Origin: Thermoleophilia bacterium | GTDB taxonomy: Bacteria > Actinomycetota > Thermoleophilia > UBA2241 | DNA: 64,000 nt | Reading direction: 5' to 3' | Assembly: GCA_040776965.1 (NCBI GenBank) | Contig: JAXGZO010000001.1 | Coordinates: forward strand, 396,675 to 460,674 | Shown: in pieces, positions 1-64,000 of the stretch | How positions within the stretch are numbered: position 1 is the first letter of the stretch | How the letters are laid out: every line of letters starts with the position of its first letter | Made by a program: the position numbers and the translations under genes | The notes under the pieces: generated by a model | Told to the model about the DNA's origin: nothing | Seen by the model: only the letters and a program-made list of their open reading frames with translations | Databases searched by the model: none

Positions 1-849
1 GCCGCCCTGCTGCACCTCGACCCACCCCGCCCAACGCCCGACGAGCGTCGCGGTGACCGAGGCCGTCAGCGCATGCGACTCCCCCGGCCTCAGGGTGAAG
101 CCTCCGCGAGAGATCATGTCGGCGCTCGCACCGTCTGGCCCCCGGACGACGAGCCTGACGCCCTGAAGGGAGACCGACGCCTTGCCGGCGTTGGTGAGGA
201 CGAAGTGAAGCTTGACGTACTGGTCGGGCGCCAGCTGTGCCGGACTCACCCGTACGGAGTCGACGAGCGTAACACCGGCACCCTTCGTGCGCGGCGCGGA
301 GGAGGAGAACCCGAGCCGCGTCTCGGAGGGATCAGCGCCGAGCCTCTCCATAAACACGGTGACGTTGCTCAGCCACTCCGCGGTGCCCACGGGGCAGTAG
401 CGAAACGAGATGCCGGGCACCGAGGTAAGCCCGGAGCCGTAGTAGAGCGACCCGGAGATGCCCTTCGCCACCCGGGCGATCGCCTCGTCCCAGGAGGCGA
501 AGTCGCTCTGCTGCCGCGTTGCGCCGTAGAACCAGTTAAAGGCGTTGTAGGTGCAGACGTCACCGTGTTGCGAGTAGAGCAGGCGGCCGAAGCTCGTCTC
601 GGCGCCGGCGATAGCCACCAAGAAAGCCGGGTTAACGCCGTACCGCCGCCCCTCCCTCACGAAGACGGCCCCTTTACCGACCATCGGGGAGTTGTACTCG
701 GCGAGGAGCTCCTCGATCTGCGCGACGCTCGGCACACCGCCGGCGAGGGCGGGTGGGGGGGCGGAGGAGAACACCGCGAGCGCCAGGAGGAGCGCGCAGC
801 CCACGAGTACCGCGCGGCATATACAACGACTCCGTAGCTCACGACCCAT
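1..849 (-). CDS. Partial CDS (5' end in window, runs off the window start): secreted protein with a glucosaminidase-like cell-wall hydrolase region and a C-terminal beta-sandwich-like region
   Basis: I translated the reverse complement of 1..849 by hand. The frame is open with no stop, GC3 is high, and it starts MGRELRSRCICRAVLVGCALLLALAVFSSAPP (signal-peptide-like). It then contains GKGAVFVREGRRYGVNPAFLVAIAGAETSFG. The ORF track lacks it because it has no in-window stop. The antisense + ORF 73..837 has typical antisense composition. Confidence 0.6.
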   Translation of the reverse strand, partial: MGRELRSRCICRAVLVGCALLLALAVFSSAPPPALAGGVPSVAQIEELLAEYNSPMVGKGAVFVREGRRYGVNPAFLVAIAGAETSFGRLLYSQHGDVCTYNAFNWFYGATRQQSDFASWDEAIARVAKGISGSLYYGSGLTSVPGISFRYCPVGTAEWLSNVTVFMERLGADPSETRLGFSSSAPRTKGAGVTLVDSVRVSPAQLAPDQYVKLHFVLTNAGKASVSLQGVRLVVRGPDGASADMISRGGFTLRPGESHALTASVTATLVGRWAGWVEVQQGG

Positions 850-954
850 AGACACCTCTTCTCACCGCCAATCGCCTTACCTCAGTATACCGAGAGAGGA
901 GGGCGGTCGCAGTGATAAGATCGCCGCAGAGCAATCGGCGAGAAAGGATGCAGC

Positions 955-2097
955 ATGAATCCAGCCGACGTCCGCGTTATGCACCTCTCGGTCGTCCACG
1001 GGCCAGATGAGCCCCGTATTTACGAGCGCGAGTGCCGCAGCCTCGCGGAGGCGGGCTACAACGTCGCCTACCTCGTACCCGGAGCGACGCCCTCCTGCGA
1101 CGACGTCGGCGTTTACCTGCTCCCGCTCCCCCCGCGCCCGCGCTCCAAGCGCTGGATGAGCGCGAAGGAGATCCTCTCGGTCGTCCGCAGCCTCAAGCCA
1201 CACATCGTGCACATCCACGACCCCGAGCTTCTCACTCTCTTCCCCGTGCTTAAACTCTTCGTGCCACGGCTCGTCTACGATATGCACGACTACGTCCCGC
1301 AGCAGGTCATGGCCAAAGAATACATTCCGGCTCGCCTGCGGCCGGCCGTCGCCACAGCGAGCGACGTCGGCCAAAAATCCCTCGCCAGCGTGGGGCACGG
1401 CGTGGTCACCGCCTACGAGGAGATGCTCACCCTCCTCGGGCCGCGGCCGCAGCTTCGCACCGTCGCACCCAACTACCCGCGGCTCACGCGCTTCACCGGC
1501 GCCGCCCCCATACCGGAGCTCGCAAACGACCCGCGGCTCAAGCTCGTCTACATCGGCAGCCTCTCCCGCACCCGCGGCTGCAGCCTCATGCTCGACGTTA
1601 TGGAGCGGCTCGACCGCGACGACGCCGTGCTCTACCTCGGCGGCTCCTTCGCCAGTAAAGACCTGGAGGACGAGGTCCGCAGCCGTCTCGCCGGCGGCCT
1701 GAGCGACCGCGTGCTCTTCTTCGGCCGCGTACCCCCGCCGGAGCTCCCCCGGTACCTCGCCTCGGCGGAGGTGGTCTGGATGCCGTCGTTGCCGAGCGTG
1801 CAGTACGCACGCCCCAACGTCGAGACCAAGATCTACGAGGGCATGGCCGTCGGCCTCGCCTCGCTGGTGAGCGATATGTCGGGGCGCGGCGAGTTCGTGC
1901 ACACCGTGGAGTGCGGTATCGCCGTGCCGCCCGACGTGGACGGCCACCTCGGGGGCATCCGCCGCCTCATCGCCGAGCGGGGCGAGATCGCCGCCATGGG
2001 CGAGCGCGGCCGAGAGGCCGTGCAGCGCGAGTTCTCCTGGGAGGCGGCGCAGGCCGACCTCCTCAGCTTCTACGCCACGCTCTGCGCCGGGCTCTAA
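955..2097 (+). CDS. Glycosyltransferase, family 4-like (GT-B fold)
   Basis: 380 aa. The N-terminal region (HLSVVHGPDEPRIYERECRSLAEAGYNV...HIVHIHDPE) and the C-terminal region (EGMAVGLASLV...GIAV) look like GT4. The long antisense ORF 877..2295 was rejected. Confidence 0.75.
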   Translation: MNPADVRVMHLSVVHGPDEPRIYERECRSLAEAGYNVAYLVPGATPSCDDVGVYLLPLPPRPRSKRWMSAKEILSVVRSLKPHIVHIHDPELLTLFPVLKLFVPRLVYDMHDYVPQQVMAKEYIPARLRPAVATASDVGQKSLASVGHGVVTAYEEMLTLLGPRPQLRTVAPNYPRLTRFTGAAPIPELANDPRLKLVYIGSLSRTRGCSLMLDVMERLDRDDAVLYLGGSFASKDLEDEVRSRLAGGLSDRVLFFGRVPPPELPRYLASAEVVWMPSLPSVQYARPNVETKIYEGMAVGLASLVSDMSGRGEFVHTVECGIAVPPDVDGHLGGIRRLIAERGEIAAMGERGREAVQREFSWEAAQADLLSFYATLCAGL

Positions 2098-3062
2098 GCG
2101 CCCGCAGGGGCCGAGCGCGCCGGCGCGGTGGCGATGAGGCTGAGCATCTCCCAGACAACGGTGGCGGCCAGCGTCGCCGTGAGACGCGAGCAGTCCAGCT
2201 CTTGAATCACCTCGACCACGTCGGCGCCCACCAGCTGGAGCCCCCTGCAGGCGCGCAGCAACGCCAGCGCCTGCAGAGAGGTGGGGCCACCGCATTCGGG
2301 CGCGGCCACCCCGGGGGCGAAGGCGGGGTCGACGAAGTCGAGGGAAAACGAGAGGTGCGCCGCGCCCGCAGCGCGGTCGACTACTGCGGTGATGGCGCCG
2401 GTGCCGAGCTGCGCGAGCTCCTCCCAGCCCACCACTAAAAACCCCCTCTCACGAAGCCGCTCCAACTCGTCGGCGGTGGCGAACCCCCCGCGAGCGCCCA
2501 AGAGCGACGAGCGAGCGGGGTCCACAAGCCCCTCCTCAGCGGCACACAACAGCGCCTCGACCGACGACGAGGGCGCGCCGGTGGCATCGCCATAAGCGGC
2601 CTCAACGCGAGCGCTCAACGCGACGAGCGCCAGGGCGCCGTGCACCTCCGCGGCCGCCCGAAGCTGGGGCAGCACGATGCTCCGGTCGCCGCCGAGACAG
2701 AGCGGGATAACGCCGGCGGCGTGCAGTGAGGCGAGCTCCGCGACGACGCGGCGGTACGCGGGGTCGACGAACCCGGAGCTCCCGGGCAGATCGCCGCAGT
2801 CGACCACCGAGAGGTGGTCAAAGGGGGCCACCCGCTGCGCCGGATTGTAGAAAGGCCGCAGAGAGAGCGATGCCTCGCGAATCGCCCGCGGCCCGAAGCG
2901 GGCGCCGGTGTGGGAGCCGGCCTCGCCCTCAAACGGCAGGCCAAGCACCGCCACATCCACACCGTCGAGGCTGACCACGTAAGGAAGCCGCAGTAGCGTC
3001 GCTCTACCCGCTACGCGCGGCACCGCCGGTGGGCTCGCAGGACCATACCCCTTCATGCGCAA
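2094..3062 (-). CDS. speB: Agmatinase / arginase-family ureohydrolase
   Basis: 322 aa. It has ureohydrolase motifs (DVAVLGLPFEGEAGSHTGARFGPRAIR; GGDRSIV; SFSLDFVDPAFAPGV) with Mn-binding Asp/His positions. Confidence 0.75.
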   Translation of the reverse strand: MRMKGYGPASPPAVPRVAGRATLLRLPYVVSLDGVDVAVLGLPFEGEAGSHTGARFGPRAIREASLSLRPFYNPAQRVAPFDHLSVVDCGDLPGSSGFVDPAYRRVVAELASLHAAGVIPLCLGGDRSIVLPQLRAAAEVHGALALVALSARVEAAYGDATGAPSSSVEALLCAAEEGLVDPARSSLLGARGGFATADELERLRERGFLVVGWEELAQLGTGAITAVVDRAAGAAHLSFSLDFVDPAFAPGVAAPECGGPTSLQALALLRACRGLQLVGADVVEVIQELDCSRLTATLAATVVWEMLSLIATAPARSAPAGA

Positions 3063-3345
3063 CCTCCTCGCTCCGCCGCGACATTCACGCCAAACGCTTG
3101 CGCATCGCGGTAACCGTCGCTACAATCACCCCCTATGATAACGGTTGACGCCACATCACATCGGCCCACCCCCCTCGCCGCATGGCGTCGCTGGCTCTGG
3201 CGCATCTCCCTTTAACGCGCCCAAAGCCACCCCTTCATCCGCGGGCTCAGCTCGCACCTCAGGCTTTTCACACCACCACCGCGCACCCACCACCCGGACG
3301 CACGCTCCTCAGCCGTGCGCCGCATCCCCCGAGAGGAGGTCAGTC

Positions 3346-4710
3346 ATGAGCGAGTGTAAAAAGAAGTTCGTCCTTGACGAAGAGAGGATCCCTTCAACCT
3401 GGTACAACATCGTCGCAGACCTCCCCACCCCACCCGCCCCACCGGTCAACCCGGCCACGCTGAAGCCAGCGACGGCCGACGACCTCTCGGCGCTCTTCTC
3501 CCCCAGTATCATCGAGCAAGAGGTCTCCACGGAGCGCTTTATCGAGATCCCCGAGGAGGTCCGCCGCTGCTATCAGCTGTGGAGGCCCTCGCCCCTCATC
3601 CGCGCAACGGGGCTGGAGAAGGCACTGGATACGCCAGCCAAGATCTTCTTTAAGTACGAAGGCGTGAGCCCGGCCGGCTCGCACAAGAGCAACAGCGCCG
3701 TCGCCCAGGCGTACTACAACAAGCTCGACGGCACCACGCGACTCGCCACCGAGACGGGGGCGGGGCAGTGGGGCAGCGCCCTCAGCATGGCGTGCCAGCG
3801 CTTCGGCCTCGAGTGTATGGTCTACATGGTCAAGGTGAGCTACCAGCAAAAGCCCTACCGGCGCTCCATGATGCGGCTCTGGGGAGCCGACGTCGTGGCG
3901 AGCCCGAGCGAGCTCACCCAGGCGGGCCGCGACATGCTGGCGAGCCACCCGAACGCCCCCGGCACCCTCGGGGGGGCCATCAGCGAGGCGGTCGAGGACG
4001 TCATCGCCCACCCGGGCTCCAAGTACGCGCTCGGCAGCGTGCTCAACCACGTGCTGCTGCACCAGACGGTGATCGGCGAGGAGGCGCTCCTGCAGATGGA
4101 GCTCGCCGACGAGTACCCCGACGTCGTGGTCGGCTGTGTGGGCGGCGGCTCGAGCTTCGGCGGCATCGCCTTCCCCTTCTTGCGCGAGAAGCTCGCCGGC
4201 AAGTCCAAGACGCGCTTCGTGGCAGTGGAGCCCACGGCCTGCCCCACGATCACCAAGGGCAAGTTCGTCTACGACTTCGGCGACGAGGCGGGCATGACGC
4301 CGCTCTTTAAGATGTACACCCTGGGCCACGACTTCATGCCCGGGGGCATCCACGCCGGCGGGCTCCGCTACCACGCCATGGCGCCGCTCTTCAGCCACGT
4401 GCACAGCCTGGGGCTGACGGAGGCGGTCGCGGTGCCGCAGACGAAGGTCTTCGCGGCGGCACAGCTCTTTATCCAAACGGAGGGCATCATCCCCGCGCCC
4501 GAGAGCAGCCACGGCATCTGCGCGGCCATCGACGAGGCGCTCGCGGCCAAGGAGGCGGGCGAGAGCCGCACGATCCTCTTCAACCTCACCGGCCACGGAT
4601 TCCTCGACCTCACCGCCTACGAGTCCTACCTCGCCGGCAACCTCGAGGACTGCGAGCACCCCGAGGAGGCTATCGAGGCCTCTATTGCCAAGCTGCCGAA
4701 GGTGGAGTAG
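3346..4710 (+). CDS. trpB2: Tryptophan synthase beta chain-like PLP enzyme (TrpB2 type)
   Basis: The start MSECKKKFVLDEERIPSTWYNIVADLP is preceded by GAGAGGAGG. The PLP lysine context is GSHKSNSA, and there is a GGGSSFGG glycine loop. The ORF-track start at 3145 is an upstream extension. Confidence 0.8.
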   Translation: MSECKKKFVLDEERIPSTWYNIVADLPTPPAPPVNPATLKPATADDLSALFSPSIIEQEVSTERFIEIPEEVRRCYQLWRPSPLIRATGLEKALDTPAKIFFKYEGVSPAGSHKSNSAVAQAYYNKLDGTTRLATETGAGQWGSALSMACQRFGLECMVYMVKVSYQQKPYRRSMMRLWGADVVASPSELTQAGRDMLASHPNAPGTLGGAISEAVEDVIAHPGSKYALGSVLNHVLLHQTVIGEEALLQMELADEYPDVVVGCVGGGSSFGGIAFPFLREKLAGKSKTRFVAVEPTACPTITKGKFVYDFGDEAGMTPLFKMYTLGHDFMPGGIHAGGLRYHAMAPLFSHVHSLGLTEAVAVPQTKVFAAAQLFIQTEGIIPAPESSHGICAAIDEALAAKEAGESRTILFNLTGHGFLDLTAYESYLAGNLEDCEHPEEAIEASIAKLPKVE

Positions 4711-4753
4711 GGCGACAAACAGAGGGGCCGTATTAAAAACGGCACTTAAACCC

Positions 4754-4790
4754 AAAGGGCCGAGTCCAACCCCACGGACTCGGCCCTTTA
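4754..4790 (+). terminator. Rho-independent terminator hairpin after trpB2
   Basis: There is a 12-bp perfect stem (AGGGCCGAGTCC / GGACTCGGCCCT) with an 8-nt loop, followed by TTTA. Confidence 0.55.
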
Positions 4791-4932
4791 GCTGCGTGTG
4801 AGGCTGGGGCAACCCTCGTTCGCTACTCCCTCAAAACCGGGCGGGAGCGACCCCAGCCATTCGCTTTGATACGATGAGCGACGTTTAAGGAGGTCTCCTC
4901 TGCCGAACTTAAAGATCTACCGCGTCGCCTGG

Positions 4933-6747
4933 TTGGCGGTACTCGTCGTACTGATCGTCTCCGTCTTCGTGCTGGGACGCACAAACACCCCCACGGTGCG
5001 CAATCAGCCGACTACCGTCGACACCCAACAGCTCGCAAGAGACGTCGCCGCAATTGCGGAGGGCTACCCCCACCGAACCGCCGGCTCCGAGGCCGATAAC
5101 GGCCTCTCCCTCTGGCTCTACGACGAGTTTAAGCGAGCCGGACTCGAGCCCCACATCGAGAGCTTCCCGGCGAAGATCGACGGCGTAGACGTCGCCCTCC
5201 AGAATATCTGGGCGATCTCATCCGGCACGGGGGAGGCGGTGCTCGTGCTCGCCAACCGCGATATTCAGCGCCCAGCCACACAGGGCGCCAACGACAACGC
5301 CTCCGGCGTCGCCGCGCTCCTCGCCCTCACCCGCACCTTCACCAGCACGACGCACACACGCCCCATCGTCTTCCTCTGCACGACGGGCGACGCAGCGGGC
5401 GCCGTTGGGGCGCGCCACTTCATGAAGGCCCATTCGGGCGATATAGCGGCCACCATCGCGCTTCGCAAGGTGGCCACGAGGCACCCCGGCGTCTTCGCCC
5501 TCGACGGATGGAGCTCCGGCCCAAAGACCGCGCCGCCGTGGCTCTGGCAGCTCATCCCGGCGTCGGTCTCCGCCGCCCGCACGAAGACAAGGGCACAGCT
5601 CCCGGGCATCGGCGACCAACTCATCCGGCTGGCAGCCCCCATTAACTCCGGCGCACAGGCGCCGTTCGTAGCGGCGGGGGTGCCGGCCATCTCCCTCCGC
5701 GTAACGGGCGACGAGCAGCCTCGCGCCAACGATACCGTCGACACCACCTCTACCCACACGTTGGAGCAAACCTGCCTCGTCGCGGCCCACGCGATCGCGG
5801 CGATCGACGGCTCCACGCTCCCTAAAGAGCGCAGCGGCGGCGCGATCTCGCTGACCGATCAGCGGACCCTCCCGGGCTCGACGCTCATGGTGATCTTGCT
5901 CGCGCTCATCGCGCCCCTCGCGGCCGTCACGCTCGACCTCTTCGCGCAGTGCAAACGCGCGCGAGTGCGGCTGCGCCCCGCCCTTCTGCACGTAGCCGTC
6001 CGCTTCGCGCCCTGGGTGCTCACCCTCGTTGTGATCTACCTCTGCAACCTCATCGGGCTGCTCCCCAAGAGCCCCGGTGCACTGCCCCCACCAGACTCCA
6101 CAGCGGCGCTCCGCCCCAGTTACTTCCTCGGGCTCATCTTCTTGCTTATCTTGATCGGCTCCTCCGTCTTTATGGGCACCGTAGAACGGCGCCTGAAGAA
6201 GAGGGTCACAATCGATCCGCGGGCGCTCATCTTCGTCGCGCATGGAGCGCTCGTGGGTATCGCCCTCGTCGCCCTCCTGGTCAGCCCTTACTCCATCCTG
6301 CTCTTGGTGCCCGCGGCGGTGCTCTGGCCCCTGGCGAAGCCGGGCGAGTGGTTCCGCTCCTCGCTCCCGATCTTCCTCGGCCTACTCATGATCGCGGTCG
6401 TCTTCGTCTACTACACACTCAAACTCGACCTCGGGCTGCGCGCATGGTGGTACCTGCTCATACTCCTGGAGAGCAGGGTAATCCCGATCAGCATGACCCT
6501 CATGGGTGCGCTGCTCTTCTCGGTAACCGGGCTCTTTGCAACGACGCTCCACACATCAGGTAGCACAACGAAGTTCTCCCTGCAGGCGCTCCTCGCACAC
6601 GTGGGCCTCGGCGACGGCGCAAGGGAAGAGGCTGTGGACGAAGCGAACCGCTCCGCGGCCGGCGGCGAGGCTGAGCTCCGACGCGGGCGCACCCGCTCAA
6701 CCCGCTCAACCCGCTCGCGCGGGCGGAGGGGTCCGCTCAGACGATAA
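4933..6747 (+). CDS. Membrane protein with an N-terminal M28-family peptidase-like domain and a C-terminal multi-TM domain
   Basis: 604 aa. There is an N-terminal TM segment, then an M28-like region (ANRDIQRPATQGANDNASGVAALLAL...FLCTTGDAAG), then about 8 predicted TM helices. The annotated start is TTG at 4933. An AAGGAGG RBS at 4886-4892 sits 7 nt before an in-frame CTG at 4900, so the true start is uncertain. Confidence 0.6.
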   Translation: MAVLVVLIVSVFVLGRTNTPTVRNQPTTVDTQQLARDVAAIAEGYPHRTAGSEADNGLSLWLYDEFKRAGLEPHIESFPAKIDGVDVALQNIWAISSGTGEAVLVLANRDIQRPATQGANDNASGVAALLALTRTFTSTTHTRPIVFLCTTGDAAGAVGARHFMKAHSGDIAATIALRKVATRHPGVFALDGWSSGPKTAPPWLWQLIPASVSAARTKTRAQLPGIGDQLIRLAAPINSGAQAPFVAAGVPAISLRVTGDEQPRANDTVDTTSTHTLEQTCLVAAHAIAAIDGSTLPKERSGGAISLTDQRTLPGSTLMVILLALIAPLAAVTLDLFAQCKRARVRLRPALLHVAVRFAPWVLTLVVIYLCNLIGLLPKSPGALPPPDSTAALRPSYFLGLIFLLILIGSSVFMGTVERRLKKRVTIDPRALIFVAHGALVGIALVALLVSPYSILLLVPAAVLWPLAKPGEWFRSSLPIFLGLLMIAVVFVYYTLKLDLGLRAWWYLLILLESRVIPISMTLMGALLFSVTGLFATTLHTSGSTTKFSLQALLAHVGLGDGAREEAVDEANRSAAGGEAELRRGRTRSTRSTRSRGRRGPLRR

Positions 6748-6781
6748 GCAAACGGCGGGCGGCCGCGGCCGCAGGGGGCGG

Positions 6782-7306
6782 CTAGAGGGCTTCTTCGGTC
6801 GGCTCGTCGGCGGCGTAAGGAAGAAGCGCCGACTCACCGCTCGTCATCGCGTCGAAGGCCTTCGCCTTGAGGCGCTCCCTGGTCTCCTCAATACGGCGTC
6901 GCATCTTCATCTGTTGGTCGACGACGCCGTCTTCTTCCGGGGACCCCTCAGAGGAATCGGGGGAGACGGTGGGAGCGAAAGTCTCGGCGAAGTCGGGAGC
7001 TTCGGGAGCTCCTTCGCTGACGACGGTCGGCTCCGCCGGCGAAGCCTCCACGACGATCACCGACTCATCTGCAGCCGCCGGCTCATCTATGCTCGCGGGA
7101 CCCTGCCACGGAGAACCCCCCTCAGGCCCTGGCCACGCGGAGTTCTCCTCGGGGGTGGGAAACTGATCTGGTGCGGCGGTGAGCAGGCGCCCACTCGCAG
7201 CGCCGAGCAAGCGCTTGCACATCCCCTTACCGCTCTTCGAGGTAAAGAAGATCGCCGCCCCCACGCCGAGCGCGATTCCCGCAATATAGTTGACTAGCCG
7301 CCGCAT
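6782..7306 (-). CDS. YtxH/DUF948-like stress protein with an acidic Pro/Glu-rich tail
   Basis: MRRLVNYIAGIALGVGAAIFFTSKSGKG is the YtxH-type N-terminus. RBS AAGGAGACGGGA precedes the ATG at 7306. The C-terminal region is low-complexity and acidic. Confidence 0.55.
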   Translation of the reverse strand: MRRLVNYIAGIALGVGAAIFFTSKSGKGMCKRLLGAASGRLLTAAPDQFPTPEENSAWPGPEGGSPWQGPASIDEPAAADESVIVVEASPAEPTVVSEGAPEAPDFAETFAPTVSPDSSEGSPEEDGVVDQQMKMRRRIEETRERLKAKAFDAMTSGESALLPYAADEPTEEAL

Positions 7307-7395
7307 TCCCGTCTCCTTATCTCCCCGCGAACTGAAACAGAACCGTACGCCACCTGCGCGCTTCAATCCACCACACCCTCACTGAAGTCGTACCT

Positions 7396-7794
7396 TCAGG
7401 CGAGGCGCTGCACTGAGAGTTGGTCGTCGCCAACGGGGGAGACCACCACGACCCAACGAACGCCGTACAGGCGCGTAACCGCAACGCCAGCCTCGCCCAA
7501 CGCCCCACTCGCCCCCTGCTCGACGAACGCGGAGGAGGGGACCATACGTCGGTTCTCGATCTGCACCCGCAGTCCTTCTTCCGTCTGCTTGAGGAGGATG
7601 GGCTCTCCGCTGAGCTGACGCAGCACCGCCACACTCTGCGGCGAGAACTGGACGGTCGCACGGGCACCGGCGAGAGCCCACGGTGCCTCATCGTCCGCAC
7701 CGCGCTTCACCCGCCGCCCGTAGAGCCAGCCCCCAATGAACAACGCGAGGACGCCGAAGAGGAAGAGGAGAGCGAAGAGCACGGCGCTACTCAC
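7396..7794 (-). CDS. Small membrane-anchored hypothetical protein (GTG start overlapping the rarA stop)
   Basis: GTG AGT AGC GCC GTG CTC... gives [28 protein letters not shown] (one TM helix), then a roughly 100-aa soluble domain. GC3 is high. It shares a frame with track ORF 7396..8070, whose upstream part runs antisense to rarA. Confidence 0.4.
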   Translation of the reverse strand: MSSAVLFALLFLFGVLALFIGGWLYGRRVKRGADDEAPWALAGARATVQFSPQSVAVLRQLSGEPILLKQTEEGLRVQIENRRMVPSSAFVEQGASGALGEAGVAVTRLYGVRWVVVVSPVGDDQLSVQRLA

Positions 7795-9103
7795 GACCCC
7801 TCCGCTCCGCGAGACGCTCCGCCATAGCCACCTCCGCCCCCGTAATGGGTGTGTAGTACCTCCGCCCGGCGAGGCGCTCGGGGAGGTACTGCTGCTCCAC
7901 CCACCCGCCGGAGCGGTGAGGGTAGAGGTAGCCCTCTCCGTGGCCGAGCTCCTTTGCCCCGCGGTAGTGCGCGTCGCGCAGGTGCGGGGGCGGCGGCTCG
8001 TTGCCCGCGCGCCGCACCTCGCTGAGCGCCGCGTCGATCGCCACAATGGCGGCGTTACTCTTGGGCGCAAGCGCGAGGTAGGTCGCCGCTTGACTCAAGT
8101 TTATGCGACACTCCGGCAGCCCCACCACCTCGACCGCCCGCGCAGCGGCTACAGCCACCTGCAGCGCCTGCGGGTCGGCATTGCCCACGTCTTCGCTCGC
8201 GAAGATGATCATGCGGCGCGCGATGAACTTGGGGTCCTCGCCGCCGGCGATCATGGACGCCAGGTAGTACACGGCGGCGTCGGGGTCGCTCCCCCGCATG
8301 GATTTAATGAACGCCGAGGTGGTGTCGTAGTGGGCGTCGCGGCGGTCGTAGGCGACCGGGTGCTTTTGGGCTGCATCGCGGAGGTCGTCGACGGTGAGCA
8401 TGACCGGCTCGCCCGAGGGCGAACCGCCGCCGCGCGCGCGCCACGCGGCCTCCACCGCGTTGAGCGCAACGCGCGCATCGCCGCGAGCGACCTCCACCAA
8501 AAAAGAGGGCGCCTCCTCGTGAAGCGCAACGCCCGCGCCCCCCAACCCGCGCTCGGCGTCGGTGAGCGCCATCTGCACCACACGCTCCACGGCCTCCGAG
8601 GGGAGCGGCTCAAACCGGTAGAGCCGGCAGCGGCTGATAAGCGCTGCGTTGACCTCGAAGTAAGGGTTCTCGGTCGTGGCGCCGATGAGGGTGAGCACGC
8701 CGTCCTCGAGGGCGTGCAGGAGCGCGTCCTGCTGCCCTTTATTAAAGCGGTGGATCTCGTCGATAAAGAGGAGTGTCTGCGCCGCACTAAAGGAGCGCGC
8801 CTCGCGCGCTCCTTGAATAGCCGAGCGTACATCGGCCGTACCGGAGCTGATGGCCGAGAGCTCCACAAAGCGCACGGCCGTCTCGGCCGCTATGACCCGC
8901 GCGAGCGTGGTCTTGCCGCACCCCGGAGGCCCGAAGAAGATGGCGGAGAAGGGCCGGCCGGCTTCGACCGCGGCCCGCAGTACCGTCCCCGGCCCCACGA
9001 GGTGCTCTTGCCCGACGAACTCGGCGAGCGAGCGTGGGCGCATGCGCGCCGCGAGCGGCGCCTCAGCGGCGGCTTGTTCGTCGTTCTGTGAGAAGAGGTC
9101 CAT
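7787..9103 (-). CDS. rarA: Replication-associated recombination protein A (AAA+ ATPase, MgsA/RarA)
   Basis: 438 aa. It has a Walker A (GPPGCGKTT), a Walker B ([10 protein letters not shown]), and the MgsA C-terminal region ([21 protein letters not shown]). Confidence 0.9.
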
Positions 9104-9120
9104 GGTCAGCTAAGGATAAA

Positions 9121-9150
9121 GGGGCGGGGTGCCTGCGGCGCCGCCCCCTC
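9121..9150 (-). terminator. GC-rich hairpin downstream of pilin gene A
   Basis: GGGCGGGGTGCCTGCGGCGCCGCCCC is an imperfect inverted repeat lying between the rarA start and the pilin A stop. Confidence 0.4.
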
Positions 9151-9172
9151 GCCCTCCACCCAAACACGTGCG

Positions 9173-9622
9173 TTAGGGCACGGTGATGATGGCGTTAGGG
9201 GAGGGGCCGGCCGCATTTTTACCCCAACCGGTGAGGCTGAAGACCTTATCCGTCACGCCGGTTCGCTTATAGAAGTAGTTGCCCTGCCAATCTGTTGCGG
9301 TAGTGGTAGGGGTAGGCTGCTTCCGGATCATAAAAGTGCTCTTCTTCCAGGGATTCTTAGGCCAGGGGCTCACGTAGTCGCCAACAGCTTTATCGTTCTC
9401 GACATCGCTTGACTCCGGGTAGATATCGTTGTTGTCCACCGCGAAGGTCTGCACGCCTATCTGAATGCTGTGCACCCCCGACTTCACCGCGGCCTCTTTG
9501 GCCTTATCGCGCTGCCCGAGGAACATAGGGATGGCGATGGCGCTGAGGATGCCGATGATGATGATAACCACCAGCAGCTCGATGAGGGTGAACCCGGCTT
9601 TGCCCTTTGTGAACCGTTTCAT
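9173..9622 (-). CDS. Type IV pilin paralog A (class III signal peptide; pilin/pseudopilin N-terminal methylation motif)
   Basis: MKRFTKGKAGFTLIELLVVIIIIGILSAIAIPMFLGQRDKAKEAAVKSGVHSIQ, with a G|F cleavage site and Glu at +5. It has the central YVSPWPKNPW motif and the C-terminal IITVP. Confidence 0.85.
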   Translation of the reverse strand: MKRFTKGKAGFTLIELLVVIIIIGILSAIAIPMFLGQRDKAKEAAVKSGVHSIQIGVQTFAVDNNDIYPESSDVENDKAVGDYVSPWPKNPWKKSTFMIRKQPTPTTTATDWQGNYFYKRTGVTDKVFSLTGWGKNAAGPSPNAIITVP

Positions 9623-9937
9623 GAATGCTCTCCTCTCCCGCAGCGCTTAATGCCCTCGCCTGCGAAAGTTTTATTCTCGTATCTGCATCTTCCTTCGGCA
9701 GAACCGGCGAAAACCTAAAGGCGCACGGGGCCTGAAGGGCGGGCGGCGTAGCCCACCCGCATCTTTACTCTACCCGGCTTTCCTTAATTCGGACGGAGGG
9801 CGAAGCGATTCCCGCTGGCATACAGCGAAACGCGCATCGAAACGGCGAGAGCTGAGCGTAACCTGAGGGCCAGGGCACGGACACATGCAGGCCCCTATCC
9901 TTATCCCGTAAGGCGAGGGTAAGGGGCTAATAGCACA

Positions 9938-9975
9938 AAGGGGCGGGGCGCCGTAGGCACCCCGCCCCTTTGTGT
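9938..9975. terminator. Bidirectional Rho-independent terminator-like hairpin
   Basis: AAAGGGGCGGGGCGCCGTAGGCACCCCGCCCCTTTGTG has a roughly 11-bp stem flanked by an A-tract on one side and a T-tract on the other. Confidence 0.55.
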
Positions 9976-9978
9976 GTT

Positions 9979-10011
9979 CTCGCCCGCCGCGGCTACGCCG
10001 GGCGGCGAGGG
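9979..10011. repeat. Pilin-associated conserved GC-rich 3' stem-loop repeat (copy 1 of at least 4 clear copies)
   Basis: CTCGCCCGCCGCGGCTACGCCGGGCGGCGAGGG lies immediately 3' of the pilin B stop. Near-identical copies occur at 10638-10668, 12481-12511 and 18234-18265 (reverse complement, 3' of pilin I). Degenerate versions occur 3' of pilins D and G. Confidence 0.7.
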
Positions 10012-10023
10012 CTGATGTGCAGA

Positions 10024-10533
10024 TTAGGGGACGGTGATAACAGGGGCAGTCTTGCCGTAGCCGATGAGCTGGAAGCCCGTGTTACTATCTTTGGCTACAT
10101 AGTAAAAGTTGCCCCTCGCTGCATCCGCATTGGCCTCCCTGCTCGGCGTGACATTAACCATCCCCTCATTCGTCCACGGGTTCTTCGGCCACGGGCTCAC
10201 ATAAGTGGAGCCGTACATGACTCGCGAAGGAGGTAGGGAAATGAGAGCGACCTCAGAGATGCTCGCCACGGTGAGAACTCCGGTCGCGGTGTCGTCTTCC
10301 GTAGCCTCTTTCTCCTGCAACTCATCGGGGTAGAGGTCGTTGTTATCCACCGCATACGACTGCACGCCCACCTGAAGGTTGTGGATGCCCGACTTCACCG
10401 CGGCCTCTTTTGCCTTATCCCGCTGCCCGAGGAACATAGGGATAGCGATGGCGCTGAGAATGCCGATGATGATGATAACCACCAGCAGCTCGATGAGGGT
10501 GAAGCCCCCCTGGCCCTTTGCGAAGCGCTTCAT
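10024..10533 (-). CDS. Type IV pilin paralog B
   Basis: The start is MKRFAKGQGGFTLIELLVVIIIIGILSAIAIPMFLGQRDKAKEAAVKSGIHNLQ. It has YVSPWPKNPW and ends VITVP. Track ORF 10024..10578 includes a spurious 5' extension. Confidence 0.85.
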   Translation of the reverse strand: MKRFAKGQGGFTLIELLVVIIIIGILSAIAIPMFLGQRDKAKEAAVKSGIHNLQVGVQSYAVDNNDLYPDELQEKEATEDDTATGVLTVASISEVALISLPPSRVMYGSTYVSPWPKNPWTNEGMVNVTPSREANADAARGNFYYVAKDSNTGFQLIGYGKTAPVITVP

Positions 10534-10680
10534 TGGTACTCTCCTTTTTCTTTCGCTCACGGAGCTCGGTGCCCTCACCTGCGAGAGCGTTGTGCTGTGC
10601 CTAGGTCTTTTTTCGGCAGAACGAGCGAAGAACTAAAGGGGCGGGGCGGCTACGCCGGGCGGCGAGGGCTAAGGTCTGGC

Positions 10681-11118
10681 TTAGGGGACGGTGATGATGG
10701 CCGCCTTCTCTGTCTTGCCGCAGCCCCAGAGGGTGAAGCTGTCAGTACCCGTGGTGTAGGCGAAGTCACCCTTCGTGAGGGAAGCCGTCGTATTTCCTTT
10801 ATTAGCCATGGGCGAGCTCTCCGTCCATGGATTCTTCGGCCACGGGCTCACGTAGGTTGTGCCGAGGGCGCCGGTGGACGTAACCGGATCAGATTCATCA
10901 TTACCAGCAGTGGGATAAGCATCATTATTATCAACTGCATACGACTGCACGCCCACCTGGATGTTGTGGATGCCCGACTTCACCGCGGCCTCTTTGGCCT
11001 TATCGCGCTGCCCGAGGAACATAGGGATGGCGATGGCGCTGAGGATGCCGATGATGATGATGACCACCAGCAGCTCGATGAGGGTGAAGCCCCCCTGGCC
11101 CTTTGCGAAACGCTTCAT
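10681..11118 (-). CDS. Type IV pilin paralog C
   Basis: The ATG at 11118 gives MKRFAKGQGGFTLIELLVV...SPWPKNPW...AIITVP. RBS GAGAGGAGTATCAC lies upstream. Confidence 0.85.
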   Translation of the reverse strand: MKRFAKGQGGFTLIELLVVIIIIGILSAIAIPMFLGQRDKAKEAAVKSGIHNIQVGVQSYAVDNNDAYPTAGNDESDPVTSTGALGTTYVSPWPKNPWTESSPMANKGNTTASLTKGDFAYTTGTDSFTLWGCGKTEKAAIITVP

Positions 11119-11330
11119 GTGATACTCCTCTCGCTCTTGTGGCGTGGTAGCGTCTCTCGTCTTCTGCGAGAGCTCCCTTTTTCGATCTCTGACGCTTCTT
11201 TCGGCAGAACGGGTGAAAAACTGTAGAGAACGTTGTCTCTCCCGCTCTGCCCGCCTCATCGTTTTACCCTCAGCTCACGGATTTGCGGGGCGAGACGGGG
11301 CTTCTGGCGGGCGGCGAGCTCGCACCGCAC

Positions 11331-11801
11331 TTACTGACCGACGGTGATGAGGCCGGTGCTACCGTCTTTTCCGTACCCGGTGAGCGTATAGCTCGTCCTC
11401 TCCGAGCTGACGGTATAGACAAAGTGGCCTCGCCTATGTTGAGGCTCCAGTGGCGTCTTCATATTCATCATCACCTCGTCAGCCCAGGGATTCATCGGCC
11501 ACGGGCTGACGTAGGAAGCGCCGACGTTGAGCCCTTCCAAAAAGCTCGGCAAGTCCGAATTCCCGTCCTCATCCCTGTCGTACATCACTTCCTTCGGATA
11601 CAAGTCGTTGTTATCCACCGCGTACGAATGTATGCCTACCTGGAGGCTGTGGATGCCCGACTTAACCGCAGCCTCTTTGGCCTTATCCCTCTGCCCGAGG
11701 AACATGGGAATAGCGATGGCGCTGAGGATGCCGATGATGATGATAACCACCAGCAGCTCGATGAGGGTGAAGCCCCCCTGGCCCTTACTGAAACGCTTCA
11801 T
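11331..11801 (-). CDS. Type IV pilin paralog D
   Basis: MKRFSKGQGGFTLIELLVVIIIIGILSAIAIPMFLGQRDKAKEAAVKSGIHSLQ...SPWPMNPW...LITVGQ. Confidence 0.85.
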   Translation of the reverse strand: MKRFSKGQGGFTLIELLVVIIIIGILSAIAIPMFLGQRDKAKEAAVKSGIHSLQVGIHSYAVDNNDLYPKEVMYDRDEDGNSDLPSFLEGLNVGASYVSPWPMNPWADEVMMNMKTPLEPQHRRGHFVYTVSSERTSYTLTGYGKDGSTGLITVGQ

Positions 11802-11848
11802 ATACCTCTCCCTCCCGCTGATACCATAACCCCGTTGAGATGAGAGCC

Positions 11849-12334
11849 CTACGGAACGGTGATGATCCAGCTGACTCCACTGCCAACCGAAACCGTGCCG
11901 CCCCCCCGAAGCTTGTATGCCTCCTCTGGATCGGGCGAACCCGCGAACCAGTACATGTAGTTGCCCTTATGTGACTTCGCCGCACCCGTCCACCCAAGCT
12001 CGCTCGCCATGCCTGGCATGCTGCCATCATTGGGATAGCGGGCCATCTTCGCACCCGTCCAGGGGTTTTTGGGCCACGGGCTGACGTACTTAGCCACCGA
12101 CCCGGTAGGCTGCACCGCCATCGGGGAGGGGTACTTATCGTCGTTGTCTGCGGCGGCGGCCTGCACGCCCACCTGGATGTGGTGGATACCGGCCTTAACC
12201 GCCGTGTTGCGCGCCCGCTGCCGCTGCACGAGGAACATGGGTACGGCGATCGCCGTGAGGATGCCGATGATGATGGTGACCAGGAGCAGCTCGATGAGGC
12301 TGAAGCCCCCCTGGCCTTTTGCACGCCTCCTCAC
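11849..12334 (-). CDS. Type IV pilin paralog E (most divergent N-terminus; GTG start)
   Basis: V/MRRRAKGQGGFSLIELLLVTIIIGILTAIAVPMFLVQRQRARNTAVKAGIHHIQ...SPWPKNPW...WIITVP. RBS AAGAGGAGG is present. The gene lies only 47 bp downstream of the paralog D start. Confidence 0.8.
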   Translation of the reverse strand: MRRRAKGQGGFSLIELLLVTIIIGILTAIAVPMFLVQRQRARNTAVKAGIHHIQVGVQAAAADNDDKYPSPMAVQPTGSVAKYVSPWPKNPWTGAKMARYPNDGSMPGMASELGWTGAAKSHKGNYMYWFAGSPDPEEAYKLRGGGTVSVGSGVSWIITVP

Positions 12335-12439
12335 AACTACCTCCTCTTATCCAAACGGAGCTCCCGTAAACGCCGCATTATTACTCTACCCAGCTTCGCA
12401 GAGCTCGGACACTCGTACACAATGCCACCAACGCACCAG

Positions 12440-12469
12440 TGGGCGGGGCACCTGCGGCACCCCGCCCCC
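12440..12469. terminator. GC-rich terminator-like hairpin
   Basis: GGGCGGGGCACCTGCGGCACCCCGCCCC is a near-perfect inverted repeat. Confidence 0.5.
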
Positions 12470-12513
12470 TCGCGTTGCCCCTCGCCCGCCGCAGCTACGC
12501 CGGGCGGCGAGCC

Positions 12514-12960
12514 TTAGCTGCCTGCCGGCCCTACTGGCACTGATTCCGTCTTGGGGGTACCGACCGTGATGATGGCGGTACCGGCGGTTTTGCCGTAACC
12601 GGTGAGGAGGAAGGTACCGGAGCCCAGGGTGTAGCTGTACTGGCCCTTGCCTGTACCCGCGGTCATCAGCTTATTGTCCCACGGGTTCTTAGGCCACGGA
12701 TTCACGAGGTTGCCGACGGCGCCGGTGCTTGCAACCTCTGTTGCTGCCGGGTACGTATCGTTGTTGTCCACCGCGTACGTCTGTATGCCCACCTGAATGT
12801 TGTGGATGTTGGACTTCACTGCGGCCTCTTTGGCCTTATCGCGCTGCCCGAGGAACATGGGGATGGCGATGGCGCTGAGCTTGCGAGAGCCTTATGGAGT
12901 ACCTGGATCTTCTTTCGGCAAAACGGGCGAGGAGCTAAAGCAGCTGCACCCTCCATGGAC
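12514..12960 (-). pseudogene. 5'-truncated type IV pilin paralog F (an internal deletion removed the start codon, signal peptide and N-terminal helix; the leader is retained)
   Basis: The conserved leader box CTCTCGCAAG is joined directly to ...CTCAGCGCCATCGCCATCCCC (LSAIAIP). The first in-frame start is an internal ATG giving MFLGQRDKAKEAAVKSNIHNIQ..NPWPKNPW...AIITVGTPK. The conserved upstream motif CGTTTTGCCGAAAGAAG is still present at 12908-12925. Confidence 0.7.
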
Positions 12961-13015
12961 CGCTGGGGGCCTGGATGTGGTGATGATGCCCCGGACGGGC
13001 TACGGCGCGGAAGAC

Positions 13016-13453
13016 TTAGGGTTTCTGACCGAATTCGATCACTTTGCTCTTATTATATCCGTAGCCGCAGAGGGAGAAGCCCACCCTCGTACTGGCTGTT
13101 TGCGGGATGTAGTTGTAGTGACCCCGAACCGCTACCCCAGGAGGAACAGGTATATTCGCCATCGGCTTACCATCCCGCCAGGGGTCTGTTGGCCACGGGC
13201 TGACGAGCTTGCCAACCGCTCCGGTGCTCGCAACGTCGACCTTCGGCGGGTACAAATCCTTGTTGTCCACAGCGTACGTCTGCACCCCCACGTAGATGTG
13301 ATGAACAGCCGTCTTAACGGCGGCGTCTCTCGCCCTCTCCTTCTGCCTGAGATACAGGGGCGTAGCGATGGCGGCCAGGATGCCGATGATGATGATGACC
13401 ACGAGCAGCTCAATGAGGGTGAAGCCCCTCTGACCTTTTGTGACGCGCTTCAT
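13016..13453 (-). CDS. Type IV pilin paralog G
   Basis: The ATG at 13453 gives MKRVTKGQRGFTLIELLVVIIIIGILAAIATPLYLRQKERARDAAVKTAVHHIY...SPWPTDPW. Confidence 0.8.
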   Translation of the reverse strand: MKRVTKGQRGFTLIELLVVIIIIGILAAIATPLYLRQKERARDAAVKTAVHHIYVGVQTYAVDNKDLYPPKVDVASTGAVGKLVSPWPTDPWRDGKPMANIPVPPGVAVRGHYNYIPQTASTRVGFSLCGYGYNKSKVIEFGQKP

Positions 13454-13612
13454 ATGCCTCTCCCTCCTGCTGATACCGCAACCCCCGTCGCCACGAAAGC
13501 TTGTTGAGGTGTCTCTTTCTTCTTTCGGCGAATCCACGGAGAAGTTGAGCGACCTCGGCAGGCCCCCGTCGTCTCCGCGTAAACCGCACCGCCTCCACGC
13601 CAGCAGCGTGCG

Positions 13613-14000
13613 CTAGGGAACGGTGATAACGCCCCCGGTGGAGCCGACGCCGATGAGGACGTAAGAGGTGGGCGTTGCGAGGGGCTTTGGGTTGTACACA
13701 AACGTGCCTTTGTTCGGCTTACCCCCCGACCCCGGGATATTAGTGCCATTGTTATAGACCGTGGTGGAGCGCCCCATGGGCACATGCGGAACGTGCCCCC
13801 ATGGATTCTCAGGCCAGGGGCTGACGAGCTTGCCGACTTTTGCAGTCTTCGCAACCTCAGCTTGTACAGGGTAGGTATCGTTGTTCTCGACCGCGTACGT
13901 GTGGATGCCCACCTGAATACTGTGGATGCCCGACTTAACTGCGGCGTCCTTTGCCTTCTCCCTCTGCCCGAAGAACAGAGGGATGGCGATGGCGGCGAGG
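13613..14000 (-). pseudogene. N-terminally truncated type IV pilin paralog H (no start codon; the break falls inside the conserved N-terminal helix)
   Basis: The open frame after a TAG reads ...SFIGILAAIAIPLFFGQREKAKDAAVKSGIHSIQVGIHTYAVENND...SPWPENPW...GVITVP. There is no ATG/GTG/TTG before the internal GTG at 13912 (the track ORF start). The upstream DNA is the rmlA promoter region. Confidence 0.65.
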
Positions 14001-14085
14001 ATGCCAATGAAGCTGAATGCGCGGCAAATGGGCCTCTTTTCGGGGGAGCGATGCTATACTCCATGCAAACTCCAGCGAGGTCGCC

Positions 14086-15150
14086 ATGAAGGGACTCATC
14101 TTGAGCGGCGGCGCGGGCACACGCCTACGCCCCATTACGCACACCTCGGCCAAGCAGCTCGTACCCGTGGCCAACAAGCCGGTGCTCTTTTACGGCCTGG
14201 AGGCCATGTACGCCGCGGGCATCCGCGAGGTCGGCATCGTCGTGGGCAGCACCCGCGCGGAGATCGAGGAGGCGGTCGGCGACGGCAGCCGCTTCGGGCT
14301 CAGCGTCACGTACCTCCCGCAGGAGGCGCCGCTGGGCCTCGCCCACGCAGTGCTCATCAGCGAGGCCTTTCTCGGCGACGAGCCCTTTGTGATGTACCTC
14401 GGCGACAACCTCCTCAAAGAGGGCATAGAGCCGTTCGTGCGTGCTTTTAACGAGCATCGCCCGGATTCACTGATCTTACTGCAGCGGGTCGACGACCCCA
14501 GCTCGTACGGCATCGCGGAGCTCGACGCGGAGGGCCGCGTCACCCAGCTCGTGGAGAAGCCAGCCGAGCCGCGCAGCGACCTCGCGCTGGTGGGCGTGTA
14601 CCTCTTCACCCCGGCCATCTTCGAGAGCGTTAAGGCCATCTCGCCCTCCGCCCGCGGCGAGCTCGAGATAACCGACGCCATTCAGCACCTCATCGAGCGC
14701 GGCCTCCGCGTCGACCCCCACACGGTCACGGGCTGGTGGAAAGACACGGGCAAGCTGGAGGACATGCTCGAGGCCAACCGCCTCATCCTTAACACCATCA
14801 CTCGCGACCTGCGTGGCACCGTTATCGATAGCCTCATTGAGGACGCGGTACAGGTGGGCGAGGGGAGCGTGCTCGAGCGCTGCAGCGTGCGCGGCCCAGT
14901 GGTCATAGGCCGCAACTGCCGCATAACCGACGCCTACGTCGGCCCCTACACGGCCATCGGCGACGACGTAGTGGTGGAGCGCGCCGAGCTGGAGCACTCG
15001 ATCCTCCTCGAGGAGAGCTGCATCCGCCGCCTCGGCGCACGCCTCACCGACAGCCTCGTCGGCCGAAACTGCACGATAGAACACAGCGACGCGCCGCCGG
15101 TAGCGTACCGGTTTATGATCGGCGACTCCTGCCAGATCGGCCTCCCCTGA
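14086..15150 (+). CDS. rmlA: Glucose-1-phosphate thymidylyltransferase (long form with a C-terminal beta-helix)
   Basis: MKGLILSGGAGTRLRPITHTSAKQLVPVANKPVLFYGLE is the canonical RmlA N-terminus. Track ORF 14017 is 5'-extended. Confidence 0.9.
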   Translation: MKGLILSGGAGTRLRPITHTSAKQLVPVANKPVLFYGLEAMYAAGIREVGIVVGSTRAEIEEAVGDGSRFGLSVTYLPQEAPLGLAHAVLISEAFLGDEPFVMYLGDNLLKEGIEPFVRAFNEHRPDSLILLQRVDDPSSYGIAELDAEGRVTQLVEKPAEPRSDLALVGVYLFTPAIFESVKAISPSARGELEITDAIQHLIERGLRVDPHTVTGWWKDTGKLEDMLEANRLILNTITRDLRGTVIDSLIEDAVQVGEGSVLERCSVRGPVVIGRNCRITDAYVGPYTAIGDDVVVERAELEHSILLEESCIRRLGARLTDSLVGRNCTIEHSDAPPVAYRFMIGDSCQIGLP

Positions 15151-15175
15151 GCGCATCGCACGAGAGAGGAGCCCC

Positions 15176-15664
15176 ATGATCCACGGCGTGATGACGAAGA
15201 ACCTCCGAGTGGTCCCCGACGAACGCGGACGCCTCATGGAGTGCCTCCGCAACGACGACGACCTCTTTATTCAGTTCGGCCAGCTCTACATGACGACCAC
15301 CTACCCCGGCGTCGTTAAAGGCTGGCACCTCCACGACGCACAGTGGGACAACATCGTCTGTGTTAAGGGCATGCTCAAACTCGTGTTGTGCGACGGCCGC
15401 GGGGCCGAAGGCGACGCGGCCGCTCCCGGCCACGCGGCGAGCCCCACCGCCGGCGAGATTCAAGAGTTCTTTATCGGCGAGTACAAGCCCATGCTCGTCC
15501 GCGTACCACCGGGCGTGTGGCACGGCTGGAAGTGCGTGAGCGTTGAGGAGGCCTACGTCGTCAACGCCCCCACCGAGACCTATAAGTACGACACGCCCGA
15601 CCAGCGCGAGCTGCCGCACAACACGCCCGCTATTAACTACGACTGGGGCGTCCGACTGCGCTAG
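15176..15664 (+). CDS. rmlC: dTDP-4-dehydrorhamnose 3,5-epimerase (cupin)
   Basis: 162 aa. RmlC-like motifs are present (RGRLMECLR...GWHLH...). It sits between rmlA and rmlD. Confidence 0.75.
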   Translation: MIHGVMTKNLRVVPDERGRLMECLRNDDDLFIQFGQLYMTTTYPGVVKGWHLHDAQWDNIVCVKGMLKLVLCDGRGAEGDAAAPGHAASPTAGEIQEFFIGEYKPMLVRVPPGVWHGWKCVSVEEAYVVNAPTETYKYDTPDQRELPHNTPAINYDWGVRLR

Positions 15665-15684
15665 CGCGCGGCCGGAGCACGCAC

Positions 15685-16560
15685 ATGCTGCGCTGGTTTA
15701 TCACGGGCGGCGGCGGCCAGCTCGCCACCGCGTTCGCCGAGCGACTCACCGGCGAGGTCTTTCTCAGCCGCGAGGAGACCCTCGACATACGCAACGCGGC
15801 GGCCGTGGCCGCGGCGATCCACAGCTTCGCCCCCCACGTCGTGCTGCACACCGCCGCCTTCACCGACGTGGACGGCGCGGAGGCAACCTCCGCGGCCGCG
15901 GAGGTTAATGTAGACGGCACGCGCAACATCGTTAACGCCGTGCGCGGCAGCTCCACGGCGGTCATCTCCTTCAGCACCGACTACGTCTTCGACGGCACCA
16001 AAGGCGCTCCGTACGTGGAGAGCGACGCGCCGAGGCCGCTCAACGCCTACGGCCGCACCAAGTTGCTCAGCGAGGAGATCGTGCTGAGCTGGGCGCACGG
16101 CACCGTTATACGCACCTCGTGGCTCTTCAGCGAGACCGGCCGCAACTTCGTAAAGACGATCCTCGCCGCCGGCCGCCAAAAGGCCGCGGCGGGCGAGCCC
16201 CTTCGCGTCGTCGACGACCAGGTGGGCTCCCCCACGTACGCCGGCCACCTCGCCGCCGGCGTTGAGGAGGCCGTCCTCGGCGACCTCGCGCCCGGCCTCT
16301 ACCACATGGCGGGCGGCGGCTGGTGCTCGTGGCGAACCTTCGCCGCCCAGATCCTCCACGACGCCGGCATCGCCGCAGAGGTCCTGCCCATCACCACGGC
16401 CGAGCTGGGCCGACCGGCGGCGCGCCCGGCGTTCTCCGCCCTTATCAGCGAGCGCGGCGCCCCGCAGCTGCCGCACTGGCGAGAGGGCACCGCCCTCGCG
16501 GTCCAGGCCCTCACCAAGGATGACCGACGCCCCCCACACACCGAGGAGACGCACCCATGA
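15685..16560 (+). CDS. rmlD: dTDP-4-dehydrorhamnose reductase
   Basis: 291 aa. MLRWFITGGGGQLATAF...STDYVFDG is the RmlD signature. Confidence 0.85.
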   Translation: MLRWFITGGGGQLATAFAERLTGEVFLSREETLDIRNAAAVAAAIHSFAPHVVLHTAAFTDVDGAEATSAAAEVNVDGTRNIVNAVRGSSTAVISFSTDYVFDGTKGAPYVESDAPRPLNAYGRTKLLSEEIVLSWAHGTVIRTSWLFSETGRNFVKTILAAGRQKAAAGEPLRVVDDQVGSPTYAGHLAAGVEEAVLGDLAPGLYHMAGGGWCSWRTFAAQILHDAGIAAEVLPITTAELGRPAARPAFSALISERGAPQLPHWREGTALAVQALTKDDRRPPHTEETHP

Positions 16561-17564
16561 AGCTCGTGGTCACCGGCGGCGCCGGGTTTATAGGCTCCAA
16601 CTTCATCCTCCACATGCTGAGGCGCCACGCCGACATCGAGATCGTCAATCTCGACAAGCTCACCTACGCCGGCAACCTCGAGAACCTCCGCGAGGTGGAG
16701 GCCGACGAGCGCTACTCCTTCGTTAAGGGCGACATCTGCGACGCGGCGCTCGTGCGCCGGGCGCTGCGCGGCGCGGACGCCGTCGTTAACTTCGCCGCGG
16801 AGACCCACGTCGACCGCTCCATCAGCGGGCCACAAGACTTCATCCGCACCGACGTACTGGGCACGCAGACCCTCCTGGAGGCGGTGCGCGAGTTCGGCAT
16901 CGCCCGCTACCTGCAAATCAGCACCGACGAGGTGTACGGCTCCACGGAGGTGGGCTCCTTCGGCGAGCACGACCCGCTGAACCCCTCGAGCCCCTACTCG
17001 GCCAGCAAAGCCGCCGGCGACCTGCTCGTGCTGGCTTACGCCACCACGTACGGCACGCCGGCGCTCATCACCCGCAGCTCCAATAATTACGGGCCGCGGC
17101 AGTACCCCGAAAAGCTCGTGCCGCTCTTTATCACCAACGCGGTCGACGACCTGGCGCTCCCGGTGTACGGCGACGGCCAGCAAATACGCGACTGGATCTA
17201 CGTCGACGACAACTGCGCCGGCATCGAGGCCGTGCTCCTCAACGGCACCGACGGCGAAATTTACAACATCGGGGGCGGCAACGAGGTCGCCAACCTCACC
17301 ATCACCGGGGAGATCCTGCGCCTGCTCGAGAAGGGCGACGAGCTCATCCGCTACGTCGCCGACAGACCCGGGCACGACCGCCGCTACTCCATTAGCTGCG
17401 CCAAGGCCCACGCCCTCGGCTGGCGGCCGGAGGTGCCCTTCGCGGTCGGCCTCGAGCGCACCGTGGCGTGGTACCGCGACAACCCGCAGTGGTGGCGCCC
17501 CATTAAGTCGGGGGAGTGGCGAGCGTACTACGAGGCGCAGTACCCCGAGGTGGGGCGAGCATAA
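16557..17564 (+). CDS. rmlB: dTDP-glucose 4,6-dehydratase
   Basis: MKLVVTGGAGFIGSNF; YSASKAAGDLL (the YxxxK of extended SDRs). Its start overlaps the rmlD stop (ATGA). Confidence 0.9.
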   Translation: MKLVVTGGAGFIGSNFILHMLRRHADIEIVNLDKLTYAGNLENLREVEADERYSFVKGDICDAALVRRALRGADAVVNFAAETHVDRSISGPQDFIRTDVLGTQTLLEAVREFGIARYLQISTDEVYGSTEVGSFGEHDPLNPSSPYSASKAAGDLLVLAYATTYGTPALITRSSNNYGPRQYPEKLVPLFITNAVDDLALPVYGDGQQIRDWIYVDDNCAGIEAVLLNGTDGEIYNIGGGNEVANLTITGEILRLLEKGDELIRYVADRPGHDRRYSISCAKAHALGWRPEVPFAVGLERTVAWYRDNPQWWRPIKSGEWRAYYEAQYPEVGRA

Positions 17565-17788
17565 CCGAGTGAGTGAGGGCGGGGCGAAGAAGCGGCGCTC
17601 GCTCAGCTCTGCTTTTGAATCCGAGTACATTCCCCTGTCCGAACTTCGGGAAGATGGGCAGAGTAAGAGAGACAACGTTGCCTACAGTTTTTCACCCGTT
17701 CTGCCGAAAGAAGCGTCAGAGATCAAAAAGGGGGCTCTCGCACAAGACGAGAGACGCTACCACGCCACAAGAGCGAGAGGAGTATCAC

Positions 17789-18220
17789 ATGAAGCGTTTC
17801 GCAAAGGGCCAGGGGGGTTTCACCCTCATCGAGCTGCTGGTGGTTATCATCATCATCGGCATCCTCAGCGCCATCGCTATCCCTATGTTCCTCGGGCAGC
17901 GCGATAAGGCCAAAGAGGCCGCGATGAAGTCCGGTATCCACAGCATCCAGGTGGGCGTGCAGAGTTATGCCGTGGACAACAACGATGTGTATCCGTCGGC
18001 TGCAGCAAGCGGTGGCGATATTCTTGCTGCAGATAAAACCAAAGTCCAAGCGCTCGTGAGCCCGTGGCCGAACAACCCGTGGAGTACTAGCAGCGCTGCG
18101 ATGACGGGCACGGCAGCCGGGGCGAAGGGCGACTATACCTACGCGACGGCAACCGACAGCTTTAGTCTTAAAGGCTGGGGTAAAAGTAGCACCACCGCCC
18201 CCATCATCACCGTCCCCTAA
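17789..18220 (+). CDS. Type IV pilin paralog I (only copy on the + strand)
   Basis: MKRFAKGQGGFTLIELLVVIIIIGILSAIAIPMFLGQRDKAKEAAMKSGIHSIQ...SPWPNNPW...PIITVP. Its 5' leader and first roughly 190 nt are about 95% identical to the reverse complement of paralog C. Confidence 0.85.
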   Translation: MKRFAKGQGGFTLIELLVVIIIIGILSAIAIPMFLGQRDKAKEAAMKSGIHSIQVGVQSYAVDNNDVYPSAAASGGDILAADKTKVQALVSPWPNNPWSTSSAAMTGTAAGAKGDYTYATATDSFSLKGWGKSSTTAPIITVP

Positions 18221-18295
18221 GCAACACCGCAAGCCTCGCCGCCCGGCGTAGCCGCGGCGGGCGAGAGCACGCGAAGGGGCCGCAGTAAGCCCCTC

Positions 18296-18345
18296 GCAAG
18301 CAAAAGGGTCGAGTTCGCAACTGCGAACTCGACCCTTTTGCTTGC
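18296..18345. terminator. Perfect 23-bp-arm palindrome (bidirectional terminator candidate)
   Basis: GCAAGCAAAAGGGTCGAGTTCGC-AACT-GCGAACTCGACCCTTTTGCTTGC. Both arms are exact reverse complements. Confidence 0.5.
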
Positions 18346-18450
18346 GCTCTCGAAGACGGGCGTATACGCCGAGTGGCTCACTCAGTGCGTTGCCTCGGGA
18401 GGGGAAGAGCCGAGGGGTGCCCCTCAAAGCTACCCCCCTGCGAGGAAAAA

Positions 18451-18491
18451 AGAGCCGCCCTGTAGCCGTAAGGATGCTACAGGGCGGCTCT
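18451..18491 (-). terminator. Rho-independent terminator of the SLH/NlpC-P60 gene
   Basis: It has 15-bp perfect arms (AGAGCCGCCCTGTAG / CTACAGGGCGGCTCT) and an 11-nt loop. On the minus strand it is followed by TTTTTT. Confidence 0.6.
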
Positions 18492-18643
18492 TCTGCGAAG
18501 GCGTACCTTTACGCCACCGTCTCTCGTCGCTACTTGCTCCACACCCCTTAATGCTCGCCTTCCCGGCCTTCTTAGGGCATGCGAGATGCACTTTACGAGC
18601 TTCTTGCCGCTCTTGATCTCGACCCCGGGGTAGCCGAGACCGA

Positions 18644-19846
18644 CTAGAGCTTGAGCTCGGCCGGCGTGAGCACCCGCCGGCCCCAGGCGAAGTACTGCTT
18701 GTAGTACGGCGTCTTGTCGAGTGAATTAAGGGTGACGCCAGCACTCGAGGAGCTCCTTGAGGAGCTAGTAGAGTGGATAAACCACCCGTTGCCGAGGTAC
18801 AGCCCGGCGTGGTAGATCTCCTGCTTCGCGACGCTCGACTTGGGGCCGTTGCGCCCGAAGAAGATGAGGTCGCAGCCCTTGAGCTGCGCGCGGGTAATGC
18901 GGGGTTTGGCCCGCGCGGCCATATCGTTGGCGCCGCGCTCGTTAACCGGGTACCCAAACCGCATCTTCATGAGGTAGAAGACGAACCCGGAGCAGTCGAA
19001 CCCACCGCTCGCCTGGTAGCCGTAAGGTGAGTTCTCGGTGGGGTACTCGCCCCCCCATACGTACGGGTAGCCGATGTATTTAAAGGCGACCTCCATGATC
19101 TGCCGCTGCCGGGCGCTGAGAGGCGGAAACTCGATCGTCTTAAAGTCGCCGAGGTAGAGCGGGTACCACTTGCCACTCACCGCGTAGCCGCGGGAGATGA
19201 GGTTGGCGGCCTCGGCCCTGTTGAGCGGCTCGGTGGGCACGAGCTCGCGGTCATCGTTCTGCGCGAGATGATTAAATCGCAGCTGAAGCTGCCGCGAGGC
19301 AACGACGAAGGGGAGGTAGGAGGGCGCGCGGGTGTTCCAGCCCTTATTGGGCCGCCAGCGGGTGGGGTACAGCGTGGTGAGCAGCCCCCAGTTGTAGCTT
19401 GGGTACCGCAGCTTGAGCCACCGCACCACACCTACCTCAGCCTGCCACGTCAGTACGGGGCCCTCCGGGTTAAACTTGCCGTCTTTGGCGAGCACCAAAA
19501 ACCCTAAGCGAAGCGCCATCTGGACGGTACGGTACGAGGGGTGGGAGGGCGGGATGTCGACGACGTTGACCGGGTTCTTCACGGGGACGCCCTCGCGTTT
19601 TGCGGCGCGCACCATCGCGGTGGCGAACTGCAACCTCGTTAGCGGCCGCTGCGGCGCGAAGAGCTTGCCGTAGTCGGTGAGAAGCCGTTTGTCGGTAACA
19701 TCGTCGATCTGGTCGTGAGCCCAGTGCGTGGCGGGGACGTCGGAGAAAGTCGTGGCGTGCACCCGAGGAGCGGCGCCGAGGAAGAGGCCGGCGACACCGA
19801 GAAGACAAACGACGACGATGACGAATTTGTAATGAAGTGCGTGCAT
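18644..19846 (-). CDS. SLH-domain cell-wall hydrolase, NlpC/P60 family
   Basis: The start is MHALHYKFVIVVVCLLGVAG (signal/TM). The SLH motif is TFSDVPATHWAHDQIDDVTD. The C-terminal NlpC/P60 region is GGFDCSGFVFYLM...HAGLYLGNGWFIHS (Cys-His). Track ORF 18644..20059 is 5'-extended. Confidence 0.75.
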   Translation of the reverse strand: MHALHYKFVIVVVCLLGVAGLFLGAAPRVHATTFSDVPATHWAHDQIDDVTDKRLLTDYGKLFAPQRPLTRLQFATAMVRAAKREGVPVKNPVNVVDIPPSHPSYRTVQMALRLGFLVLAKDGKFNPEGPVLTWQAEVGVVRWLKLRYPSYNWGLLTTLYPTRWRPNKGWNTRAPSYLPFVVASRQLQLRFNHLAQNDDRELVPTEPLNRAEAANLISRGYAVSGKWYPLYLGDFKTIEFPPLSARQRQIMEVAFKYIGYPYVWGGEYPTENSPYGYQASGGFDCSGFVFYLMKMRFGYPVNERGANDMAARAKPRITRAQLKGCDLIFFGRNGPKSSVAKQEIYHAGLYLGNGWFIHSTSSSRSSSSAGVTLNSLDKTPYYKQYFAWGRRVLTPAELKL

Positions 19847-19980
19847 ACGTCTACCTTGCGCGTATTCGCCACCGACGGCCAATCTCCTGTAGGGTCGCCT
19901 TCGGTGGGTCAGCGCGGTAGTCTCTTGTGTTCCACTGCAGGATATCAGAGCTTCACGGGCGTTTCTTGGAGGTACAGGTG

Positions 19981-21489
19981 ATGACGACGAAACCGCAGAG
20001 CACCACCACACCCAAACGCACCCGGTCGGCCGCCGCGGCCCGCTGGTGCCGTATTGCAACCCTCACCGCACTCACCGCGCTCGTGGCGGCCTCCCCGGCG
20101 CTCGCGGGCACCGAGACCAAGTTCACCATCTCCGGCAAGGGTTGGGGCCACGGCATCGGCCTCTCGCAATGGGGCGCCTACGGGTTCGCCAAGCACGGCT
20201 GGAAGTACGACCGCATTCTCGCGCGCTACTACAAAGGCACCTCGCTCAAGCGCATGAGCTTCGCCCCTATGCGCGTGCTCCTCAAGAGCGGCCTCACGAG
20301 CGCCAAGGTCACCTACTCCACGCAGTACACCGCCTCGGGCGGCGGTAAGAGCATGACGATCCCCGCCAATACCGTAGCCGTCACGACCTACGCGAGAAAC
20401 CTCTACACCGTAACGGCCGGCTCCAAAAAAGAGACTTTCTCCTCCGCCGTCACCTTTAAATCGCCCAAAAACATCATGAATGTACGCACGCCGAGCGACA
20501 TGAACGTCGTCGGCCTCTACCACGGCACGATCACCGTCGCCCTCTACAACGGAAAGCTCGCGATCGTCAACACCGTGCCCATGGAGAACTTCACCTGCTC
20601 CAACATCTCGCACGAGGTGAGCGGCTCATGGCCGGCGGAGGCGATCAAGGCCCAGGCCTGCGCGGCGCGCTCCTATGCTGCACGGGTCGCCATGGGGGCG
20701 CCGAAGGGGCGTATCTTCGACGTGTACTGCGACACGCGGCGCGCGCAGACCTATACCGGTATCGGCCACGAGCACCCGGCCATCAACGCCGCCGTGCGGG
20801 CAACCGCCGGCATCGGGCCCGTCTACAACGGCGCGCCCATCTCCGCCTTCTACTTCGCCTCCTCCGGCGGCTACACCGAGAACATCGAGTACGGCTGGTG
20901 GCCGGGCGGCTCCCCCATCCCCTACCTCAAGGGGGTACGCGACCCGTACGATACGTACGCCTCGCGCCACACGTGGGGGCCCTTTACCTTTACACAGAGG
21001 GCCGCGACCGCCTCGCTGGGCGGCGACGTGCGCGGGGATCTACGCGCCATTACCACCGTGCGCCGCGGCGTCTCACCCCGCACCGTGCAGGCGGCCGTGG
21101 TGGGCAGTAAGGGCACCACGCTCATCGGCGGCAACGCGTTGCGCGTAAAACTCGGCCTCTACAGCACGTGGCTGTCGATCCGCAGTATGGCCATAAGCCC
21201 CGCGGCGGGCGACAAAAAGAGGGTGACCCCAGGCACAAAGGTCACCCTCTCCGGTCGCACGTACCCGGGAATCGCCACCGGGGGCATCGTCACGCTCAAC
21301 TCCTACTACAACGGCGCATGGCACACCCAGCGCGTAACGACCACGCGCTCCAGCACCCCCCTGCCGGGGGGCAAGAGCGCGAGCTTCTCGTCGTACAAGG
21401 CGACCGTCACGGTGCGGAGCACCACGAGGTACTACTGGTCGTACGGCGCCACAACCTCGCCGTCCACGACCATCACTACGACGAGGTGA
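19981..21489 (+). CDS. SpoIID/LytB-domain protein (amidase enhancer-like)
   Basis: The start is MTTKPQSTT after GGAGG. The signal peptide is ALAGTET. The SpoIID signature is GKGWGHGIGLSQWGAYGFA. The C-terminal region is Thr/Ser-rich. Confidence 0.8.
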   Translation: MTTKPQSTTTPKRTRSAAAARWCRIATLTALTALVAASPALAGTETKFTISGKGWGHGIGLSQWGAYGFAKHGWKYDRILARYYKGTSLKRMSFAPMRVLLKSGLTSAKVTYSTQYTASGGGKSMTIPANTVAVTTYARNLYTVTAGSKKETFSSAVTFKSPKNIMNVRTPSDMNVVGLYHGTITVALYNGKLAIVNTVPMENFTCSNISHEVSGSWPAEAIKAQACAARSYAARVAMGAPKGRIFDVYCDTRRAQTYTGIGHEHPAINAAVRATAGIGPVYNGAPISAFYFASSGGYTENIEYGWWPGGSPIPYLKGVRDPYDTYASRHTWGPFTFTQRAATASLGGDVRGDLRAITTVRRGVSPRTVQAAVVGSKGTTLIGGNALRVKLGLYSTWLSIRSMAISPAAGDKKRVTPGTKVTLSGRTYPGIATGGIVTLNSYYNGAWHTQRVTTTRSSTPLPGGKSASFSSYKATVTVRSTTRYYWSYGATTSPSTTITTTR

Positions 21490-22159
21490 GCGCCACCGGG
21501 TAAAACCCCGGCGTCTGGTGGCGGTAGATCTCGCCCTCCACCATGTAGAGCACATCCTCGGCGATGTTAGTGGCGTGGTCGGCCATGCGCTCGAGGCAGC
21601 GAGCAACGTTGACGAGCAAGATTAAGCCGTCGAGGTCGTCGAGGTCGGCCCGGATCCGGTTTTTGAGCTCCTCAATGAGGCTCGCGTAAAACGCGTCGAT
21701 CTCGTCGTCGGCCGCCAGCACCCGGCGCGCCGTGCGCGCGTCCTGGCGTACCAGGGAGTCGAGCGCCCGCTCCACGATACGCTCGGTGCGGTCCGCCAAG
21801 GTGATCATCTCGGAGGGCACTGCGACCGCCGAGCCGGCGACGCACTCTATAGCCTTCTCGGCTATCTCGGCCGAGAGGTCGCCGATGCGCTCCAGCTCGC
21901 TGTTGATCTTAACGACGGCGATCAAAAAGCGTAGGTCTTTGGCGACCGGCTGGTAGAGCGCGAGGATCTTGAGGCACTCCTCCTCCACGTCGACCTCTTG
22001 CTCATCGATCACCGCATCGGTGTTGATAACCCGATGCGCCTTCTCTACGTCGTGCTCCTCGAGCCCCTGCATGGCGAGGCGCATGCTCTCCTCCACCAAG
22101 GCGCCGAGCGCCAGCATTTTGCGCTTGAGCCTATCGATCTCACGCTGCAGATGTACCAT
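21476..22159 (-). CDS. phoU: Phosphate transport system regulator PhoU
   Basis: 227 aa. It has two PhoU repeats (LEEHDVEKAHRVI..DD.ID; ELERIGDLSAEIAEKA). Confidence 0.85.
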   Translation of the reverse strand: MVHLQREIDRLKRKMLALGALVEESMRLAMQGLEEHDVEKAHRVINTDAVIDEQEVDVEEECLKILALYQPVAKDLRFLIAVVKINSELERIGDLSAEIAEKAIECVAGSAVAVPSEMITLADRTERIVERALDSLVRQDARTARRVLAADDEIDAFYASLIEELKNRIRADLDDLDGLILLVNVARCLERMADHATNIAEDVLYMVEGEIYRHQTPGFYPVALTSS

Positions 22160-22173
22160 GATGTCCTCGTCGA

Positions 22174-23076
22174 TCAGCCGAAGCGGCCGGTGATGTAGTC
22201 CTCGGTCTGCTTCTCCTTCGGGTTGGAGAAGATCTGTGTCGTCGGCCCGAACTCCACGATCCGCCCCTTAAAGAAGAAGGCCGTGTAGTCGCTCACGCGT
22301 GCGGCCTGCTGCATGTTGTGCGTCACGAGCACGATCGTGTACTTGTCTTTAAGCTCGAGGATCAACTCCTCGATCTTCGCCGTGGCGACCGGGTCGATGG
22401 CCGAGCAGGGCTCGTCCATGAGCAGGATGTCGGGCTCAGCCGCGATCGCGCGGGCGATACACAGGCGCTGCTGCTGCCCGCCGGAGAGCGCGTTGCCCGG
22501 CTCGTCGAGCTTGTCCTTAACCTCGTCCCAAATAGCGGACCTGCGCAGCGCGTCCTCGACGCGCTGCGAGAGCTCCGCGCGACCCATCTTGTAGTGCTGC
22601 CGCAGGCCGTAGGCCACGTTGTCGAAGACGGTCATGGGAAACGGGCTCGGCTTCTGAAAGATCATCCCCACACGGCGACGCAGGTCGAGCAGGTCGGTGC
22701 GCGACGAGAGAATATTGCCGCCGTCGAAGAGGATCTCGCCGGTGGCCCGCTGCTCGCGGTAGAGGTTGTAGATGCGGTTGTAGGTGCGCAGGTGCGTCGA
22801 CTTACCGCAGCCCGAGGGCCCGATAACGGCCGTGACCCTGTTCTTCTTAACTTCGAGGAAGTTGTCGAAGAGCGCCTGGCTCTTACCGTAGAAGAAGTTG
22901 AGGTTGCGGACCGAGATCGCGCTGGGAAGCGCGTCGAAGTCCTCACCGGCTGCGGCGGCGCGCTCCACGGAGACCTCGACGCGCGGCGGCATCACCGTCT
23001 GTGCCGAGCCTCTCGCCCCAGCCTCCGTCTTGGCCTTCGTCTCTGTTTCGGATGTATCCATTGTTACCGTCTTCAT
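22174..23076 (-). CDS. pstB: Phosphate ABC transporter ATP-binding protein PstB
   Basis: Walker A is GPSGCGKST. The ABC signature is [13 protein letters not shown]. Walker B is ILLMDEP. Its start overlaps the pstA stop (ATGA). Confidence 0.9.
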
Positions 23077-23987
23077 TCATGTCCTCGCTGGAAAAGGAAT
23101 CGTACGAGTAGGTTCATGCCGAGCACCGCAACGATGATCAGCAGCGCTCCACCCCAGGCAAGCTCCTGCCACTGTGGGTAGGGGGAGGCGGAGAAGTCGT
23201 AGATCGTCTTCGTGAGGTTGGCCACGGGGCCACCGAAGAAGCCGCTCTGCCCGAAGAGCCCGCTGAGCCAGTACGGACTGCTCAATGCCGTAAAGAGAAG
23301 CGGGGCCGTCTCCCCGGCGACGCGCACCACGGCGAGCGTCGCACCGGTGATAAGGCCGCCGCGAGCCGCCTTGCAGATCACGCCGAGCGTGACCTTCCAG
23401 CGCGGCGCGCCCATGGCGAGGCCCGACTCGCGGAGCTCGTTGGGCACGAGGTTGAGGATGTCTTCGGTGGTGCGCGCCATAACCGGCAGCATGATGAACG
23501 CGAGGGCGACCGCTCCTGCGAACCCGGAGTAGTGCTGCAGCGGTTTAACGAGGATGGCGAACGCGAAGACGCCGACGATGATAGAGGGCACGCCCATCAC
23601 CACGTTCGCGACCATGCGCACGCCGGTCGCGAAGCGGCCGTCGCGCCCGAACTCGGAGAGGTACACCCCGCCGAGAAACCCTATGGGGAGGGCGATAAGC
23701 GCTGCGGCGCCCGTAAGCGCCAGCGTACCGACGATCGCGTTGGCGAAGCCGCCGACCGCTGATGTTGGGTCTTGCGGGGTCGCCTGCGTAAAGAAGGCGA
23801 CGTCCCAGGAGGCGAGGCCACGCGTAACGACCTCGTAGACGATAAAGGCCATCGCCAATATGCCGAGCAGGGCGCCGACCCACGAGAAGGCCTTGACCAC
23901 GATATCCGCCGCCTTGCGCCCGTTAATGGACCGCGTGCGCACCGCACCCTCGGGCGCACGACCAGCCGTTGCTTCACGTGTGCTCAT
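23073..23987 (-). CDS. pstA: Phosphate ABC transporter permease PstA
   Basis: The start is MSTREATAG... It is a multi-TM protein with the EAA-like loop ([23 protein letters not shown]). Track ORF 23073..24314 is 5'-extended into pstC. Confidence 0.8.
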
Positions 23988-24997
23988 GCACGACCTCCCG
24001 TACGACGGCGCACTCGGCGAAGCCACATCTGCGCGAGGATCTGAAAGACCACCGTGATGAGGAAGAGGATCAAGCCGAGCTCGATCAGCGCACTCATCTG
24101 GACCGGGTTGGTGGCCTCGCTGAACTGCTGCGCGATCAACGAGGCGATCGAGGTACCCGGGTCGAAGAGCGACTTCGGCAGGCCGGTGTAGACGCTGCCG
24201 ATGAGGTACGCCACGGCCATCGTCTCGCCCAGCGCCCGGCCGAGCCCGATAAAGATGGCGCCCACGATCCCGCTGTTGGCGTAGCGCAGGCTGATGTTGC
24301 GCATGACCTCCCACGTGGTGGAGCCCATACCGTACCCGGCCTCTTTGGTCACACGGGGGACCATGGAGAGCACGTCGCGGGAGACCGCCGTGATGTAGGG
24401 GAGCACCATGAAGGCGAGCACCACACCAGCCGTGAAGATCGAGAGGCCGCCGCCCTGAAACTGAGGGCCGGGCTTAATGCCGAGCAGCCCGCCCAGCGGC
24501 GTGCCCAAAAACCACGGCACCGCGTGCTCTTGGAGAAAGGGGACGACCACGAAGAGGCCGACCATGCCGTAGATGATGCTGGGGATAGCCGCGAGCATCT
24601 CGATACCCGTGCTCACGACGCGCCCGAGAGAGGGGTGCACGAGCTCCACGAGTAGGAGTGCGATCACCATGGCGATCGGCACGGCGATCACCATGGCGAT
24701 GATCGAGGAGAGAGCGGTTCCGGCGAGCGCCCCGAGCGCCCCGTACTGCCCTATGCTCGGTGCCCACGACACCGTCGTGAGGACTTTAAGGCCGAGGGTA
24801 GAGATCGCCGGCCATGAGTTGTAGATAAGGACGCCGGCGAGCCCGAACATCGCCGCCGCAACAACACCGCCGCTGGCGGTGGCCAGGCCCTTAAAGAGCG
24901 TGTCGCCGAAGTGCGAACGCCCGCCGCGCGGCGCCGTGGTAGCGGCGCCGCGCGGCAGAAAAGAGCCCGGAGATGGATTTACATCAGGTGCACTCAC
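23984..24997 (-). CDS. pstC: Phosphate ABC transporter permease PstC
   Basis: 337 aa with multiple TM helices and a PstC-like conserved loop (EAGYGMGSTTWE). Confidence 0.8.
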   Translation of the reverse strand: MSAPDVNPSPGSFLPRGAATTAPRGGRSHFGDTLFKGLATASGGVVAAAMFGLAGVLIYNSWPAISTLGLKVLTTVSWAPSIGQYGALGALAGTALSSIIAMVIAVPIAMVIALLLVELVHPSLGRVVSTGIEMLAAIPSIIYGMVGLFVVVPFLQEHAVPWFLGTPLGGLLGIKPGPQFQGGGLSIFTAGVVLAFMVLPYITAVSRDVLSMVPRVTKEAGYGMGSTTWEVMRNISLRYANSGIVGAIFIGLGRALGETMAVAYLIGSVYTGLPKSLFDPGTSIASLIAQQFSEATNPVQMSALIELGLILFLITVVFQILAQMWLRRVRRRTGGRA

Positions 24998-25045
24998 CGT
25001 CTCCGCCTTCTTGAAGAAAAGTCGACAATTCGCTCCTGCTTACTT

Positions 25046-26161
25046 CTACACCACAGGGGAGCCGCCGGCGGTGATGCCAGACCAGACCTCGTCCTGCACG
25101 ATCTTGTAGACGGAGGCCGGGATGGCGACGTAGTTGAGCTTGCCGGCGGCGTTCTCGCCGTTGGCGTAGCACCAGTCGAAGAACTTGAACATCTCGGTGG
25201 CGCGGGCGGCATCCTGCTGCTCTTTGTGCACGAGGATGAAGGAGGCACCGGTGATCGGCCATGCGTCCTTGCCCTTTTGGTCCACGAGTACCAGCGCCAT
25301 GCTCGGGAGGCTGCCCTTCCAGTCGGCGGTAGCGGTGGCCGCGGTGAAGGCCTTGATGCTCGGCTTCACCCAGGCGCCGCTCTTGTTCTTCATCTGGACG
25401 GTGGTCATGCCCGTCTCGGCCGCGTAGGCGTACTCGACGTAGCCGATAGCGCCGTTGAGCTGCTGCACGCTGGCGGCCACGCCCTCGTTGCCCTTACCGC
25501 CGACGCCGGCCGGCCAAGGCACCTCTTTACCAGCACCGGCGGTCCAGACCTTACCGGCGGCTGCGTCGAGGTAGTTGGTGAAGATCCACGAGGTGCCCGA
25601 GCTGTCGGAGCGGTGCACGACGCTGATCTTGGTGTCGGGGAGGGTGACGCCGGAGTTGATCTTGGCGATCGTGGGGTCGTTCCACTTCGTGGTCTTGCCC
25701 ATGTAGATGCTCGCGAGCACGTCGGAGGTGAGGCGCAGTTGGCCGTCTTTGACGCCCTTGATGTTCACGACGACGACCACACCGCCTACGGTCATCGGGA
25801 ACTGAGCGAGACCGGCCTCTTTGAGCTCCTTCTCATCGAGAGGGGCGTCGGAGGCACCGAAGTCGACGGTCTTGGCCTTGATCGCGGAGATGCCGGCACC
25901 GGAGCCGACGGACTGATAGTTGAGCTTGGTACCGGCTACGCCCTGGTAGTCGGAGCCCCACCGCGTGTAGAGCGGGGCCGGGAAGCTCGCGCCGGCACCG
26001 ATAATGGTGCCACTCGCCATCGCCGATGAAGCACTGGGGGATGCGCCCGAGCTGGAGCTCCCCTCGCCCCCGCAACCGGCCACGACGAACGACGGGACCG
26101 CAACCGCAGCACAGAGTGCGGCCGCCATCACGACACGTCGCAGGGATTTCGGCATCTTCAT
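25046..26161 (-). CDS. pstS: Phosphate-binding lipoprotein PstS
   Basis: MKMPKSL...VVAGCGG is a lipobox. The PBP-like region is GAGASFPAPLYTRW. RBS GAGGAG precedes the ATG at 26161. Confidence 0.85.
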   Translation of the reverse strand: MKMPKSLRRVVMAAALCAAVAVPSFVVAGCGGEGSSSSGASPSASSAMASGTIIGAGASFPAPLYTRWGSDYQGVAGTKLNYQSVGSGAGISAIKAKTVDFGASDAPLDEKELKEAGLAQFPMTVGGVVVVVNIKGVKDGQLRLTSDVLASIYMGKTTKWNDPTIAKINSGVTLPDTKISVVHRSDSSGTSWIFTNYLDAAAGKVWTAGAGKEVPWPAGVGGKGNEGVAASVQQLNGAIGYVEYAYAAETGMTTVQMKNKSGAWVKPSIKAFTAATATADWKGSLPSMALVLVDQKGKDAWPITGASFILVHKEQQDAARATEMFKFFDWCYANGENAAGKLNYVAIPASVYKIVQDEVWSGITAGGSPVV

Positions 26162-26290
26162 AGTCTGCTCCTCGCTTTCGTCCACAGGTAGTTGAAACGG
26201 CAGTACGCCACTGGGACGATGCTAGGAGACCTCTGTGTCCGCCCGGTTAGCCGAAGGCGAACCGGGGGCAAAGCCGAAGAGCGCTGCGCC

Positions 26291-27601
26291 TTACGAAAGC
26301 GAGTCCTTCGCCGAACTTTTCGGGATATGCAGCGTAAACGTGCTGCCCCGGCCGAGCTCACTCTCCACGGAGACTCTACCGCCGTGAAGCTGCATGACGT
26401 GCTTAACGATCGCCAAACCGAGACCCGTGCCGCCGAGATCGCGACTCCGCGCTTTATCGACGCGGAAGAAGCGCTCGAAGAGCCTGGAGAGGTGCTCTCG
26501 CTCCACGCCGAGCCCGTAGTCGCGCACAATGACCTGCACCTCCGCGGGCGTCTCGACGATCATCACCTCGACCTCACTGCCGTCTGGGCTGTACTTCACC
26601 GCGTTATCGACGAGGTTGATGATCGCTTGCTCGATGAGCGGCGGGTTGATGAGCACGACGGTCGGCATCTCGGGCACACGCACCCTTAAGTTAATGTCGC
26701 GCGCCGCCGCCTTCACGCTGCAGACCTCGGCGGCCACGTGCGCGATCGTGCGCACATCGCCCTCGCTCATCGCGGGGGGCTTCGTCTCCACCGCCTCAAG
26801 GGTAGAGAGCGAGAGGAGATCGTCGACGATCGCGTTGAGCCTGTCGGCCTGCCCGGCGACGATGGTTAAAAACCGGCGCGCCGTGGCCGCATCCTCCACA
26901 GCCCCGTCGAGCAGGGTCTCGGTGAAGCCCTTAATGGAGGTCACCGGGGTCTTGAGCTCATGAGAGACGTTGGCCACGAAGTCGCTCCGTACCGCCTCGA
27001 GGCGCTTAAGGCGCGTCACGTCGTTGAGCACCACAACGGCACCGTAGGTGCTGGAGTCTGGCCGATGGAGGAGCACGCCGTTGGTCTGCAAGACCCGCTC
27101 CTCGTCGCACACCCGCAGGACGATCTCTCGCTCCACCGGCCCGTCGCCGGCGAGGGTGTCGGCGACGGTGCGCTGTAGCTCCGGGTTGCGGACGACCTCC
27201 TGGATACTGCGTCCCACGGCGGCGTCTCGCTCCACATCCAGGAGCCGGGCGGCCGCCTCGTTCATGGTGAGCACCCGCTCCTCCCTGTCGACGGCGAAAA
27301 CGCCCTCGATCATGCTCCCCAAGATAGCCTCGCGCTCGTTGCGCTCGTGGGTGAGCTTATGAACCTCTTCGTTGAGCCGCTCCGCCATGGCGTTGAGGCT
27401 CTGGCCGATGAAGTTGAACTCGTAAACCCGCAGAGGCGGGAGCTTGACCGTAAAATCGCCGGCGGAGAACCGCTGCGCACCGTCCGTTAGCTCGCGAACT
27501 TGCTTGTTGGTCCACAGCGTAAACCAGAGGACGACAGCTCCAGCGAAGAACGCCACGAAGAGCGACCCGAGAGCGATGCGGCGATAGAGCTGCTGAAGCA
27601 C
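26291..27601 (-). CDS. phoR: Sensor histidine kinase PhoR, cytoplasmic portion (TM2-HAMP-PAS-HisKA-HATPase)
   Basis: LGSLFVAFFAGAVVLWF (TM), then a PAS-like region. The HisKA motif is FVANVSHELKTP. The HATPase motif is GGTGLGLAIVKHVMQLHGG. The frame overlaps the upstream sensor-domain ORF 27487..28110 (see findings). Confidence 0.8.
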   Translation of the reverse strand: MLQQLYRRIALGSLFVAFFAGAVVLWFTLWTNKQVRELTDGAQRFSAGDFTVKLPPLRVYEFNFIGQSLNAMAERLNEEVHKLTHERNEREAILGSMIEGVFAVDREERVLTMNEAAARLLDVERDAAVGRSIQEVVRNPELQRTVADTLAGDGPVEREIVLRVCDEERVLQTNGVLLHRPDSSTYGAVVVLNDVTRLKRLEAVRSDFVANVSHELKTPVTSIKGFTETLLDGAVEDAATARRFLTIVAGQADRLNAIVDDLLSLSTLEAVETKPPAMSEGDVRTIAHVAAEVCSVKAAARDINLRVRVPEMPTVVLINPPLIEQAIINLVDNAVKYSPDGSEVEVMIVETPAEVQVIVRDYGLGVEREHLSRLFERFFRVDKARSRDLGGTGLGLAIVKHVMQLHGGRVSVESELGRGSTFTLHIPKSSAKDSLS

Positions 27602-28110
27602 CTCATCGATCTCGCTGAGGGGGAGGCCGCACGCGCGACCGCGATAACCTTACCGTTCGCTATTACCGGCGCGGCAACGTACATCTCGTCGACGCCCAAC
27701 GAGGTGCTGCGCCGCACGGCGTTCCCGATCTCGCCACGCAGGGCCGCTTTAACCTCGGGGCGATCGCGGTGATTAGCCGCGGTGTCGGCCGAGACCATGG
27801 AGTCGGCGAGCACGAGGCCCGTCTTCCCACCGAACGCACCGGAGGAGATCAGGGTGAGTCGGCTTCTGACCCCAATGGAGAGGGTTTTAAGGTGCGCGTT
27901 GAGATCGTTTGACGAGGTATGGCGAACCGTCGGCTCGATCTCCTTCGCCAAATACACGGCGGCCGCCCGAAGGTTATCCTGCGCCTTCTCGGTGAAGTAG
28001 CTCCGCAGGGCATCCGCCGCGAGGAACCCACTCGCCGCGGCGCAGAGCACCACGACGACGAGATACGTTACGTAGCTGCGCCAGAAGAGGTGCGACCGCC
28101 GCATGGTCAC
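27487..28110 (-). pseudogene. phoR: PhoR N-terminal fragment (TM1 plus extracytoplasmic sensor domain), apparently separated from the kinase portion by a +1/-1 frameshift
   Basis: MTMRRSHLFWRSYVTYLVVVVLCAAASGFLAA (TM1) is followed by a roughly 130-aa extracytoplasmic domain ending ...APVIANGKVIAVARA. The frame then decays into a junk tail. The kinase frame opens only 17 codons upstream of the junction. This may be a real frameshift or a sequencing error. Confidence 0.5.
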
Positions 28111-28826
28111 CCCTCGCGAAGGCGATAGCCCACGCCGCGTACCGTCTCTATAGCATCGGCGGCCGACTTAGCGGCCGCGCCGAGCTTACGACGGAGGGAG
28201 ACGATGTGGACGTCGACGGAGCGCTCGGTGATGTAGCGGTCCTCCACGTAGGAGTCGTCGGCCTGAGCGGCGTCGACGAGCTGCTGCCTGGTGAAGACCC
28301 AGCCCGGACGGCGCGCTAAAAACTGCAGAATGCGGAACTCCGCTGCGGTGAGATTGACGGGCTCCTCCTCGGCGAAGACGAGGTGCTTGCCGGGGTGCAC
28401 GGTGATGACCCCGGCGCGCAACACAGCCCCGTCGTCCGTTTGCTCGTTCTCGCGCCGGAGCACAGCGCGGACGCGCGCCACCAGCACCCGCGGGCTGAAG
28501 GGTTTTGTGACGTAGTCGGACGCACCGAGCTCAAGGCCGGTGACGATGTCGGCCTCGGTGCCCTTCGCGGTGAGGATCACGATCGGGATGGAGCGCGTAG
28601 TGGCGTCCGCCTTAAGGCGCCGACAAATCTCGAGACCGTCGAGCCCCGGGAGCATGAGGTCGAGGAGAATGAGGTCGGGCTGCTTAGTGCGCACCGCCGG
28701 CAAAGCGGTCTCGCCGCTCATTACACAGGTTACCGAGTAGCCCTCCTTGCAGAGGTTGTACTCGACCAGTTCAAGAATATCGCTCTCGTCGTCGACGACG
28801 AGAATGTGCCCGTTCGGCATGCCCAC
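28107..28826 (-). CDS. phoP: OmpR-family response regulator PhoP/PhoB
   Basis: The receiver domain is ILVVDDESDILE...DLILLDLMLPGLDG. The winged-helix C-terminal region is VHIVSLRRKL...GVGYRL. Confidence 0.9.
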   Translation of the reverse strand: MGMPNGHILVVDDESDILELVEYNLCKEGYSVTCVMSGETALPAVRTKQPDLILLDLMLPGLDGLEICRRLKADATTRSIPIVILTAKGTEADIVTGLELGASDYVTKPFSPRVLVARVRAVLRRENEQTDDGAVLRAGVITVHPGKHLVFAEEEPVNLTAAEFRILQFLARRPGWVFTRQQLVDAAQADDSYVEDRYITERSVDVHIVSLRRKLGAAAKSAADAIETVRGVGYRLREG

Positions 28827-28906
28827 AGCTCCTCTTTCCAGCCTATGCTAGCGACGGCATCATACCCGCCTCATGTGAGGGAGCTGTAAGCGATGAGGCG
28901 CTGTTT

Positions 28907-29359
28907 TCAGCGTACGAGCTCGCGAAACACCGTGAAGAGCGCGGACGCCTCGAACGCCGATGCGCCCTCACCCGACCACACGATCTTGCCGGCGCGGTCG
29001 ACGAGGAACGCCGTGCACCGGCACCTACCGTCCGCCCGCGCCGCTCCGTAACGCTGGGCCACGGCACCACCGTCGGTGAGAATGGGGTACGAGAGACCCC
29101 CGGTGGCCTCAACGAGCCGGGAGACCTCCTCGAACCCAGCGTCGCAGACGACGAGCACTTGACCACGCAGGCCCCACAGCACGCCAGCGGCCTCGTCGAG
29201 TGCGGCGAGCTGCTGCTCCACGTCGGCGTCCGAAGCCGAGACGAAGGCGAGCACGACGTGCCAGTCGCCCCGGTAACGTTTGAGGTCGATCTCGCCGCCA
29301 TCCGCCGCCACGAGAGCGAAGGCGGGTGCCTCTCGGCCGACTCCGAAGTTGTATGCCAC
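28907..29359 (-). CDS. Thioredoxin-fold redoxin (AhpC/TSA-like)
   Basis: The region VAYNFGVGREAPAFALVAADGGEIDLKRYRGDWHVVLAFV looks like the redoxin family. The GTG start at about 29359 is preceded by GAGGAGG. Track ORF 28907..29530 is extended across the poly-Gly tail of the upstream gene. Confidence 0.55.
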   Translation of the reverse strand: MAYNFGVGREAPAFALVAADGGEIDLKRYRGDWHVVLAFVSASDADVEQQLAALDEAAGVLWGLRGQVLVVCDAGFEEVSRLVEATGGLSYPILTDGGAVAQRYGAARADGRCRCTAFLVDRAGKIVWSGEGASAFEASALFTVFRELVR

Positions 29360-29387
29360 GTCGTGTACCTCCTCGTCGTAAGGCGGC

Positions 29388-31220
29388 TCAGCCCGCGCCG
29401 CCACCGCCACCGCCGCCACCGCCGCCGCCACCACCGGAGAACCCGCCACCGCCGCCGCTCCCGGAGGAGGCGTTGGAGCTCGCGACGGCGCTCGTAAAGC
29501 CGGACGATAGCGCCGAGAACGGCGACGCACCGGCGGAGGTGTACATCATAAAGCCCATCGTCCTAAAGGCCGGGTCGTCGACGACCTCGGGAACCTTGAG
29601 CTTCATATCCTTCACCACTTGATCGGCGATGCCGAAGGTAACGGCGTACACCAAGAACTGCTGCCACACGACGACGGCTGTCGGTGGCTTTTCGTCGAGG
29701 CGCCCGAAGTCCTTCATGTAGCGCTCGAGCGCGCGATACTGCGCGCAGAGTTCGGCCCCCTCTTGCGTGCGCCGTTTTACGTAGCGCGAGAGGAAGAGGG
29801 TGAGGAAGGAGAGGGCGGAGAGGACGATAAACCACCAGGGACCGCCGAGCGAGAAGCCCACGAACCCGCAAACACCGCCGGCGATTGCGGCGAACATCGA
29901 CATCTTGGCGCTTTTAGTCGACGCCTCGTCGAGAAAGTCGCGAGACTCGCCCTCGGTGCCGACCATCGTCTTCCATTCGTTAAAGCCCTTGGAGAACCCC
30001 TCCGCGTTCTTTTTGGCGAGCTTCTTGAGCTCATCGAGCATGAGGGTGTCGCTCCCGGCAGTCTCTCTGAAGAGGAGATTGATGAGCCTGTGCTCCTGCC
30101 TCGAGACGCCGGGTACCTTCTTCTTACTTACGGAGAGCTGGTAGCCCTCCTTCGGCCCCTTCCGCAAAAGGCCATCCCGCTCCACCGTCACACGCTCTAT
30201 CGTGAGCACGCCGCGGTTAACGAGGTCGAGCAACGTGGCGACGGCGTCTTTGCTCTCGACGGTGCCCTGCCTGACGAGGTACCCCACGAGTGCCGGCGGC
30301 AGCGCCGACTCCGGGATCTCCCGCAGGTACTGCGCGCTGAACTGCGGGTGCGGCTCGCGACCGTTCCGCCAAAACATCACGCCCACGAAGAGCAGGGCGA
30401 GCAGCGGCCCGCATAAACCGAGGGCGAAAACCCCCTTGGCTTTGAGGCGACTTACCGAACGCTGGTGATTGGCCTCGTCGGCGAGCTTTTGCTCCTCCGC
30501 GAGCACAGCCTGCTCGCGGGGCTCCGCGTTCTCCGCAGCGCCCTTAGCCGGAGACTTGGAGAGCGCCGCCACGGGGAAGAGGAGGCGCGCCTCCACGAAG
30601 GTCTCGGCCGGTAGGTTGTCGACCACGAGGGTGACGTCGGCGTTTGGCTGAATGGCGACGTCGCCCCACAGCGGCCCGTGCGCCCATGCACGGACCTGGT
30701 CGCGGGTGACGCCCTTGGGCGGGTGCACCGTAATGCGCACCCGATCCACGGGTTTATCCCATTTGTCGCCGATGAGCTTCCAGTAAAACTCCGAGGTGTC
30801 GGACCAGCGTTTCGCCGCGCCGTACACCGTGTAGTCCACGAAGAAGGTCACGCTTTGATTCTCGACCGAGAAGTTGAGCTGCACGCGGACGCTGTCGCCG
30901 TACCTGCTGAGCGTGTACGTGCGCGGGCGACCCGCCATGCCCTCGGAGTAGACCGACCGCGAGCTCCCGGCCTTATCGATAAAAATGCCGTTTGAGCCCT
31001 TTGTCTCGTAGTCCCAATAGACGTAGGTAAAGGGGCCGGAGAAGGCGAAGGTGCGCTCCTCGTGCACGCGCACATCGCCGTTGGGCTGAATCCGCGCGTC
31101 GATAACCGCCTCTTTAATCTCGTAGGACTTGGCGAAGGCGGGCGTAGCCGTGAGGCCCGCACACAGAGCGGCGAGGAGGAGCGCCGAGAGCGCGATCGAG
31201 AGCACGATGGCTTTACGCAT
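29388..31220 (-). CDS. DUF2207-family membrane protein with a C-terminal glycine-rich tail
   Basis: 610 aa. It has a signal peptide (MRKAIVLSIALSALLLAALCAG), a roughly 240-aa beta-rich ectodomain, a TM helix, a cytoplasmic region, two more TM helices, and the tail SGSGGGGGFSGGGGGGGGGGGGGAG. Confidence 0.65.
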   Translation of the reverse strand: MRKAIVLSIALSALLLAALCAGLTATPAFAKSYEIKEAVIDARIQPNGDVRVHEERTFAFSGPFTYVYWDYETKGSNGIFIDKAGSSRSVYSEGMAGRPRTYTLSRYGDSVRVQLNFSVENQSVTFFVDYTVYGAAKRWSDTSEFYWKLIGDKWDKPVDRVRITVHPPKGVTRDQVRAWAHGPLWGDVAIQPNADVTLVVDNLPAETFVEARLLFPVAALSKSPAKGAAENAEPREQAVLAEEQKLADEANHQRSVSRLKAKGVFALGLCGPLLALLFVGVMFWRNGREPHPQFSAQYLREIPESALPPALVGYLVRQGTVESKDAVATLLDLVNRGVLTIERVTVERDGLLRKGPKEGYQLSVSKKKVPGVSRQEHRLINLLFRETAGSDTLMLDELKKLAKKNAEGFSKGFNEWKTMVGTEGESRDFLDEASTKSAKMSMFAAIAGGVCGFVGFSLGGPWWFIVLSALSFLTLFLSRYVKRRTQEGAELCAQYRALERYMKDFGRLDEKPPTAVVVWQQFLVYAVTFGIADQVVKDMKLKVPEVVDDPAFRTMGFMMYTSAGASPFSALSSGFTSAVASSNASSGSGGGGGFSGGGGGGGGGGGGGAG

Positions 31221-31395
31221 GGACCCTCCCTAAAAGTAGGCGGCAGCTACAAGCGATCTTAGCAGAGCGCGGATTCAACGCATAGAGAGAGAAGGGGCCC
31301 GCAAAGGCACCCTCCCGCTTGGGCCACACGACGTCCGCGTTGTAGACTGCTTCTTGACCCCTTGGGCTCTCGGAGAGCGAGCGAATGGAGTTGCT

Positions 31396-34300
31396 GTGAC
31401 CGAGCCTGCAGCCTCAAAGCCGACCCCCGCGGTCGCGCTCACGATCGACGGCGAACACGTAAGCGTCCCCCCGGGGAGCACGATCCTCGAAGCCGCACGT
31501 ACCCTCGGCATCGAGATCCCCACCCTCTGCCAGCACGACACCCTTAAACCCGCGTCGGCGTGCCGCCTCTGCGTGGTCGAGGTCGCCGGTCGCCGCGACC
31601 CCGTCACCGCCTGCGACACGTACGTGGCGGAGGGCATGATCATCACCACTCACAACGAGGAGCTTCGCGCTATCCGCCAGCTCAACCTCGAGCTGCTGTT
31701 CAGCGACCACACCTCGTACTGCACGCCGCCCTGCCGCGACGCCTGCCCCACGCACATCAAGATCCCCGAGTTTCTCGAGCACATCGCGGCCCGCGACTAC
31801 GAGGCCGGCATGCGGGTGCTGCGCGAGGACCTGCCCTTCCCCGGCATCCTCGGCCGCGTCTGCCCGCAGCCCTGCCAGACGCCCTGCCGCCGCCAGCTCG
31901 TGGACAGCGGCATCACGATCTGCCAGCTCCACCGCTTTATGGCCGACAGCACGCGCGCCGGCGAACAACTCGGCGAGCTGCTCCTGCCCACCGAGCAAAA
32001 GCCGGAGAGCGGCAAGCGCATCGCTATCGTCGGCGGCGGCCCCGCAGGGCTCTCCGCCGCCTTCTACTCCCGGCTCGAGGGCCACGCCGTCAAGATCTTC
32101 GAGGCGCAGCCCAAGCCCGGCGGCATGCTGCGCTACGGCATCCCGAGCTACCGCCTTCCGCGCGCGATCCTTGAGGAGGAGATCAACCTCCTCTGGCGCA
32201 TGGGCGTAGAGATCGAGACCGGCGTGCGCCTCGGCACCCACCTCCACCTCGCCGACCTGCGAGAGGAGTACGACGCCGTCTTCCTCGCCCTCGGCGCCTT
32301 TAACGCGAACGCCATGCGCTGCGAGGGCGAAGACGCCCCCGGTGTGGTCACCGCTATCGACTTCCTCGGCGACCTGGAGCGCAACGGCACCGTCGCCTGC
32401 GGCAACAAGGTCACCGTCATCGGCGGCGGCTTTACCGCCATGGACGCCTGCCGCACCGCCGTCCGCCTCGGCGCCGAGGAGGTCACCTGCCTCTACCGGC
32501 GCTCGCGCAAGGAGATGCCAGCCCATCACACCGAGGTGGACGAGGCCGAGGAGGAGGGCGTGCGCCTCGAGCTGCAGGTCGCGCCGCTGCGCGTGCTCAC
32601 CGACGAGGCGGGCGACGTGTGCGGCATCGAGATGATCCGCATGGAGCTCGGCGAGCCAGATGCCTCCGGCCGCCGGCGCCCCGTCCCCATGGAGGGCTCC
32701 GAGTTCGTCATCGAGTGCGACCAAGTTATCAGCGCCATCGGCCAGTACCCCAAGCTCGACGGCGCGGGCGAGGCCGAGGGCATCGAGCACACCCGCTGGC
32801 GCACCATCCAGGTCGACGACTGGACGCTCCAAACCGCCCTGCCTAACGTGTTCGCCGGCGGCGACGCCGTCCTGGGCGCACAGACGGTTGTGCAGGCTAT
32901 CGCGCAGGGCAAGAAGGCCGCCTGGAGCATCGCGGCCTTCCTTGAGGGCGACGATCTGCAGGCCATCTCGGCCCACCTCCAGGGGCTCCACGACGCGCCC
33001 TTCCTCGAGGCGCTCCGCACCAAGGGCGAGCTCGAGCGCCGCGTCCGCCGACTGGCCGAGATCCCGCCGGTCTTTATCGACATCAACACCGGGATTACAC
33101 AGACAAGCGCCCCGGCCACCATGCCCAAGCTCAGCCCTGAGGAGCGCCGCACCAACTTCGAGCAAATAGAGCTCGGGTTCGCCGAGGACGACGCCGTCCG
33201 CGGCGCCGAGCTCTGCCTGCAGTGCACCTGCGAGGCACACGGCGCCTGCGACCTGCAGCGCTACGGTATTGAGTACGAGGTCGCGCAAAACCGGTTCCAG
33301 GGCACTGAGGCCAGGGCGTACGAGGCCTACGAGACACAGCCGCTCATAGCCTACGACCCCAAACGCTGCATCCTCTGCGGCAAGTGCGTTAACGTCTGCC
33401 GCGACGTGCAGGGCACCGAGGCCATTAACTTCTCCCAGCGCGGCTTCAGCGCCAAGGTCGCCGCCTCCTTCGACAAGGAGCTCGACACGTCGTTCTGCCG
33501 CTTCTGCGGCCAGTGCGTCGACATTTGCCCAACCGGCGCGCTCACCAACCGGCAGCTCACGAGGGTTCGCTCCTGGGAGCGCACCAAGGTCCGCACCACC
33601 TGCCCCTTCTGCGGCGTGGGCTGCAACTTCGACCTCAACGTCGCCGAGGGCAAGGTCGTCGGCGTCACCGCAGCCTACGACGCGCCGGTCAACCAGGGCT
33701 CGCTCTGCGTCAAGGGCCGCTTCCACACCGACCTCATCGAGAGCGAGGAGCGCATCACCACACCGCTGATTAAGCGCAACGGTGAGTGGGAGCCGGCCAC
33801 CTGGGAGGAGGCCCTCGACTTCACCGCCGAGCGGCTCCTGCAGATCAAGGCGAAGCACGGCCCCGACTCCATCGCCGTCCTCAGCTCGGCGCGCTGCACC
33901 AACGAGGAGAACTACCTCCTCCAACGCCTCACGAGGGCGGGGCTCAACACCAACTCCATAGACCATTGTGCGCGTACCTGACACGCTCCTACGGTGGCCG
34001 GTCTGGCCGCCACGTTAGGTTCAGGCGCGATGACCAACTCGATCGGCGAGATCCCGCACAACGACGTCCTCTTCATCATCGGGTCCAACGCCACTGAGGC
34101 GCACCCCATTATCGGCAACAAGATGAAGCAGGCGGCCGCCGGCGGCGCCAAGCTCATCGTCGTCGACCCACGACGCACCGAGCTCGCCGAGCGGGCACAC
34201 CTCTGGATCCGCATTAAGCCGGGCACCGACAACGCCCTCATTAACGGCATCCTGCACACCATCATCACCAACGGCTGGCACGACCAGGCCTACATCGACG

Positions 34301-35622
34301 AGCGCTGCGAGGGCTTTAACAACCTCTGGAAGACCGTCGAGGGCTACACGGCGGAGTACTCCGCGGCCATCACCGGCGTGCCACCGGAGCAGATCCGCGA
34401 GGCGGCCGAGCTCTACGCCACCACCGAGCGCGCCGGCATCTTCTACACGCTCGGCATCACCGAGCACACCACCGGCACGGCCAACGTCATGAACCTCGCC
34501 AACCTGGCCATGGTCACCGGGCACATCGGCGTGGAGTTCGCGGGCATCAACCCCCTGCGCGGGCAAAACAACGTGCAGGGCGCGTGCGACATGGGCGCCC
34601 TGCCCAACTCGCTGCCCGGCTACCCGAGCGTCGGCGACCCCTTGGCACGGGCGCGGTTCGAAGAGGTCTACGGCGTCGCCCTCCCCGAGAAGATGGGCCT
34701 CCGCATACCCGAGATGCTCGACCTGGCGGTTCACGGGCACCTCAAGGCCCTGTACGTTATGGGCGAGGACCCGGCGCTCACCGACGCCGACGCCAACCAC
34801 GTGCGCAAGGCACTCGAGAGCGTCGAGTTCCTCGTAGCGCAAAACATCTTTATGACGGAGACGGCCAAGTACGCCGACGTCTTCCTCCCGGCGGCGCTCT
34901 ACGCCGAGAAGGAGGGCACCTTTACCAACACCGAGCGTCGGGTGCAGCGCGTCCGCAAGGCGGTCGACCCGCCCGGCGACTGCCGGCCCGACTGGCGCAT
35001 CATCCTCGACCTCAGCGAGCGACTCGGGCACCCCATGCCCTTCTCGTCACCCGAGGAGGTCTTCGAGGAGGTCCGCCGCGTTATCCCCGCCTTCGCCGGC
35101 ATCTCCTACGCGCGCATTGAGGAGGAGGGCGGGCTGCAGTGGCCGTGCCCGAGCGAGGATCACCCGGGCACGCAGTACCTGCACAAAGGGCGATTCACCC
35201 GCGGCAAGGGGCTGCTGCAAGGCATCCCCTTCGAGCCGCCGGCCGAGCTCACCGACGAGGAGTACCCACTACTGCTCACCACCGGGCGCATGCTCTACCA
35301 GTACAACATCTCCACGCGCATCTCAAAGAGCCTCGACGGGCTTCGCCCGCACGAGCTCGCCGAGGTCAACCCGGCGGACGCCGAGCGCTACGGGTTCGCC
35401 GACGGCGAGCTGATCCGCGTGAGCTCTCGCCGCGGCTCCATCACGAGCCGCATCGTCGTCACCGACAAAGTCGCACCGGGCACCATCTTCATGACCTTCC
35501 ACTACAAGGAGTCGCCGGTTAACGAGCTCACCAACTCGGCCGCCGACCCCGTCACCATGACGGCGGAGTTTAAGGTGTGCGCCGTCAGGGTGGAGAAGAT
35601 CGACCAGGTCGTGCCGGCGTAG
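31396..35622 (+). CDS. fdhA: Selenocysteine-containing formate dehydrogenase alpha subunit fused to N-terminal [2Fe-2S], GltD-like NAD(P)H/FAD and 2x[4Fe-4S] domains; the in-frame TGA at 33979..33981 is read as Sec
   Basis: The frame runs continuously across the TGA: ...[30 protein letters not shown], matching the E. coli FdhF Sec context CARVUHGPSVAGL. Upstream there is a 2Fe-2S ferredoxin-like domain, a GltD-like domain (IAIVGGGPAGLSAAFY) and 2x CxxCxxCxxxCP. The TTCPFCGVGCNFDL region looks like the molybdopterin-oxidoreductase Fe4S4 domain. Downstream is a full MopB/MGD domain. The track splits the gene into 31354..33981 and 33994..35622. The start is GTG 31396 after GGAG. Confidence 0.85.
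33982..34020 (+). promoter_or_regulatory. Bacterial SECIS-like stem-loop immediately 3' of the Sec UGA
   Basis: UGA CAC GCU CCU ACG GUG GCC GGU CUG GCC GCC ACG UUA GG. The apical GGUCUG loop is flanked by GGCC/GGCC and resembles the E. coli fdhF SECIS apical loop (GCAGGUCUGCAC). Confidence 0.6.
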
Positions 35623-35648
35623 CCCCGCACGACCGCGGCGCAGACGAA

Positions 35649-35692
35649 CGCCGGCCCGAGGGCGCTTCGCCCTCGGGCCGGCGTCATCTTTT
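35649..35692. terminator. Bidirectional Rho-independent terminator between the convergent fdhA and ftcD genes
   Basis: CGCCGGCCCGAGGGCG-CTTC-GCCCTCGGGCCGGCG has 15-16 bp perfect arms, followed by TCATCTTTT. Confidence 0.7.
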
Positions 35693-36632
35693 AAGAACGA
35701 GCGGTCGGCTCTTCGCCGAGGTCGCCCGTTTGCAGCTCAACGAGGTGGTTCTCGAGGATCTGCGAGCGCTCGAACCCCTCGAGCCTGAGGAAGTACTCGG
35801 CGCAGCTCACGAGCGCCTCTTGCGGCAGGGTGCCGATGATCTGCGTGCCCACCACCGGCACCCCGTACCGGGCGGCCTCCAGCTCGATGAGCTGGAAGAC
35901 CCGGTGGATGGGCGTGGCCGCCGTGTCGAACATGTTCATGGAGACGGCCACCACGCCGCGCTCCGTGAGCGGCAGCCCCACGGAGCGCACGGTGCTAAAC
36001 CCGCCGCTCGGGCCGCGCACCATCGTAGCGATCGCCTTCGCGATCGCTACGTCGGTGGTGCCGAGCATGACGTTAACGGCCACCAGCCCGGAGGTGCCGG
36101 CGCTGACGATGGTGGCGCCGGCGCTCGGGTGCAGCCTCGCGGGGCCCAGGTCGGGCGCCCGCTCCGGCAGATGGGCGACCTCCTTGAGCCCCTCGTACTG
36201 ACCGGCGCGAATGAAGCTGAGGCTGCGCCGCTCCTCACACCGCGCGTTGGCGCCGCTGAAGTACACGGGCACGCCGTAGCGACCGAAGACCTCCCGCCCG
36301 ATGCGCTCGGCGAGCTCCACGCACTCCTCCAGCGAGACGCCGAGCAGCGGGAAGACGGGGATCGTATCCTGCGCGCCGATGCGCGGATGGTCGCCGGACT
36401 GCCGCTCCATGTCGATGAGCTCGTACGAGGCGCCCGCCATGGCGAGCAGCGCCTCCATGAGGTGCTCGGGCTCGCCGAGCACCTCGACGACGGTGCGGTT
36501 AAAGTCGGCGTCGGGGTAGTAGTCGATGAGCTTAACCCCGCTCCGGCCCCGCAGGCGGCCTACGATTGCCTCGATCACCTCCGGCCGCCTGCCCTCGCTG
36601 AAGTTGGGGACGGCGTGAATGTACCCGGTCAT
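35691..36632 (-). CDS. ftcD: Glutamate formimidoyltransferase (FtcD N-terminal domain family)
   Basis: The start is MTGYIHAVPNFSEGRRPEVIEAIV (the formiminotransferase N-terminus), and the length is about 313 aa. Track ORF 35691..36875 is 5'-extended. Confidence 0.75.
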   Translation of the reverse strand: MTGYIHAVPNFSEGRRPEVIEAIVGRLRGRSGVKLIDYYPDADFNRTVVEVLGEPEHLMEALLAMAGASYELIDMERQSGDHPRIGAQDTIPVFPLLGVSLEECVELAERIGREVFGRYGVPVYFSGANARCEERRSLSFIRAGQYEGLKEVAHLPERAPDLGPARLHPSAGATIVSAGTSGLVAVNVMLGTTDVAIAKAIATMVRGPSGGFSTVRSVGLPLTERGVVAVSMNMFDTAATPIHRVFQLIELEAARYGVPVVGTQIIGTLPQEALVSCAEYFLRLEGFERSQILENHLVELQTGDLGEEPTARS

Positions 36633-36642
36633 TGGTGCCCCC

Positions 36643-38856
36643 TTACCGCACGACGATCTTGCCCGTGCCCGCGATGCGCTGCGCGTTGCCGGTAAAGTCC
36701 CGCGCGGTAACGGTGTACGTGTACGCGCCGCGGACGGAGGGCCGCCACTTCGCGATGGTGTGCCACACGCCGACCTTGGCCGTCGCGACCTTGATGGTTT
36801 TAACGACGGCCTTCTTCTTGTTGCGCACGGTGATCGTAACGTCGGTGGCCACGGAGCTCTGCGTGTCGTCGACACGATAGCGGAGGGGCAGCAGCCGACC
36901 GCGCGTTCCGCTCACCGTCTTAGTACTGGCGCGGGTGATGGGCCCGAGAACGTCGGGCACGCCGCCGGTCGTGGTGGCGAGAATAGTGCCGAAGTCGCCG
37001 GTTACCCAAGCGGCCCCCGAGCCGGAGCGAGGGGCGGCGACGGCCAAAAGCCACCTATCCGTCCCCGCGTTTTGCTTCTTCCAGACCTTGCCGCCGTCGG
37101 TGGTGGCGAGAATAGTGCCGGCCTCACCGGCAACCCAGCCGCGCTTTGCATCGGCGAAGGAGACGCTCTGGAGACGCGTACTCACCCCCGAGACCTGTGC
37201 CTTCCAGGTCGCGCCGGCGTTAGTGGTGGCGAGGATCGTGCCATCCCTCCCCACCGCCCAACCGTGCGCTGCGTCGGGGAAGGAGACGTCGTACAGCCAG
37301 GTATCGCTCTTCGAGTTCTGCTTCTTCCAGACCTTACCGGCGTTGGTAGTGGCGAGAATCGTGCCGGCCTCCCCGACGGCCCATCCGCGCTTCGCGTCGG
37401 GGAAGGAGACGCTCTCGATCCACCCATCTACCCCGGAGACCTGGAGTTGCCACGCCTTGCCGCCGTTGGTGGTGGCGAGAATCGTGCCATCGTTCGCGGT
37501 AACCCAACCGTGCGCTGCGTCGGGGAAGGAGACGCCGCGAAGAGACCCCCCGCCTACCATGGGAGACTGGGGCTTCCAGCTCTTGCCGCCGTTGGTAGTG
37601 GCGAGGATGGTACTGCCATCGCCGACGGCCCAGCCACGCGTTGCGTCGGGGAAGGAGACGGCGGTGAGGTGCTTCGTCGTCCCCGAGCCCTGCTCTTGCC
37701 AGGTCGCACCACCGTCGGCGGTGGCGAGAACAGTGCCGAGCAAGCCGACGGCCCAGCCACGCGTTGTGGTTGGAAACGCAACGTCCCAGAGGTTTTGCTC
37801 CGTCTCGGCCGAGCCCTGAGGCTGCCAGCTCTTGCCGCCATCCGCACTCGTGAAGATAAGACCCCTGGCGTCGTAGTTCTCGAGAACCCAGCCCGTGATA
37901 ACGCCGGAGTTTGAGCCAAAGGAGGAGACGGCGGTGGCGACCGTAACCCCAACGAGGGTCGTCGTCGTCCAATTCTCGCCACCGTCGGTGGTAGTGAGAA
38001 CGGTGCCATTGTCGCCGACAACATACCCACGCGCTACGCTGGAGAAGGAGACACCCCTGAGGATCTTCGTCGTCCCCGAGTTCTGAGCAGCCCAAGAGGT
38101 GCCGCCATCGGTGGTGGTGAGGAGGGTGCCGGCTTCGCCCACCACCCAGCCGTTGGTCGCGGTGGAGAAGGAGACGGCGGTGAGGTTTACGCCGACCAGC
38201 ACGGTCTTTTTAACCCAAGTCGCGCCGCCATCGAGCGTGGTGAGCACAACGCCCTTTTGCCCCACGGCGCATCCGTGGAGCGAGTCGGTGAAGGTGATAG
38301 CGTTGATCTGCTCGGTCGCCCCGGAGGTTTGCTTCGTCCAGGTCGCGCCACCGTCGACGGTGGCGAGAATGAGGCCGTTTGAGCCCACCACCCAGCCGCG
38401 CGACTTCGTGAGCCAAAAGACGGCGGTGAGCCACTCCTTGGTGCCGGCATCCCGCTGCACCCAGGTTTTACCGCCGTCCGCCGTGGTGAGGATGACGCCG
38501 TAGCCACCCACGGCGCAGCCCTGCGTCGCGCTCGCGAAGGAGACGGAACTGAGTGTGTTAAGCACCCCCGGGCTCTGCGGCACCCACGTTCGCCCGCCGT
38601 TTTTGGTGGCGAGAATCGTGCCGTTATGGCCCACCACCCAGCTGTGACGCTCGTCGGGCGAGGCGACGGAGAAGAAGCTGGGCGCCGGCGCCGCAGCGCT
38701 CTGCCAAACCCAGCCGCCGTCGCCGGTGGAGATGAGGGCGCCGGCGCTCGCCGGGCTCAGCAAGAGCAGAGCGAGGAGAAAAAGGAGGGGAAGGAGGGGG
38801 CGGCGGGCGAAGCCCCTCCGCCTGCTCGGGATGTGAGCTGTTGGCATCGTACTCAT
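36643..38856 (-). CDS. Secreted BNR/Asp-box repeat beta-propeller protein (Ycf48-like) with a C-terminal Ig-like domain
   Basis: 737 aa. It has a signal peptide, about 14 tandem 40-45-aa repeats each with T(x)DGGxTW/SW (TKNGGRTW, TADGGKTW, TVDGGATW ... TTDGGKVW), and a C-terminal beta-sandwich-like region (RYRVDDTQSSVATDVTITV...). Confidence 0.7.
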   Translation of the reverse strand: MSTMPTAHIPSRRRGFARRPLLPLLFLLALLLLSPASAGALISTGDGGWVWQSAAAPAPSFFSVASPDERHSWVVGHNGTILATKNGGRTWVPQSPGVLNTLSSVSFASATQGCAVGGYGVILTTADGGKTWVQRDAGTKEWLTAVFWLTKSRGWVVGSNGLILATVDGGATWTKQTSGATEQINAITFTDSLHGCAVGQKGVVLTTLDGGATWVKKTVLVGVNLTAVSFSTATNGWVVGEAGTLLTTTDGGTSWAAQNSGTTKILRGVSFSSVARGYVVGDNGTVLTTTDGGENWTTTTLVGVTVATAVSSFGSNSGVITGWVLENYDARGLIFTSADGGKSWQPQGSAETEQNLWDVAFPTTTRGWAVGLLGTVLATADGGATWQEQGSGTTKHLTAVSFPDATRGWAVGDGSTILATTNGGKSWKPQSPMVGGGSLRGVSFPDAAHGWVTANDGTILATTNGGKAWQLQVSGVDGWIESVSFPDAKRGWAVGEAGTILATTNAGKVWKKQNSKSDTWLYDVSFPDAAHGWAVGRDGTILATTNAGATWKAQVSGVSTRLQSVSFADAKRGWVAGEAGTILATTDGGKVWKKQNAGTDRWLLAVAAPRSGSGAAWVTGDFGTILATTTGGVPDVLGPITRASTKTVSGTRGRLLPLRYRVDDTQSSVATDVTITVRNKKKAVVKTIKVATAKVGVWHTIAKWRPSVRGAYTYTVTARDFTGNAQRIAGTGKIVVR

Positions 38857-38964
38857 GCGGCCACTCCCTTTTCTTAGTCAGAAGGACTCCGCTTAGCATA
38901 GCAAAGGCGAAAGGGCGGGAGAAGGGCACCATCGCCCTTAAACCGATGCACGACGTCGAGTGAT

Positions 38965-39016
38965 AAAAGGCGGAGGGGCCGACCGGGTGTGCCACCCTTT
39001 CGTCGGCCCCTCCGCC
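38965..39016 (-). terminator. Rho-independent terminator of the rubredoxin-FDP-flavin reductase operon
   Basis: GGCGGAGGGGCCGAC ... GTCGGCCCCTCCGCC has 15-bp perfect arms. On the minus strand it is followed by TTTTATCAC. Confidence 0.65.
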
Positions 39017-39067
39017 TCATTATTGCCCTCGCCGCCAGTACGCACGGCGTCGGCGCAACCTGCTCCT

Positions 39068-39577
39068 TCAGTCGCCCTTGCTCGCCTTAAACTCCTTGAA
39101 GGCGGCCATAGTGGCGGCCTTCATCTCGGCCTGGTAGTCGCCGTACAGAAGCGGCTCGCCCTCCCCCAGCCACGCCTCGGTCACCTCGGCGAAAAACGCC
39201 GTATGTGTGGAGAGCTCCTTGGCGTCGGTCACCTTGCACCTGAGGTAGGCGGCGGCACCGTCGAGAACGGGGAGCCCCTCAACGACCGTGTGCGCAACGG
39301 CGGCCCACTTCTGTGCATCCCGCCCCGACTGAAACCCGAAGTTGCCCACCACAAACGGGTCGACCTCGGTGCTCAGCACGGAGACGGTGAACTCGCCGCT
39401 CTGCTTAATGGCCGCGTTGGTCTGGTTACGCTGAATGCTGCACAGAATGACGCTCGGCGTCGGCGAGCTGGTCGCCTGGATAAACGCGTCGACGACGCAG
39501 CCGGCGTACTCGCCATCGATCGCCGCGCCCACAACGTACAAGCCGTACGAGATCTTATGAAGTGCCTTTGTCTCCAT
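39068..39577 (-). CDS. Flavin reductase-like FMN-binding protein (probable NAD(P)H:rubredoxin/FDP reductase partner)
   Basis: 169 aa. It has the flavin-reductase-domain signature (ISYGLYVVGAAIDGEYAGCVVDAFIQATSSP). Confidence 0.65.
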   Translation of the reverse strand: METKALHKISYGLYVVGAAIDGEYAGCVVDAFIQATSSPTPSVILCSIQRNQTNAAIKQSGEFTVSVLSTEVDPFVVGNFGFQSGRDAQKWAAVAHTVVEGLPVLDGAAAYLRCKVTDAKELSTHTAFFAEVTEAWLGEGEPLLYGDYQAEMKAATMAAFKEFKASKGD

Positions 39578-39599
39578 GGCCCCTCCTGGGGGAAGATGA

Positions 39600-40805
39600 T
39601 CAGATCGCCGTCGCGAACCGGGCGCCGAACTCGAAGGCCCCGGAGAGCTCCGACTCCGAGGGGACGAAGCGACAGGTGTAGCCCTCCTCGAAGACGTCCA
39701 TCTTCAAGGTCCGTAGGCGGGTGAGGAGGCCAGGGACGGCCTCGCCGCTCCAGCCGTAGGAGCCGAACGCGGATGCCGGCTTGCCCTTGCAGCCTATGGC
39801 GTCGATGCCGCAGGCCAGCGACCAGACCGGGGCCACCGCGTCTTTATTGATGGTGGGAGAGCCGAGCAAGAAGGCGTCGGAGGCGTCGAGCTCGCCCTGG
39901 AGGAACTCCGCCGAGTGCTCGTTGGCGTCGTACACACCCACTTGTGCGTCGCCGAGCACGCTGTGAATGCCCTCGGCGATGCGCTCCGCGAGCAGACCGG
40001 TGTTGCCGTACGCGCTGCAGTAGCAGATCGCGATCCGCTTGGCCGCCGCCACGCGGCACGACCAGCTCCACTCGTGGTAGCGGGCCTTGGCCTTCTCCTG
40101 AAACACGCCCTTCGTGAGAATGGGCCCGTGGCTCGGGCAGAGGTACTCCGCATCCAGTTCGTTGAGCTTGGCGAGCCCCTTTTGCACGTACGGGGCGAAC
40201 GGTTTAAAGATGCCGTCGAAGTACTCCTCGAAGGCCCGCTCGAAGGCAGCTGGGTACGACACCTTGCTGTCGAGCATCCGCGGCTCACAGTAGTGACACC
40301 CGAGAAAGTCGCAGGTAAACACCACGCCCGCCGACTCCATCCACGTCAACATGCTGTCTGGCCAGTGCAAAAACGGCGCGGAGAGGAAGGTGAGCGAGCG
40401 CTCGTCGTCGAGGGCGAGCGTCTCCCCGTCCTTCACCGCCCTTACGTTGAGATCGGAGTTGTTGGTGATCTGCGCAAGGTAGTTTTTGCCGGCGGGCGAC
40501 GTGATGATCTGCGCCCCTGGGATGCGCTCGGCCAGCTTCGCCAACGACCCGGAGTGATCCGGCTCGTTGTGGTTCATCACGATGTAGTCGATCGACGCCG
40601 GGTCGATGACGCTCGCGATGTTGTCGAGGTGCTCCTCGAAGTACCTCGCGTGGACGGTGTCGATGAGCACGTTCTTCTCGCCCGTTATGAGGTACGAATT
40701 GTACGAGGTCCCAAAATCCGTTCGCATCACCACATCGAAGATGCGCATGCCCGGGTTGAGAACCCCCACCGAATACACGCCTTCTTTTATCTTCACTACC
40801 GCCAT
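39600..40805 (-). CDS. Flavodiiron protein (metallo-beta-lactamase-like diiron domain plus flavodoxin domain; rubredoxin:oxygen/NO oxidoreductase)
   Basis: 401 aa. The diiron-site context is IVMNHNEPDHSG. The C-terminal flavodoxin-like region is AICYCSAYGNTGLLAERIAEG. Confidence 0.8.
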   Translation of the reverse strand: MAVVKIKEGVYSVGVLNPGMRIFDVVMRTDFGTSYNSYLITGEKNVLIDTVHARYFEEHLDNIASVIDPASIDYIVMNHNEPDHSGSLAKLAERIPGAQIITSPAGKNYLAQITNNSDLNVRAVKDGETLALDDERSLTFLSAPFLHWPDSMLTWMESAGVVFTCDFLGCHYCEPRMLDSKVSYPAAFERAFEEYFDGIFKPFAPYVQKGLAKLNELDAEYLCPSHGPILTKGVFQEKAKARYHEWSWSCRVAAAKRIAICYCSAYGNTGLLAERIAEGIHSVLGDAQVGVYDANEHSAEFLQGELDASDAFLLGSPTINKDAVAPVWSLACGIDAIGCKGKPASAFGSYGWSGEAVPGLLTRLRTLKMDVFEEGYTCRFVPSESELSGAFEFGARFATAI

Positions 40806-40846
40806 ACTCCAATCCGCCCCGAAAGTTCCTTCAGCAGTGCAGAGGC

Positions 40847-41005
40847 TTAACCCTCGACGAACTGATCCTTACCGACGCCGCAGTCGGGGCACATCCAGTC
40901 CTCGGGGAGGTCCTCCCACTTCGTGCCCGGGGCGACGTCGTTGTCCGGGTCGCCCTGCGCCTCGTCGTACTCGTAGCCACAGATCTCGCAGACGTACTTC
41001 TTCAT
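40847..41005 (-). CDS. rd: Rubredoxin (52 aa; absent from the ORF track because it is under 60 aa)
   Basis: A hand translation gives [52 protein letters not shown]. It has the CxxCG...CPxCG motifs. Confidence 0.8.
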
Positions 41006-41034
41006 ACTCGTTCCTCTCTTCGTTTTCTTCGCTT

Positions 41035-42033
41035 TTACGAGCTCTTACCGAAGGGTCCGGTGCCAGCGCCGGTGGAGGAGATCGCCGCGACGATCTCCTC
41101 CTCGTCCGCCGCGGTGAGCTCAAGGGCGGCGGCAGAGACCCAGCCCTCCACCTGCTCCGGCGAGCGAGCACCGACGATGGCGCCGCTCACACCCGGCTGA
41201 GCGACCACCCACGCGGCCGCCACCGCGGCGGTGGTGGTGCCGTGGCGCTCGGCGATGGGCCGGAGCGCGTCGCGTAGGGCGAGGCTGCGGCCGAGCGCCG
41301 GCTCTTTAAAGGCCGGCGGCCGGCGGCGCCAGTCGTCGGCCGCCAGGGCGTCGACGCGCGCGGCGCTGAAGGTGTCGGTGAGCAAACCGGAGCCGAGCGG
41401 ACTGTAGCAGAGCACGCCGGTGCCGTGGGCTCGCGCCCAGGGCAGGAGCTCACGCGTCGTCTCGCGCTCGAGGAGCGAGAGCGGCGACTGCAGTGAGTCG
41501 ACGTGGCCGATGGCCTCGCAGCGGTCGAGCAGGTCCACCGTGAAGTTACTCACCCCGATCGCCCGTACCTTTCCCGCATCGCGGAGCTTCACCATCTCGG
41601 CCCAGGCCTCCTCAAGCGGGTTACCGTGGGCGTCCGGCCAGTGGATCTGGTAGAGGTCGACGGCGTCGAGGCCGAGGCGCCGCAGCGACTGGTCGAGGCT
41701 GCGGCGCACGGTCTGCGGGGTGGTTACCCGTTCCGGCGAACGAAGCGGGTCCGCAGGATCCCACTCGAGACCGCACTTCGTGAAGACGAGCGGGCGGGTA
41801 GCCGCGGGCAACGCCCGAAGCGCCCGGCCCACCACCTCCTCGGAGTGCCCGAGCCCGTAGACCGCCGCGGTGTCGATCCAGTTAACGCCGCGCTCCACGG
41901 CGCGGCAAATGGCCGCGATGGAGGAGGCGTCGTCTTGGGGGCCCCAACCGAACGCCCACCCGCCTCCACCGGCCGCCCAGGCGCCGAAGCCGAGGCGAGT
42001 GATGCTAAGCCCGCAGGTGCCGAGCGCCCTCAT
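41035..42033 (-). CDS. Aldo/keto reductase family oxidoreductase
   Basis: 332 aa. [16 protein letters not shown]... It has conserved AKR catalytic-tetrad contexts (DTAAVYG; HWPD). Confidence 0.75.
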
Positions 42034-42154
42034 GGAGGAGGTCCTCCCCTCTCGTTGAGTGTGAGCGAGCGGCCGACCTCTGCGAGGCCGGCCGCTCGAC
42101 CGTACAAGTACATCAACCGATGCGGCGCGACCGCGCCGCTGCTGCTCAGCAGCC

Positions 42155-42351
42155 TCAGCCGAAGCCGGAGCGAGGCGGGGCCCCGCATGTAGGGCTCGAG
42201 AGCGGGCCGTTACCTAGCCAGCTCCAGAGAGACTGCTGGAGGTCGGTGGAGCCGCAGGAGATACACCGCTTCTCGGACTCTTTAAGAGCGACCTCCGTCT
42301 CGATCTTAAACTTAGTACCGCACGCTCGACAGTGAAGACTGACGACGGGCA
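42155..42351 (-). CDS. FmdB-family zinc-ribbon protein
   Basis: MPVVSLHCRACGTKFKIETEVALKESEKRCISCGSTDLQQ (CxxC...CxxC). RBS GGAGGTG is present. Track ORF 42155..42475 is extended. Confidence 0.6.
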
Positions 42352-42353
42352 TG

Positions 42354-42680
42354 TTACACCTCCGCCTCAAGGGCCTGGGACCGTTCGCTGAACTCTTGCT
42401 CGAGGATTTCGTCGATAAGCCAGCAGGCCTCGCAGAGGCGCGAGTCGACCGCCTCCCAAAGTACCTGCCCACCACTCCGCGTGCGCCGCACGAGGCACTC
42501 GCGGCGCAGGACCGCGAGGTGCTGGGAGACGTTCGGCCGGCTCACGCCGAGCAGCTCCGCCAGCTCGCTCGGCGACTGCGGCCGCTCGCACAGGAGATGC
42601 AGCAGCTGAAGCCGAACCGGGTGAGCGAGCGCGCCGAAAGCCGCGGCGCGAAGAGCGTAGCGTTGTCGATCGCTTTTCAT
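42354..42680 (-). CDS. ArsR/SmtB-family metalloregulatory transcriptional repressor
   Basis: 108 aa. Winged HTH: FGALAHPVRLQLLHLLCERPQSPSELAELLGVSRPNVSQHLAVLRRECLV. Confidence 0.8.
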   Translation of the reverse strand: MKSDRQRYALRAAAFGALAHPVRLQLLHLLCERPQSPSELAELLGVSRPNVSQHLAVLRRECLVRRTRSGGQVLWEAVDSRLCEACWLIDEILEQEFSERSQALEAEV

Positions 42681-42778
42681 GGGCGTATCCTCTCCATGTT
42701 TCGCGACTACGAAACACGGAAACTACATGGGAGAAGCCCTAACTCAGCGGAGCAGCCCCTCTGCGGAAAGGATGCACT

Positions 42779-43180
42779 ATGCAAATGGAGATTCTCTTCC
42801 CCGGCGGCAAAAAGGTCTTCGCCGAGAAGGCCGGCTTTACGATCCAGACCGACCAGCCTGAGGCCAGGGGCGGCGACAACTCAGCGCCCTCGCCCTTCGA
42901 TCTCTTCCTCGCCTCTATTGGCACCTGCGTCGGCATCTTCGCCCTCAGCTTTATGCAGCAGCGCGATATCGACCCGACTGGCTCCAAGATCCTCGTCGAC
43001 ATGGACTACGACGCCCCCAACATGCGCGTCAACTCCATGGACCTCAACCTCGTCCTCCCCGATGGATTCCCGGAGCACTACCGCGATGCGATCCTGCACG
43101 CCATGAACGGCTGCGTTGTAAAGAAGCACCTCGAGAACCCGCCGACCTTTACCGTCAGGACGACGGACGCAGGCGCCTAA
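42779..43180 (+). CDS. OsmC/Ohr-family peroxidase-like protein
   Basis: 133 aa. SPFDLFLASIGTC... matches the OsmC family. Confidence 0.7.
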   Translation: MQMEILFPGGKKVFAEKAGFTIQTDQPEARGGDNSAPSPFDLFLASIGTCVGIFALSFMQQRDIDPTGSKILVDMDYDAPNMRVNSMDLNLVLPDGFPEHYRDAILHAMNGCVVKKHLENPPTFTVRTTDAGA

Positions 43181-43227
43181 CCGCACCCTGCGTCACGTCG
43201 TTCTGCGGCGTTTTTAAAAAAGAGAGA

Positions 43228-43262
43228 GGGGCCGGCTGCCATACGGCGGCCGGCCCCTTTCG
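43228..43262. terminator. Bidirectional terminator hairpin between the convergent OsmC and peroxiredoxin genes
   Basis: AAAAAAGAGAGAGGGGCCGGC...GCCGGCCCCTTTCG. Confidence 0.55.
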
Positions 43263-43288
43263 TTAGCGTCTCCGCTTTTACAGCGGTC

Positions 43289-43942
43289 TTACTTCTCGAG
43301 CGGCTTGTGGCAGAACCACCAGTCGTAGCAGTCGTACTGACTGGGGCGCTCCGCCGCAGCGGCCATGGTCTGCGCCGGCGGGATGATGACGCGGTCGCCG
43401 AGGAGCTCGTTGTTCGGCCAGTTCGCGGGCATCGCCACGCCGTTCGCGCTGGAGTACTGCAGTGCCTCAATAACGCGGAGGATCTCGTCGACGTTCCGCC
43501 CGACCTCCTGCGGATAGTAGAGCATGAGACGCAGTACGCCCTTGTCGTCGATGATGAACACGGCGCGCACGGTGTTGGACCCGAGGCCGGGGTGGATCAT
43601 GCCGAGCTTCTCGGCGATAGCACCCGTGTCGGCGATGATCGGGAACGGCACCTCCACACCGAGGTTCTCCTCGATCCAATTCGCCCATTTAATGTGGGCG
43701 AAGACCTGGTCGATCGAGAGCCCGACCAGCTCGGCGTTGAGCGCCTTAAACTCCTCAACGCGCTTGGAGAACGAGTAAAACTCGGTGGTGCACACGGGCG
43801 TGAAGTCGGCGGGGTGGCTGAACAACACGATCCACTTACCGGCGTAGTCGCCGGGGATGTTCTTCGTGCCGTGCGTGGTGGCTACCGTGAGCTCGGGGAA
43901 CTGCACACCGAGGCGTGGAGCGGTGGATGCGGTCTCTGTCAT
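43289..43942 (-). CDS. Peroxiredoxin (1-Cys/Prx6-like, AhpC/TSA family)
   Basis: 217 aa. The peroxidatic Cys motif is FTPVCTTE. Confidence 0.8.
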
Positions 43943-44018
43943 AAATCCTCCTCGAAGGTCTGTCTGTGTATTTGCTCAAAGAGCATACGCGAAAACGCGT
44001 TGCCCTTAGAACATCTCC

Positions 44019-44915
44019 TTAAAACCTTAATTCGGAACCTCCACAGAAATTTATGAGGATTTGGGGGCCGAGACGCTCACGAAGAAGGGCGATCGCCCGT
44101 TGGCCGGTGCAGTGGCAGGGGGCGCAGTACTCCAGGTCGAGCGCCGCCAGGTACTCGACCGTCTCCCGCAGGCGATTCTCCCCAGCTCCGAGGAGGTGCA
44201 TACCGCCGAGCACCGCCCGCACAACGGGCAGGCCGTCGGCGGCACGGGGCGAGCAACTCGGCTCCCCAGCACGGCTCGCCACCGCCTCGCGAACGTAGCT
44301 CACCGTATTGACCACGCCGCTGTGCGCACAGCCGAGGAGCACGACGAGCCCAGAGGGGGTCTCCACCCAGAGCGCCTGGTCCTCCGCCACGTCGTCGCGG
44401 AGCGTGCAGGCTTCGTCGAGAAAGAAGTGCGACTGCGGACCCTCCAGAGGGTGGCGCCGGGGCACTGGGCCGGAGGCCCAGACGCTCGGCGCCACCTCAA
44501 CCGGCCTCAACGCCCACAAGCACCGCTGCGGCGCCGCCCGCAGCGCCAAGAGGCCGGGCTCGGGCAGGCCGATAGCGTCCACGCGCCCGCCCTTCCGCCG
44601 CGCGTAGTGCGGCGCGAGCGCGGCGGGGTGGAGGGCGATGCGAGCAGTGGGGGCGGCCTCCAAAAGGTCGGGTAAACCGCCACCGTGGTCGTAGTGCCCG
44701 TGGCTGAGCACCGCGGCGCACACGTCGTCCAGCCGCTCGCCCAGCAGTCGAGCGTTGCGGCGAAAGGCGCCGGAGGCGCCGCAGTCGAGCATCACCCGGC
44801 ACTGGGGCGTTTGGAGGAGGAGCGAGAGCCCGGGCTCGGCGACGAGGTCGCCACGAGACCCGAGCGTGTCCTCCGCGAGCACCCGCACACGAAGAGTATC
44901 TGGCACCCCCATCAT
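44019..44915 (-). CDS. MBL-fold metallo-hydrolase
   Basis: 298 aa with the HGHYDHGGGL motif. Confidence 0.7.
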   Translation of the reverse strand: MMGVPDTLRVRVLAEDTLGSRGDLVAEPGLSLLLQTPQCRVMLDCGASGAFRRNARLLGERLDDVCAAVLSHGHYDHGGGLPDLLEAAPTARIALHPAALAPHYARRKGGRVDAIGLPEPGLLALRAAPQRCLWALRPVEVAPSVWASGPVPRRHPLEGPQSHFFLDEACTLRDDVAEDQALWVETPSGLVVLLGCAHSGVVNTVSYVREAVASRAGEPSCSPRAADGLPVVRAVLGGMHLLGAGENRLRETVEYLAALDLEYCAPCHCTGQRAIALLRERLGPQILINFCGGSELRF

Positions 44916-44954
44916 AGGGCCTCGGTTGTGCCTAAGCGGGTCACCGAAAGTGCG

Positions 44955-45338
44955 TCAGTGCTGGCAGACCTCGTCGGGTCCCACCTCCGCGAGCCCTCCG
45001 CCGAGATAGGCGGTGACGGCGTCCTGTACGTCCTCGCCTTCTCCAACGTAGACGGTAATACCGACCTGCCTACAGCCGAGGAGGGGTCGCCCGCCGATGC
45101 CGACGACGATGAGAGCGTCCACGCCCTGCTGGGCGAGCATGCTGACGGGGGCCATGCAGCCTCCGCTACCGTGGGGCGCGTTTTGCAACACCCCTACGCC
45201 ATCGACCGCGCCGTCGACAAGATCGACGATCGTGAAGAACTCGCAGTGGCCGAAGTGGCCGGAGCGCTGAGCCTCAAGCCCTCCGGGGGCCTCCGATGGA
45301 ACGGCGACTCGCGTACACGTTCTGCTGACTTTACTCAT
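44955..45338 (-). CDS. NifX/NifB-C-like dinitrogenase FeMo-cofactor-binding-domain protein (PF02579-like)
   Basis: MSKVSRTCTRVAVPSEAPGGLEAQRSGHFGHCEFFTIVDL...ALIVVGIGGRPL. The ATG is at 45338. Track ORF 44955..45527 is extended. Confidence 0.6.
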   Translation of the reverse strand: MSKVSRTCTRVAVPSEAPGGLEAQRSGHFGHCEFFTIVDLVDGAVDGVGVLQNAPHGSGGCMAPVSMLAQQGVDALIVVGIGGRPLLGCRQVGITVYVGEGEDVQDAVTAYLGGGLAEVGPDEVCQH

Positions 45339-45792
45339 GTGAACCTGGCTCCCTTCGGCTCTCTTCGGTAACAGTGGGGGCGCATCGCCCGTGACGACCG
45401 GACGGCCCGTGGTGGCCAGACCGACCGTGGTGGCAGCCGCCCGAACTGCGGCGGCCGTGGTGCTGATGGCGGCCACAGCCGCACTCATCGGCGTCCAACT
45501 CGACAACGCGGTACTGACCGCCCTCAATGGAGATCGCCTTACCGGCGACGAGCGCCTCGGCGACCTTACCCCGGGCGCGCTCTATAACTCGCCCCACGGT
45601 CTGGCGCGAGACCCCCATGGCGGCGGCGGCCTGCTCGTGACTCAGCCCCTCTCGGTCCACCAGGCGGATGGCCTCGAACTCGTCGAGGGTGATCACGAGT
45701 TGTTCGAGCTCCTGTGCGGGGACGCCAGCGGGCTTAAAAAAGGTGGACCGGGGCAACGCGCCGACGCAGCGCTTGATCAGGGGACGCGGCAT
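45331..45792 (-). CDS. DUF134/UPF0251-family putative DNA-binding protein with a His-rich C-terminal tail
   Basis: MPRPLIKRCVGALPRSTFFKPAGVPAQELEQLVITLDEFEAIRLVDREGLSHEQAAAAMGVSRQTVGRVIERARGKVAEALVAGKAISIEGG is the DUF134 consensus. The tail has HQHHG..HHG..HHG. Confidence 0.7.
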   Translation of the reverse strand: MPRPLIKRCVGALPRSTFFKPAGVPAQELEQLVITLDEFEAIRLVDREGLSHEQAAAAMGVSRQTVGRVIERARGKVAEALVAGKAISIEGGQYRVVELDADECGCGRHQHHGRRSSGGCHHGRSGHHGPSGRHGRCAPTVTEESRREPGSHE

Positions 45793-45859
45793 GGCTACTC
45801 TCCTGCGTTTTTAGCGTGCGCCCATGATACCGGCGCCGACGCACCCGTCAAAACACGGG

Positions 45860-46702
45860 CTACGTCGTAAACGACGCGAGGAGCGGCCGCACGGCCGCGC
45901 CGAAGGCCTCGGCCGTCGCCGACCCGCGGTAGGCCTGAATGTAGGGGACCCCCCGCTCCGCCGCCTCCACGACGCCGGGGTCCATGGGGATGCGACCGAA
46001 GAAGGGTACCTGCGCATCGGCGGCCATCGCCTCGGCCCCGCCGCTCAAAAACACGTCGGTCGTCTCGCCGCAGTGCGGGCAGACGAACCCGCTCATATTC
46101 TCGATCACCCCGAGGACGGGGAGGTTGAGCGTCTCGCAGAACCTCAAAGCCTTGCGCACGTCGCTCACCGCGACCCGCTGCGGCGTAGAGACGATCACCG
46201 CCCCAACCCCGTCGCCGAGGAGCTCGCTCAGGGCGAGCGCCTCATCGCCGGTGCCGGGGGGCGCGTCGACGACCAAGCAGTCGAGCGCGCCCCAGTCGAT
46301 CGCCGAGAGGAGCTCGCGGATCGCGGAGTACTTGCGCGGACCACGCCAAATGACCGCGTCGTCCTCTTGCTCGAGGAAGAATTGGATCGACATGACACGA
46401 AGGTTACGGCCGGCCGGAGCGGGGGCGACGGTGTTGGCGGCGACCCCGGGGCGTGGCTGGTACGTCAACCCGAGCATCCCCGGAACGCTGGGGCCGTGCA
46501 GGTCGACGTCGAGCAGCCCCACACGGAGGCCCGCCTCCGCGAGCTCCGCCGCGAGGTTCACCGCGACAGTACTCTTACCAACGCCGCCCTTACCGGAGAG
46601 CACGAGTACCTTGTGCTTGATCGCCGCCATTCGCTTCGTAAGAGCGTCGCGCTCTTGTGAAGCATTGCCCTGCGCCTCGGCGCAACCGTGGTCTTCTGTC
46701 AT
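45860..46702 (-). CDS. apbC: Mrp/NBP35/ApbC-family Fe-S cluster carrier ATPase
   Basis: Deviant Walker A is VLVLSGKGGVGKSTVAVNLA. The region ends with CPHCGE. Confidence 0.85.
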   Translation of the reverse strand: MTEDHGCAEAQGNASQERDALTKRMAAIKHKVLVLSGKGGVGKSTVAVNLAAELAEAGLRVGLLDVDLHGPSVPGMLGLTYQPRPGVAANTVAPAPAGRNLRVMSIQFFLEQEDDAVIWRGPRKYSAIRELLSAIDWGALDCLVVDAPPGTGDEALALSELLGDGVGAVIVSTPQRVAVSDVRKALRFCETLNLPVLGVIENMSGFVCPHCGETTDVFLSGGAEAMAADAQVPFFGRIPMDPGVVEAAERGVPYIQAYRGSATAEAFGAAVRPLLASFTT

Positions 46703-46735
46703 CTCTTCCTCCGAATCACGTGTAGTTACTCTCGT

Positions 46736-47065
46736 CTACTCCCCCGCCGAGTCCTCTTTCGGCAAGGCGCCAAGGCAGGCGATGATCTGATCGAGCTGAG
46801 CCTCGATGCGAGCACGAGAGCGACCGGCGAGCTCGCGATGAGCGCGGCGGCCGCCACGACGGCCGTAACCGCGCTCCCGCCCACCGTGCCCGTCGGGGCA
46901 GCATTGCCCGCCGCGTCGCGCGCCGAGGCGCTGCCCGCGACCGCTGCCGCGGCCCACGCCGCACTTATCGCCGGAGGGCTGAGCGCCATCCTGCCCGCAG
47001 GAGCCCCGGCGAGCCCCCGTGAGGGGGCCAGACCCCGCCGGACCAGTTTTGTCGAACTTCGGCAT
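46736..47065 (-). CDS. DUF5320-family protein
   Basis: [24 protein letters not shown]... matches the DUF5320 N-terminal consensus (MPxxDxTGPxGxGPxTGRGxGxC). Confidence 0.55.
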   Translation of the reverse strand: MPKFDKTGPAGSGPLTGARRGSCGQDGAQPSGDKCGVGRGSGRGQRLGARRGGQCCPDGHGGRERGYGRRGGRRAHRELAGRSRARIEAQLDQIIACLGALPKEDSAGE

Positions 47066-47384
47066 GATGCCTCCTTTTTCGGCCCGGCGCAGAGGGTCCG
47101 AGCCTTAGTTATGAGCGTATGCCCATATTAAATACCCTCCGCCCCTTTGCTTCAATCCTTTTTTCCGCAAAGCGTAACCCGCAGGGAAGACGGCACGCCG
47201 AAAAAGAGGGCTCCTCGCGAAGCTTTATATAATCTTCATATTTACGGGGAAGACTCGTCGTTGAGCCAAGAACGGTAAACGGTCACCCCCCGACCGCTAG
47301 GGCGCCGGCAGATACAGCGTGCCCCCGCTATGCCGGCAGTCCGCAAGCCCTGCCGTCGCGTTCGGCATGGGCAACCGCTGGCTA

Positions 47385-47470
47385 TCTCGGACCGCGGGGG
47401 GGGGGGCCGCCCGGGGCGCCGGGCCCCCCCGGGGGGGGGGGGGGGCCCCCCCCGGGGGGGCCCCCCACCA
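47385..47470. repeat. Low-complexity poly-G / poly-C homopolymer tract
   Basis: CGCGGGGGGGGGGGGCCGCCCGGGGCGCCGGGCCCCCCCGGGGGGGGGGGGGGGCCCCCCCCGGGGGGGCCCCCCACC. It is intergenic, 25 to 110 bp upstream of the coxM-like start. Confidence 0.8.
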
Positions 47471-47495
47471 CACCATCCAGTGAAAAGGAGGCAGC

Positions 47496-48383
47496 ATGAG
47501 GAAGAAGTTCTCCTACCTACGACCGGGGTCGGTCGCAGAGGCCTGCGAGATGAAGGCTCACCACGGTGAGTCCGCTCTCTTTATCGCCGGCGGTACCGAC
47601 CTCATGCTCGAGTGGAAGCGCGAGGTCGCTCCCGCGTTCGATTTCGTCATCGACATCACCGGGCTCAGCGAGCTCAGGTACATAAGAGAGGATGCCGGGG
47701 AGCTCCGTGTGGGGGCGCTCACGACGCTCGCCATGATCGAGAATGCCACGCCGAGCAACGCGCTCCTCATCTGCATGAGCGCCGCAGCTTCGCAGATGGC
47801 GACGCCGCAGCTCCGCACTACGGCGACGATCGGCGGCAACATCTGCCATGCTTCGCCGGTCGCCGATATGGCGACGGTGCTCTCTCTCTTCGACGCCGTC
47901 GCGACGGTGCGCTCTTCGAAGGGCGAGCGCACGATCCCCATCTCCGAATTCTTCGTGAGCAATAAAGTGACCTCGATGACCCCCGACGAGCTCCTCACTC
48001 AAGTGAGTATGCCGCTGCCGGACTGCCCGACGCGAGCGAGCTATCAGCGCGCCGTGCGCTCCAGCGTCGACCTCGTTCAGTCGTCCGTGGGCGCTTGCCT
48101 CACGGCGGACGAAGGGGGCCGTGTTACCAAGGCGCGCATCGCCGTAGGTGCCTGCGCGCCGGTGCCGCTGCGATCTCGGGAGGCCGAGGAGTTGCTGTGC
48201 GGCCTTGAGGTGGGCAACCCGGACCAGGACGCTATCGAGCTTGCCGCGGCGCAAGTGGAGTCGGAGATCCGCCCCATCAGCGACCTGCGTGCCGGCGAAG
48301 AGTACCGTCGCGACATCACGCACGTGATGGTTCGCCGGGCGGTCACGGAGTGTCTCTCACAACTAGCCGTCCGGGGCAACTGA
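47496..48383 (+). CDS. Molybdopterin hydroxylase FAD-binding subunit (CoxM/XdhB-like)
   Basis: 295 aa. The FAD-binding motif is ALFIAGGTDLM. RBS AAAGGAGG is present. Confidence 0.8.
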   Translation: MRKKFSYLRPGSVAEACEMKAHHGESALFIAGGTDLMLEWKREVAPAFDFVIDITGLSELRYIREDAGELRVGALTTLAMIENATPSNALLICMSAAASQMATPQLRTTATIGGNICHASPVADMATVLSLFDAVATVRSSKGERTIPISEFFVSNKVTSMTPDELLTQVSMPLPDCPTRASYQRAVRSSVDLVQSSVGACLTADEGGRVTKARIAVGACAPVPLRSREAEELLCGLEVGNPDQDAIELAAAQVESEIRPISDLRAGEEYRRDITHVMVRRAVTECLSQLAVRGN

Positions 48384-48412
48384 CCGGCCGCCGGGTCGAA
48401 AGGAGTACGCTC

Positions 48413-48892
48413 ATGGCGACGCTTAACGTAAATGGCAAGAGCTACGAGCTCGAGTTCGAACCCCATGAGACCCTCGCCGAGGTGCTGCGCACTAAGCTCG
48501 GTCTGATCGGGGTGAGGGTTTCGTGTGGTGAGGGAGAGTGCGGTTCGTGCACCGTTCTCCTCGATGGAGAGCCCACCACTTCGTGTCTCACTCTGGCGAT
48601 GCAGGCTGAGGGTCACGAGATCACCACGATCGAGGGGCTCGGCACCGAGGACGATCTTCACCCGATTCAGCAGGCCTTTATCGATAACCACGGCTTCCAG
48701 TGCGGTGTGTGCACGCCGGGGATCATTCTTAGCACGAAGGCGCTGCTCGATAAAAACCCAGATCCGACGACCGATGAGGTGGCGACGGCGCTCAACGGCC
48801 ACATCTGCCGCTGCGGCGCGTACCCTCAAATCGTCGACTCTGTGATGTGTGCCGCAGAGAGAATGGGAGGAAAATGTGACTGCAAATCGTGA
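48413..48892 (+). CDS. Molybdopterin hydroxylase [2Fe-2S] small subunit (CoxS/XdhC-like)
   Basis: MATLNVNGKSYELEF...CGEGECGSCTV...FQCGVCTPG...CRCGAY are the two 2Fe-2S cluster motifs. Confidence 0.85.
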   Translation: MATLNVNGKSYELEFEPHETLAEVLRTKLGLIGVRVSCGEGECGSCTVLLDGEPTTSCLTLAMQAEGHEITTIEGLGTEDDLHPIQQAFIDNHGFQCGVCTPGIILSTKALLDKNPDPTTDEVATALNGHICRCGAYPQIVDSVMCAAERMGGKCDCKS

Positions 48893-51368
48893 ATTCTCAG
48901 TCGTCGGCAAGCCTATTCCCGTTAAAGACGGCGCGGAGAAGGTCTGCGGGACGCTTAAGTACCCCGTCGACTTCAACCTGCCGGGGCAGGTGTACGGCAA
49001 GATCATCCGCAGCGAACGGCCGCATGCGCTGATCAAGCACATCGACGACTCCAAGGCGCGTAAGGTGCCCGGCTATGTGGGCATGGTGACACACGAAGAC
49101 GCCCCCGGCCACGTGTGGCACGGCGTCTGGTTTAACTACATCGGCGAGATCATGGACGGCCGCGCCCGGTTCTGCGGCGACGAGATCGGCGCGGTCGCGG
49201 CGGAGACGCCTTGGGCCGCGGAGGAGGCGCTCAGCCTCATTGAGGTCGAGTACGAAGACCTGCCCGCCGTGTTCGACGAGGACGAGGCCCTGTTGCCGGA
49301 TGCGCCGCAGGTGCAGGAGGCCGGTAACGCCCGTGAGCCCGACATGTACGCATGGGGCGACCTCGAGGCCGGTAAGGCTGCGGCGGACTACACAGCCTCC
49401 GCCAACGTTAAATTTAAAAGTCAGTCGTACGCGCCCATGGGCCGCAACGCTGCGCTCGCCGAGTGGAGCGGCGACAAGGTGACGCTCTGGACCGGTTCGC
49501 AGTCCCCCTCGGAGCTGCGCGACGGGCTCGCCCAGGCCTTCGGCCTCCCGGTCTCCAAGACGCGCGTCATCTCTCTGCCGCTGGGCTGCTCCTTCGGTGA
49601 GTTTTGGAGTAACAACTTCATGATGGTCGCGCCGTTGCTCGCGAAGAAGGTGCGGCGCCCCGTCAAGATCGAGCTCACCGCCGAGGAGTGCATCGCTCAC
49701 GTTAAGCGGCGCCATAACGAGCACTCCAAGGTCAGCATGGGGTGCACGAAGGACGGCGAGATCACCTTCATCGACGTGTACCACATCATGGATAACGGCG
49801 CCTACGGGTTCAAGATCGACGTTGGCTACTTCAATATCGACAACTGGGGTGCTCGCGCCCGCAGTGGCCGCTACATCTCCCAGGGCGTCTCCACGAACCT
49901 CGTCACCGGCGGCTGCATGCGCGGCGTCGGCGACATTACGATGGGCGCGCTCGTGGAGCGCTGTGCCGACCAGCTCGCGGAGCAGTGCGGCATCGACCCC
50001 GTCGAGTTCCGCCGGCGCAATCAAATTAGGCCGGGTGATGCGCTGCGCCAGAGGTGGGCACAGAGCATCATGCGCGACGACGAAGAGGCGTGGCGCGAGC
50101 TGATTACGAGGAACAGTGCCGAGGCGCCGAAGGGGTACCTCGACGGGCTCCCCAAGCTCTTCCACCTCTCGAGTGGCGACAGCGCCGAGCTTCTCCGCAA
50201 GGGCGCAGAGGCATTCGGCTGGAAGGACAAGTTCGTTGGGTGGGGCAAGCCATACGCCGTGAACGGCACGAAGCGTCGCGCCGTCGGTGTGGGTACCGGT
50301 ATCCACCTCTGCGGCGAGGAGCCGGAGGGCCAGACCGACGCGGTCGTGCGGATCATGAAGGACGGCAGCGCCAAGGTGCACTGCAGCGTCGGTCGCATGG
50401 GTACCTCCGCCGACACCACACAGTCGCAGATCGCCGCCGAGGTGCTCGGCATCTCCATCGACCTCGTGGAGGCCGAGCTCGGCGACACCGACTCCTGCCC
50501 TTGGAGCCGTGGCTCACTGGCGAGCACCACGCTCTTCCGCACCGGCTTTAAGACGTGGGCGGCGGCGTGGGACGCCCGCCGGCAGCTGCTCAAGCTCGCC
50601 GGCAATGAGTTCTTCGATACGCCCAACGGCATCGATACGCTCGACATTAAAGACGGCATGATCTTCAGCATCGATCCGAGCGTGAAGCTCGTCCGCTACT
50701 CCGGAGAGGAGCGTGTGCCGACGCCGCTGCCGGAGGGCGATACCCGCACCTCGATCTCCATCTCCGACGTGATGGGCGCCATGCGGCTCGACGCCCTCGG
50801 GCCGACCGACAGCATCACCGGCCGCCCCGGCATCCCCATGCCGCCGTCGACCGCGTTCTCCCGGCACTTCGCCGCGCAGTTCGTCGACCTTGAGGTCGAC
50901 ATTGAGACCGGCGAGATCAAGCTGCTCGACTACCTCGTCGGTCAGGACAGCGGAACGATCATCAATCCCGGGGTATTCGCCGGGCAGATCGTCGGCGGGG
51001 CCATCGTCGGCGCCGGGCAGTGCCTCTGCGAGGTGCTCAAGTTCGACGAGCAGGGGCGCATCAGAAACCCCAACCTCTCCGACTACAAGGTGCTGCGCTT
51101 TAAGGACTGGCCGTCGGGCTCCACTAAGTGGCTCTTCAACGAGGCGTATGAGCCCATCGGTCCCTTTGGAGCTCGCTCCGGCGGTGAGGCGCCGATCGCG
51201 GCGCCACCGGTCGCCATCTCACAGGCCGTGTACAACGCTACGGGGTGCTGGATCGACGTCCCCATGACCCCCGAGAAGGTGCTGAGCACGCTCAAGGCCG
51301 CAGGTAAGGGCATCACCGCTTGCAAGGTCGATTCGGGAGCAGCAGCCGACGACGCTCCCCGGCAGTGA
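48876..51368 (+). CDS. Molybdopterin hydroxylase large (Mo-cofactor) subunit, xanthine dehydrogenase/aldehyde oxidoreductase family; substrate unknown
   Basis: 830 aa. The GTG start follows GGGAGG plus a 5-nt spacer. The N-terminus is REFSVVGKPIPVKDGAEKVCG. It has MoCo-binding domain features. Confidence 0.8.
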   Translation: MTANREFSVVGKPIPVKDGAEKVCGTLKYPVDFNLPGQVYGKIIRSERPHALIKHIDDSKARKVPGYVGMVTHEDAPGHVWHGVWFNYIGEIMDGRARFCGDEIGAVAAETPWAAEEALSLIEVEYEDLPAVFDEDEALLPDAPQVQEAGNAREPDMYAWGDLEAGKAAADYTASANVKFKSQSYAPMGRNAALAEWSGDKVTLWTGSQSPSELRDGLAQAFGLPVSKTRVISLPLGCSFGEFWSNNFMMVAPLLAKKVRRPVKIELTAEECIAHVKRRHNEHSKVSMGCTKDGEITFIDVYHIMDNGAYGFKIDVGYFNIDNWGARARSGRYISQGVSTNLVTGGCMRGVGDITMGALVERCADQLAEQCGIDPVEFRRRNQIRPGDALRQRWAQSIMRDDEEAWRELITRNSAEAPKGYLDGLPKLFHLSSGDSAELLRKGAEAFGWKDKFVGWGKPYAVNGTKRRAVGVGTGIHLCGEEPEGQTDAVVRIMKDGSAKVHCSVGRMGTSADTTQSQIAAEVLGISIDLVEAELGDTDSCPWSRGSLASTTLFRTGFKTWAAAWDARRQLLKLAGNEFFDTPNGIDTLDIKDGMIFSIDPSVKLVRYSGEERVPTPLPEGDTRTSISISDVMGAMRLDALGPTDSITGRPGIPMPPSTAFSRHFAAQFVDLEVDIETGEIKLLDYLVGQDSGTIINPGVFAGQIVGGAIVGAGQCLCEVLKFDEQGRIRNPNLSDYKVLRFKDWPSGSTKWLFNEAYEPIGPFGARSGGEAPIAAPPVAISQAVYNATGCWIDVPMTPEKVLSTLKAAGKGITACKVDSGAAADDAPRQ

Positions 51369-51414
51369 GGTAAGGGGCGAGCATGAGGTCCGCTGTTTTG
51401 GAGAGGAGAGAGGG

Positions 51415-52104
51415 ATGATGGTAAACGCCGATCGCCGTGTGGCGGTCGTTACGGGGGCGAGCAGCCGACTGGGTCGCATCGCGGTAGGGCGGTTGCAGCG
51501 CAGCGGGTACTACGTCTGCGGGCTCGACGCTGAAGGGGCGGCGGGCGACCGAGTGTTCGCCGTCGATCTCACCGACCGCGGGGCGCTGCAGCGAGTGATC
51601 GCTCAGATTCACGATGAACTCGGGGGGCCGCAGGCGGTTGTGACGACCTGCGGCCACTGCGATGCCGCGCCGTTCGGCGAGCTCCCGTCGGATAGCTGGG
51701 AGCGCCTTCTGCGCGAGCAACTCGGGGGTGCCGTCAACGCCTGTGCGACCGCGCTCCCCTTTATGATCGCGACCGGGACCGGGCGCATCGTCATCACCGT
51801 GCCCTGGCTCTCGCTCGCCGGTCGGAGCGGCGAGGCGTACTTCGCCGCCGCCACCGGCTCTTTGCTCGCCTTCACCAAAAGCTTGGCTTTGGAGGTCGCC
51901 CCCGCCGGCATACGGGTCAACGGTCTGATCGTCGGTCCCTACGCCGGGAGTCCGGAAGAGCCCATCGATGGATGGGACGAATCTTGTCTCGTGGCGGACT
52001 CCCTCACCGCCGCCGCGGAGACCATTCACACGCTGACCGACGAGGATGATGGAGACTTCTTCGTCGGTCAGCTCTTTACGCCCGTGGCTGGGGGGGTGGT
52101 CTAA
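51415..52104 (+). CDS. Short-chain dehydrogenase/reductase (atypical SDR)
   Basis: VAVVTGASSRLGR is a Rossmann motif. The catalytic motif is non-canonical. Confidence 0.6.
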   Translation: MMVNADRRVAVVTGASSRLGRIAVGRLQRSGYYVCGLDAEGAAGDRVFAVDLTDRGALQRVIAQIHDELGGPQAVVTTCGHCDAAPFGELPSDSWERLLREQLGGAVNACATALPFMIATGTGRIVITVPWLSLAGRSGEAYFAAATGSLLAFTKSLALEVAPAGIRVNGLIVGPYAGSPEEPIDGWDESCLVADSLTAAAETIHTLTDEDDGDFFVGQLFTPVAGGVV

Positions 52105-52866
52105 ATGGCCAACTTCGATGGCGTTGTGACGCTGGTGACCGGGGCGGCGCAGGGTATCGGCGCGGGCATCGCGCTGCGGTTCGCACGCGAGGGCGCGCGC
52201 GTCGCGGTCAACGCTCGCGTGGACGACGCTCGGGTAGCCCACGTCGTGGAGGCCTGCAATGGGGTCGCGGCGATCGCCGATATCGCCGATGCGGCTGCGG
52301 TACGCCGCATGGTCGGCGACGTGGAGGAACGTGTTGGCCCGGTCGAGGTCCTCATCTGCAACGCCGCTCGCATGACGATGTGCCCGTTTCTCGCGCAATC
52401 TGAGGAGGAGTGGTGGGATCAAGTCACCATCAACCTCACGGGGCATATGGAGCTGATCGCCGCCGTGTTGCCCGGCATGCGCCACCTCGGCCGGGGTCGC
52501 ATCATCCTCGTCAGCTCCCTTTGGGGCATTGAGGGCTGGCCTAACGCTACGGGGTACGCCGCGACGAAGAGCGCTCTGATCTCCCTGGGGAGGTCGCTCG
52601 GCGCGGAGCTCGCCCCGGAGGGCATCGCCGTCTCGGTCGTCTGCCCCGGCATTATCGACACGCCGCAGCTCCAGGTGGATGCCGACGACGCCGGCATAAC
52701 GCTCACGGAGATGCGCAGCAGGTACGCTGCGACCATACCGGCTGGGCGCATCGGTAAGCCGGCCGATATTGCGGCGGCGTGCGTGCTCCTCGCCGGCCCC
52801 GCAGGGCCGGCGTACGCTGGCCAGGTCGTTAACCCAAACGGTGGTGAGATTCGTTGTTCGATCTAA
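52105..52866 (+). CDS. SDR-family oxidoreductase (classical)
   Basis: TLVTGAAQGIGAGIA. The catalytic context YAATKSAL carries the YxxxK motif. The start abuts the previous stop. Confidence 0.75.
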   Translation: MANFDGVVTLVTGAAQGIGAGIALRFAREGARVAVNARVDDARVAHVVEACNGVAAIADIADAAAVRRMVGDVEERVGPVEVLICNAARMTMCPFLAQSEEEWWDQVTINLTGHMELIAAVLPGMRHLGRGRIILVSSLWGIEGWPNATGYAATKSALISLGRSLGAELAPEGIAVSVVCPGIIDTPQLQVDADDAGITLTEMRSRYAATIPAGRIGKPADIAAACVLLAGPAGPAYAGQVVNPNGGEIRCSI

Positions 52867-53009
52867 GCCCGAAAGTATCGGTACTAACCGGTGTTCACTT
52901 GCATACCCATACGGTTCAGGAGTTCACCTCGGGGGCTTTCCATAACTATCAACTACTGGGCATAATCCCTAGTAGTTCTCATCGACGTCAGTTTTAAAGG
53001 GAGGCGAGT

Positions 53010-54185
53010 ATGCCCAAGATCGTGAACGCTTGGAACGAGTGGGACCCATTGGAGAGGTTGATCCTCGGCCGCCCCGAGGGCACACAGGCGGCCGCCCCCG
53101 AGCCCGGTATTTATTTGCACATGCCGGAGGGCGGGTTCCCCCTCGGCACGTACGGCAAGTTCCCTCAGGAGTTCGTGGATGAGGCGAACGAGCAAATGGA
53201 TAACTTCGTCAAGATCCTCACCTCGCGCGGCATCACCGTGGACCGCCTGGAGCTCCACCCCATCTACACCGGCGAGATTCACGGCAACGGGACCCCCGAC
53301 TGGACGCTGCCCAACGTGCGCGGCTGCAATTGCCCGCGCGACCTCTTTATGACGATCGGTAACGAGATCATCGAGGGCGCCGGCGCCCTGCGCTCTCGTT
53401 GGTACGAGTACCTGAGCATTCGCCCCCTGCTCGAGCGCTACTTTAAGGAGGACCCGGAGTTCCTCTGGACCTCAGCCCCCAAGCCGCGCATGACCGACGA
53501 CTCCTACGTCAAGAGCTACTGGTACGACTACTACAACGTGTGGGACGACGAGGAGCGGCGCAGGCACATGGAGGAGAGCAGCTTCCAGCTTACCGACGTG
53601 GAGCCCATGTGGGACGCCGCCTGCGCCATGCGGATGGGTCGCGACATCATCTGGTACCACTCCTGCGTCACCAACAACGCCGGCATCGACTGGCTCAAGC
53701 GCTACTTCGGCCAAAAGGGCATTCGTGTGCACGAGGCGCAGTTCGCCACCACGAGCGACACGTTCTACGCCTTCCACATCGACGTCGTGATCTGCCCCAT
53801 CAGGCCGGGCCTGCTCATGCACAACTCCGAGCGGCCCTTCCTCACGCCCGAGACCGTCCAGCTCTTTAAGCAAAACGACTGGGAGATCGTGGAGACGGTC
53901 AAGCCGACGTACTACTACGAGGAGGTGCTGGATTCGTTCGGTACGCCTCGCAGCGGCCTCAACTCGATCTTCATGAACACGCTCTCGCTCGGCCCCAACA
54001 CGGTCTGTGTGGAGGCCCACGAGACCGGCTACATGGAGCAGCTCGACAAGATGGGCATCGAGGTGATCCCGGTGCCGTACGACAAGGTCGTGCCGTTCGG
54101 CGGCTCGCTCCACTGCACTACCGTCGACGTTAAGCGCGACGGCGTGCTGGAGGATTACTTCCCCAAGCAGATTCCGGGGTATTAA
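53010..54185 (+). CDS. Amidinotransferase-superfamily enzyme (glycine/inosamine-phosphate amidinotransferase-like)
   Basis: 391 aa. The C-terminal GGSLHCTTVDV has an active-site Cys context typical of amidinotransferases. RBS AAAGGGAGG is present. Confidence 0.55.
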   Translation: MPKIVNAWNEWDPLERLILGRPEGTQAAAPEPGIYLHMPEGGFPLGTYGKFPQEFVDEANEQMDNFVKILTSRGITVDRLELHPIYTGEIHGNGTPDWTLPNVRGCNCPRDLFMTIGNEIIEGAGALRSRWYEYLSIRPLLERYFKEDPEFLWTSAPKPRMTDDSYVKSYWYDYYNVWDDEERRRHMEESSFQLTDVEPMWDAACAMRMGRDIIWYHSCVTNNAGIDWLKRYFGQKGIRVHEAQFATTSDTFYAFHIDVVICPIRPGLLMHNSERPFLTPETVQLFKQNDWEIVETVKPTYYYEEVLDSFGTPRSGLNSIFMNTLSLGPNTVCVEAHETGYMEQLDKMGIEVIPVPYDKVVPFGGSLHCTTVDVKRDGVLEDYFPKQIPGY

Positions 54186-54385
54186 AAAGGGAGGCCGGCG
54201 CCCGCCCGTAGCGGGGGCGCCGGCCCCTACCCTGGTGAAAACGGAGAGGCGCTTGTCCCCCGGCTCGCTGCCGGCGCTGCCTCCGTCGTGAGGCCGGAGC
54301 TTTGTACTCCCTTCCGCTCCGGCCTTGCGAGTCACACGGCCCCTCGTGCCGCCCCGCGCGAGGGGCCGTGGCCTTTTAACTACTA

Positions 54386-56628
<2,243 letters not shown>

Positions 56629-56788
56629 TGGCCGCCTCCCCGGCGGGCTCCTCCGCTAATCCTGATAAATAAGAGATAATTACTCTATAAATAGATCCGT
56701 GGTTTGTCGAGGGCATTACGGGGCTCCCCCCCTGTATGATGAGCCGACCGCAAGAAAGTGAGGCCACGACGATGGATGGGCAGAGGCG

Positions 56789-58081
56789 ATGATCTGGGAT
56801 ACGCAGAACGAAACGCTCGACCGCGAGAGCCTTGAGCGCCTTCAACTCGAGAGGCTTCGGGCGCTCGTAGCGCGGCTGTACGAGCGCGTCCCCTTTTACC
56901 GCCACGCCCTCGACGAGCTCGGCTTCTCGCCGGGCGATCTGCGCACGCTCAGCGACCTCCGTCGTCTGCCCTTTACCGAGAAGGACGATGTGCGCGACCA
57001 CTCGCCCTACGGCCTCTTCGCCTCGCCGCTCAGCGAGGTGCTTGAGGTGCACTCCTCCTCCGGCACTACGGGGAGGCCGGTGGTGGCGGGCTTCACGCGC
57101 GCCGACCTCGACCTGTGGGCGGAGCTCGTCTGTCGCATGGCGGTCATGGCGGGGGTGCGGCGCGACGACGTCGCCCAGGTGAGCTTTGGCTACGGCATGT
57201 TCACCGGCGGCTTCGGCCTGCACTACGGCTTGCAGCGCGCCGGCGCCACCGTGGTGCCCATCAGCGCCGGCAACACGCAGCGCCAAATCTCCTTCATGAA
57301 GGAGTTCGGCACCACCGTGCTCATCGCGACGCCGTCGTACGCGCTCCACATCGGCGAGACGCTCCACGCGGCCGGCGTCTCGCCGGAGGAGCTCAAGCTC
57401 CGCCTGGGCCTCTTCGGCTCCGAGGCCTGCTCCCTCGAGCTGCGCAACCGCATCGAGGAGCGTCTGCCGCTGGTGGCCACCGACAACTACGGACTCACCG
57501 AGGTGCTCGGGCCCGGCGTCGCCGGCGAGTGCAAATGCCGGGAGGGTATGCACGTGGCCGAGGACCACTTCATCGTGGAGTGTCTCGACCCGGCAACCGG
57601 CGAGCCCGTGGCCGAGGGCGAGGTCGGCGAGCTCGTCTTCACCTCGCTCACGCGCGAGTGCTCACCGGTGCTTCGCTACCGTACGCACGACCTCGCGCGG
57701 CTCACCACCGCCCCCTGCGCCTGCGGCCGCACCTCGGTGCGCATGAGCAAGCTCCTCGGCCGCACCGACGACATGTTCATCATCTCCGGTGTCAACGTCT
57801 TCCCGACGGCGGTCGAGGCGGCTCTCCTCGCCATCGACGGGGTGGAGCCGCACTACCGCATCGTGCTCACCCGCGAGGGCGCCCTCGACGCCTTCGAGGT
57901 ACAGGTGGAGGTGGGGGAGCGCATGTTTAACGGCTGGATGGACGACCTACTAGCCTTCGAGCGGCGGGTCGGCGAGGAGCTGCGCTCCGCCCTTTTGGTG
58001 CGGCCAAAGGTCACCTTCGTGGAGCCCGGGAGTCTCGGCCGCGCCGAGGGTAAGACCAAGCGCGTGGTCGACCTTCGGTAG
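56789..58081 (+). CDS. paaK: Phenylacetate-CoA ligase-like adenylate-forming enzyme (PaaK / coenzyme F390 synthetase family)
   Basis: 430 aa. The motifs SSGTTGRP and YGLTE match the PaaK family. Confidence 0.75.
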
Positions 58082-58150
58082 CTTGGTATAATCGTCGAAC
58101 GCTGAACGCTGCCGCGACGGGCGGCGCCAACGATCCTCTTGGAGGGCGGT

Positions 58151-59491
58151 ATGTTCCAAAAGGTCCTCATCGCCAACCGCGGCGAGATCGCTCTCCGCGT
58201 CATTCGCGCGTGTAAAGAGCTCGGGGTAAAGGCCGTGGCCGTGTACTCGGAGGCCGACGCCGACTGCCTGCACGTGCGGCACGCCGACGAGGCCGTCTGC
58301 ATCGGCCCAGCGGCGGCGGCGCAGAGCTACCTCATCATGCCCGCGCTCATCCAGGCGGCCCTGCAGACCGGGGCGCAGGCGATCCACCCGGGGTACGGCT
58401 TTTTGGCCGAGCGGGCCGAGTTCTCACGGCTCTGCCGCGAGCAGGGCATTAAATTCATCGGGCCGTCGCCGGAGTCCATCAACCTCATGGGCGACAAGGC
58501 CGCGGCGCGCACCACCATGACGGCCGCGGGCGTGCCGGTCACCCCCGGCTCCGAGGGCGTTATCGAAGACTTGGCGCAGGCCGAGGCCGTGGCGCACCGC
58601 ATCGGCCTGCCGGTGATGGTTAAGGCATCCGCCGGAGGCGGCGGCAAGGGCATCCGCATCGTCAAAGAGGCCTCAGAGTTGCAGAGCGCGGTGCGCCAGG
58701 CGCAGGCCGAGGCCGAGGCCGCCTTCGGCAACGGCGCCGTGTATGTAGAGAAGTACATCGAGGCGCCCCGGCACATCGAGATCCAGGTGCTCGCCGACGG
58801 CAAGGGGCACGGCATTCACCTCGGCGAGCGCGACTGCTCTATCCAGCGGCGCCACCAAAAGCTCATCGAGGAGGCGCCCTCACCGGCCGTCTCGCCCGAG
58901 CTGCGCAACCGCATGGGCGAGGCCGCCGTGGCCGCCGCCGTGGCGGCGGACTACGAGGGGGCCGGCACCGTCGAGTTCCTCCTCGACGCCGACGGCAGCT
59001 TCTACTTCATGGAGATGAACACCCGCGTGCAGGTGGAGCACTGCGTCACCGAGATGGTCACGGGTATCGACATCGTCAAGACGGGCATCCGCATCGCCGC
59101 CGGCGAGGGGCTCGCCTTTACGCAAGACGACGTGTGCGTGAGCGGCCACGCCATCGAGTTCCGCATCAACGCCGAGGACCCAGCGAGCAACTTCATGCCC
59201 TCGCCCGGCCCCGTAACGCGCTGGATGCCTCCCGGCGGGCCGTGGGTGCGTCTCGACAGCCACGTGTATGAGGGCTATATGGTGCCGCCGTTCTACGACA
59301 GCCTACTCGGCAAACTCATCGTGTGGGGGCGCGACCGCGAGGAGTGCCTCGCGCGCTCGCGGTGGGCGCTCGAGCAGTTCGTGGTGGAGGGCGTCAAAAC
59401 GGTGATCCCCTTCCACCGCATCGTGTTGGAGCACCCGCTCTTCGTCGCGGGTACCGTCAACACGCACTTCATCGAGGAGCACCTGGGCTGA
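58151..59491 (+). CDS. accC: Biotin carboxylase (acetyl-CoA carboxylase subunit AccC)
   Basis: [25 protein letters not shown]...[20 protein letters not shown] lies before the ATG at 58151. Confidence 0.9.
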
Positions 59492-59528
59492 GGGCCGCTC
59501 GGCGGCGGGTGGGCTTCGCCGCCCGCCT

Positions 59529-60413
59529 TTAAAGCGGCTCGCCGTGCCCGTCTTCTGCGGCGGGGGAGAGGGAGAACCCCGCGGCGGCGATCTGCGCCGT
59601 GAGGTGTTCCACTGCTGGGGTAAGGCGGTCGGCGAGACTCGCAGCGGTGTCGCCGCGGGCGCTCAGGGTGAGGCGGAGCACACGCGTGCTCCCGAAGACC
59701 TTGGCGCGCGACTTAATATAGACGGCGGGGAAGGCCTCCTCCGCGCGCTCCAAAATGTCGGCGATCGCCGATTCGTCCTGGATGGCGACGGTGAGCTCGC
59801 GCTCCGCGTAGCTCGCCGGCCCGAAGATCGCGGCGAACACCTCCTCAAGCGACTGGTCGACGATCGCCATGAGCTCGGCGGGCACGCCGGGCAGCGAGAC
59901 GATCGCGGTGTCGCCGGAGCGGCTGAGCACGCCGGGCGCGCCGCCGACGGGGTTAATGAGTGGCGTGGCGCCGGCGGGGAGTCGCGCCATCTTGCGCCTG
60001 CTCTCGTTCATCTCGGCGAAGGGGACGAAGCCCCGGGCGTAGAACGCCGCGTACTGCGAGGCGACGAGTTGCTCGGCCTCTTGGTGGAGCGCGAGCTCGA
60101 CGCCGAGGCCGCGGGCGACGCCCTCGAGGGTGCGGTCGTCGGCGGTGGGGCCGAGGCCGCCGACCGTGAACACCAGGGCCGGCCGGCGCTCCAGGCAGCG
60201 GCGGATCTCATCCGCGATCGTCTCTACGTCGTCGCGGAGCATGGTGGTACGCCGCACGAGCCCGCCGAGTGAGGTGACGCGGGTGCAGAGCCAATTCGTG
60301 TTGGTGTCGAGTACGTCGCCGATGAGGATCTCGTTGCCGGCGGAGACGATCTCGACGATGGGCGCGGAGGAGGTAGCGTCGACCGCGCCTCGTCTCGGAA
60401 TAGATCCGCTCAT
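59529..60413 (-). CDS. CinA-like/MoaB-MogA-fold molybdopterin-binding-domain protein
   Basis: 294 aa. It has VFTVGGLGPTADDRTLEGVA (the MogA/MoaB/CinA N-terminal fold). Confidence 0.6.
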   Translation of the reverse strand: MSGSIPRRGAVDATSSAPIVEIVSAGNEILIGDVLDTNTNWLCTRVTSLGGLVRRTTMLRDDVETIADEIRRCLERRPALVFTVGGLGPTADDRTLEGVARGLGVELALHQEAEQLVASQYAAFYARGFVPFAEMNESRRKMARLPAGATPLINPVGGAPGVLSRSGDTAIVSLPGVPAELMAIVDQSLEEVFAAIFGPASYAERELTVAIQDESAIADILERAEEAFPAVYIKSRAKVFGSTRVLRLTLSARGDTAASLADRLTPAVEHLTAQIAAAGFSLSPAAEDGHGEPL

Positions 60414-60520
60414 GCGCCGAGTTTGGCAGACTTCGCCGCTGGCGGCAAGGTTCCCCTCGCTTCATGCTCGCTATCGGCCTCTTCCGGGTATACTTAACGT
60501 CATACGAGAGGGAGGAAACC

Positions 60521-61234
60521 GTGGCCATTAAACCCCTTGTGTTACTTCAGCACGAAGAAGAAAACCCGCCAGGCGAGATCGGTGCCGCCCTGGAGCGCGT
60601 CTCCATGCCGTTCGAGGTTCGACGTCTCGACCGCGGCGATGCGTTGCCGGTCTGGCCCGACGAGGCTTGCGGCATCATCAGTATCGGCGGCGCTCGTACC
60701 CTTGAGCAGCTCCGCGAGCTTCCGCACTACGCGGAGGAGAAGCAACTCATGCAGACCATCGTCCGCCAGGGCGGTCCCCTCTGGGGCGTTTGCCTGGGGG
60801 CGCAGCTGCTCACCCTCGCGTGTGGCGGCCAAGTGTGGCGCTCTCAGCGGGCGCCCGTCGGGTGGGTGCGGGTCCAGAAGGTCCTCGAGGATCCCCTTCT
60901 CGAGCGCGTCTCCTCGCCGTTCCCCGCTTTTAGTTGGCGCAAGCTCGCCTGTAGCGAGCCGCTTACCGCTCGCAGAGTAGCGAGCTCAGACGAGACGCCG
61001 TGGGTCTTCCGCGTCGGTGGGCGCGCCTGGGGCATTCAGTTTCACCCCGAGATCACCGCGGAGCTCGCCGAGCGCTGGCTGGCCGATATCCTTGAGGAGG
61101 AGGGCGACGCGGGCGATGAGTTCGTGGCGCAGCTGACCGTCGACACCGAGCAGTACCTCCCCATCAACGCGAGGTTCTGCCAGACCCTCACCGAGAACTT
61201 CGTGTACGCGAGCGGGTTGCTCCCGAGGCCGTAG
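60521..61234 (+). CDS. Class I glutamine amidotransferase-like protein
   Basis: PLWGVCLGAQLL is the catalytic Cys context. The GTG start follows GAGGGAGG. Confidence 0.65.
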   Translation: MAIKPLVLLQHEEENPPGEIGAALERVSMPFEVRRLDRGDALPVWPDEACGIISIGGARTLEQLRELPHYAEEKQLMQTIVRQGGPLWGVCLGAQLLTLACGGQVWRSQRAPVGWVRVQKVLEDPLLERVSSPFPAFSWRKLACSEPLTARRVASSDETPWVFRVGGRAWGIQFHPEITAELAERWLADILEEEGDAGDEFVAQLTVDTEQYLPINARFCQTLTENFVYASGLLPRP

Positions 61235-61254
61235 GCGCTTCGGGAACTCGTCGC

Positions 61255-62025
61255 TCAGCCCGCTGCGTTTTCAGCGATCCGCACCTCACAGAGGTCGGTA
61301 ACGGCTACGTCTGCGCCGTAGCGGAGGAGCTCCTGCGCCTGGCCGAGGCGGTCGACGCCGATCACGAGCCCGAATCCGCCGCGGCGGCCGGCCTCCACGC
61401 CCGAGAGGGCGTCTTCTACGACGACGGTACGCTCTGGCGTTACGCCGAGGCGGAGCGTCGCCTCGAGGTACACCGTTGGGTCTGGCTTGCCGGGGAGCCC
61501 GAGTTTCTCGGCCAAGAGGCCGTCGACGCGGACCTCGAAGAACTCACCGAGCTTGGTAACGGCGATCACCATCTCCGTGTTCTTGCTGGAGGAGATGAGG
61601 CCGGTTTTAAACCCCGCCGCTCGGAGGTCGTGCAGGAGCTTCACGGTGGAGTCGTACACTTTTACCCCGTGCTCGCTGACCTCGGCGTTAAAGAAGATGT
61701 TCTTGCGATTGCCGAGGCCACAGACGGTCTCGTACTCCGGTGGGTCCGAGGGGCTTCCCCACGGGAGCTCGATGCCGCGTGAGGCGAGGAAGTCGCGAAC
61801 GCCGTCGTACCGCGGCTTGCCGTCGACGTGGAGGCGGTAGTCGCTGGTGGCGTTAAACGGCCTGAAGTCGCGCCCCTCGTGGCCCGAGCGCGTCTTGAGG
61901 TAGCTGTCGAAGAGGGTCTTCCATGCGGCGGCGTGGACGAGCGACGTTTGCGTGACCACACCGTCGAGGTCGAAGACGACGGCGTCGAACGCTTCACGTG
62001 AGATGACGACGGGTTGCTGCTGCAC
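61255..62025 (-). CDS. HAD-family hydrolase (beta-phosphoglucomutase-like)
   Basis: FDAVVFDLDGVVTQT is HAD motif I, with downstream motifs (S/T ... K ... GDxxxD). Confidence 0.75.
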   Translation of the reverse strand: MQQQPVVISREAFDAVVFDLDGVVTQTSLVHAAAWKTLFDSYLKTRSGHEGRDFRPFNATSDYRLHVDGKPRYDGVRDFLASRGIELPWGSPSDPPEYETVCGLGNRKNIFFNAEVSEHGVKVYDSTVKLLHDLRAAGFKTGLISSSKNTEMVIAVTKLGEFFEVRVDGLLAEKLGLPGKPDPTVYLEATLRLGVTPERTVVVEDALSGVEAGRRGGFGLVIGVDRLGQAQELLRYGADVAVTDLCEVRIAENAAG

Positions 62026-62078
62026 GGAGACTCCTCCTCCAGGGTTTACGGTTGTTCTCTGCCCGCCGCGAGCGGGTT

Positions 62079-63893
62079 TTACGCCTTATCGGCGCCGGAT
62101 GGTGATGAAGGTGCGTACACTGATCGTACGCGGGCGATGAGCTCGGCTGCAAGTGCCCTCGGTTGAATTCGTCTGCCGGTGAGGGGGCGGAGGTCGAGCA
62201 CGCCCGCGTCGTGGCGGTGCTCCGCGACCCAGTCGGAGACGAGGAGCATCTCCTCAAGGAGGGTCGACCGGAGTGGACTATTGGAGGCTTTGGCTGTGGC
62301 GATAGCGGTGAGGATCTGCACAGCCTCCCCTTCGTCGAAGCCGCGGCAGCTCACCTGCCACTCCCCGACGATCGTACCCCCGCGGACGCCCCAGATCGTC
62401 GCCCTCCCCGTGCGCCGGGCAGGGTAGATGAGCAGGGCGTCGGTATGGTGAGCCGCCTTAAACCGTCGCATGCTGCGCAGCGCGCGCTCGAGGGCCGTGC
62501 GCTGGCCCTGTACCTGAGAGGCGCGGCTCGGGGAGGAGGTTCGAAGGTACTCCTCCTGGCGTCTGTGGAGCTCCGCGTCGAGCTCCCCGCCGTGGCCCGC
62601 GAGAACGCGGCGGAGGCGCTCGATGGTGCGGCTCCGCTCCTCCTCGGGGGCGGCTTGGTCTAAGGGGTAGGCGCTGGCGAGGCACGCGGCGAACTGGCGG
62701 GCCGTGCTCGACCTGCGGAACGGCCCGGCGAAGCTGGAGCCGTCGTCGCGGAGGTTCGGCGTGGCGGAGAGCCGGGGGCGCGGCCCGTTCGTCAGCTTGA
62801 CGTACCAACAGGGCCGATTGTGGTAGGTGCGGGGGTTGTAGGGCGGCTTGTGCTTGGCGACGAGCCGCCGTTCGAGCAGGAGCGCCGCGAACGCGGAGCC
62901 GGTCGGTACGCCCTCAATGCGCGCGAGGAGCTCGAGCGCCTGACGGGCGCGAAAGGTTTGCCGTTGGAGGAAGTGGTCGCGCGCGCCGCGGCGGATGTTC
63001 GCAGCCCTGCCGATGAGGAGGACCGCGTCGTCGGCGTCGCGCAGGAGATAGACGCCGGAGCAGGTGGGGAGCGCGTCGGTGAGGGAGATCTTGTGGTAGT
63101 TGCGTCGCTCCTCCGGCTCGCAGAAGCTGGCTACCTCCTCAAGGGTGGTGACGTCGCGCTCCTCCAGCCAGGAGAGGAAGAGGAGTAGGAGCTCGGCGGT
63201 GGCCTGAGCGTCGTGCAGGGCGCGGTGTGAGGGCTTGATCCGTGTGCCGTACGTAGCGCTGAGGTGTGCGAGCGAGCAGCGCTGCTGGGGGCAGAGTCGG
63301 CGGGCCATGCGCAGGGTGTCGAGCGCCGGCCGGCCGAAGGTCTCGCCGCACAGGCGCCCGAGTTCGTAGTCGAGAAACGCGAGGTCGAAGGGGGCGTTGT
63401 GGGCTACCAGCACTGAGTCCTTCGCGAACGCGGCGAAGCGCGGGAGCACCTCCTCAATGGGGGGTGCCTCCGCGACGGTGGCGTCGTCGATGCCGGTGAT
63501 CTTCGTGATCGTCGCCGGGATGGGAACGCCGGGGTTGACGAGCGAGGAGAAGGTGGCCGCCTCTCGGCCGCCCTCCAGGCGCACGGCGCCGATCTCCGTG
63601 ATCTTGGAGAAGCCGGGTGTGCCGCCCGTCGTCTCGAGGTCGACGACCGTGAAGGCGACCTCCTCAAGGCTTCGGCTGCGGGAGCTCCAGGAGCTCAAGC
63701 CTATGCGGGCGTCGTCCTCCCAGCAGAAGCGGTCGTCGCCGTCGACGATCTCGGCGATGAGCCGGCGGGCGAGTTTGGGTGGGGAGTCGGTGGCCGGAAA
63801 GAGGTGTGGCCACGCCTCTCGGTAGTCGATCGCTTCGCCCGTCCGCTCGAGGAGGGCGTGGAGATCGTCGGTAGTGGTGAGGGTGAGCTGCAC
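62079..63893 (-). CDS. DEDDh 3'-5' exonuclease (DnaQ-like) fused to a GIY-YIG nuclease domain
   Basis: FTVVDLETTGGTPGFSKITEIGAV (Exo I), AHNAPFDLAFL (Exo II) and HRALHDAQAT (Exo III), then SGVYLLRDADDAVLLIGRAANIRRGARDHF (GIY-YIG). Confidence 0.75.
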   Translation of the reverse strand: MQLTLTTTDDLHALLERTGEAIDYREAWPHLFPATDSPPKLARRLIAEIVDGDDRFCWEDDARIGLSSWSSRSRSLEEVAFTVVDLETTGGTPGFSKITEIGAVRLEGGREAATFSSLVNPGVPIPATITKITGIDDATVAEAPPIEEVLPRFAAFAKDSVLVAHNAPFDLAFLDYELGRLCGETFGRPALDTLRMARRLCPQQRCSLAHLSATYGTRIKPSHRALHDAQATAELLLLFLSWLEERDVTTLEEVASFCEPEERRNYHKISLTDALPTCSGVYLLRDADDAVLLIGRAANIRRGARDHFLQRQTFRARQALELLARIEGVPTGSAFAALLLERRLVAKHKPPYNPRTYHNRPCWYVKLTNGPRPRLSATPNLRDDGSSFAGPFRRSSTARQFAACLASAYPLDQAAPEEERSRTIERLRRVLAGHGGELDAELHRRQEEYLRTSSPSRASQVQGQRTALERALRSMRRFKAAHHTDALLIYPARRTGRATIWGVRGGTIVGEWQVSCRGFDEGEAVQILTAIATAKASNSPLRSTLLEEMLLVSDWVAEHRHDAGVLDLRPLTGRRIQPRALAAELIARVRSVYAPSSPSGADKA

Positions 63894-64000
63894 ACCGCTA
63901 TGGTACTTCGGGAGTGCGGGAGATGCACGGGTGAGCGCTCGTATGCATCGCCCCGGTTTGCGCTGCGGGCGCGCTCGTCGGTACGCTCCTCGGTGAAACG

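What the first reader, a model, noticed from the sequence alone, without database searches (positions are those of the whole stretch)
9173..18265. Tandem array of nine type IV pilin paralogs built as cassettes with conserved ends and hypervariable middles
Nine pilin genes lie within about 9 kb: A to H on the minus strand and I on the plus strand. All share near-identical prepilin N-termini, a strictly conserved central SPWPxNPW motif and a C-terminal ITVP. The two segments between these conserved blocks are highly divergent in length and sequence. Conservation extends to the DNA level in the 5' leaders and first roughly 190 nt and in a 3' stem-loop repeat. This means whole cassettes have been duplicated and homogenised at their ends while the middles diversified. 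The pattern resembles antigenic or adhesin-variation loci more than a normal single major pilin with a few minor pilins.
Basis: seen in the sequence. Interest (0 to 1): 0.8.

Follow-up and report, generated by a model that had tools for sequence, protein, structure and literature searches.

The report
Expanded tandem array of pilin paralogs
A 9-kb stretch carries nine copies of one type IV pilin gene (seven intact, two missing their 5' ends); this is an unusually large but otherwise ordinary pilin gene family with limited gene conversion at the 5' ends, and nothing here shows a programmed antigenic-variation system.

Summary
The nine pilin-family copies are real and lie at the stated coordinates. 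Seven are complete: A, B, C, D, E, G and I each have a Shine-Dalgarno site, a start codon and a prepilin G|F(T/S)LIEL site. F and H lack the start codon and the first ~21-25 codons, so not all copies share the prepilin N-terminus. The motif is [SN]PWPx[ND]PW, and only six copies end in ITVP.

The block pattern (conserved α1 helix, WPxNPW, β-strand blocks) is the signature of a very large family. In relatives that family sits as two tandem genes inside a pilB-pilT-pilC-sigma-pilin-pilin-pilD-pilMNO cluster. The array here is an orphan, lineage-specific expansion, with at least two further paralogs elsewhere in the genome and an rmlACDB operon lying between H and I.

There is evidence of recombination. 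C and I share a ~310-nt tract, leader plus 5' coding sequence, at 95% identity with sharp edges. D and G share a proximal leader. B, C, F and I share a 3' hairpin.

Divergence is nevertheless old: N-terminal pS is 0.22-0.55 and C-terminal pS is near saturation. The variable regions share no exact run longer than chance. No recombinase was seen among the window ORFs examined.

Verdict: a multi-isoform pilin repertoire, not a demonstrated variation switch. Interest is moderate to low.

The parts
9173..9622 (-). Pilin A, intact, 149 aa, ends ITVP
   Evidence: ORF and translation. Pfam N_methyl E = 3e-8. SD GGAGAGGAG lies upstream.
10024..10533 (-). Pilin B, intact, 169 aa, longest αβ-loop (42 aa)
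10681..11118 (-). Pilin C, intact, 145 aa (= database protein P0001)
11331..11801 (-). Pilin D, intact, 156 aa, ends ITVGQ. Starts 47 nt after E's stop and has no leader box, so it is probably co-transcribed with E.
11849..12334 (-). Pilin E, intact, 161 aa, GTG start, divergent N-terminus (GFSLIELLLVT)
12514..12888 (-). Pilin F, 5'-truncated. The leader, up to CTCTCGCA, is fused directly to codon ~26 (LSAIAIPMF). There is no SD or start codon. The 3' end is extended (ITVG + 14 aa).
13016..13453 (-). Pilin G, intact, 145 aa, divergent, ends VIEFGQKP
13613..14010 (-). Pilin H, 5'-truncated. Homology starts at codon ~22 (IGILAAIAIP). The first possible start codon is GTG at V55. Its 5' end lies 76 nt from the rmlA start.
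14086..17564 (+). rmlA-rmlC-rmlD-rmlB operon (dTDP-L-rhamnose synthesis), lying between H and I
   Evidence: Pfam NTP_transferase, dTDP_sugar_isom, RmlD_sub_bind and GDP_Man_Dehyd/Epimerase. No rml genes lie beside pilins in the 46 other loci held when that search was run.
17789..18220 (+). Pilin I, intact, 143 aa, the only copy on the plus strand (= P0002)
17654..17962 (+). I side of the C/I shared tract (leader -135 to codon 58). The partner in C is 10945-11253 on the minus strand.
   Evidence: 16 differences in 309 nt, with sharp boundaries on both sides
10945..11253 (-). C side of the C/I shared tract
9689..9704 (-). 16-nt leader box (consensus GTTCTGCCGAAAGAAG), copy upstream of A. Other copies: 10607-10622 (B), 11195-11210 (C), 12909-12924 (F), 13519-13534 (G), 17698-17713 (I, plus strand).
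   Evidence: 7 matches in the window against 0.5 expected, 6 of them in pilin leaders
9932..10009 (-). 3' hairpin 1 (CTCGCCGCCCGGCGTAGCCGCGGCGGGCGAG) plus hairpin 2 (GGGGCGGGG..CCCCGCCCCTTT) after B. The same pair follows F at 12432-12511. Hairpin 2 alone follows A (9113-9148). Hairpin 1 follows I (18231-18265). A fused half-copy follows C (10636-10666).
   Evidence: Repeat families D5, D6, D10 and I8, I11, I12. Folds: -66 kcal/mol, z = -6.9 after B; -60 kcal/mol after F.
18295..18346 (+). Perfect 25-bp hairpin downstream of I, a likely terminator that closes the locus
   Evidence: (I21)

Best explanation
This is a lineage-specific, orphan expansion of the major-pilin gene of a monoderm-type type IVa pilus system. 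It holds seven expressible pilin isoforms and two 5'-truncated relics. The assembly machine is probably encoded elsewhere in the genome.

Shown here:
- All seven intact copies have a Shine-Dalgarno site, a start codon and a class III signal peptide (K-G-Q-G-G|F-T-L-I-E-L), followed by a long α1 helix and a small PilA4/GspG-like head.
- Homologues in other genomes sit as two tandem genes between pilB-pilT-pilC-sigma and pilD, minor pilins and pilMNO.

Inferred:
- Each isoform is processed by the prepilin peptidase and polymerised by the same machine, because the part that must fit that machine and the filament core (residues 1-69, WPxNPW, the β-strand blocks) is held constant.
- The αβ-loop and the loop after WPxNPW, probably surface-exposed as in solved pilins, are free to vary in length (14-42 and ~42-64 codons) and sequence. 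This would give pili with different surfaces, either as alternative filaments or as mixed filaments.
- Conservation of the 5' part is mainly purifying selection, topped up by occasional gene conversion between copies. C/I is the clear case.
- Most cassettes are separate transcription units (own leader, own terminator hairpins), so choice of isoform would be made by transcription or translation, not by DNA rearrangement.
- The likely benefit is a range of adhesion specificities and/or escape from pilus-binding phages. The rml operon may supply rhamnose for pilin or envelope glycans; that link is pure inference.
For: Identity as type IV pilins:
- Pfam N_methyl hits in 7 of 9 copies and weak T2SSG hits.
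- PDB profile hits to the α1 helix of geopilin, M. xanthus PilA and S. sanguinis PilE1.
- AlphaFold model pLDDT 84, with helix 13-63 and three C-terminal strands.

Family and normal context:
- More than 6800 homologues at E < 1e-5.
- In an alignment of 109 homologues the N-terminal blocks and the central W-P are invariant or nearly so, and the same C-terminal blocks recur in the consensus.
- Homologues P0007, P0036 and P0082 lie in pilB-pilT-pilC-sigma-pilin-pilin-ABC-pilD-minor pilins-pilMNO clusters.

Expansion:
- Among the loci fetched, family-type copies carrying the WPxNPW motif number at most two in tandem.
- The window has nine copies, and the same 1.66-Mb contig encodes two more, P0003 and P0020.
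- No pilus assembly genes were found among the larger window ORFs that were scanned.

Expressibility: SD and start codons are present in all seven intact copies, with terminator hairpins after A, B, F and I.

Conversion:
- The C/I tract.
- A proximal leader shared by D and G.
- Exact runs of 38-89 nt among A, B, C, D and I, and between F and A, C and I, in the 5' part.
- N-terminal pS averages 0.38 within the genome against 0.54 to other genomes. Two-gene loci elsewhere show within-genome N-terminal pS as low as 0.07-0.15.

Old divergence of the heads: C-terminal halves are as close to pilins of other organisms (40-55%) as to each other (33-54%). Same-codon frequency there is 0.30-0.73, mostly 0.45-0.7, against a saturation baseline of 0.46.
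Against: - No expression data exist, so some intact copies could be silent.
- The assembly genes of this genome were not seen, because only the 64-kb window is available.
- dS in the head region is saturated and the alignment there is unreliable. Diversifying selection cannot be shown (dN/dS 0.2-0.8).
- Head-region pN (0.30-0.54) is about equal to N-terminal pS. For most pairs the data cannot separate 'recent expansion plus fast head evolution' from 'old paralogues plus 5' conversion'.
- F and H keep open reading frames despite truncation. That is slightly unexpected for old pseudogenes.
Confidence: 0.7

Rival explanations
1. Programmed pilin variation of the Neisseria pilE/pilS type. Copies exchange variable head segments by RecA-dependent gene conversion, using the conserved 5' block and the 3' hairpin-1 repeat as homology anchors. 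The 5'-truncated F and H serve as silent donors. The pilus surface therefore changes at high frequency, for example to escape phages.
For: - Two promoter-distal or start-less copies (F, H) still have open head-domain reading frames.
- F is flanked by a 38-nt exact run on the 5' side and an 18-nt exact run in hairpin 1 on the 3' side, shared with A, C and I and with B, C and I respectively.
- The conserved 3' element recalls the Sma/Cla repeat (from memory).
- The C/I tract shows that conversion does happen here.
Against: - Seven of nine copies are complete genes with their own SD, and most have their own leader and terminator, so there is no single expression locus.
- No variable-region segment is shared between any two copies beyond 11 nt, equal to the shuffled null.
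- The closest head to F is P0020, at only 61%.
- N-terminal pS of 0.22-0.55 means exchange is rare on an evolutionary scale.
- Only one G4-like motif lies in the array, which is not an enrichment.
- H shares at most 20-nt exact runs with any copy, and 9 nt with I.
Confidence: 0.12
2. The locus is a largely redundant or decaying duplication product. One or two copies, perhaps those beside the assembly genes elsewhere, form the pilus. The rest are drifting duplicates on their way to pseudogenes like F and H.
For: - Two copies are already truncated.
- GC3 of the head regions (0.65-0.76) is below that of the N-segments (0.80-0.88) and of neighbouring genes (0.84-0.92), consistent with relaxed selection.
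- Head-region pN is about equal to N-terminal pS.
Against: - All seven full-length copies keep intact signal peptides, E+5, the WPxNPW motif, the β-strand blocks and strong SD sites, despite synonymous divergence of 0.3-0.5 or more.
- N-segment dN/dS is ~0.05-0.4.
- No internal stops or frameshifts occur in any copy.
Confidence: 0.12
3. These are pseudopilins of a type II secretion-like or competence-type filament rather than subunits of a surface pilus.
Against: - All GspG scores fall below the 88.85-bit cutoff.
- Homologues sit in clusters with a second T2SSE-family ATPase of PilT-like size beside pilB, and with PilM, PilN and PilO, typical of type IVa pili.
- The best structural match is the Thermus pilus subunit PilA4.
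Confidence: 0.05

Closest known systems
The same pilin family in its usual setting: two tandem pilin genes inside a pilB-pilT-pilC-sigma-pilin-pilin-ABC-pilD-pilMNO cluster. Seen in Thermoleophilia and other MAGs, e.g. GCA_040769125.1 (locus L046) and loci L048 and L050.
   Same: - 57-68% protein identity, with the same N-terminal 70 residues, WPxNPW, GxYxY, FxLxGxGK and ITVP blocks.
- Tandem paralogues whose N-termini are more alike within a genome than between genomes.
   Different: - Nine copies here rather than two.
- The array lies outside any assembly cluster seen in the window, between rarA and an NlpC/P60-SLH gene.
- All copies resemble the 'type 1' paralogue and none resembles 'type 2' (KGGVHNIELGI).
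- Two copies are truncated.
- An rml operon is embedded in the array.
Haloferax volcanii adhesion pilins PilA1-PilA6 (PMC4371748)
   Same: Several full-length pilins share an almost completely conserved hydrophobic N-terminal domain but have different heads. They are not co-located with the assembly genes. Each can act as major pilin, and subsets are used under different conditions.
   Different: The Haloferax system is archaeal, uses a PibD-type signal peptide and has six copies. Function here is untested.
Streptococcus sanguinis PilE1/PilE2 heteropolymeric type IV pilus (PDB 8pfb; PMC10628169)
   Same: A monoderm type IVa pilus built from tandem-encoded, N-terminally near-identical major pilins that co-assemble. 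8pfb appears in both the sequence and the fold searches.
   Different: S. sanguinis has two very similar pilins. Here there are seven intact pilins with heads 33-54% identical.
Thermus thermophilus PilA4 and PilA5: two filament types from one machine (PDB 6xxd, 6xxe)
   Different: Only 15% identity. The Thermus genes are not a tandem array of close paralogues.
Neisseria pilE/pilS pilin antigenic variation
   Same: Clustered pilin copies with conserved and variable segments. Some copies lack the 5' end. A conserved repeat lies 3' of several copies. There is evidence of gene conversion.
   Different: - Most copies here are complete and separately expressible.
- No shared minicassettes.
- No G4 element linked to an expression locus.
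- Divergence is old.
- The organism is probably environmental, judged only from the MAG sources of its nearest homologues.

Membership tests
Type IV pilin (class III signal peptide protein) | Short basic leader ending in Gly, then Phe+1, Glu+5 and a ~20-residue hydrophobic α1N | tested here: met
   A, B, C, D, E, G and I read M(K/R)R..KGQGG|F(T/S)LIELL.V.IIIGIL. Pfam N_methyl and TIGR02532 score above cutoff. F and H lack this segment.
Type IV pilin (class III signal peptide protein) | Lollipop fold: a long N-terminal helix packed on a C-terminal antiparallel β-sheet | tested here: met
Type IVa pilus major pilin (as opposed to minor pilin) | Orthology to the pilin gene(s) placed beside pilB/pilT/pilC in the assembly cluster; abundance in the filament | tested here: inconclusive
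   Homologues at 57-68% identity occupy that position in L046, L048 and L050. The window's own assembly cluster and the filament composition are unknown.
GspG, type II secretion major pseudopilin (TIGR01710) | Score above the curated equivalog cutoff (88.85 bits) | tested here: not met
   Scores are 22-59 bits for all nine copies.
Neisseria-type pilE/pilS antigenic variation | One expressed locus plus silent copies that lack the promoter and N-terminal coding region | tested here: not met
   Seven of nine copies are complete with SD and start codon. Only F and H are truncated.
Neisseria-type pilE/pilS antigenic variation | Variable segments of one copy found verbatim in other copies (minicassette transfer) | tested here: not met
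   The longest exact run shared in variable regions is 11 nt. The codon-shuffled null has mean 10.5 and 95th percentile 13.
Neisseria-type pilE/pilS antigenic variation | G-quadruplex-forming sequence upstream of the expression locus | tested here: not met
   One G4-like motif at 12460-12487, between truncated F and E. There are 8 in the whole window, so no enrichment.
Neisseria-type pilE/pilS antigenic variation | High-frequency non-reciprocal change in a population | not testable with these tools
   No close relative or population data were found.
Invertible pilin switch (Moraxella tfpQ/I with Piv) | Site-specific invertase and inverted pilin segments with a shared crossover site | tested here: not met
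   No recombinase was found among the larger window ORFs scanned against Pfam. The inverted neighbours H and I share at most 9 identical nt in the 5' part.
WhiG/FliA-type (flagellar-clade sigma) promoter in front of pilin genes, as in Rubrobacter (PMC8325347) | -35 TAAA, ~15 nt spacer, -10 GCCGATAA, at most 2 mismatches, with a transcription start just downstream | tested here: inconclusive
   - The leader box contains GCCGAAAG, GCCGAAAA or GCCGAAGG (1-3 mismatches), with a poor -35 except in G (TCAA-N15).
- L046 has TAAAG-N15-GCCGAAC at -73.
- Only 5 of 49 pilin upstream regions in other loci have GCCGA[AT], against a 17% background.
- The sigma gene next to pilins in L046 scores best as SigB/F/G-like, not WhiG.
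- No transcription-start data exist.

The most novel reading that the evidence does not exclude
The array is a working pilin-variation reservoir in a probably environmental (non-pathogen) monoderm bacterium. Full and 5'-truncated cassettes would exchange head domains by gene conversion, anchored on the conserved 5' block and the 3' hairpin repeat. That would give population-level pilus surface diversity, for example against pilus-specific phages, possibly combined with rhamnose glycosylation from the embedded rml operon.
Probability: 0.12. Interest if true: 0.7.

Novelty: new member of a known kind. Interest (0 to 1): 0.35.

Why it matters
If several of these isoforms are made, one pilus machine could display up to seven (eleven counting the other two paralogues) different surfaces. 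That would be a simple route to varied adhesion or phage escape in a poorly studied, probably actinobacterial lineage. The locus also gives a clean natural example of 5'-restricted gene conversion between pilin paralogues. As it stands it extends a known theme, multiple major pilins with a common N-terminus, rather than revealing a new mechanism.

Tried and rejected
1. H/I inversion switch. I considered that recombination between truncated H and inverted I could flip the rml block and activate H. I rejected it: H and I share at most 9 identical nt in the 5' part, are 69% identical overall there, and no invertase was found.

2. Riboswitch or structured leader. There is no Rfam hit at gathering or E ≤ 1 in the leaders. 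RNAalifold consensus energy is -2.5 kcal/mol with almost no covariation.

3. WhiG-type promoter as a family-wide feature. This is not supported outside the window and is kept only as a lead.

4. G4-driven variation. G4-like motifs are not enriched.

5. Finding close relatives or strain variants.
   - The genome-contig scan gave at best 57-81% N-terminal matches in other lineages.
   - The look-up of encoding contigs has no record of P0001 or P0003.
   - The listing of cluster members gave no accession or name.

7. rml-pilin linkage in relatives is absent.

8. Searching with the head domain alone returned only 13 weak hits in the representative library. It cannot size the family, but it revealed multi-module secreted proteins.

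9. The first literature search, on gene conversion in pilin paralogues, was uninformative.

Full report
**What is there**

ORF listing, translation and alignment confirm nine members of one pilin family between 9173 and 18220.

| Copy | Coordinates | Strand |
|---|---|---|
| A | 9173-9622 | - |
| B | 10024-10533 | - |
| C | 10681-11118 | - |
| D | 11331-11801 | - |
| E | 11849-12334 | - |
| F | 12514-~12888 | - |
| G | 13016-13453 | - |
| H | 13613-~14010 | - |
| I | 17789-18220 | + |

Seven copies (A, B, C, D, E, G, I) are complete. Each has a strong Shine-Dalgarno sequence and a start codon. Each has a basic leader ending in Gly, followed by F(T/S)LIEL and a hydrophobic helix, and each scores above cutoff for Pfam N_methyl and TIGR02532.

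F and H are 5'-truncated.
- In F, the leader DNA runs up to CTCTCGCA and is then fused directly to codon ~26 (LSAIAIPMF).
- In H, homology begins at codon ~22, only 76 nt from the rmlA start, and the first usable start codon is at V55.

An rmlA-rmlC-rmlD-rmlB operon (14086-17564, plus strand) lies between H and I. The flanks are rarA/mgsA on one side and an NlpC/P60-SLH gene, spoIID and a pst/phoU cluster on the other. No pilus assembly gene turned up among the larger window ORFs that were scanned against Pfam.

The repeat structure is real.
- The 5' 206-278 nt of I match C, B, A and D at 87-92%.
- A 16-nt box, GTTCTGCCGAAAGAAG, lies 76-87 nt upstream of the start codons of A, B, C, G and I, and in the equivalent leader of truncated F. 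Chance expectation is 0.5.
- Two GC-rich hairpins recur downstream. Hairpin 1 follows B, F and I, with a half-copy after C. Hairpin 2 follows A, B and F.

Four statements are too strong.
- 'All share near-identical N-termini' fails for F and H. E and G are only ~65-70% identical to the rest over the first 69 residues.
- The motif is [SN]PWPx[ND]PW, not strictly SPWPxNPW.
- ITVP ends only six copies.
- D and E lack the leader box, and D starts 47 nt after E's stop, so E and D are probably one operon.

**What the proteins are**

Profile search of solved structures matches only the N-terminal helix: geopilin, M. xanthus PilA, S. sanguinis PilE1, PulG and Thermus PilA4/PilA5.

The family is very large, with more than 6800 hits at E < 1e-5. 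The alignment of 109 homologues shows two things.
- Invariant or nearly invariant across organisms: the first ~69 residues, the central W-P, and single Gly, Tyr and Phe positions in the C-terminal strands.
- Recurring in the consensus: the full WPxNPW, GxYxY, FxLxGxGK and ITVP blocks.

'Conserved ends and variable middle' is therefore the structural signature of the family. The first variable stretch is the αβ-loop. The second is the loop between the WPxNPW motif and the C-terminal strands.

**Normal genomic setting**

Three homologues on long contigs (P0007 in GCA_040769125.1, P0036 and P0082) all sit in the same cluster. The order is alaS-ruvX-yceG-aroE-pilB-pilT-pilC-sigma factor-pilin-pilin-ABC transporter-pilD-minor pilins-pilM-pilN-pilO.

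In the 45 loci from species-representative genomes, mostly Thermoleophilia MAGs, copies carrying the family's WPxNPW motif number at most two in tandem. The two types there are recognisably orthologous between genomes: KEGVHSIQ versus KGGVHNIELGI.

The window differs in several ways.
- It has nine copies, all of the first type.
- The array lies outside any assembly cluster seen in the window.
- At least two more paralogues (P0003, P0020) lie on the same 1.66-Mb contig but not in the window.
- rml genes are not linked to pilins in any of the 46 other loci held when that search was run.

**Evolution of the copies**

Per-segment Nei-Gojobori estimates:

| Segment | pS | pN |
|---|---|---|
| Codons 1-69 | 0.22-0.55 | 0.02-0.24 |
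| WPxNPW to end | 0.52-0.76 (near saturation) | 0.30-0.54 |

Further comparisons:
- Among identical amino acids, the same codon is used in 76-85% of N-terminal positions within the group A, B, C, D, I.
- In the C-terminal part the figure is 0.30-0.73, mostly 45-70%, against a codon-usage baseline of 46%.
- A max-chi-square scan on synonymous codons puts a change-point near codon 58-68 in ten pairs, nine of them among A, B, C, D and I. Permutation p is 0.001-0.04, for 36 pairs tested without multiple-test correction.

The clearest case is C versus I.

| Region | Differences |
|---|---|
| Upstream 80 nt | 45 of 80 |
| Tract -135 to +174 | 16 of 309 |
| Next 33 nt (still conserved at protein level) | 11 of 33 |

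Fisher p for the tract against the next 33 nt is 6e-6. This is a recombination or conversion tract covering leader plus 5' coding sequence. It lies between two copies that are inverted relative to each other and 6.5 kb apart.

Leaders are mosaic too. D and G share a proximal leader, C and I share the whole leader, and A and B have their own.

Concerted evolution of the N-terminus is not peculiar to this genome. In other genomes the two orthologous pilin types have within-genome N-terminal pS of 0.07-0.5, whereas window copies compared with other genomes average 0.54.

The heads of the window copies are as similar to pilins of other organisms (40-55%) as to each other (33-54%).

Caveats:
- Head-region dS is saturated and the alignment there is poor.
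- Head pN is about equal to N-terminal pS.
- For most pairs I therefore cannot separate 'old paralogues with 5' conversion' from 'younger duplicates with very fast head evolution'.
- Positive selection cannot be shown.

**Is it a variation system?**

Against:
- Seven copies are self-contained genes.
- Variable regions share no exact run longer than 11 nt, no better than codon-shuffled controls. Nothing suggests recent transfer of head segments.
- The nearest head to truncated F is P0020, at 61%.
- E, G and H share at most 20-nt runs with the others, and H shares 9 nt with its inverted neighbour I. This rules out the inversion-switch idea I considered.
- No recombinase was found among the ORFs examined.
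- Only one G4-like motif lies in the array, against 8 in 64 kb.

For:
- F and H keep open head reading frames.
- F is bracketed by 38-nt (5') and 18-nt (3' hairpin) exact matches to intact copies.
- Conversion demonstrably occurs between C and I.

I give this rival about 0.12.

**Regulation (a lead only)**

The leader box contains GCCGAAAG, which resembles the -10 element GCCGATAA of flagellar-clade sigma factors. In Rubrobacter, WhiG-type promoters with mapped start sites lie inside the type IV pilus cluster (PMC8325347). A group-3 sigma gene sits immediately upstream of the pilins in relatives.

The support is weak.
- The -35 matches are poor except in G.
- The motif is not enriched upstream of family pilins in other loci: 5 of 49, against a 17% background.
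- The neighbouring sigma scores best as SigB/F/G-like.
- No conserved RNA structure or Rfam family is present in the leaders.

The box may simply be inherited with the duplicated cassette.

**Best explanation**

This is an orphan, lineage-specific expansion of the major pilin gene of a monoderm-type type IVa pilus. It gives seven expressible isoforms with a common assembly-competent core and different surface loops, plus two truncated relics.

The common 5' part is maintained by purifying selection and occasional gene conversion. Isoform choice is probably made at the expression level. Confidence is about 0.7.

The closest analogues are:
- Haloferax volcanii PilA1-6, with a conserved H-domain, each able to form pili (PMC4371748).
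- S. sanguinis PilE1/PilE2 heteropolymeric pili (PMC10628169; PDB 8pfb).
- Thermus PilA4/PilA5.

**Verdict**

This is a new member of a known kind, with interest of about 0.35.

Noticed in passing
window 31354-35622 (+), TGA at 33979-33981: The formate-dehydrogenase-like molybdopterin enzyme is split into two ORFs by an in-frame TGA. The context is ...NSIDHCART*HAPTVAGLAATLGSGAMTNS, the classical FdhA selenocysteine position. It is probably one selenoprotein.
   Followed up: partly
proteins P0121, P0122, P0125, P0126 (found with window 10684-10911, minus strand): The pilin head module (helix end + WPxNPW + GDFxYT + YTLT) also occurs as 3-5 tandem modules. These are in 280-650-aa proteins from other organisms. 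The two full-length ones read (P0121, P0122) begin with an ordinary N-terminal signal-like hydrophobic segment, not a prepilin leader.
   Followed up: partly
window 14086-17564 (+): A complete dTDP-rhamnose operon (rmlACDB) is inserted between truncated pilin H and inverted pilin I. Its upstream region, which has a TGCTATACT extended -10-like sequence, replaces H's 5' end. This linkage is absent from 46 other pilin loci. Several heads are Ser/Thr-rich, for example A (PTPTTTAT) and I (STSSAAMTGTAAG).
   Followed up: partly
loci L046 8924-9679, L048 8846-9586, L050 854-1594: A ~250-aa group-3 sigma factor gene (best model SigB/F/G, below cutoff) sits between pilC and the pilin genes in each of the three family clusters examined.
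   Followed up: partly
window 9757-9794 and 12373-12410 (-): A second shared upstream element...GGGTAGAGTAA(A/T)(G/A)ATGCGG, precedes A and E, with degenerate copies before I and C. A similar GCGG(C/T)AGAGTA element lies ~70 nt upstream of the first pilin in many Thermoleophilia loci. It may be the main promoter -10 (D11, 21, 31).
   Followed up: partly
window 36643-38856 (-): A 737-aa predicted secreted protein made of about a dozen 'GG(K/T)(S/T)W' repeats that look BNR/Ycf48-like by eye; no family search was run on it.
   Followed up: no
window 12460-12487 (-): The only G4-like motif in the array (GGGCGAGGGGCAACGCGAGGGGGCGGGG) overlaps the hairpin 1/hairpin 2 junction between truncated F and E. 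There are 8 such motifs in the 64-kb window, so this is not an enrichment.
   Followed up: yes
window 10001-14000: The pilin array has lower G+C (0.58-0.61) than the rest of the window (0.62-0.72). GC3 of the head regions (0.65-0.76) is below that of the N-segments (0.80-0.88) and of neighbouring genes.
   Followed up: partly
codons 8-10 of B, C, D, E, I (e.g. window 17809-17817): A G6 run (CAGGGGGGC/T) lies in the leader-peptide coding region of five copies. It is too short to be a convincing slipped-strand phase-variation tract.
   Followed up: no

Follow-up and report, generated by a model that had tools for sequence, protein, structure and literature searches.

Inverted 5' ends of two type IV pilin paralogues around a resident rml operon look like a by-product of gene-family duplication and copy-correction

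Introduction

Do two type IV pilin genes that stand head-to-head across some 6.4 kb, and whose 5' ends are nearly the same sequence in inverted orientation, form a genetic switch, or is the repeat a passive trace of the way the gene family has evolved? The question is raised by a stretch of 64 kb (64,000 nucleotides, hereafter the window) on a 1.66-Mb contig of an uncultured Thermoleophilia-like member of the Actinomycetota from an anaerobic digester; to our knowledge, type IV pili have been little studied in this bacterial group. A preliminary description of the locus had reported the repeat, had pointed out that recombination between its arms would invert the intervening DNA, and had viewed the present gene order as the product of such an event. 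The reading favored here, at a probability of roughly 70%, is that the repeat consists of shared pilin 5' ends lying on either side of a resident rml operon, with no dedicated switch.

The pilin array and the rml operon

Nine pilin copies (A to I) are located in the window, and at least two further copies are present on the same contig. Seven of the nine are full-length and have a start codon, a signal peptide, and a ribosome binding site. Six of these lie on the minus strand: pilin A (9173-9622, 149 aa), B (10024-10533, 169 aa), C (10681-11118, 145 aa), D (11331-11801, 156 aa), which is separated from the upstream E by 47 nt and lacks a separate leader, E (11849-12334, 161 aa, with a GTG start), and G (13016-13453, 145 aa). 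The seventh, pilin I (17789-18220, 143 aa), is the sole plus-strand copy, as the strands of the ORFs bear out. Only F and H, both on the minus strand, are truncated: F (about 12514-12879) has a 5' deletion that fuses its leader to ...LSAIAIPMFLGQ, H (13613-14035) is cut off at about codon 20, with 48 nt between its end and the start codon of rmlA, and neither has a start codon or signal peptide. Type IV pilins are recognized by an N-terminal G/F-x-x-x-E motif (the slash marking cleavage) followed by a hydrophobic helix, and this is what is found here, the N-terminus reading MKRFAKGQGG/FTLIELLVVIIIIG with cleavage at G/FTLIELL. The prepilin motif scored 33-34 bits with PF07963 (cut-off 21.2) and 25-39 bits with TIGR02532 (cut-off 16.3), and the closest solved structures are pilins.

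No type IV pilus assembly genes (PilB/T/C, prepilin peptidase, PilMNO) were found in the 64-kb window. In the nearest relative genome the pilins are part of a type IV pilus cluster about 1 Mb from rarA, and homologous pilins of relatives (L160, L089) are located in complete clusters. The close metagenome relatives all have two or three pilins, in direct orientation only. A sigma factor gene is found inside the pilus cluster of the closest relative. The second pilins of the relatives had at one point appeared to be headless, as tblastn matches in 14 metagenome loci began at residue 32; the L089 pilin is nonetheless full-length with a signal peptide, and the apparent truncation was rejected as an artefact of HSP trimming.

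The array is interrupted by rmlA (14083-15150), rmlC (15176-15664), rmlD (15685-16560), and rmlB (16557-17564), all on the plus strand and identified with Pfam. These genes are collinear with those of two relatives, L003 and L004, and are bracketed by two synteny anchors on the minus strand, rarA/mgsA on the left (7787-9103) and an NlpC/P60-SLH gene on the right (18644-20059). Both relatives have the arrangement SpoIID-NlpC/P60-rmlBDCA-rarA, in the order and orientation seen in the window, with no pilins at this site; their RarA proteins are 70-78% identical to that of the window, and nucleotide homology to the window is limited to 14082-17549. Since these relatives, which lack pilins at this site, show the same order and strands, the orientation of the rml operon is ancestral. 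This synteny comparison, which had been proposed as a check, runs counter to the notion that the present layout arose by inversion between C and I. Such an inversion would also not account for the interruption of the array, as reversing it gives {A,B,C}-rml-{H..D,I}, with rml still in between. An inversion history behind the truncation of H was rejected on similar grounds, because any single inversion that yields the present layout flips rml from its ancestral orientation, and a role for rml as a pilin-glycosylation partner was discarded because the relatives retain rml at the same site without pilins. In the favored reading, the rml operon is the resident, in its ancestral orientation, and pilin cassettes were added on both sides of it.

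The inverted repeat and its two layers

The inverted pair of about 320 bp at the 5' ends of pilins C and I is real. Its arms extend over 10905-11252 (minus strand; leader 11119-11252 plus the first ~71 codons of C) and 17656-18002 (plus strand; leader 17656-17788 plus the first ~71 codons of I), and global alignment of 17656-18002 against 11252-10905 gave 320 identical positions in 348 columns (92.0%), or 93.1% over the span first described (to 17985). A repeat search returned two hits, 10905-11182/17725-18002 (278 nt, 92%) and 11175-11252/17656-17733 (78 nt, 91%), which represent a single repeat divided by a 1-nt indel. The entire leader, GAGAGACAACGTT...CACATG, was found by alignment in both arms, as had been claimed. 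Within the arms lies a core tract (17668-17958, plus strand, against 11240-10949) that is 95.9% identical (280/292), with the same value of 95.9% for its leader and its coding portion; it stops at codon 57/58, where synonymous differences jump, the following 44 nt are 70.5% identical, and upstream of the arms identity is at the random level of 35%. The longest perfect runs are 74, 45, 43, and 32 nt, and the 28 differing positions are scattered over the whole length. Between the arms are 6,403 nt (11253-17655) that hold pilins D to H and rmlACDB, in agreement with the reported block of about 6.4 kb with five pilin copies and the rml genes, with the qualification that two of the five, F and H, are 5'-truncated. 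The geometry, with C and I head-to-head, is also correct for inversion: with a crossover inside the repeat, 11253-17655 would be inverted and both genes would stay whole.

Assembly mis-joins typically stem from repeat families, and with only one assembly of this organism one might ask whether the leader of I or C is a chimera of collapsed or mis-joined pilin copies. We find this scarcely credible, as the contig is 1.66 Mb long, the spread of the 28 differences along the arms means that these were not collapsed, two relatives show the same rml genes in collinear order, and an independent Logan short-read contig (L001), which is 99.94% identical and runs from rmlD through rmlB to 12 nt into the I arm, confirms the rmlB-leader junction.

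The repeat is less exclusive to C and I than its length suggests. The repeat search also paired pilin I, in inverted orientation, with A, B, and D (206-208 nt, 87-90%), and the 170-nt coding part that is common to the family is 86-94% identical between I and these three. Identity over the full leader, in turn, is 0.91 for C and I and 0.44-0.61 for every other pilin pair, so that the portion specific to C and I is the leader of about 130 nt only. Over codons 1-57 the differences among pilins A, B, C, D, and I come to just 7-24 nt in 171, whereas synonymous differences approach saturation over codons 58-70, although the protein sequence there (QSYAVDNND.YP) remains conserved. Between C and I, synonymous changes at codons for identical amino acids number 5 in 55 before codon 58 and 7 in 11 after it (Fisher p = 2e-4). 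The locus thus displays the low-divergence tract, sharp boundaries, and low synonymous divergence by which homogenized paralogues of the tuf type are recognized. The synonymous jump at codon 58 points to gene conversion as the process that homogenizes the pilin 5' ends, and a 96%-identical non-coding leader beside a diverged 3' half indicates that the C and I arms have recently exchanged sequence.

The repeat is made of two layers, together the common 5' end of two type IV pilin paralogues, which comprises the promoter-leader and the coding sequence for the signal peptide and N-terminal helix. The first layer is the 170-nt coding block, whose near identity across pilins A, B, C, D, and I would be due to selection acting on the helix together with gene conversion. 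The second is the leader of about 130 nt found in C and I alone. It was most likely copied recently, through inverted duplication or gene conversion; the probable donor is an I-type unit and C the recipient, since I has a complete upstream motif and C only a decayed -10 half of it.

The pilin units are mosaics. In pilin I the 5' end is nearest to C and the 3' flank to B, at 73% compared with 36-59% in the other pairs; the family as a whole has a homogenized 5' block, a hypervariable middle, and a conserved 3' end (IITVP plus hairpin). Multiple pilin copies of this construction, some of them 5'-truncated and with signs of gene conversion, bring to mind the pilE/pilS system of Neisseria. On that model the array would be a cassette library whose donors, truncated or lacking a promoter (F, H, and perhaps G), enter expressed loci by recombination at the conserved 5' block and 3' end, and the C/I repeat would be one trace of this process. 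In contrast to a pilE/pilS arrangement of one expression locus and silent, promoter-less, 5'-truncated copies, the array has seven intact genes out of nine, most with a promoter-like block of their own, hence they are not silent. Homology at the 3' end extends over just 55-92 nt (83-89%), F and H may as readily be decaying pseudogenes, and a G4 initiator (G3+N1-7 x4) is absent from both strands of 9000-18600; the host, moreover, is an environmental actinobacterium. A variation system of this kind therefore seems quite improbable.

Putative upstream regulatory sequences

Upstream of pilin I lies a bipartite promoter-like motif, P1, with the sequence GTCCGA-N13-GGGCAGAGT (17637-17664, plus strand), which is also present, on the minus strand, upstream of pilin A (9767-9794) and pilin E (12383-12410). 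The motif of pilin I straddles the edge of the repeat: its -35 half, GTCCGA (17637-17642), falls outside the arm in the segment that an inversion would move, and the arm opens with the 8 nt of its -10 half. Pilin C has no P1 -35 element and only a decayed -10 half, GGGCAGAGC. P1 resembles a SigB/F-type promoter, and in the relatives it is the motif that most consistently stands directly before the riboswitch and pilin.

A second block, TACAGTTT-N12-GCCGAAAG, is present in both arms (17683-17710 on the plus strand in I; twin at 11198-11225 on the minus strand in C) and has the appearance of a sigma-28/WhiG site. WhiG, of the sigma-28 family, controls the type IV pilus genes of Rubrobacter, with a consensus of TAAA at -35 and GCCGATAA at -10, and sites are defined as TAAA-N15-GCCGATAA with at most two mismatches (PMC8325347). 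The C/I block, read as TACA-N16-GCCGAAAG, resembles this flagellar/WhiG consensus but exceeds the limit of two, with three mismatches and a spacing one nucleotide longer. Among the relatives, three loci (L103, L112, L121) have TAAA-N15-GCCGAAAG, with two mismatches, the form TAAAGTCC-N11-GCCGAAAG is found upstream of pilins, and L160 has a perfect consensus site upstream of pilB; the promoter-like block with GCCGAAAG precedes pilins in at least nine metagenome loci. A gene for WhiG itself was not found in the window, and a scan for sigma-70 consensus promoters gave no match. The 5'UTR also contains a 7-bp hairpin, CUCUCGCACAAGACGAGAG (17735-17753, plus strand; C twin 11154-11172, minus strand). 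A structured RNA in the leader was considered and rejected (single-sequence fold z = +0.72; alifold of five paralogues -3.2 kcal/mol with almost no covariation; no Rfam match), and once the leaders of the relatives had been aligned this reading was dropped for that of a promoter.

The leaders of the relatives differ from those of the window. In the relatives a c-di-GMP-I riboswitch stands before every pilin, with 22 matches in 14 related loci and one in L160, whereas the nine-copy array has neither riboswitch nor expression platform: the covariance models (RF01051/RF03167) reached the gathering score nowhere in the window, and even at E<=1 there was no match in 9000-18600. Taken together, the promoter architecture, the sigma factor gene in the pilus cluster of the relative, and the lack of the riboswitch in the array suggest that pilin expression in this genome has been uncoupled from RNA-level control by c-di-GMP.

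Inversion of the block

With arms of 348 nt and perfect runs of up to 74 nt, it is reasonable to consider that the repeat is a working invertible element, in which recurrent homologous recombination between C and I flips the 6.4-kb block and brings about phase or dosage variation. A flip would shift the full P1 and read-through from rml from I to C (and B) and would place I behind E and D, thereby changing which pilins are promoter-proximal. The location of the P1 -35 half within the invertible segment fits this view, as do the lack of a -35 and the decayed -10 at C and the position that P1 so consistently occupies in relatives, just ahead of riboswitch and pilin. Hairpins that follow C and D appear degenerate, which makes read-through plausible. 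Yet C and I each keep, inside the arms, the sigma-28-like block and the full 5'UTR, so that leader, promoter-like block, and ribosome binding site accompany either gene, and B, C, D, E, and I would be downstream of a P1 motif in either orientation, which leaves no ON/OFF outcome of the sort that Piv, Hin, or Fim switches produce. Those switches also have an adjacent recombinase gene, and no recombinase, integrase, or transposase domain was detected in the 30 window ORFs scanned, which include every ORF within 10 kb. Nor does the repeat resemble a shufflon (Rci/sfx, R64 pilV), as it consists of whole gene 5' ends with no short sites and no recombinase. The orientation of rml is the ancestral one, and the 4-8% divergence of the arms is of a magnitude that lowers RecA recombination. 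On balance, a working invertible element appears improbable.

The passive-repeat reading does not require that the block never moves. Given the 74-nt perfect run, RecA-dependent inversion of the 6.4-kb block is possible, if rare, and it would probably be a passive rearrangement of nearly neutral effect, since either gene brings along a promoter block, a 5'UTR, and downstream hairpins of its own; only the P1 -35 half and rml read-through would pass from I to C. Two counterpoints deserve mention. Recent exchange between the arms means that they do recombine, and intermediates of this kind can resolve as crossovers and so produce inversions. Furthermore, passage of the P1 -35 half from I to C could affect regulation if P1 should be the main promoter. 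As to the alternative orientation, exact-protein look-ups of pilins I, C, and D, rmlA, and P0003 returned no other contig, and that of rmlB returned only a 1.7-kb Logan contig ending 12 nt into the I arm, a break that reflects low coverage and is uninformative on inversion, since neither end shares a 31-mer with another copy.

One may also combine the two dynamic scenarios into a recombinase-independent invertible element within a pilin cassette library, where flips would reassign the SigB/F-like P1 and rml read-through between C/B and I, and gene conversion from F, G, and H would diversify the expressed copies. Little credence can be given to this combination; if it is true, the Actinomycetota would gain their first described pilin variation system, one in which the c-di-GMP riboswitch control of the relatives had been shed.

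Comparison with known systems

Inverted type IV pilin genes are known from Moraxella bovis and M. lacunata, where the Piv invertase inverts the tfpQ/tfpI segment. There, one promoter and a constant 5' coding region are joined alternately to two 3' segments through short crossover sites, and the adjacent piv gene is required. The Moraxella system and the present locus have in common inverted type IV pilin genes and a geometry in which inversion would change the pilin sequence linked to upstream expression signals; in the present locus, unlike Moraxella, each of C and I is a complete gene with its own leader, the repeat that they share is long but imperfect, and the ORF scan revealed no recombinase. 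Piv is mentioned in PMC11208160.

A closer parallel is offered by tufA and tufB of Salmonella enterica, inverted duplicates that reportedly evolve in concert through RecA-dependent gene conversion and can give rise to chromosomal inversions. In both cases inverted paralogues have been partly homogenized, apparently by non-reciprocal recombination, a crossover could invert the DNA between them, and there is no dedicated recombinase. The differences are of scale and content: the tract here is about 300-350 nt, against about 1.2 kb in tuf, is more diverged, and comprises only the promoter-leader and N-terminal coding sequence, and the copies are 6.4 kb apart instead of hundreds of kb.

Conclusions

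The C/I repeat looks like a by-product of gene-family duplication and copy-correction, with no dedicated switch. Inverted paralogues with a homogenized 5' end are what a multi-copy gene family ordinarily gives rise to, and their homology could occasionally invert the DNA between them. The locus nevertheless offers a clean example of concerted evolution in the type IV pilin family of an uncultured actinobacterium. Probably more useful than the idea of inversion are the conserved two-motif promoter architecture, with one SigB/F-like and one WhiG-like motif, the sigma factor gene of the relative, and the apparent loss of the riboswitch.

The inverted repeat and its two layers

The 5' ends of pilin C (minus strand) and pilin I (plus strand) do form the inverted repeat that the preliminary description had claimed, with arms at 10905-11252 (-) and 17656-18002 (+) as delimited by repeat search and global alignment. 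The repeat search returned two pairs, 10905-11182/17725-18002 (278 nt, 92%) and 11175-11252/17656-17733 (78 nt, 91%), which represent a single repeat divided by a 1-nt indel. Global alignment of 17656-18002 with 11252-10905 gave 320 identities in 348 columns (92.0%), and 280 in 292 (95.9%) within a core at 17668-17958 and 11240-10949, where leader and coding part are each 95.9% identical. The longest perfect runs between the arms are 74, 45, 43 and 32 nt; over the 48 nt upstream of them, identity is 35%, no more than expected at random. The 6,403 nt between the arms hold, as had also been described, five pilin copies (D, E, F, G and H, minus strand) and the rml operon (rmlA, rmlC, rmlD and rmlB, plus strand), although F and H are 5'-truncated.

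The first layer of the repeat is a family-wide 5' coding block. Codons 1-57 of A, B, C, D and I differ pairwise by 7-24 of 171 nt (C-I 7, B-C 8, B-I 11), so that pilin I also takes part in inverted repeats of 206-208 nt, 87-90% identical, with A, B and D. Directly past codon 57, synonymous differences come near saturation even though the protein keeps its conservation (QSYAVDNND.YP): between C and I, synonymous changes affect 5 of 55 codons for identical amino acids up to codon 57 and 7 of 11 from codon 58 on (Fisher p = 2e-4), and nucleotide differences across the same boundary number 12/292 versus 13/44 (p = 1e-6). Gene conversion that included the inverted copy can, on these sequence comparisons, explain the homogenised 5' block. 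Protein-level selection was considered for the synonymous jump at codon 58 and cannot account for the pattern. Codons 58-68 of pilin C (10905-10950, minus strand) are unusually AT-rich in their synonymous choices (GTT GAT AAT AAT GAT GCT TAT); the other copies all have GTG GAC AAC AAC GAC at these codons, and the genome is 65% GC.

The leader forms the second layer and is common to C and I only (95.9% identity versus 44-61% for every other pair); the variable halves of the two genes are just 60% identical. The 3' flank of pilin I is nearest to that of pilin B (73%), and this pairing of a C-like 5' end with a B-like 3' flank indicates that the units are mosaic. The arms start at GGGCAGAG. At pilin I this sequence makes up the -10 half of a bipartite, conserved motif; at pilin C the bases after it have decayed (GGGCAGAGC), and the -35 half is absent upstream. 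The contrast between this remnant at C and the full motif at I suggests that C received a copy of an I-type 5' end.

The pilin family

All nine copies resemble type IV pilins: they have a G|FTLIELL prepilin site and match PF07963 and TIGR02532 above cut-offs, and among solved structures they come closest to pilins and pseudopilins, matched via the N-terminal helix. The shared plan consists of about 57 near-invariant N-terminal residues, a VSPWPKNPW motif and a G.GK..IITVP end, with hypervariable stretches separating these conserved segments. Pilin F (12514-12954, -) has lost about 125 nt between the leader hairpin and codon ~25, its leader being joined straight onto ...LSAIAIPMFLGQ. Pilin H (13613-14080, -) has lost its first ~20 codons and the entire leader, starts at about codon 20 and has its end 48 nt from the rmlA start codon; start codon and signal peptide are absent from both F and H. 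Downstream of pilins B, F and I is a GC-rich conserved hairpin, CTCGCCGCCCGGCGTAGCCGCGGCGGGCGAG, of which part has been deleted after C and D; a second hairpin, GGGGCGGGG...CCCCGCCCC, with T-rich sequence behind it, is found after A, B and F (3' hairpin elements at 9989-10038, 10646-10695, 12480-12520 and 18228-18262). The array unit is thus leader, coding sequence, hairpin 1 and hairpin 2. The pilin I protein is recorded in identical form from one NCBI contig, of 1,663,882 bp, on which at least two further paralogues lie outside the window, P0003 (135 aa) and P0028 (133 aa), which may be the T4P-cluster copies; the I-specific residues AAMKSGIHSIQVG also occur in P0028.

Leader elements

The bipartite motif, P1 (GTCCGR-N13-GGGYAGAGT), has exactly three mismatch-free sites in the 64-kb window, upstream of A (9767-9794, -), E (12383-12410, -) and I (17637-17664, +), the chance expectation being 0.4 when matches with up to 2 mismatches are counted. 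It likewise precedes pilins of the closest relative genome, at 9712-9739 and 10658-10685 of the T4P cluster locus L160, and those of at least 12 metagenome loci. It resembles SigB/SigF-type promoters (GTTTAA-N12-14-GGGTAT). A SigB/F/G-family sigma gene (8924-9679) lies directly upstream of the pilins in L160, where the order is pilB-pilT-pilC-sigma-pilin-pilin (pilB through sigma at 4531-9679).

A block, TTCTGCCGAAAGAAG, is found 28-64 nt downstream of P1 and, with an upstream TAAAG, resembles the flagellar/WhiG consensus. In Rubrobacter, that consensus (-35 TAAA, -10 GCCGATAA) has been demonstrated to drive type IV pilus genes (PMC8325347). Relatives carry the version TAAAGTCC-N11-GCCGAAAG, and the perfect consensus TAAAGTCC-N11-GCCGATAA stands upstream of pilB-pilT-pilC in L160 (4249-4275), an arrangement that hints at a sigma cascade running from WhiG through a SigF-like sigma to the pilins. 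Both arms in the window, at C and at I, contain TACAGTTT-N12-GCCGAAAG, a candidate WhiG site with 3 mismatches and +1 spacing relative to the consensus, followed by a 7-bp hairpin and then the RBS.

Every pilin copy in relatives has a leader that runs on into a c-di-GMP-I riboswitch (Rfam: 22 matches in 14 related loci, such as L103 at 5535-5609; also L160 at 9748-9825). There is no Rfam match to this riboswitch anywhere in the window, and none of the nine pilins (9000-18600) has one; in alignment the window leaders correspond to the initial ~120 nt of the leader in relatives and lack the ~210-nt aptamer plus platform.

Origin of the layout

The present layout had been viewed as already the product of an inversion, a view that synteny in relatives contradicts. 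The genomes found nearest are MAGs of uncultured Thermoleophilia/Actinomycetota, obtained from anaerobic reactors (RarA 70-79% identical). SpoIID, NlpC/P60-SLH, rmlBDCA and rarA keep the same order and relative strands in two relatives' loci, L003 and L004, as in the window, and nucleotide homology to these covers exactly 14082-17549. Neither 21-kb locus has pilins: the rmlA-rarA gap (L003 7369-10022; L004 7453-10425) is taken by an ABC peptide-/substrate-binding protein gene and an HNH endonuclease gene, and the same gap in the window holds an eight-copy pilin array. The rml block being collinear and on the same strands, its orientation is ancestral, with pilin cassettes added on both sides. 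A hypothetical C/I flip would yield A,B,C / rmlBDCA (minus) / H,G,F,E,D (plus) / I, and by this geometry rml splits the array in either state. The closest relative genome has its pilins within the T4P cluster, ~1 Mb from rarA, so that the array of nine copies here is a secondary locus specific to the lineage.

Origin of the repeat and consequences of inversion

The repeat is probably (roughly 0.7) a passive by-product of pilin paralogy, astride a resident rml operon. Gene conversion would have homogenised the 5' coding block across the family, inverted pilin I included, a single recent event would have copied the leader between C and I, and the rml operon would have stayed put while pilin cassettes were inserted on either side. 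The closest analogue is tufA/tufB, likewise inverted paralogues; such pairs are homogenised by gene conversion and are able to mediate inversion. The C/I repeat does not belong to the Piv, shufflon or pilE/pilS classes.

The preliminary description also proposed that the block could invert, and here the geometry and the evidence of recombination are in its favor: given the 74-nt perfect run and the recent exchange between arms, occasional RecA-type inversion is plausible. In the one existing assembly nothing points to a programmed switch, as no recombinase or transposase domains were found in 30 ORFs scanned across the window and leaders with a WhiG-like block lie in both arms; a G4 motif is likewise absent (9000-18600). 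In every close metagenome relative there are 2-3 pilins, all of them in direct orientation. The Logan short-read contig L001 (SRR27560945) corresponds to window 15965-17667 and confirms the rmlB-leader junction (99.94% over 1.7 kb), ending 12 nt into the pilin I arm. At that identity, this public run contains the source organism or a very close strain.

The WhiG-like block, 5'UTR and RBS lie within the arms for both C and I, and the sole asymmetry is the P1 -35 half (17637-17642), which is inside the invertible segment, so that inversion would deprive I of the complete P1 and of rml read-through and give both to C. Pilins B, C, D, E and I would be downstream of P1 either way, now as E-D-C-B and I and after inversion as E-D-I and C-B, and the expected effect of inversion is therefore at most a change in order or dosage.

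What the first reader, a model, noticed from the sequence alone, without database searches (positions are those of the whole stretch)
33979..34020. In-frame UGA read as selenocysteine in formate dehydrogenase, with a SECIS hairpin resembling the E. coli fdhF apical loop
The ORF track splits one gene at a TGA. The flanking sequence DHCART-[TGA][20 protein letters not shown] aligns with the FdhF Sec site ARVUHGPSVAGL. The reading frame continues for 540 more codons of molybdopterin-oxidoreductase domain. The 3' flank, ACG GUG GCC GGU CUG GCC GCC ACG U, has the GGUCUG apical loop characteristic of the bacterial fdhF SECIS. This marks the organism as a selenoprotein user.
Basis: partly seen in the sequence, partly recalled or inferred. 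Interest (0 to 1): 0.65.

Follow-up and report, generated by a model that had tools for sequence, protein, structure and literature searches.

The report
Selenocysteine codon in formate dehydrogenase
The stop-like TGA at 33979 is very probably a selenocysteine codon, with its RNA hairpin signal, inside one long formate dehydrogenase gene; this is a well-known kind of recoding, and here gene callers have wrongly split the gene in two.

Summary
One reading frame (GTG 31396 to TAG 35622, 1408 codons) is broken only by the TGA at 33979-33981, which cuts a single molybdopterin domain in two. The TGA aligns with Sec140 of E. coli FdhF and with Cys in 100 full-length homologues. It is TGA in 72 of 72 related loci that carry a stop at this position. 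A 7-bp hairpin (33993-33999 with 34005-34011) and a GGUCU loop (34000-34004) lie 18 nt after the UGA. Compensatory changes at synonymous sites in 70 loci support this hairpin strongly. The loop Gly codon is GGT in 66/70 Sec loci but only 3/11 Cys loci. Sequence after the TGA is under purifying selection (dN/dS 0.17-0.36).

Not shown: the 64-kb window holds no selA, selB, selC or selD, so the organism's Sec machinery remains inferred.

The Sec site itself is ordinary. The enzyme is less ordinary. A GltD-like NAD(P)H module is fused to FdhA, and the gene is a mosaic: its N-terminal half matches Cys-type fused enzymes, and its catalytic half matches an unfused Sec FdhA.

The parts
31396..35622 (+). 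One gene for a fused NAD(P)H-linked, selenocysteine-type formate dehydrogenase. It has 1408 codons including the in-frame TGA, starts at GTG with GGAG 7-10 nt upstream, and stops at TAG.
   Evidence: Translation. Start context; the start agrees with the 861-aa database protein P0003, 100% identical. TIGR01591 at 843 bits against a cut-off of 666, over residues 734-1399 across the TGA.
31429..31656 (+). 2Fe-2S domain (Fer2_4).
   Evidence: Pfam PF13510, E = 1e-20.
31717..32910 (+). GltD/NfnB-like module: Fer4_20 (two [4Fe-4S]) plus the Pyr_redox_2 FAD/NAD(P)H-binding domain. It contains YRRSRKEMPA.
   Evidence: Pfam PF14691 at E = 3e-19 and PF07992 at E = 3e-34. NCBIfam glutamate-synthase small-subunit-like models. 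The motif is read from the translation.
33340..33546 (+). 2x[4Fe-4S] ferredoxin-like domain. The mosaic junction lies inside it, at about 33390-33480.
   Evidence: Pfam PF22117 and PF12838. Sliding-window identity to P0001 and L001.
33586..33741 (+). Molybdopterin-oxidoreductase [4Fe-4S] domain.
   Evidence: Pfam PF04879. The Cys ligands align with E. coli FdhF Cys8, Cys11, Cys15 and Cys42.
33751..35022 (+). Molybdopterin (bis-PGD) catalytic domain, interrupted only by the TGA.
   Evidence: PF00384 profile positions 1-80 before the TGA and 96-353 after it.
33979..33981 (+). UGA read as selenocysteine, the Mo/W ligand, within the motif U-H-A-P.
   Evidence: Aligns with E. coli FdhF Sec140 and with Cys in 100 homologues. 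TGA in 69/80 genome loci and TGC/TGT in 11.
33993..34011 (+). SECIS hairpin: stem 33993-33999 paired with 34005-34011 (7 bp, including one G-U) and apical loop GGUCU at 34000-34004.
   Evidence: Covariation on 70 loci: 93% of cells paired, 5 of 7 pairs with double changes, score 0.394 against 0.165 shuffled (0/500). MFE -14.5 kcal/mol, z = -2.85. GGT in 66/70 Sec loci against 3/11 Cys loci.
33976..34034 (+). Full-length but sub-threshold match to Rfam SECIS_3 (RF01989).
   Evidence: 50.3 bits against a gathering score of 63; E = 4e-11 for 201 nt; model positions 1-59 of 59.
35269..35583 (+). Molybdopterin dinucleotide-binding domain.
   Evidence: Pfam PF01568, E = 1.5e-30.
35648..35694 (+). 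Intrinsic-terminator-like 17-bp G+C-rich hairpin with a T run, directly after the true stop.
   Evidence: Terminator scan. No such site follows the TGA at 33981.

Best explanation
The UGA at 33979-33981 is decoded as selenocysteine. The proposed mechanism follows. As the ribosome reaches the UGA, the mRNA just downstream forms a 7-bp hairpin (33993-34011) with a GGUCU loop 18 nt after the codon. SelB-GTP carrying Sec-tRNA(Sec) binds this hairpin through its C-terminal winged-helix domains and delivers Sec to the A site. Translation then continues for 546 more codons.

The product is a single polypeptide of about 150 kDa. Sec862, with His863 and Arg1055, forms the Mo/W-bis-PGD active site. Electrons from formate pass along the [4Fe-4S] chain to the fused GltD/NfnB-like FAD module and on to NAD(P)+, or run in reverse for CO2 reduction.

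Shown here: the single frame, the Sec/Cys alignment, conservation of the TGA, hairpin covariation, purifying selection downstream, and the domain architecture. Inferred: SelB and tRNA(Sec) in this organism, actual selenium incorporation, the metal, and the NADP(H) preference.
For: - One frame, with a single domain split by the TGA. The full TIGR01591 profile matches across the TGA at 843 bits against a cut-off of 666.
- The TGA aligns with E. coli Sec140. His141, Arg333, Lys44 and the four cluster cysteines are conserved.
- 100 full-length homologues carry Cys at this column. 17 close relatives (73-100% identity) end exactly at ...IDHCART. For three of them the DNA shows TGA followed by 547-552 in-frame codons.
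- 69/80 genome loci have TGA and 11 have TGC/TGT. The internal stop is TGA in 72/72 loci, while terminal stops are TAA 28, TGA 26 and TAG 18.
- Hairpin covariation: pair 21-27 is CG 49, AU 18, UA 2, GC 1; pair 18-30 is GC 56, UA 6, AU 4, CG 3, GU 1. Both pairs join third-codon positions. No shuffle of 500 reached the observed score, and the slid controls gave at most 0.118 against 0.394. In the Cys loci the helix is not kept.
- The loop Gly codon is GGT in 66/70 Sec loci and 3/11 Cys loci (p = 2e-6). In this gene GGT is only 6 of 116 Gly codons.
- dN/dS downstream of the TGA is 0.17-0.36. In the three close fused relatives it is 0.19-0.36 downstream and 0.30-0.32 upstream.
- The hairpin fits the published bacterial SECIS model: a 3-9 nt loop, G in the first two loop positions, and 16-37 nt from the UGA (PMC13188914). 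Another description gives a 6-8 bp stem with a conserved G about 20 nt downstream (PMC4605307).
- TGA also ends 13 of 35 ordinary genes in the window, so it is not reassigned genome-wide.
Against: - No selA, selB or selD gene, and no tRNA of any kind, is in the 64-kb window. The decoding machinery of this organism is therefore unverified.
- Rfam gives no hit at gathering threshold. The SECIS_3 match is 13 bits below its cut-off.
- The 52-nt single-sequence fold is no better than shuffles.
- The related loci are not phylogenetically independent, so the shuffle statistics overstate significance.
- There are only 11 Cys control loci.
Confidence: 0.92

Rival explanations
1. Pseudogene: a TGC/TGT Cys codon mutated to TGA and killed the gene, and the downstream part is a decaying remnant.
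For: The TGA differs from a Cys codon by one base. Gene callers report a truncated 861-aa protein. The Sec machinery is not seen in the window.
Against: The same TGA is kept across a clade at 73-85% protein identity and in 69/80 more distant loci. The 546 downstream codons have no stop or frameshift, GC3 of 0.92, and dN/dS of 0.17-0.36. The hairpin covaries.
Confidence: 0.03
2. Two real genes: the N-terminal 861-aa protein stops at the TGA, and a second protein starts independently at GTG 33994.
For: Automatic gene calls in this genome and in three relatives are split this way, with second genes of 535-548 aa.
Against: The split falls inside one Pfam domain and one TIGR01591 profile, at the metal-ligand residue. 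No Shine-Dalgarno-like purine run precedes GTG 33994. The stop is always TGA, always in the same frame with zero spacing, while terminal stops vary. No terminator follows the TGA. The callers' second starts differ between relatives.
Confidence: 0.02
3. The UGA is translated, but not as Sec. It is read by a suppressor or near-cognate tRNA as Cys or Trp, or under a reassigned genetic code.
For: Nothing in the window shows which residue is inserted. UGA followed by C is a weak termination context (general knowledge, not tested here).
Against: TGA ends 13 of 35 ordinary genes in the window. It is the only in-frame stop with coding signal on both sides. The conserved hairpin with a G/U-containing loop at the SelB distance has no role in plain read-through.
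Confidence: 0.03

Closest known systems
E. coli FdhF (formate dehydrogenase H), Sec140, and its fdhF SECIS
   Same: The UGA lies at the aligned Mo-ligand position. His141, Arg333 and the four cluster cysteines are conserved. GGUCUG sits at +22 to +27 from the UGA in both genes. Identity is 45% over 670 aa.
   Different: In the window the loop is a GGUCU pentaloop closed by C-G, and U17 is paired with G31 rather than bulged; the bulged U17 and GGUC loop of E. coli are from my own knowledge. The enzyme carries about 730 extra N-terminal residues with 2Fe-2S, GltD-like and 2x[4Fe-4S] domains.
Moorella thermoacetica / M. mulderi Sec-containing FdhA (the NADP-dependent FDH, Moth_2312 type)
   Same: The catalytic part is 64-66% identical. 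The TGA is the same, and so is the GUG GCC GGU CUG GCC hairpin core. Moorella SelB C-terminal domains are the structural model for SECIS recognition (PMC4605307).
   Different: The Moorella alpha subunit is unfused: about 361 residues precede the Sec. No GltD-like gene lies within 4 kb.
Rfam SECIS_3 (RF01989)
   Same: A full-length alignment (1-59 of 59) starts 3 nt before the UGA, and the upper stem and loop match.
   Different: The score of 50.3 is below the gathering score of 63. Several lower-stem pairs of the model are not formed. The model has a bulged U17 and C31, whereas this clade pairs U17 with G/A31.
Thermococcus onnurineus Fdh3 (NADP-dependent W-FDH with NfnB/GltD-like subunit Fdh3B)
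   Same: A Mo/W-bis-PGD catalytic unit is wired through Fe-S clusters to a GltD/NfnB-like flavoprotein that reduces NADP+ (PMC8965080). The window protein has the same kinds of module.
   Different: Fdh3 has four separate subunits and Cys rather than Sec. Here everything lies on one polypeptide and the active-site residue is Sec. No sequence comparison with Fdh3 was run.
Thermoanaerobacter kivui HDCR FdhF (PDB 7QV7)
   Same: It is the best solved-structure match (E = 5e-226), and the active-site stretch is nearly identical: [27 protein letters not shown].
   Different: It has Cys in place of Sec, no GltD module, and belongs to a hydrogenase filament complex.

Membership tests
Mo/W-bis-PGD formate dehydrogenase alpha subunit (NCBIfam TIGR01591 Fdh-alpha) | Whole-profile match above the curated cut-off | tested here: met
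   843.3 bits against 666.25; residues 734-1399 cover profile positions 1-672 of 672, with Cys written at the TGA position.
Mo/W-bis-PGD formate dehydrogenase alpha subunit (NCBIfam TIGR01591 Fdh-alpha) | Sec/Cys metal ligand followed by the catalytic His, plus the catalytic Arg and the N-terminal [4Fe-4S] cysteines | tested here: met
   Sec140 aligns with the TGA, His141 with His863, Arg333 with Arg1055, and Cys8/11/15/42 are conserved.
Selenoprotein FdhA | In-frame TGA aligned with Cys of homologues (Cys/Sec pair), U-H-x-P motif, and TGA-containing homologues in other organisms | tested here: met
   100 Cys homologues. 69 genome loci with TGA. The motif is U-H-A-P (motif definition from PMC13188914).
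Selenoprotein FdhA | Selenium actually incorporated | not testable with these tools
   Needs 75Se labelling or mass spectrometry.
Bacterial SECIS element (consensus model) | Stem-loop just 3' of the UGA; apical loop of 3-9 nt; upper stem of 4-16 bp; G in the first two loop positions, followed by G or U; 16-37 nt between UGA and loop | tested here: met
   5-nt loop GGUCU, 7-bp stem, 18 nt between UGA and loop. Criteria as given in PMC13188914.
Bacterial SECIS element (consensus model) | Structure conserved by compensatory change | tested here: met
   5 of 7 pairs show double changes. Covariation is 0.394 against 0.165 shuffled (0/500), and slid controls give at most 0.118.
Bacterial SECIS element (consensus model) | Bound by SelB | not testable with these tools
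   No selB gene is available from this genome, and binding needs an experiment.
Rfam SECIS_3 (RF01989) | Score at or above the family's gathering score | tested here: not met
   50.3 bits against 63; no hit at gathering threshold. It works like this family but is not filed as a member by Rfam's criterion.
Sec-decoding trait (selA, selB, selC, selD) | Genes for Sec synthesis and delivery present in the genome | tested here: inconclusive
   None is in the 64-kb window: no tRNA, no SelA/SelB/SelD domains in about 55 ORFs, and no tblastn hit with E. coli SelA/B/D sequences written from memory. The rest of the genome (contig of 1.66 Mb or more) could not be reached.
GltD/NfnB-like NAD(P)H:acceptor flavoprotein module | Fer4_20 two-cluster domain plus the Pyr_redox_2 FAD/NAD(P)H domain | tested here: met
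   PF14691 at E = 3e-19 and PF07992 at E = 3e-34. NF009454 and NF009410 match below their cut-offs because only part of those models is present.
GltD/NfnB-like NAD(P)H:acceptor flavoprotein module | NADP(H) rather than NAD(H) specificity | not tested
   The only lead is the YRRSRKEMPA Arg-Arg motif in the sequence, by analogy with Arg204-Arg205 of Fdh3B (PMC8965080).

The most novel reading that the evidence does not exclude
The Sec form of this fused NAD(P)H-linked formate dehydrogenase did not arise by a point change from Cys plus stepwise evolution of a SECIS. It arose by module exchange. A fused Cys-type gene (P0001-like) and an unfused Sec-type fdhA (L001-like) of the same actinobacterial lineage recombined inside the 2x[4Fe-4S] domain. 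The whole catalytic half moved as one block, together with its UGA and ready-made SECIS. The reverse direction, in which the Cys lineage replaced its catalytic half, is not excluded.
Probability: 0.55. Interest if true: 0.4.

Novelty: new member of a known kind. Interest (0 to 1): 0.27.

Why it matters
For annotation, the two called proteins (861 aa plus about 542 aa) should be merged into one 1408-residue selenoprotein. The same split occurs in at least 17 close relatives in public databases.

For biology, the finding implies a Sec-decoding, probably actinobacterial, organism. It also points to a single-polypeptide, probably NADP(H)-linked Sec formate dehydrogenase / CO2 reductase, an architecture for which I found no published characterisation.

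The mosaic structure gives a concrete example of how a Sec site and its SECIS can move between enzyme architectures as one block.

The Sec/SECIS call itself is textbook and would not surprise a specialist.

Tried and rejected
- **Single-sequence MFE fold of 33979-34030.** It is not significant (z = -0.93). Its register (22-24/28-30, 16-20/31-35) has no covariation support: 0.117 against 0.117 shuffled. Rejected in favour of 15-21/27-33.
- **Rfam at gathering threshold.** Nothing was found. Only a sub-threshold SECIS_3 match appeared when the search was restricted to 201 nt.
- **Lower stem (10-13 with 38-41, or Rfam's longer lower helix).** The pairs are fixed by coding or mostly unpaired, so there is no independent support.
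- **Sel genes.** The whole window was scanned with Pfam and ARAGORN. tblastn with E. coli SelA/B/D sequences recalled from memory was run against the window and 98 loci. The only hit was a SelD fragment in L026, a Deltaproteobacteria MAG.
- **Reaching the source genome.** The exact look-up of P0003 found nothing on record. The cluster look-up gave no accession or name.
- **Second selenoprotein gene in the window.** The strict scan gave only the FDH site. The relaxed redox-motif scan gave 15 hits; several that I checked (e.g. 2203, 14682, 58816) overlap genes on the other strand, and I judged none credible.
- **Metagenome scan for close fused relatives.** Only two partial loci at 65-69% identity were found. 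Three close relatives were fetched by protein look-up instead.
- **Literature on a GltD-FdhA fusion.** Nothing specific was found. The nearest is the multi-subunit T. onnurineus Fdh3.
- **GltD-like partner next to Moorella fdhA.** None lies within 4 kb.
Full report
**1. What is in the sequence**

The window has 66% G+C. On the + strand one reading frame runs from GTG 31396 to TAG 35620-35622. GGAG lies 7-10 nt upstream of the start, and the start agrees with the 100%-identical 861-aa database protein P0003. The frame is interrupted only by the TGA at 33979-33981. 546 codons follow, not 540.

Pfam places these domains in order: Fer2_4, Fer4_20, Pyr_redox_2 (a GltD-like module), a 2x[4Fe-4S] domain, Molybdop_Fe4S4, Molybdopterin and Molydop_binding. 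The Molybdopterin profile is cut by the TGA, with positions 1-80 before it and 96-353 after it. With Cys written at the TGA, residues 734-1399 match the whole TIGR01591 Fdh-alpha profile at 843 bits, against a cut-off of 666.

In all six frames of the window this is the only stop codon with GC3 > 0.8 for 50 codons on both sides. A 17-bp terminator-like hairpin follows the true stop at 35648-35684, and none follows the TGA.

**2. Is the TGA at the selenocysteine position?**

I fetched E. coli K-12 fdhF and aligned it.

- Sec140 falls on the TGA.
- His141 aligns with His863, Arg333 with Arg1055 and Lys44 with Lys773.
- The four [4Fe-4S] cysteines are conserved.
- Identity is 45% over 670 residues.

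The best solved structure is T. kivui HDCR FdhF. It has Cys in the otherwise nearly identical stretch [14 protein letters not shown].

**3. Homologues**

Among the 120 best database proteins, 100 full-length ones (1307-1448 aa) have Cys at this column. 17 close relatives (73-100% identity) end exactly at ...IDHCART. For three of these relatives the DNA shows TGA followed by 547-552 in-frame codons, and gene callers split each one into two genes.

A scan of one genome per species with the C-terminal part returned 80 loci. The codon just before the match is TGA in 69 and TGC/TGT in 11. The internal stop is TGA in 72/72 loci, while the terminal stops of the same genes are TAA 28, TGA 26 and TAG 18. 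In the window itself TGA ends 13 of 35 ordinary genes, so the code is standard.

dN/dS downstream of the TGA is 0.17-0.36. In the three close fused relatives it is 0.19-0.36 downstream and 0.30-0.32 upstream. The distal half is therefore translated and under selection.

**4. The hairpin**

I numbered positions from the U of UGA and aligned the 70 TGA loci without gaps. The helix 15-21 with 27-33, with loop 22-26, scored as follows:

| Measure | Observed | Control |
|---|---|---|
| Cells forming a standard pair | 93% | 80% shuffled |
| Pairs with changes on both sides | 5 of 7 | - |
| Covariation score | 0.394 | 0.165 shuffled (0/500 reach it); at most 0.118 slid |

The two most informative pairs join third-codon positions:

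- Pair 21-27: CG 49, AU 18, UA 2, GC 1.
- Pair 18-30: GC 56, UA 6, AU 4, CG 3, GU 1.

All 70 sequences pair at both. In the 11 Cys loci the same columns pair in only 4-7 of 11.

The loop Gly codon is GGT in 66/70 Sec loci and 3/11 Cys loci (Fisher p = 2e-6). Gly codons at +40 and +46 in the same loci use all four synonyms. In this gene GGT is only 6 of 116 Gly codons. The only 16-codon windows in the gene with at least 6 A/T-ending codons are those around the TGA.

In window coordinates the stem is 33993-33999 with 34005-34011, and the loop GGUCU is 34000-34004. Alone, the hairpin folds this way at -14.5 kcal/mol with z = -2.85.

It fits the published bacterial SECIS model: a 3-9 nt loop, G in the first two loop positions, and 16-37 nt from the UGA (PMC13188914). 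Another description gives a 6-8 bp stem with a conserved G about 20 nt downstream (PMC4605307). GGUCUG occupies the same +22 to +27 as in E. coli fdhF.

The first MFE fold of 52 nt was not significant and chose another register that shows no covariation. Rfam SECIS_3 matches full-length at 50.3 bits, below its gathering score of 63.

**5. What could not be shown**

The window holds no tRNA and no SelA, SelB or SelD domain in about 55 ORFs. tblastn with E. coli Sel proteins written from memory also found nothing. No credible second selenoprotein gene is present. The source genome could not be reached. That the organism decodes Sec is therefore inferred from the gene, not observed.

**6. Mechanism**

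This is standard bacterial Sec insertion. SelB with Sec-tRNA(Sec) is recruited by the hairpin 18 nt after the UGA, Sec862 becomes the Mo/W ligand, and translation continues.

The enzyme is a one-polypeptide FDH. Its Fe-S chain leads to a GltD/NfnB-like FAD module, so the partner is most likely NAD(P)+/NAD(P)H. The YRRSRKEMPA motif resembles the Arg-Arg pair credited with NADP(H) preference in T. onnurineus Fdh3B (PMC8965080). That point is inference only.

Three rivals are each contradicted by sections 3 and 4: a pseudogene, two separate genes, and non-Sec read-through.

**7. Beyond the finding: a mosaic gene**

| Region of the window protein | vs P0001 (Cys-type, fused; Actinomycetes/Thermoleophilia MAGs) | vs L001 (Sec-type, unfused FdhA; Actinomycetes MAG) |
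|---|---|---|
| Residues 1 to about 665 | 73-79% identical | 46% (2Fe-2S region only) |
| Catalytic half, residues about 695-1408 | 51% | 84% |

The 2Fe-2S region is 73% identical to P0001 and the GltD-like module 79%. L001 has 377 residues before its Sec and no GltD module.

For the GltD module, P0001 nests among the fused Sec genes: L095-P0001 is 83%, against L095-window at 79%. For the catalytic module, L001 nests among them: L095-L001 is 89%, against L095-window at 84%.

The crossover lies at about residues 665-695, roughly nt 33390-33480, inside the 2x[4Fe-4S] domain. So the UGA and its SECIS appear to have moved between architectures as part of a catalytic block. The direction of the exchange is open.

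Some unfused Sec loci carry a separate GltD-like gene just upstream of fdhA (L014, L047, L051), and a few other fused Sec genes exist (L029, L073, L076).

**8. Verdict**

The Sec/SECIS feature is a new member of a very well known kind: FdhA is the most widespread bacterial selenoprotein (PMC1794560, PMC13188914). Interest is low to moderate. It comes mainly from the annotation error and from the fused, mosaic architecture.

Noticed in passing
window 31396-35622; junction at about 33390-33480: The gene is a mosaic. The N-terminal 2Fe-2S + GltD-like half is 73-79% identical to Cys-type fused FDHs (P0001). The catalytic half is 84% identical to an unfused Sec FdhA (L001) and only 51% to P0001.
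   Followed up: partly
window 31396-33981 and 33994-35622; L095, L096, L097: Public gene calls split this gene and its close relatives into two proteins at the TGA (861 aa plus about 542 aa here; 859+548, 849+543 and 860+535 in the relatives). The second start codon differs between relatives.
   Followed up: yes
window 33940-34030: Local break in codon bias around the UGA. The only 16-codon windows of the gene with at least 6 A/T-ending codons lie here. The gene's sole TTA is at 34015. A rare ATA at 33958 is kept in the three close fused relatives (L095-L097). This may reflect RNA-level or translation-kinetic constraints beyond the 7-bp hairpin.
   Followed up: partly
window 35648-35694 and 35691-36875 (-): A 17-bp G+C-rich terminator hairpin lies between the FDH gene and a convergent glutamate formiminotransferase-like gene (FTCD_N/FTCD). 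This puts two C1/folate-related genes side by side.
   Followed up: no
L014 1472-2923; L047, L051, L018: In some unfused Sec fdhA loci a separate GltD-like gene ends right where fdhA begins. This is a two-gene counterpart of the fusion seen in the window.
   Followed up: partly
window 9173-13537 and 17573-18220: An array of at least seven short genes carries the prepilin-type N-terminal methylation motif (type IV pilin-like). It flanks a dTDP-rhamnose-type sugar nucleotide operon at 14017-17564.
   Followed up: no
window 54386-57568 (-) and 56762-58081 (+): The long P-type ATPase ORF overlaps an AMP-binding enzyme gene on the other strand. The ATPase HMA domain starts only at residue 326, so the first 270 or so codons of that ORF are probably a shadow extension.
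   Followed up: no
window 47496-51368 and 59529-60413: Other molybdenum-cofactor genes are present: a xanthine-dehydrogenase-family enzyme (FAD and MoCo-binding subunits) and a MoCF_biosynth protein. No fdhD or mobA is seen next to the FDH gene.
   Followed up: no
L026 9185-9631: A SelD (selenophosphate synthetase) homologue, 51% identical to the recalled E. coli SelD, lies about 3.5 kb downstream of a Sec fdhA in a Deltaproteobacteria MAG. It is the only sel gene seen in any fetched locus.
   Followed up: no
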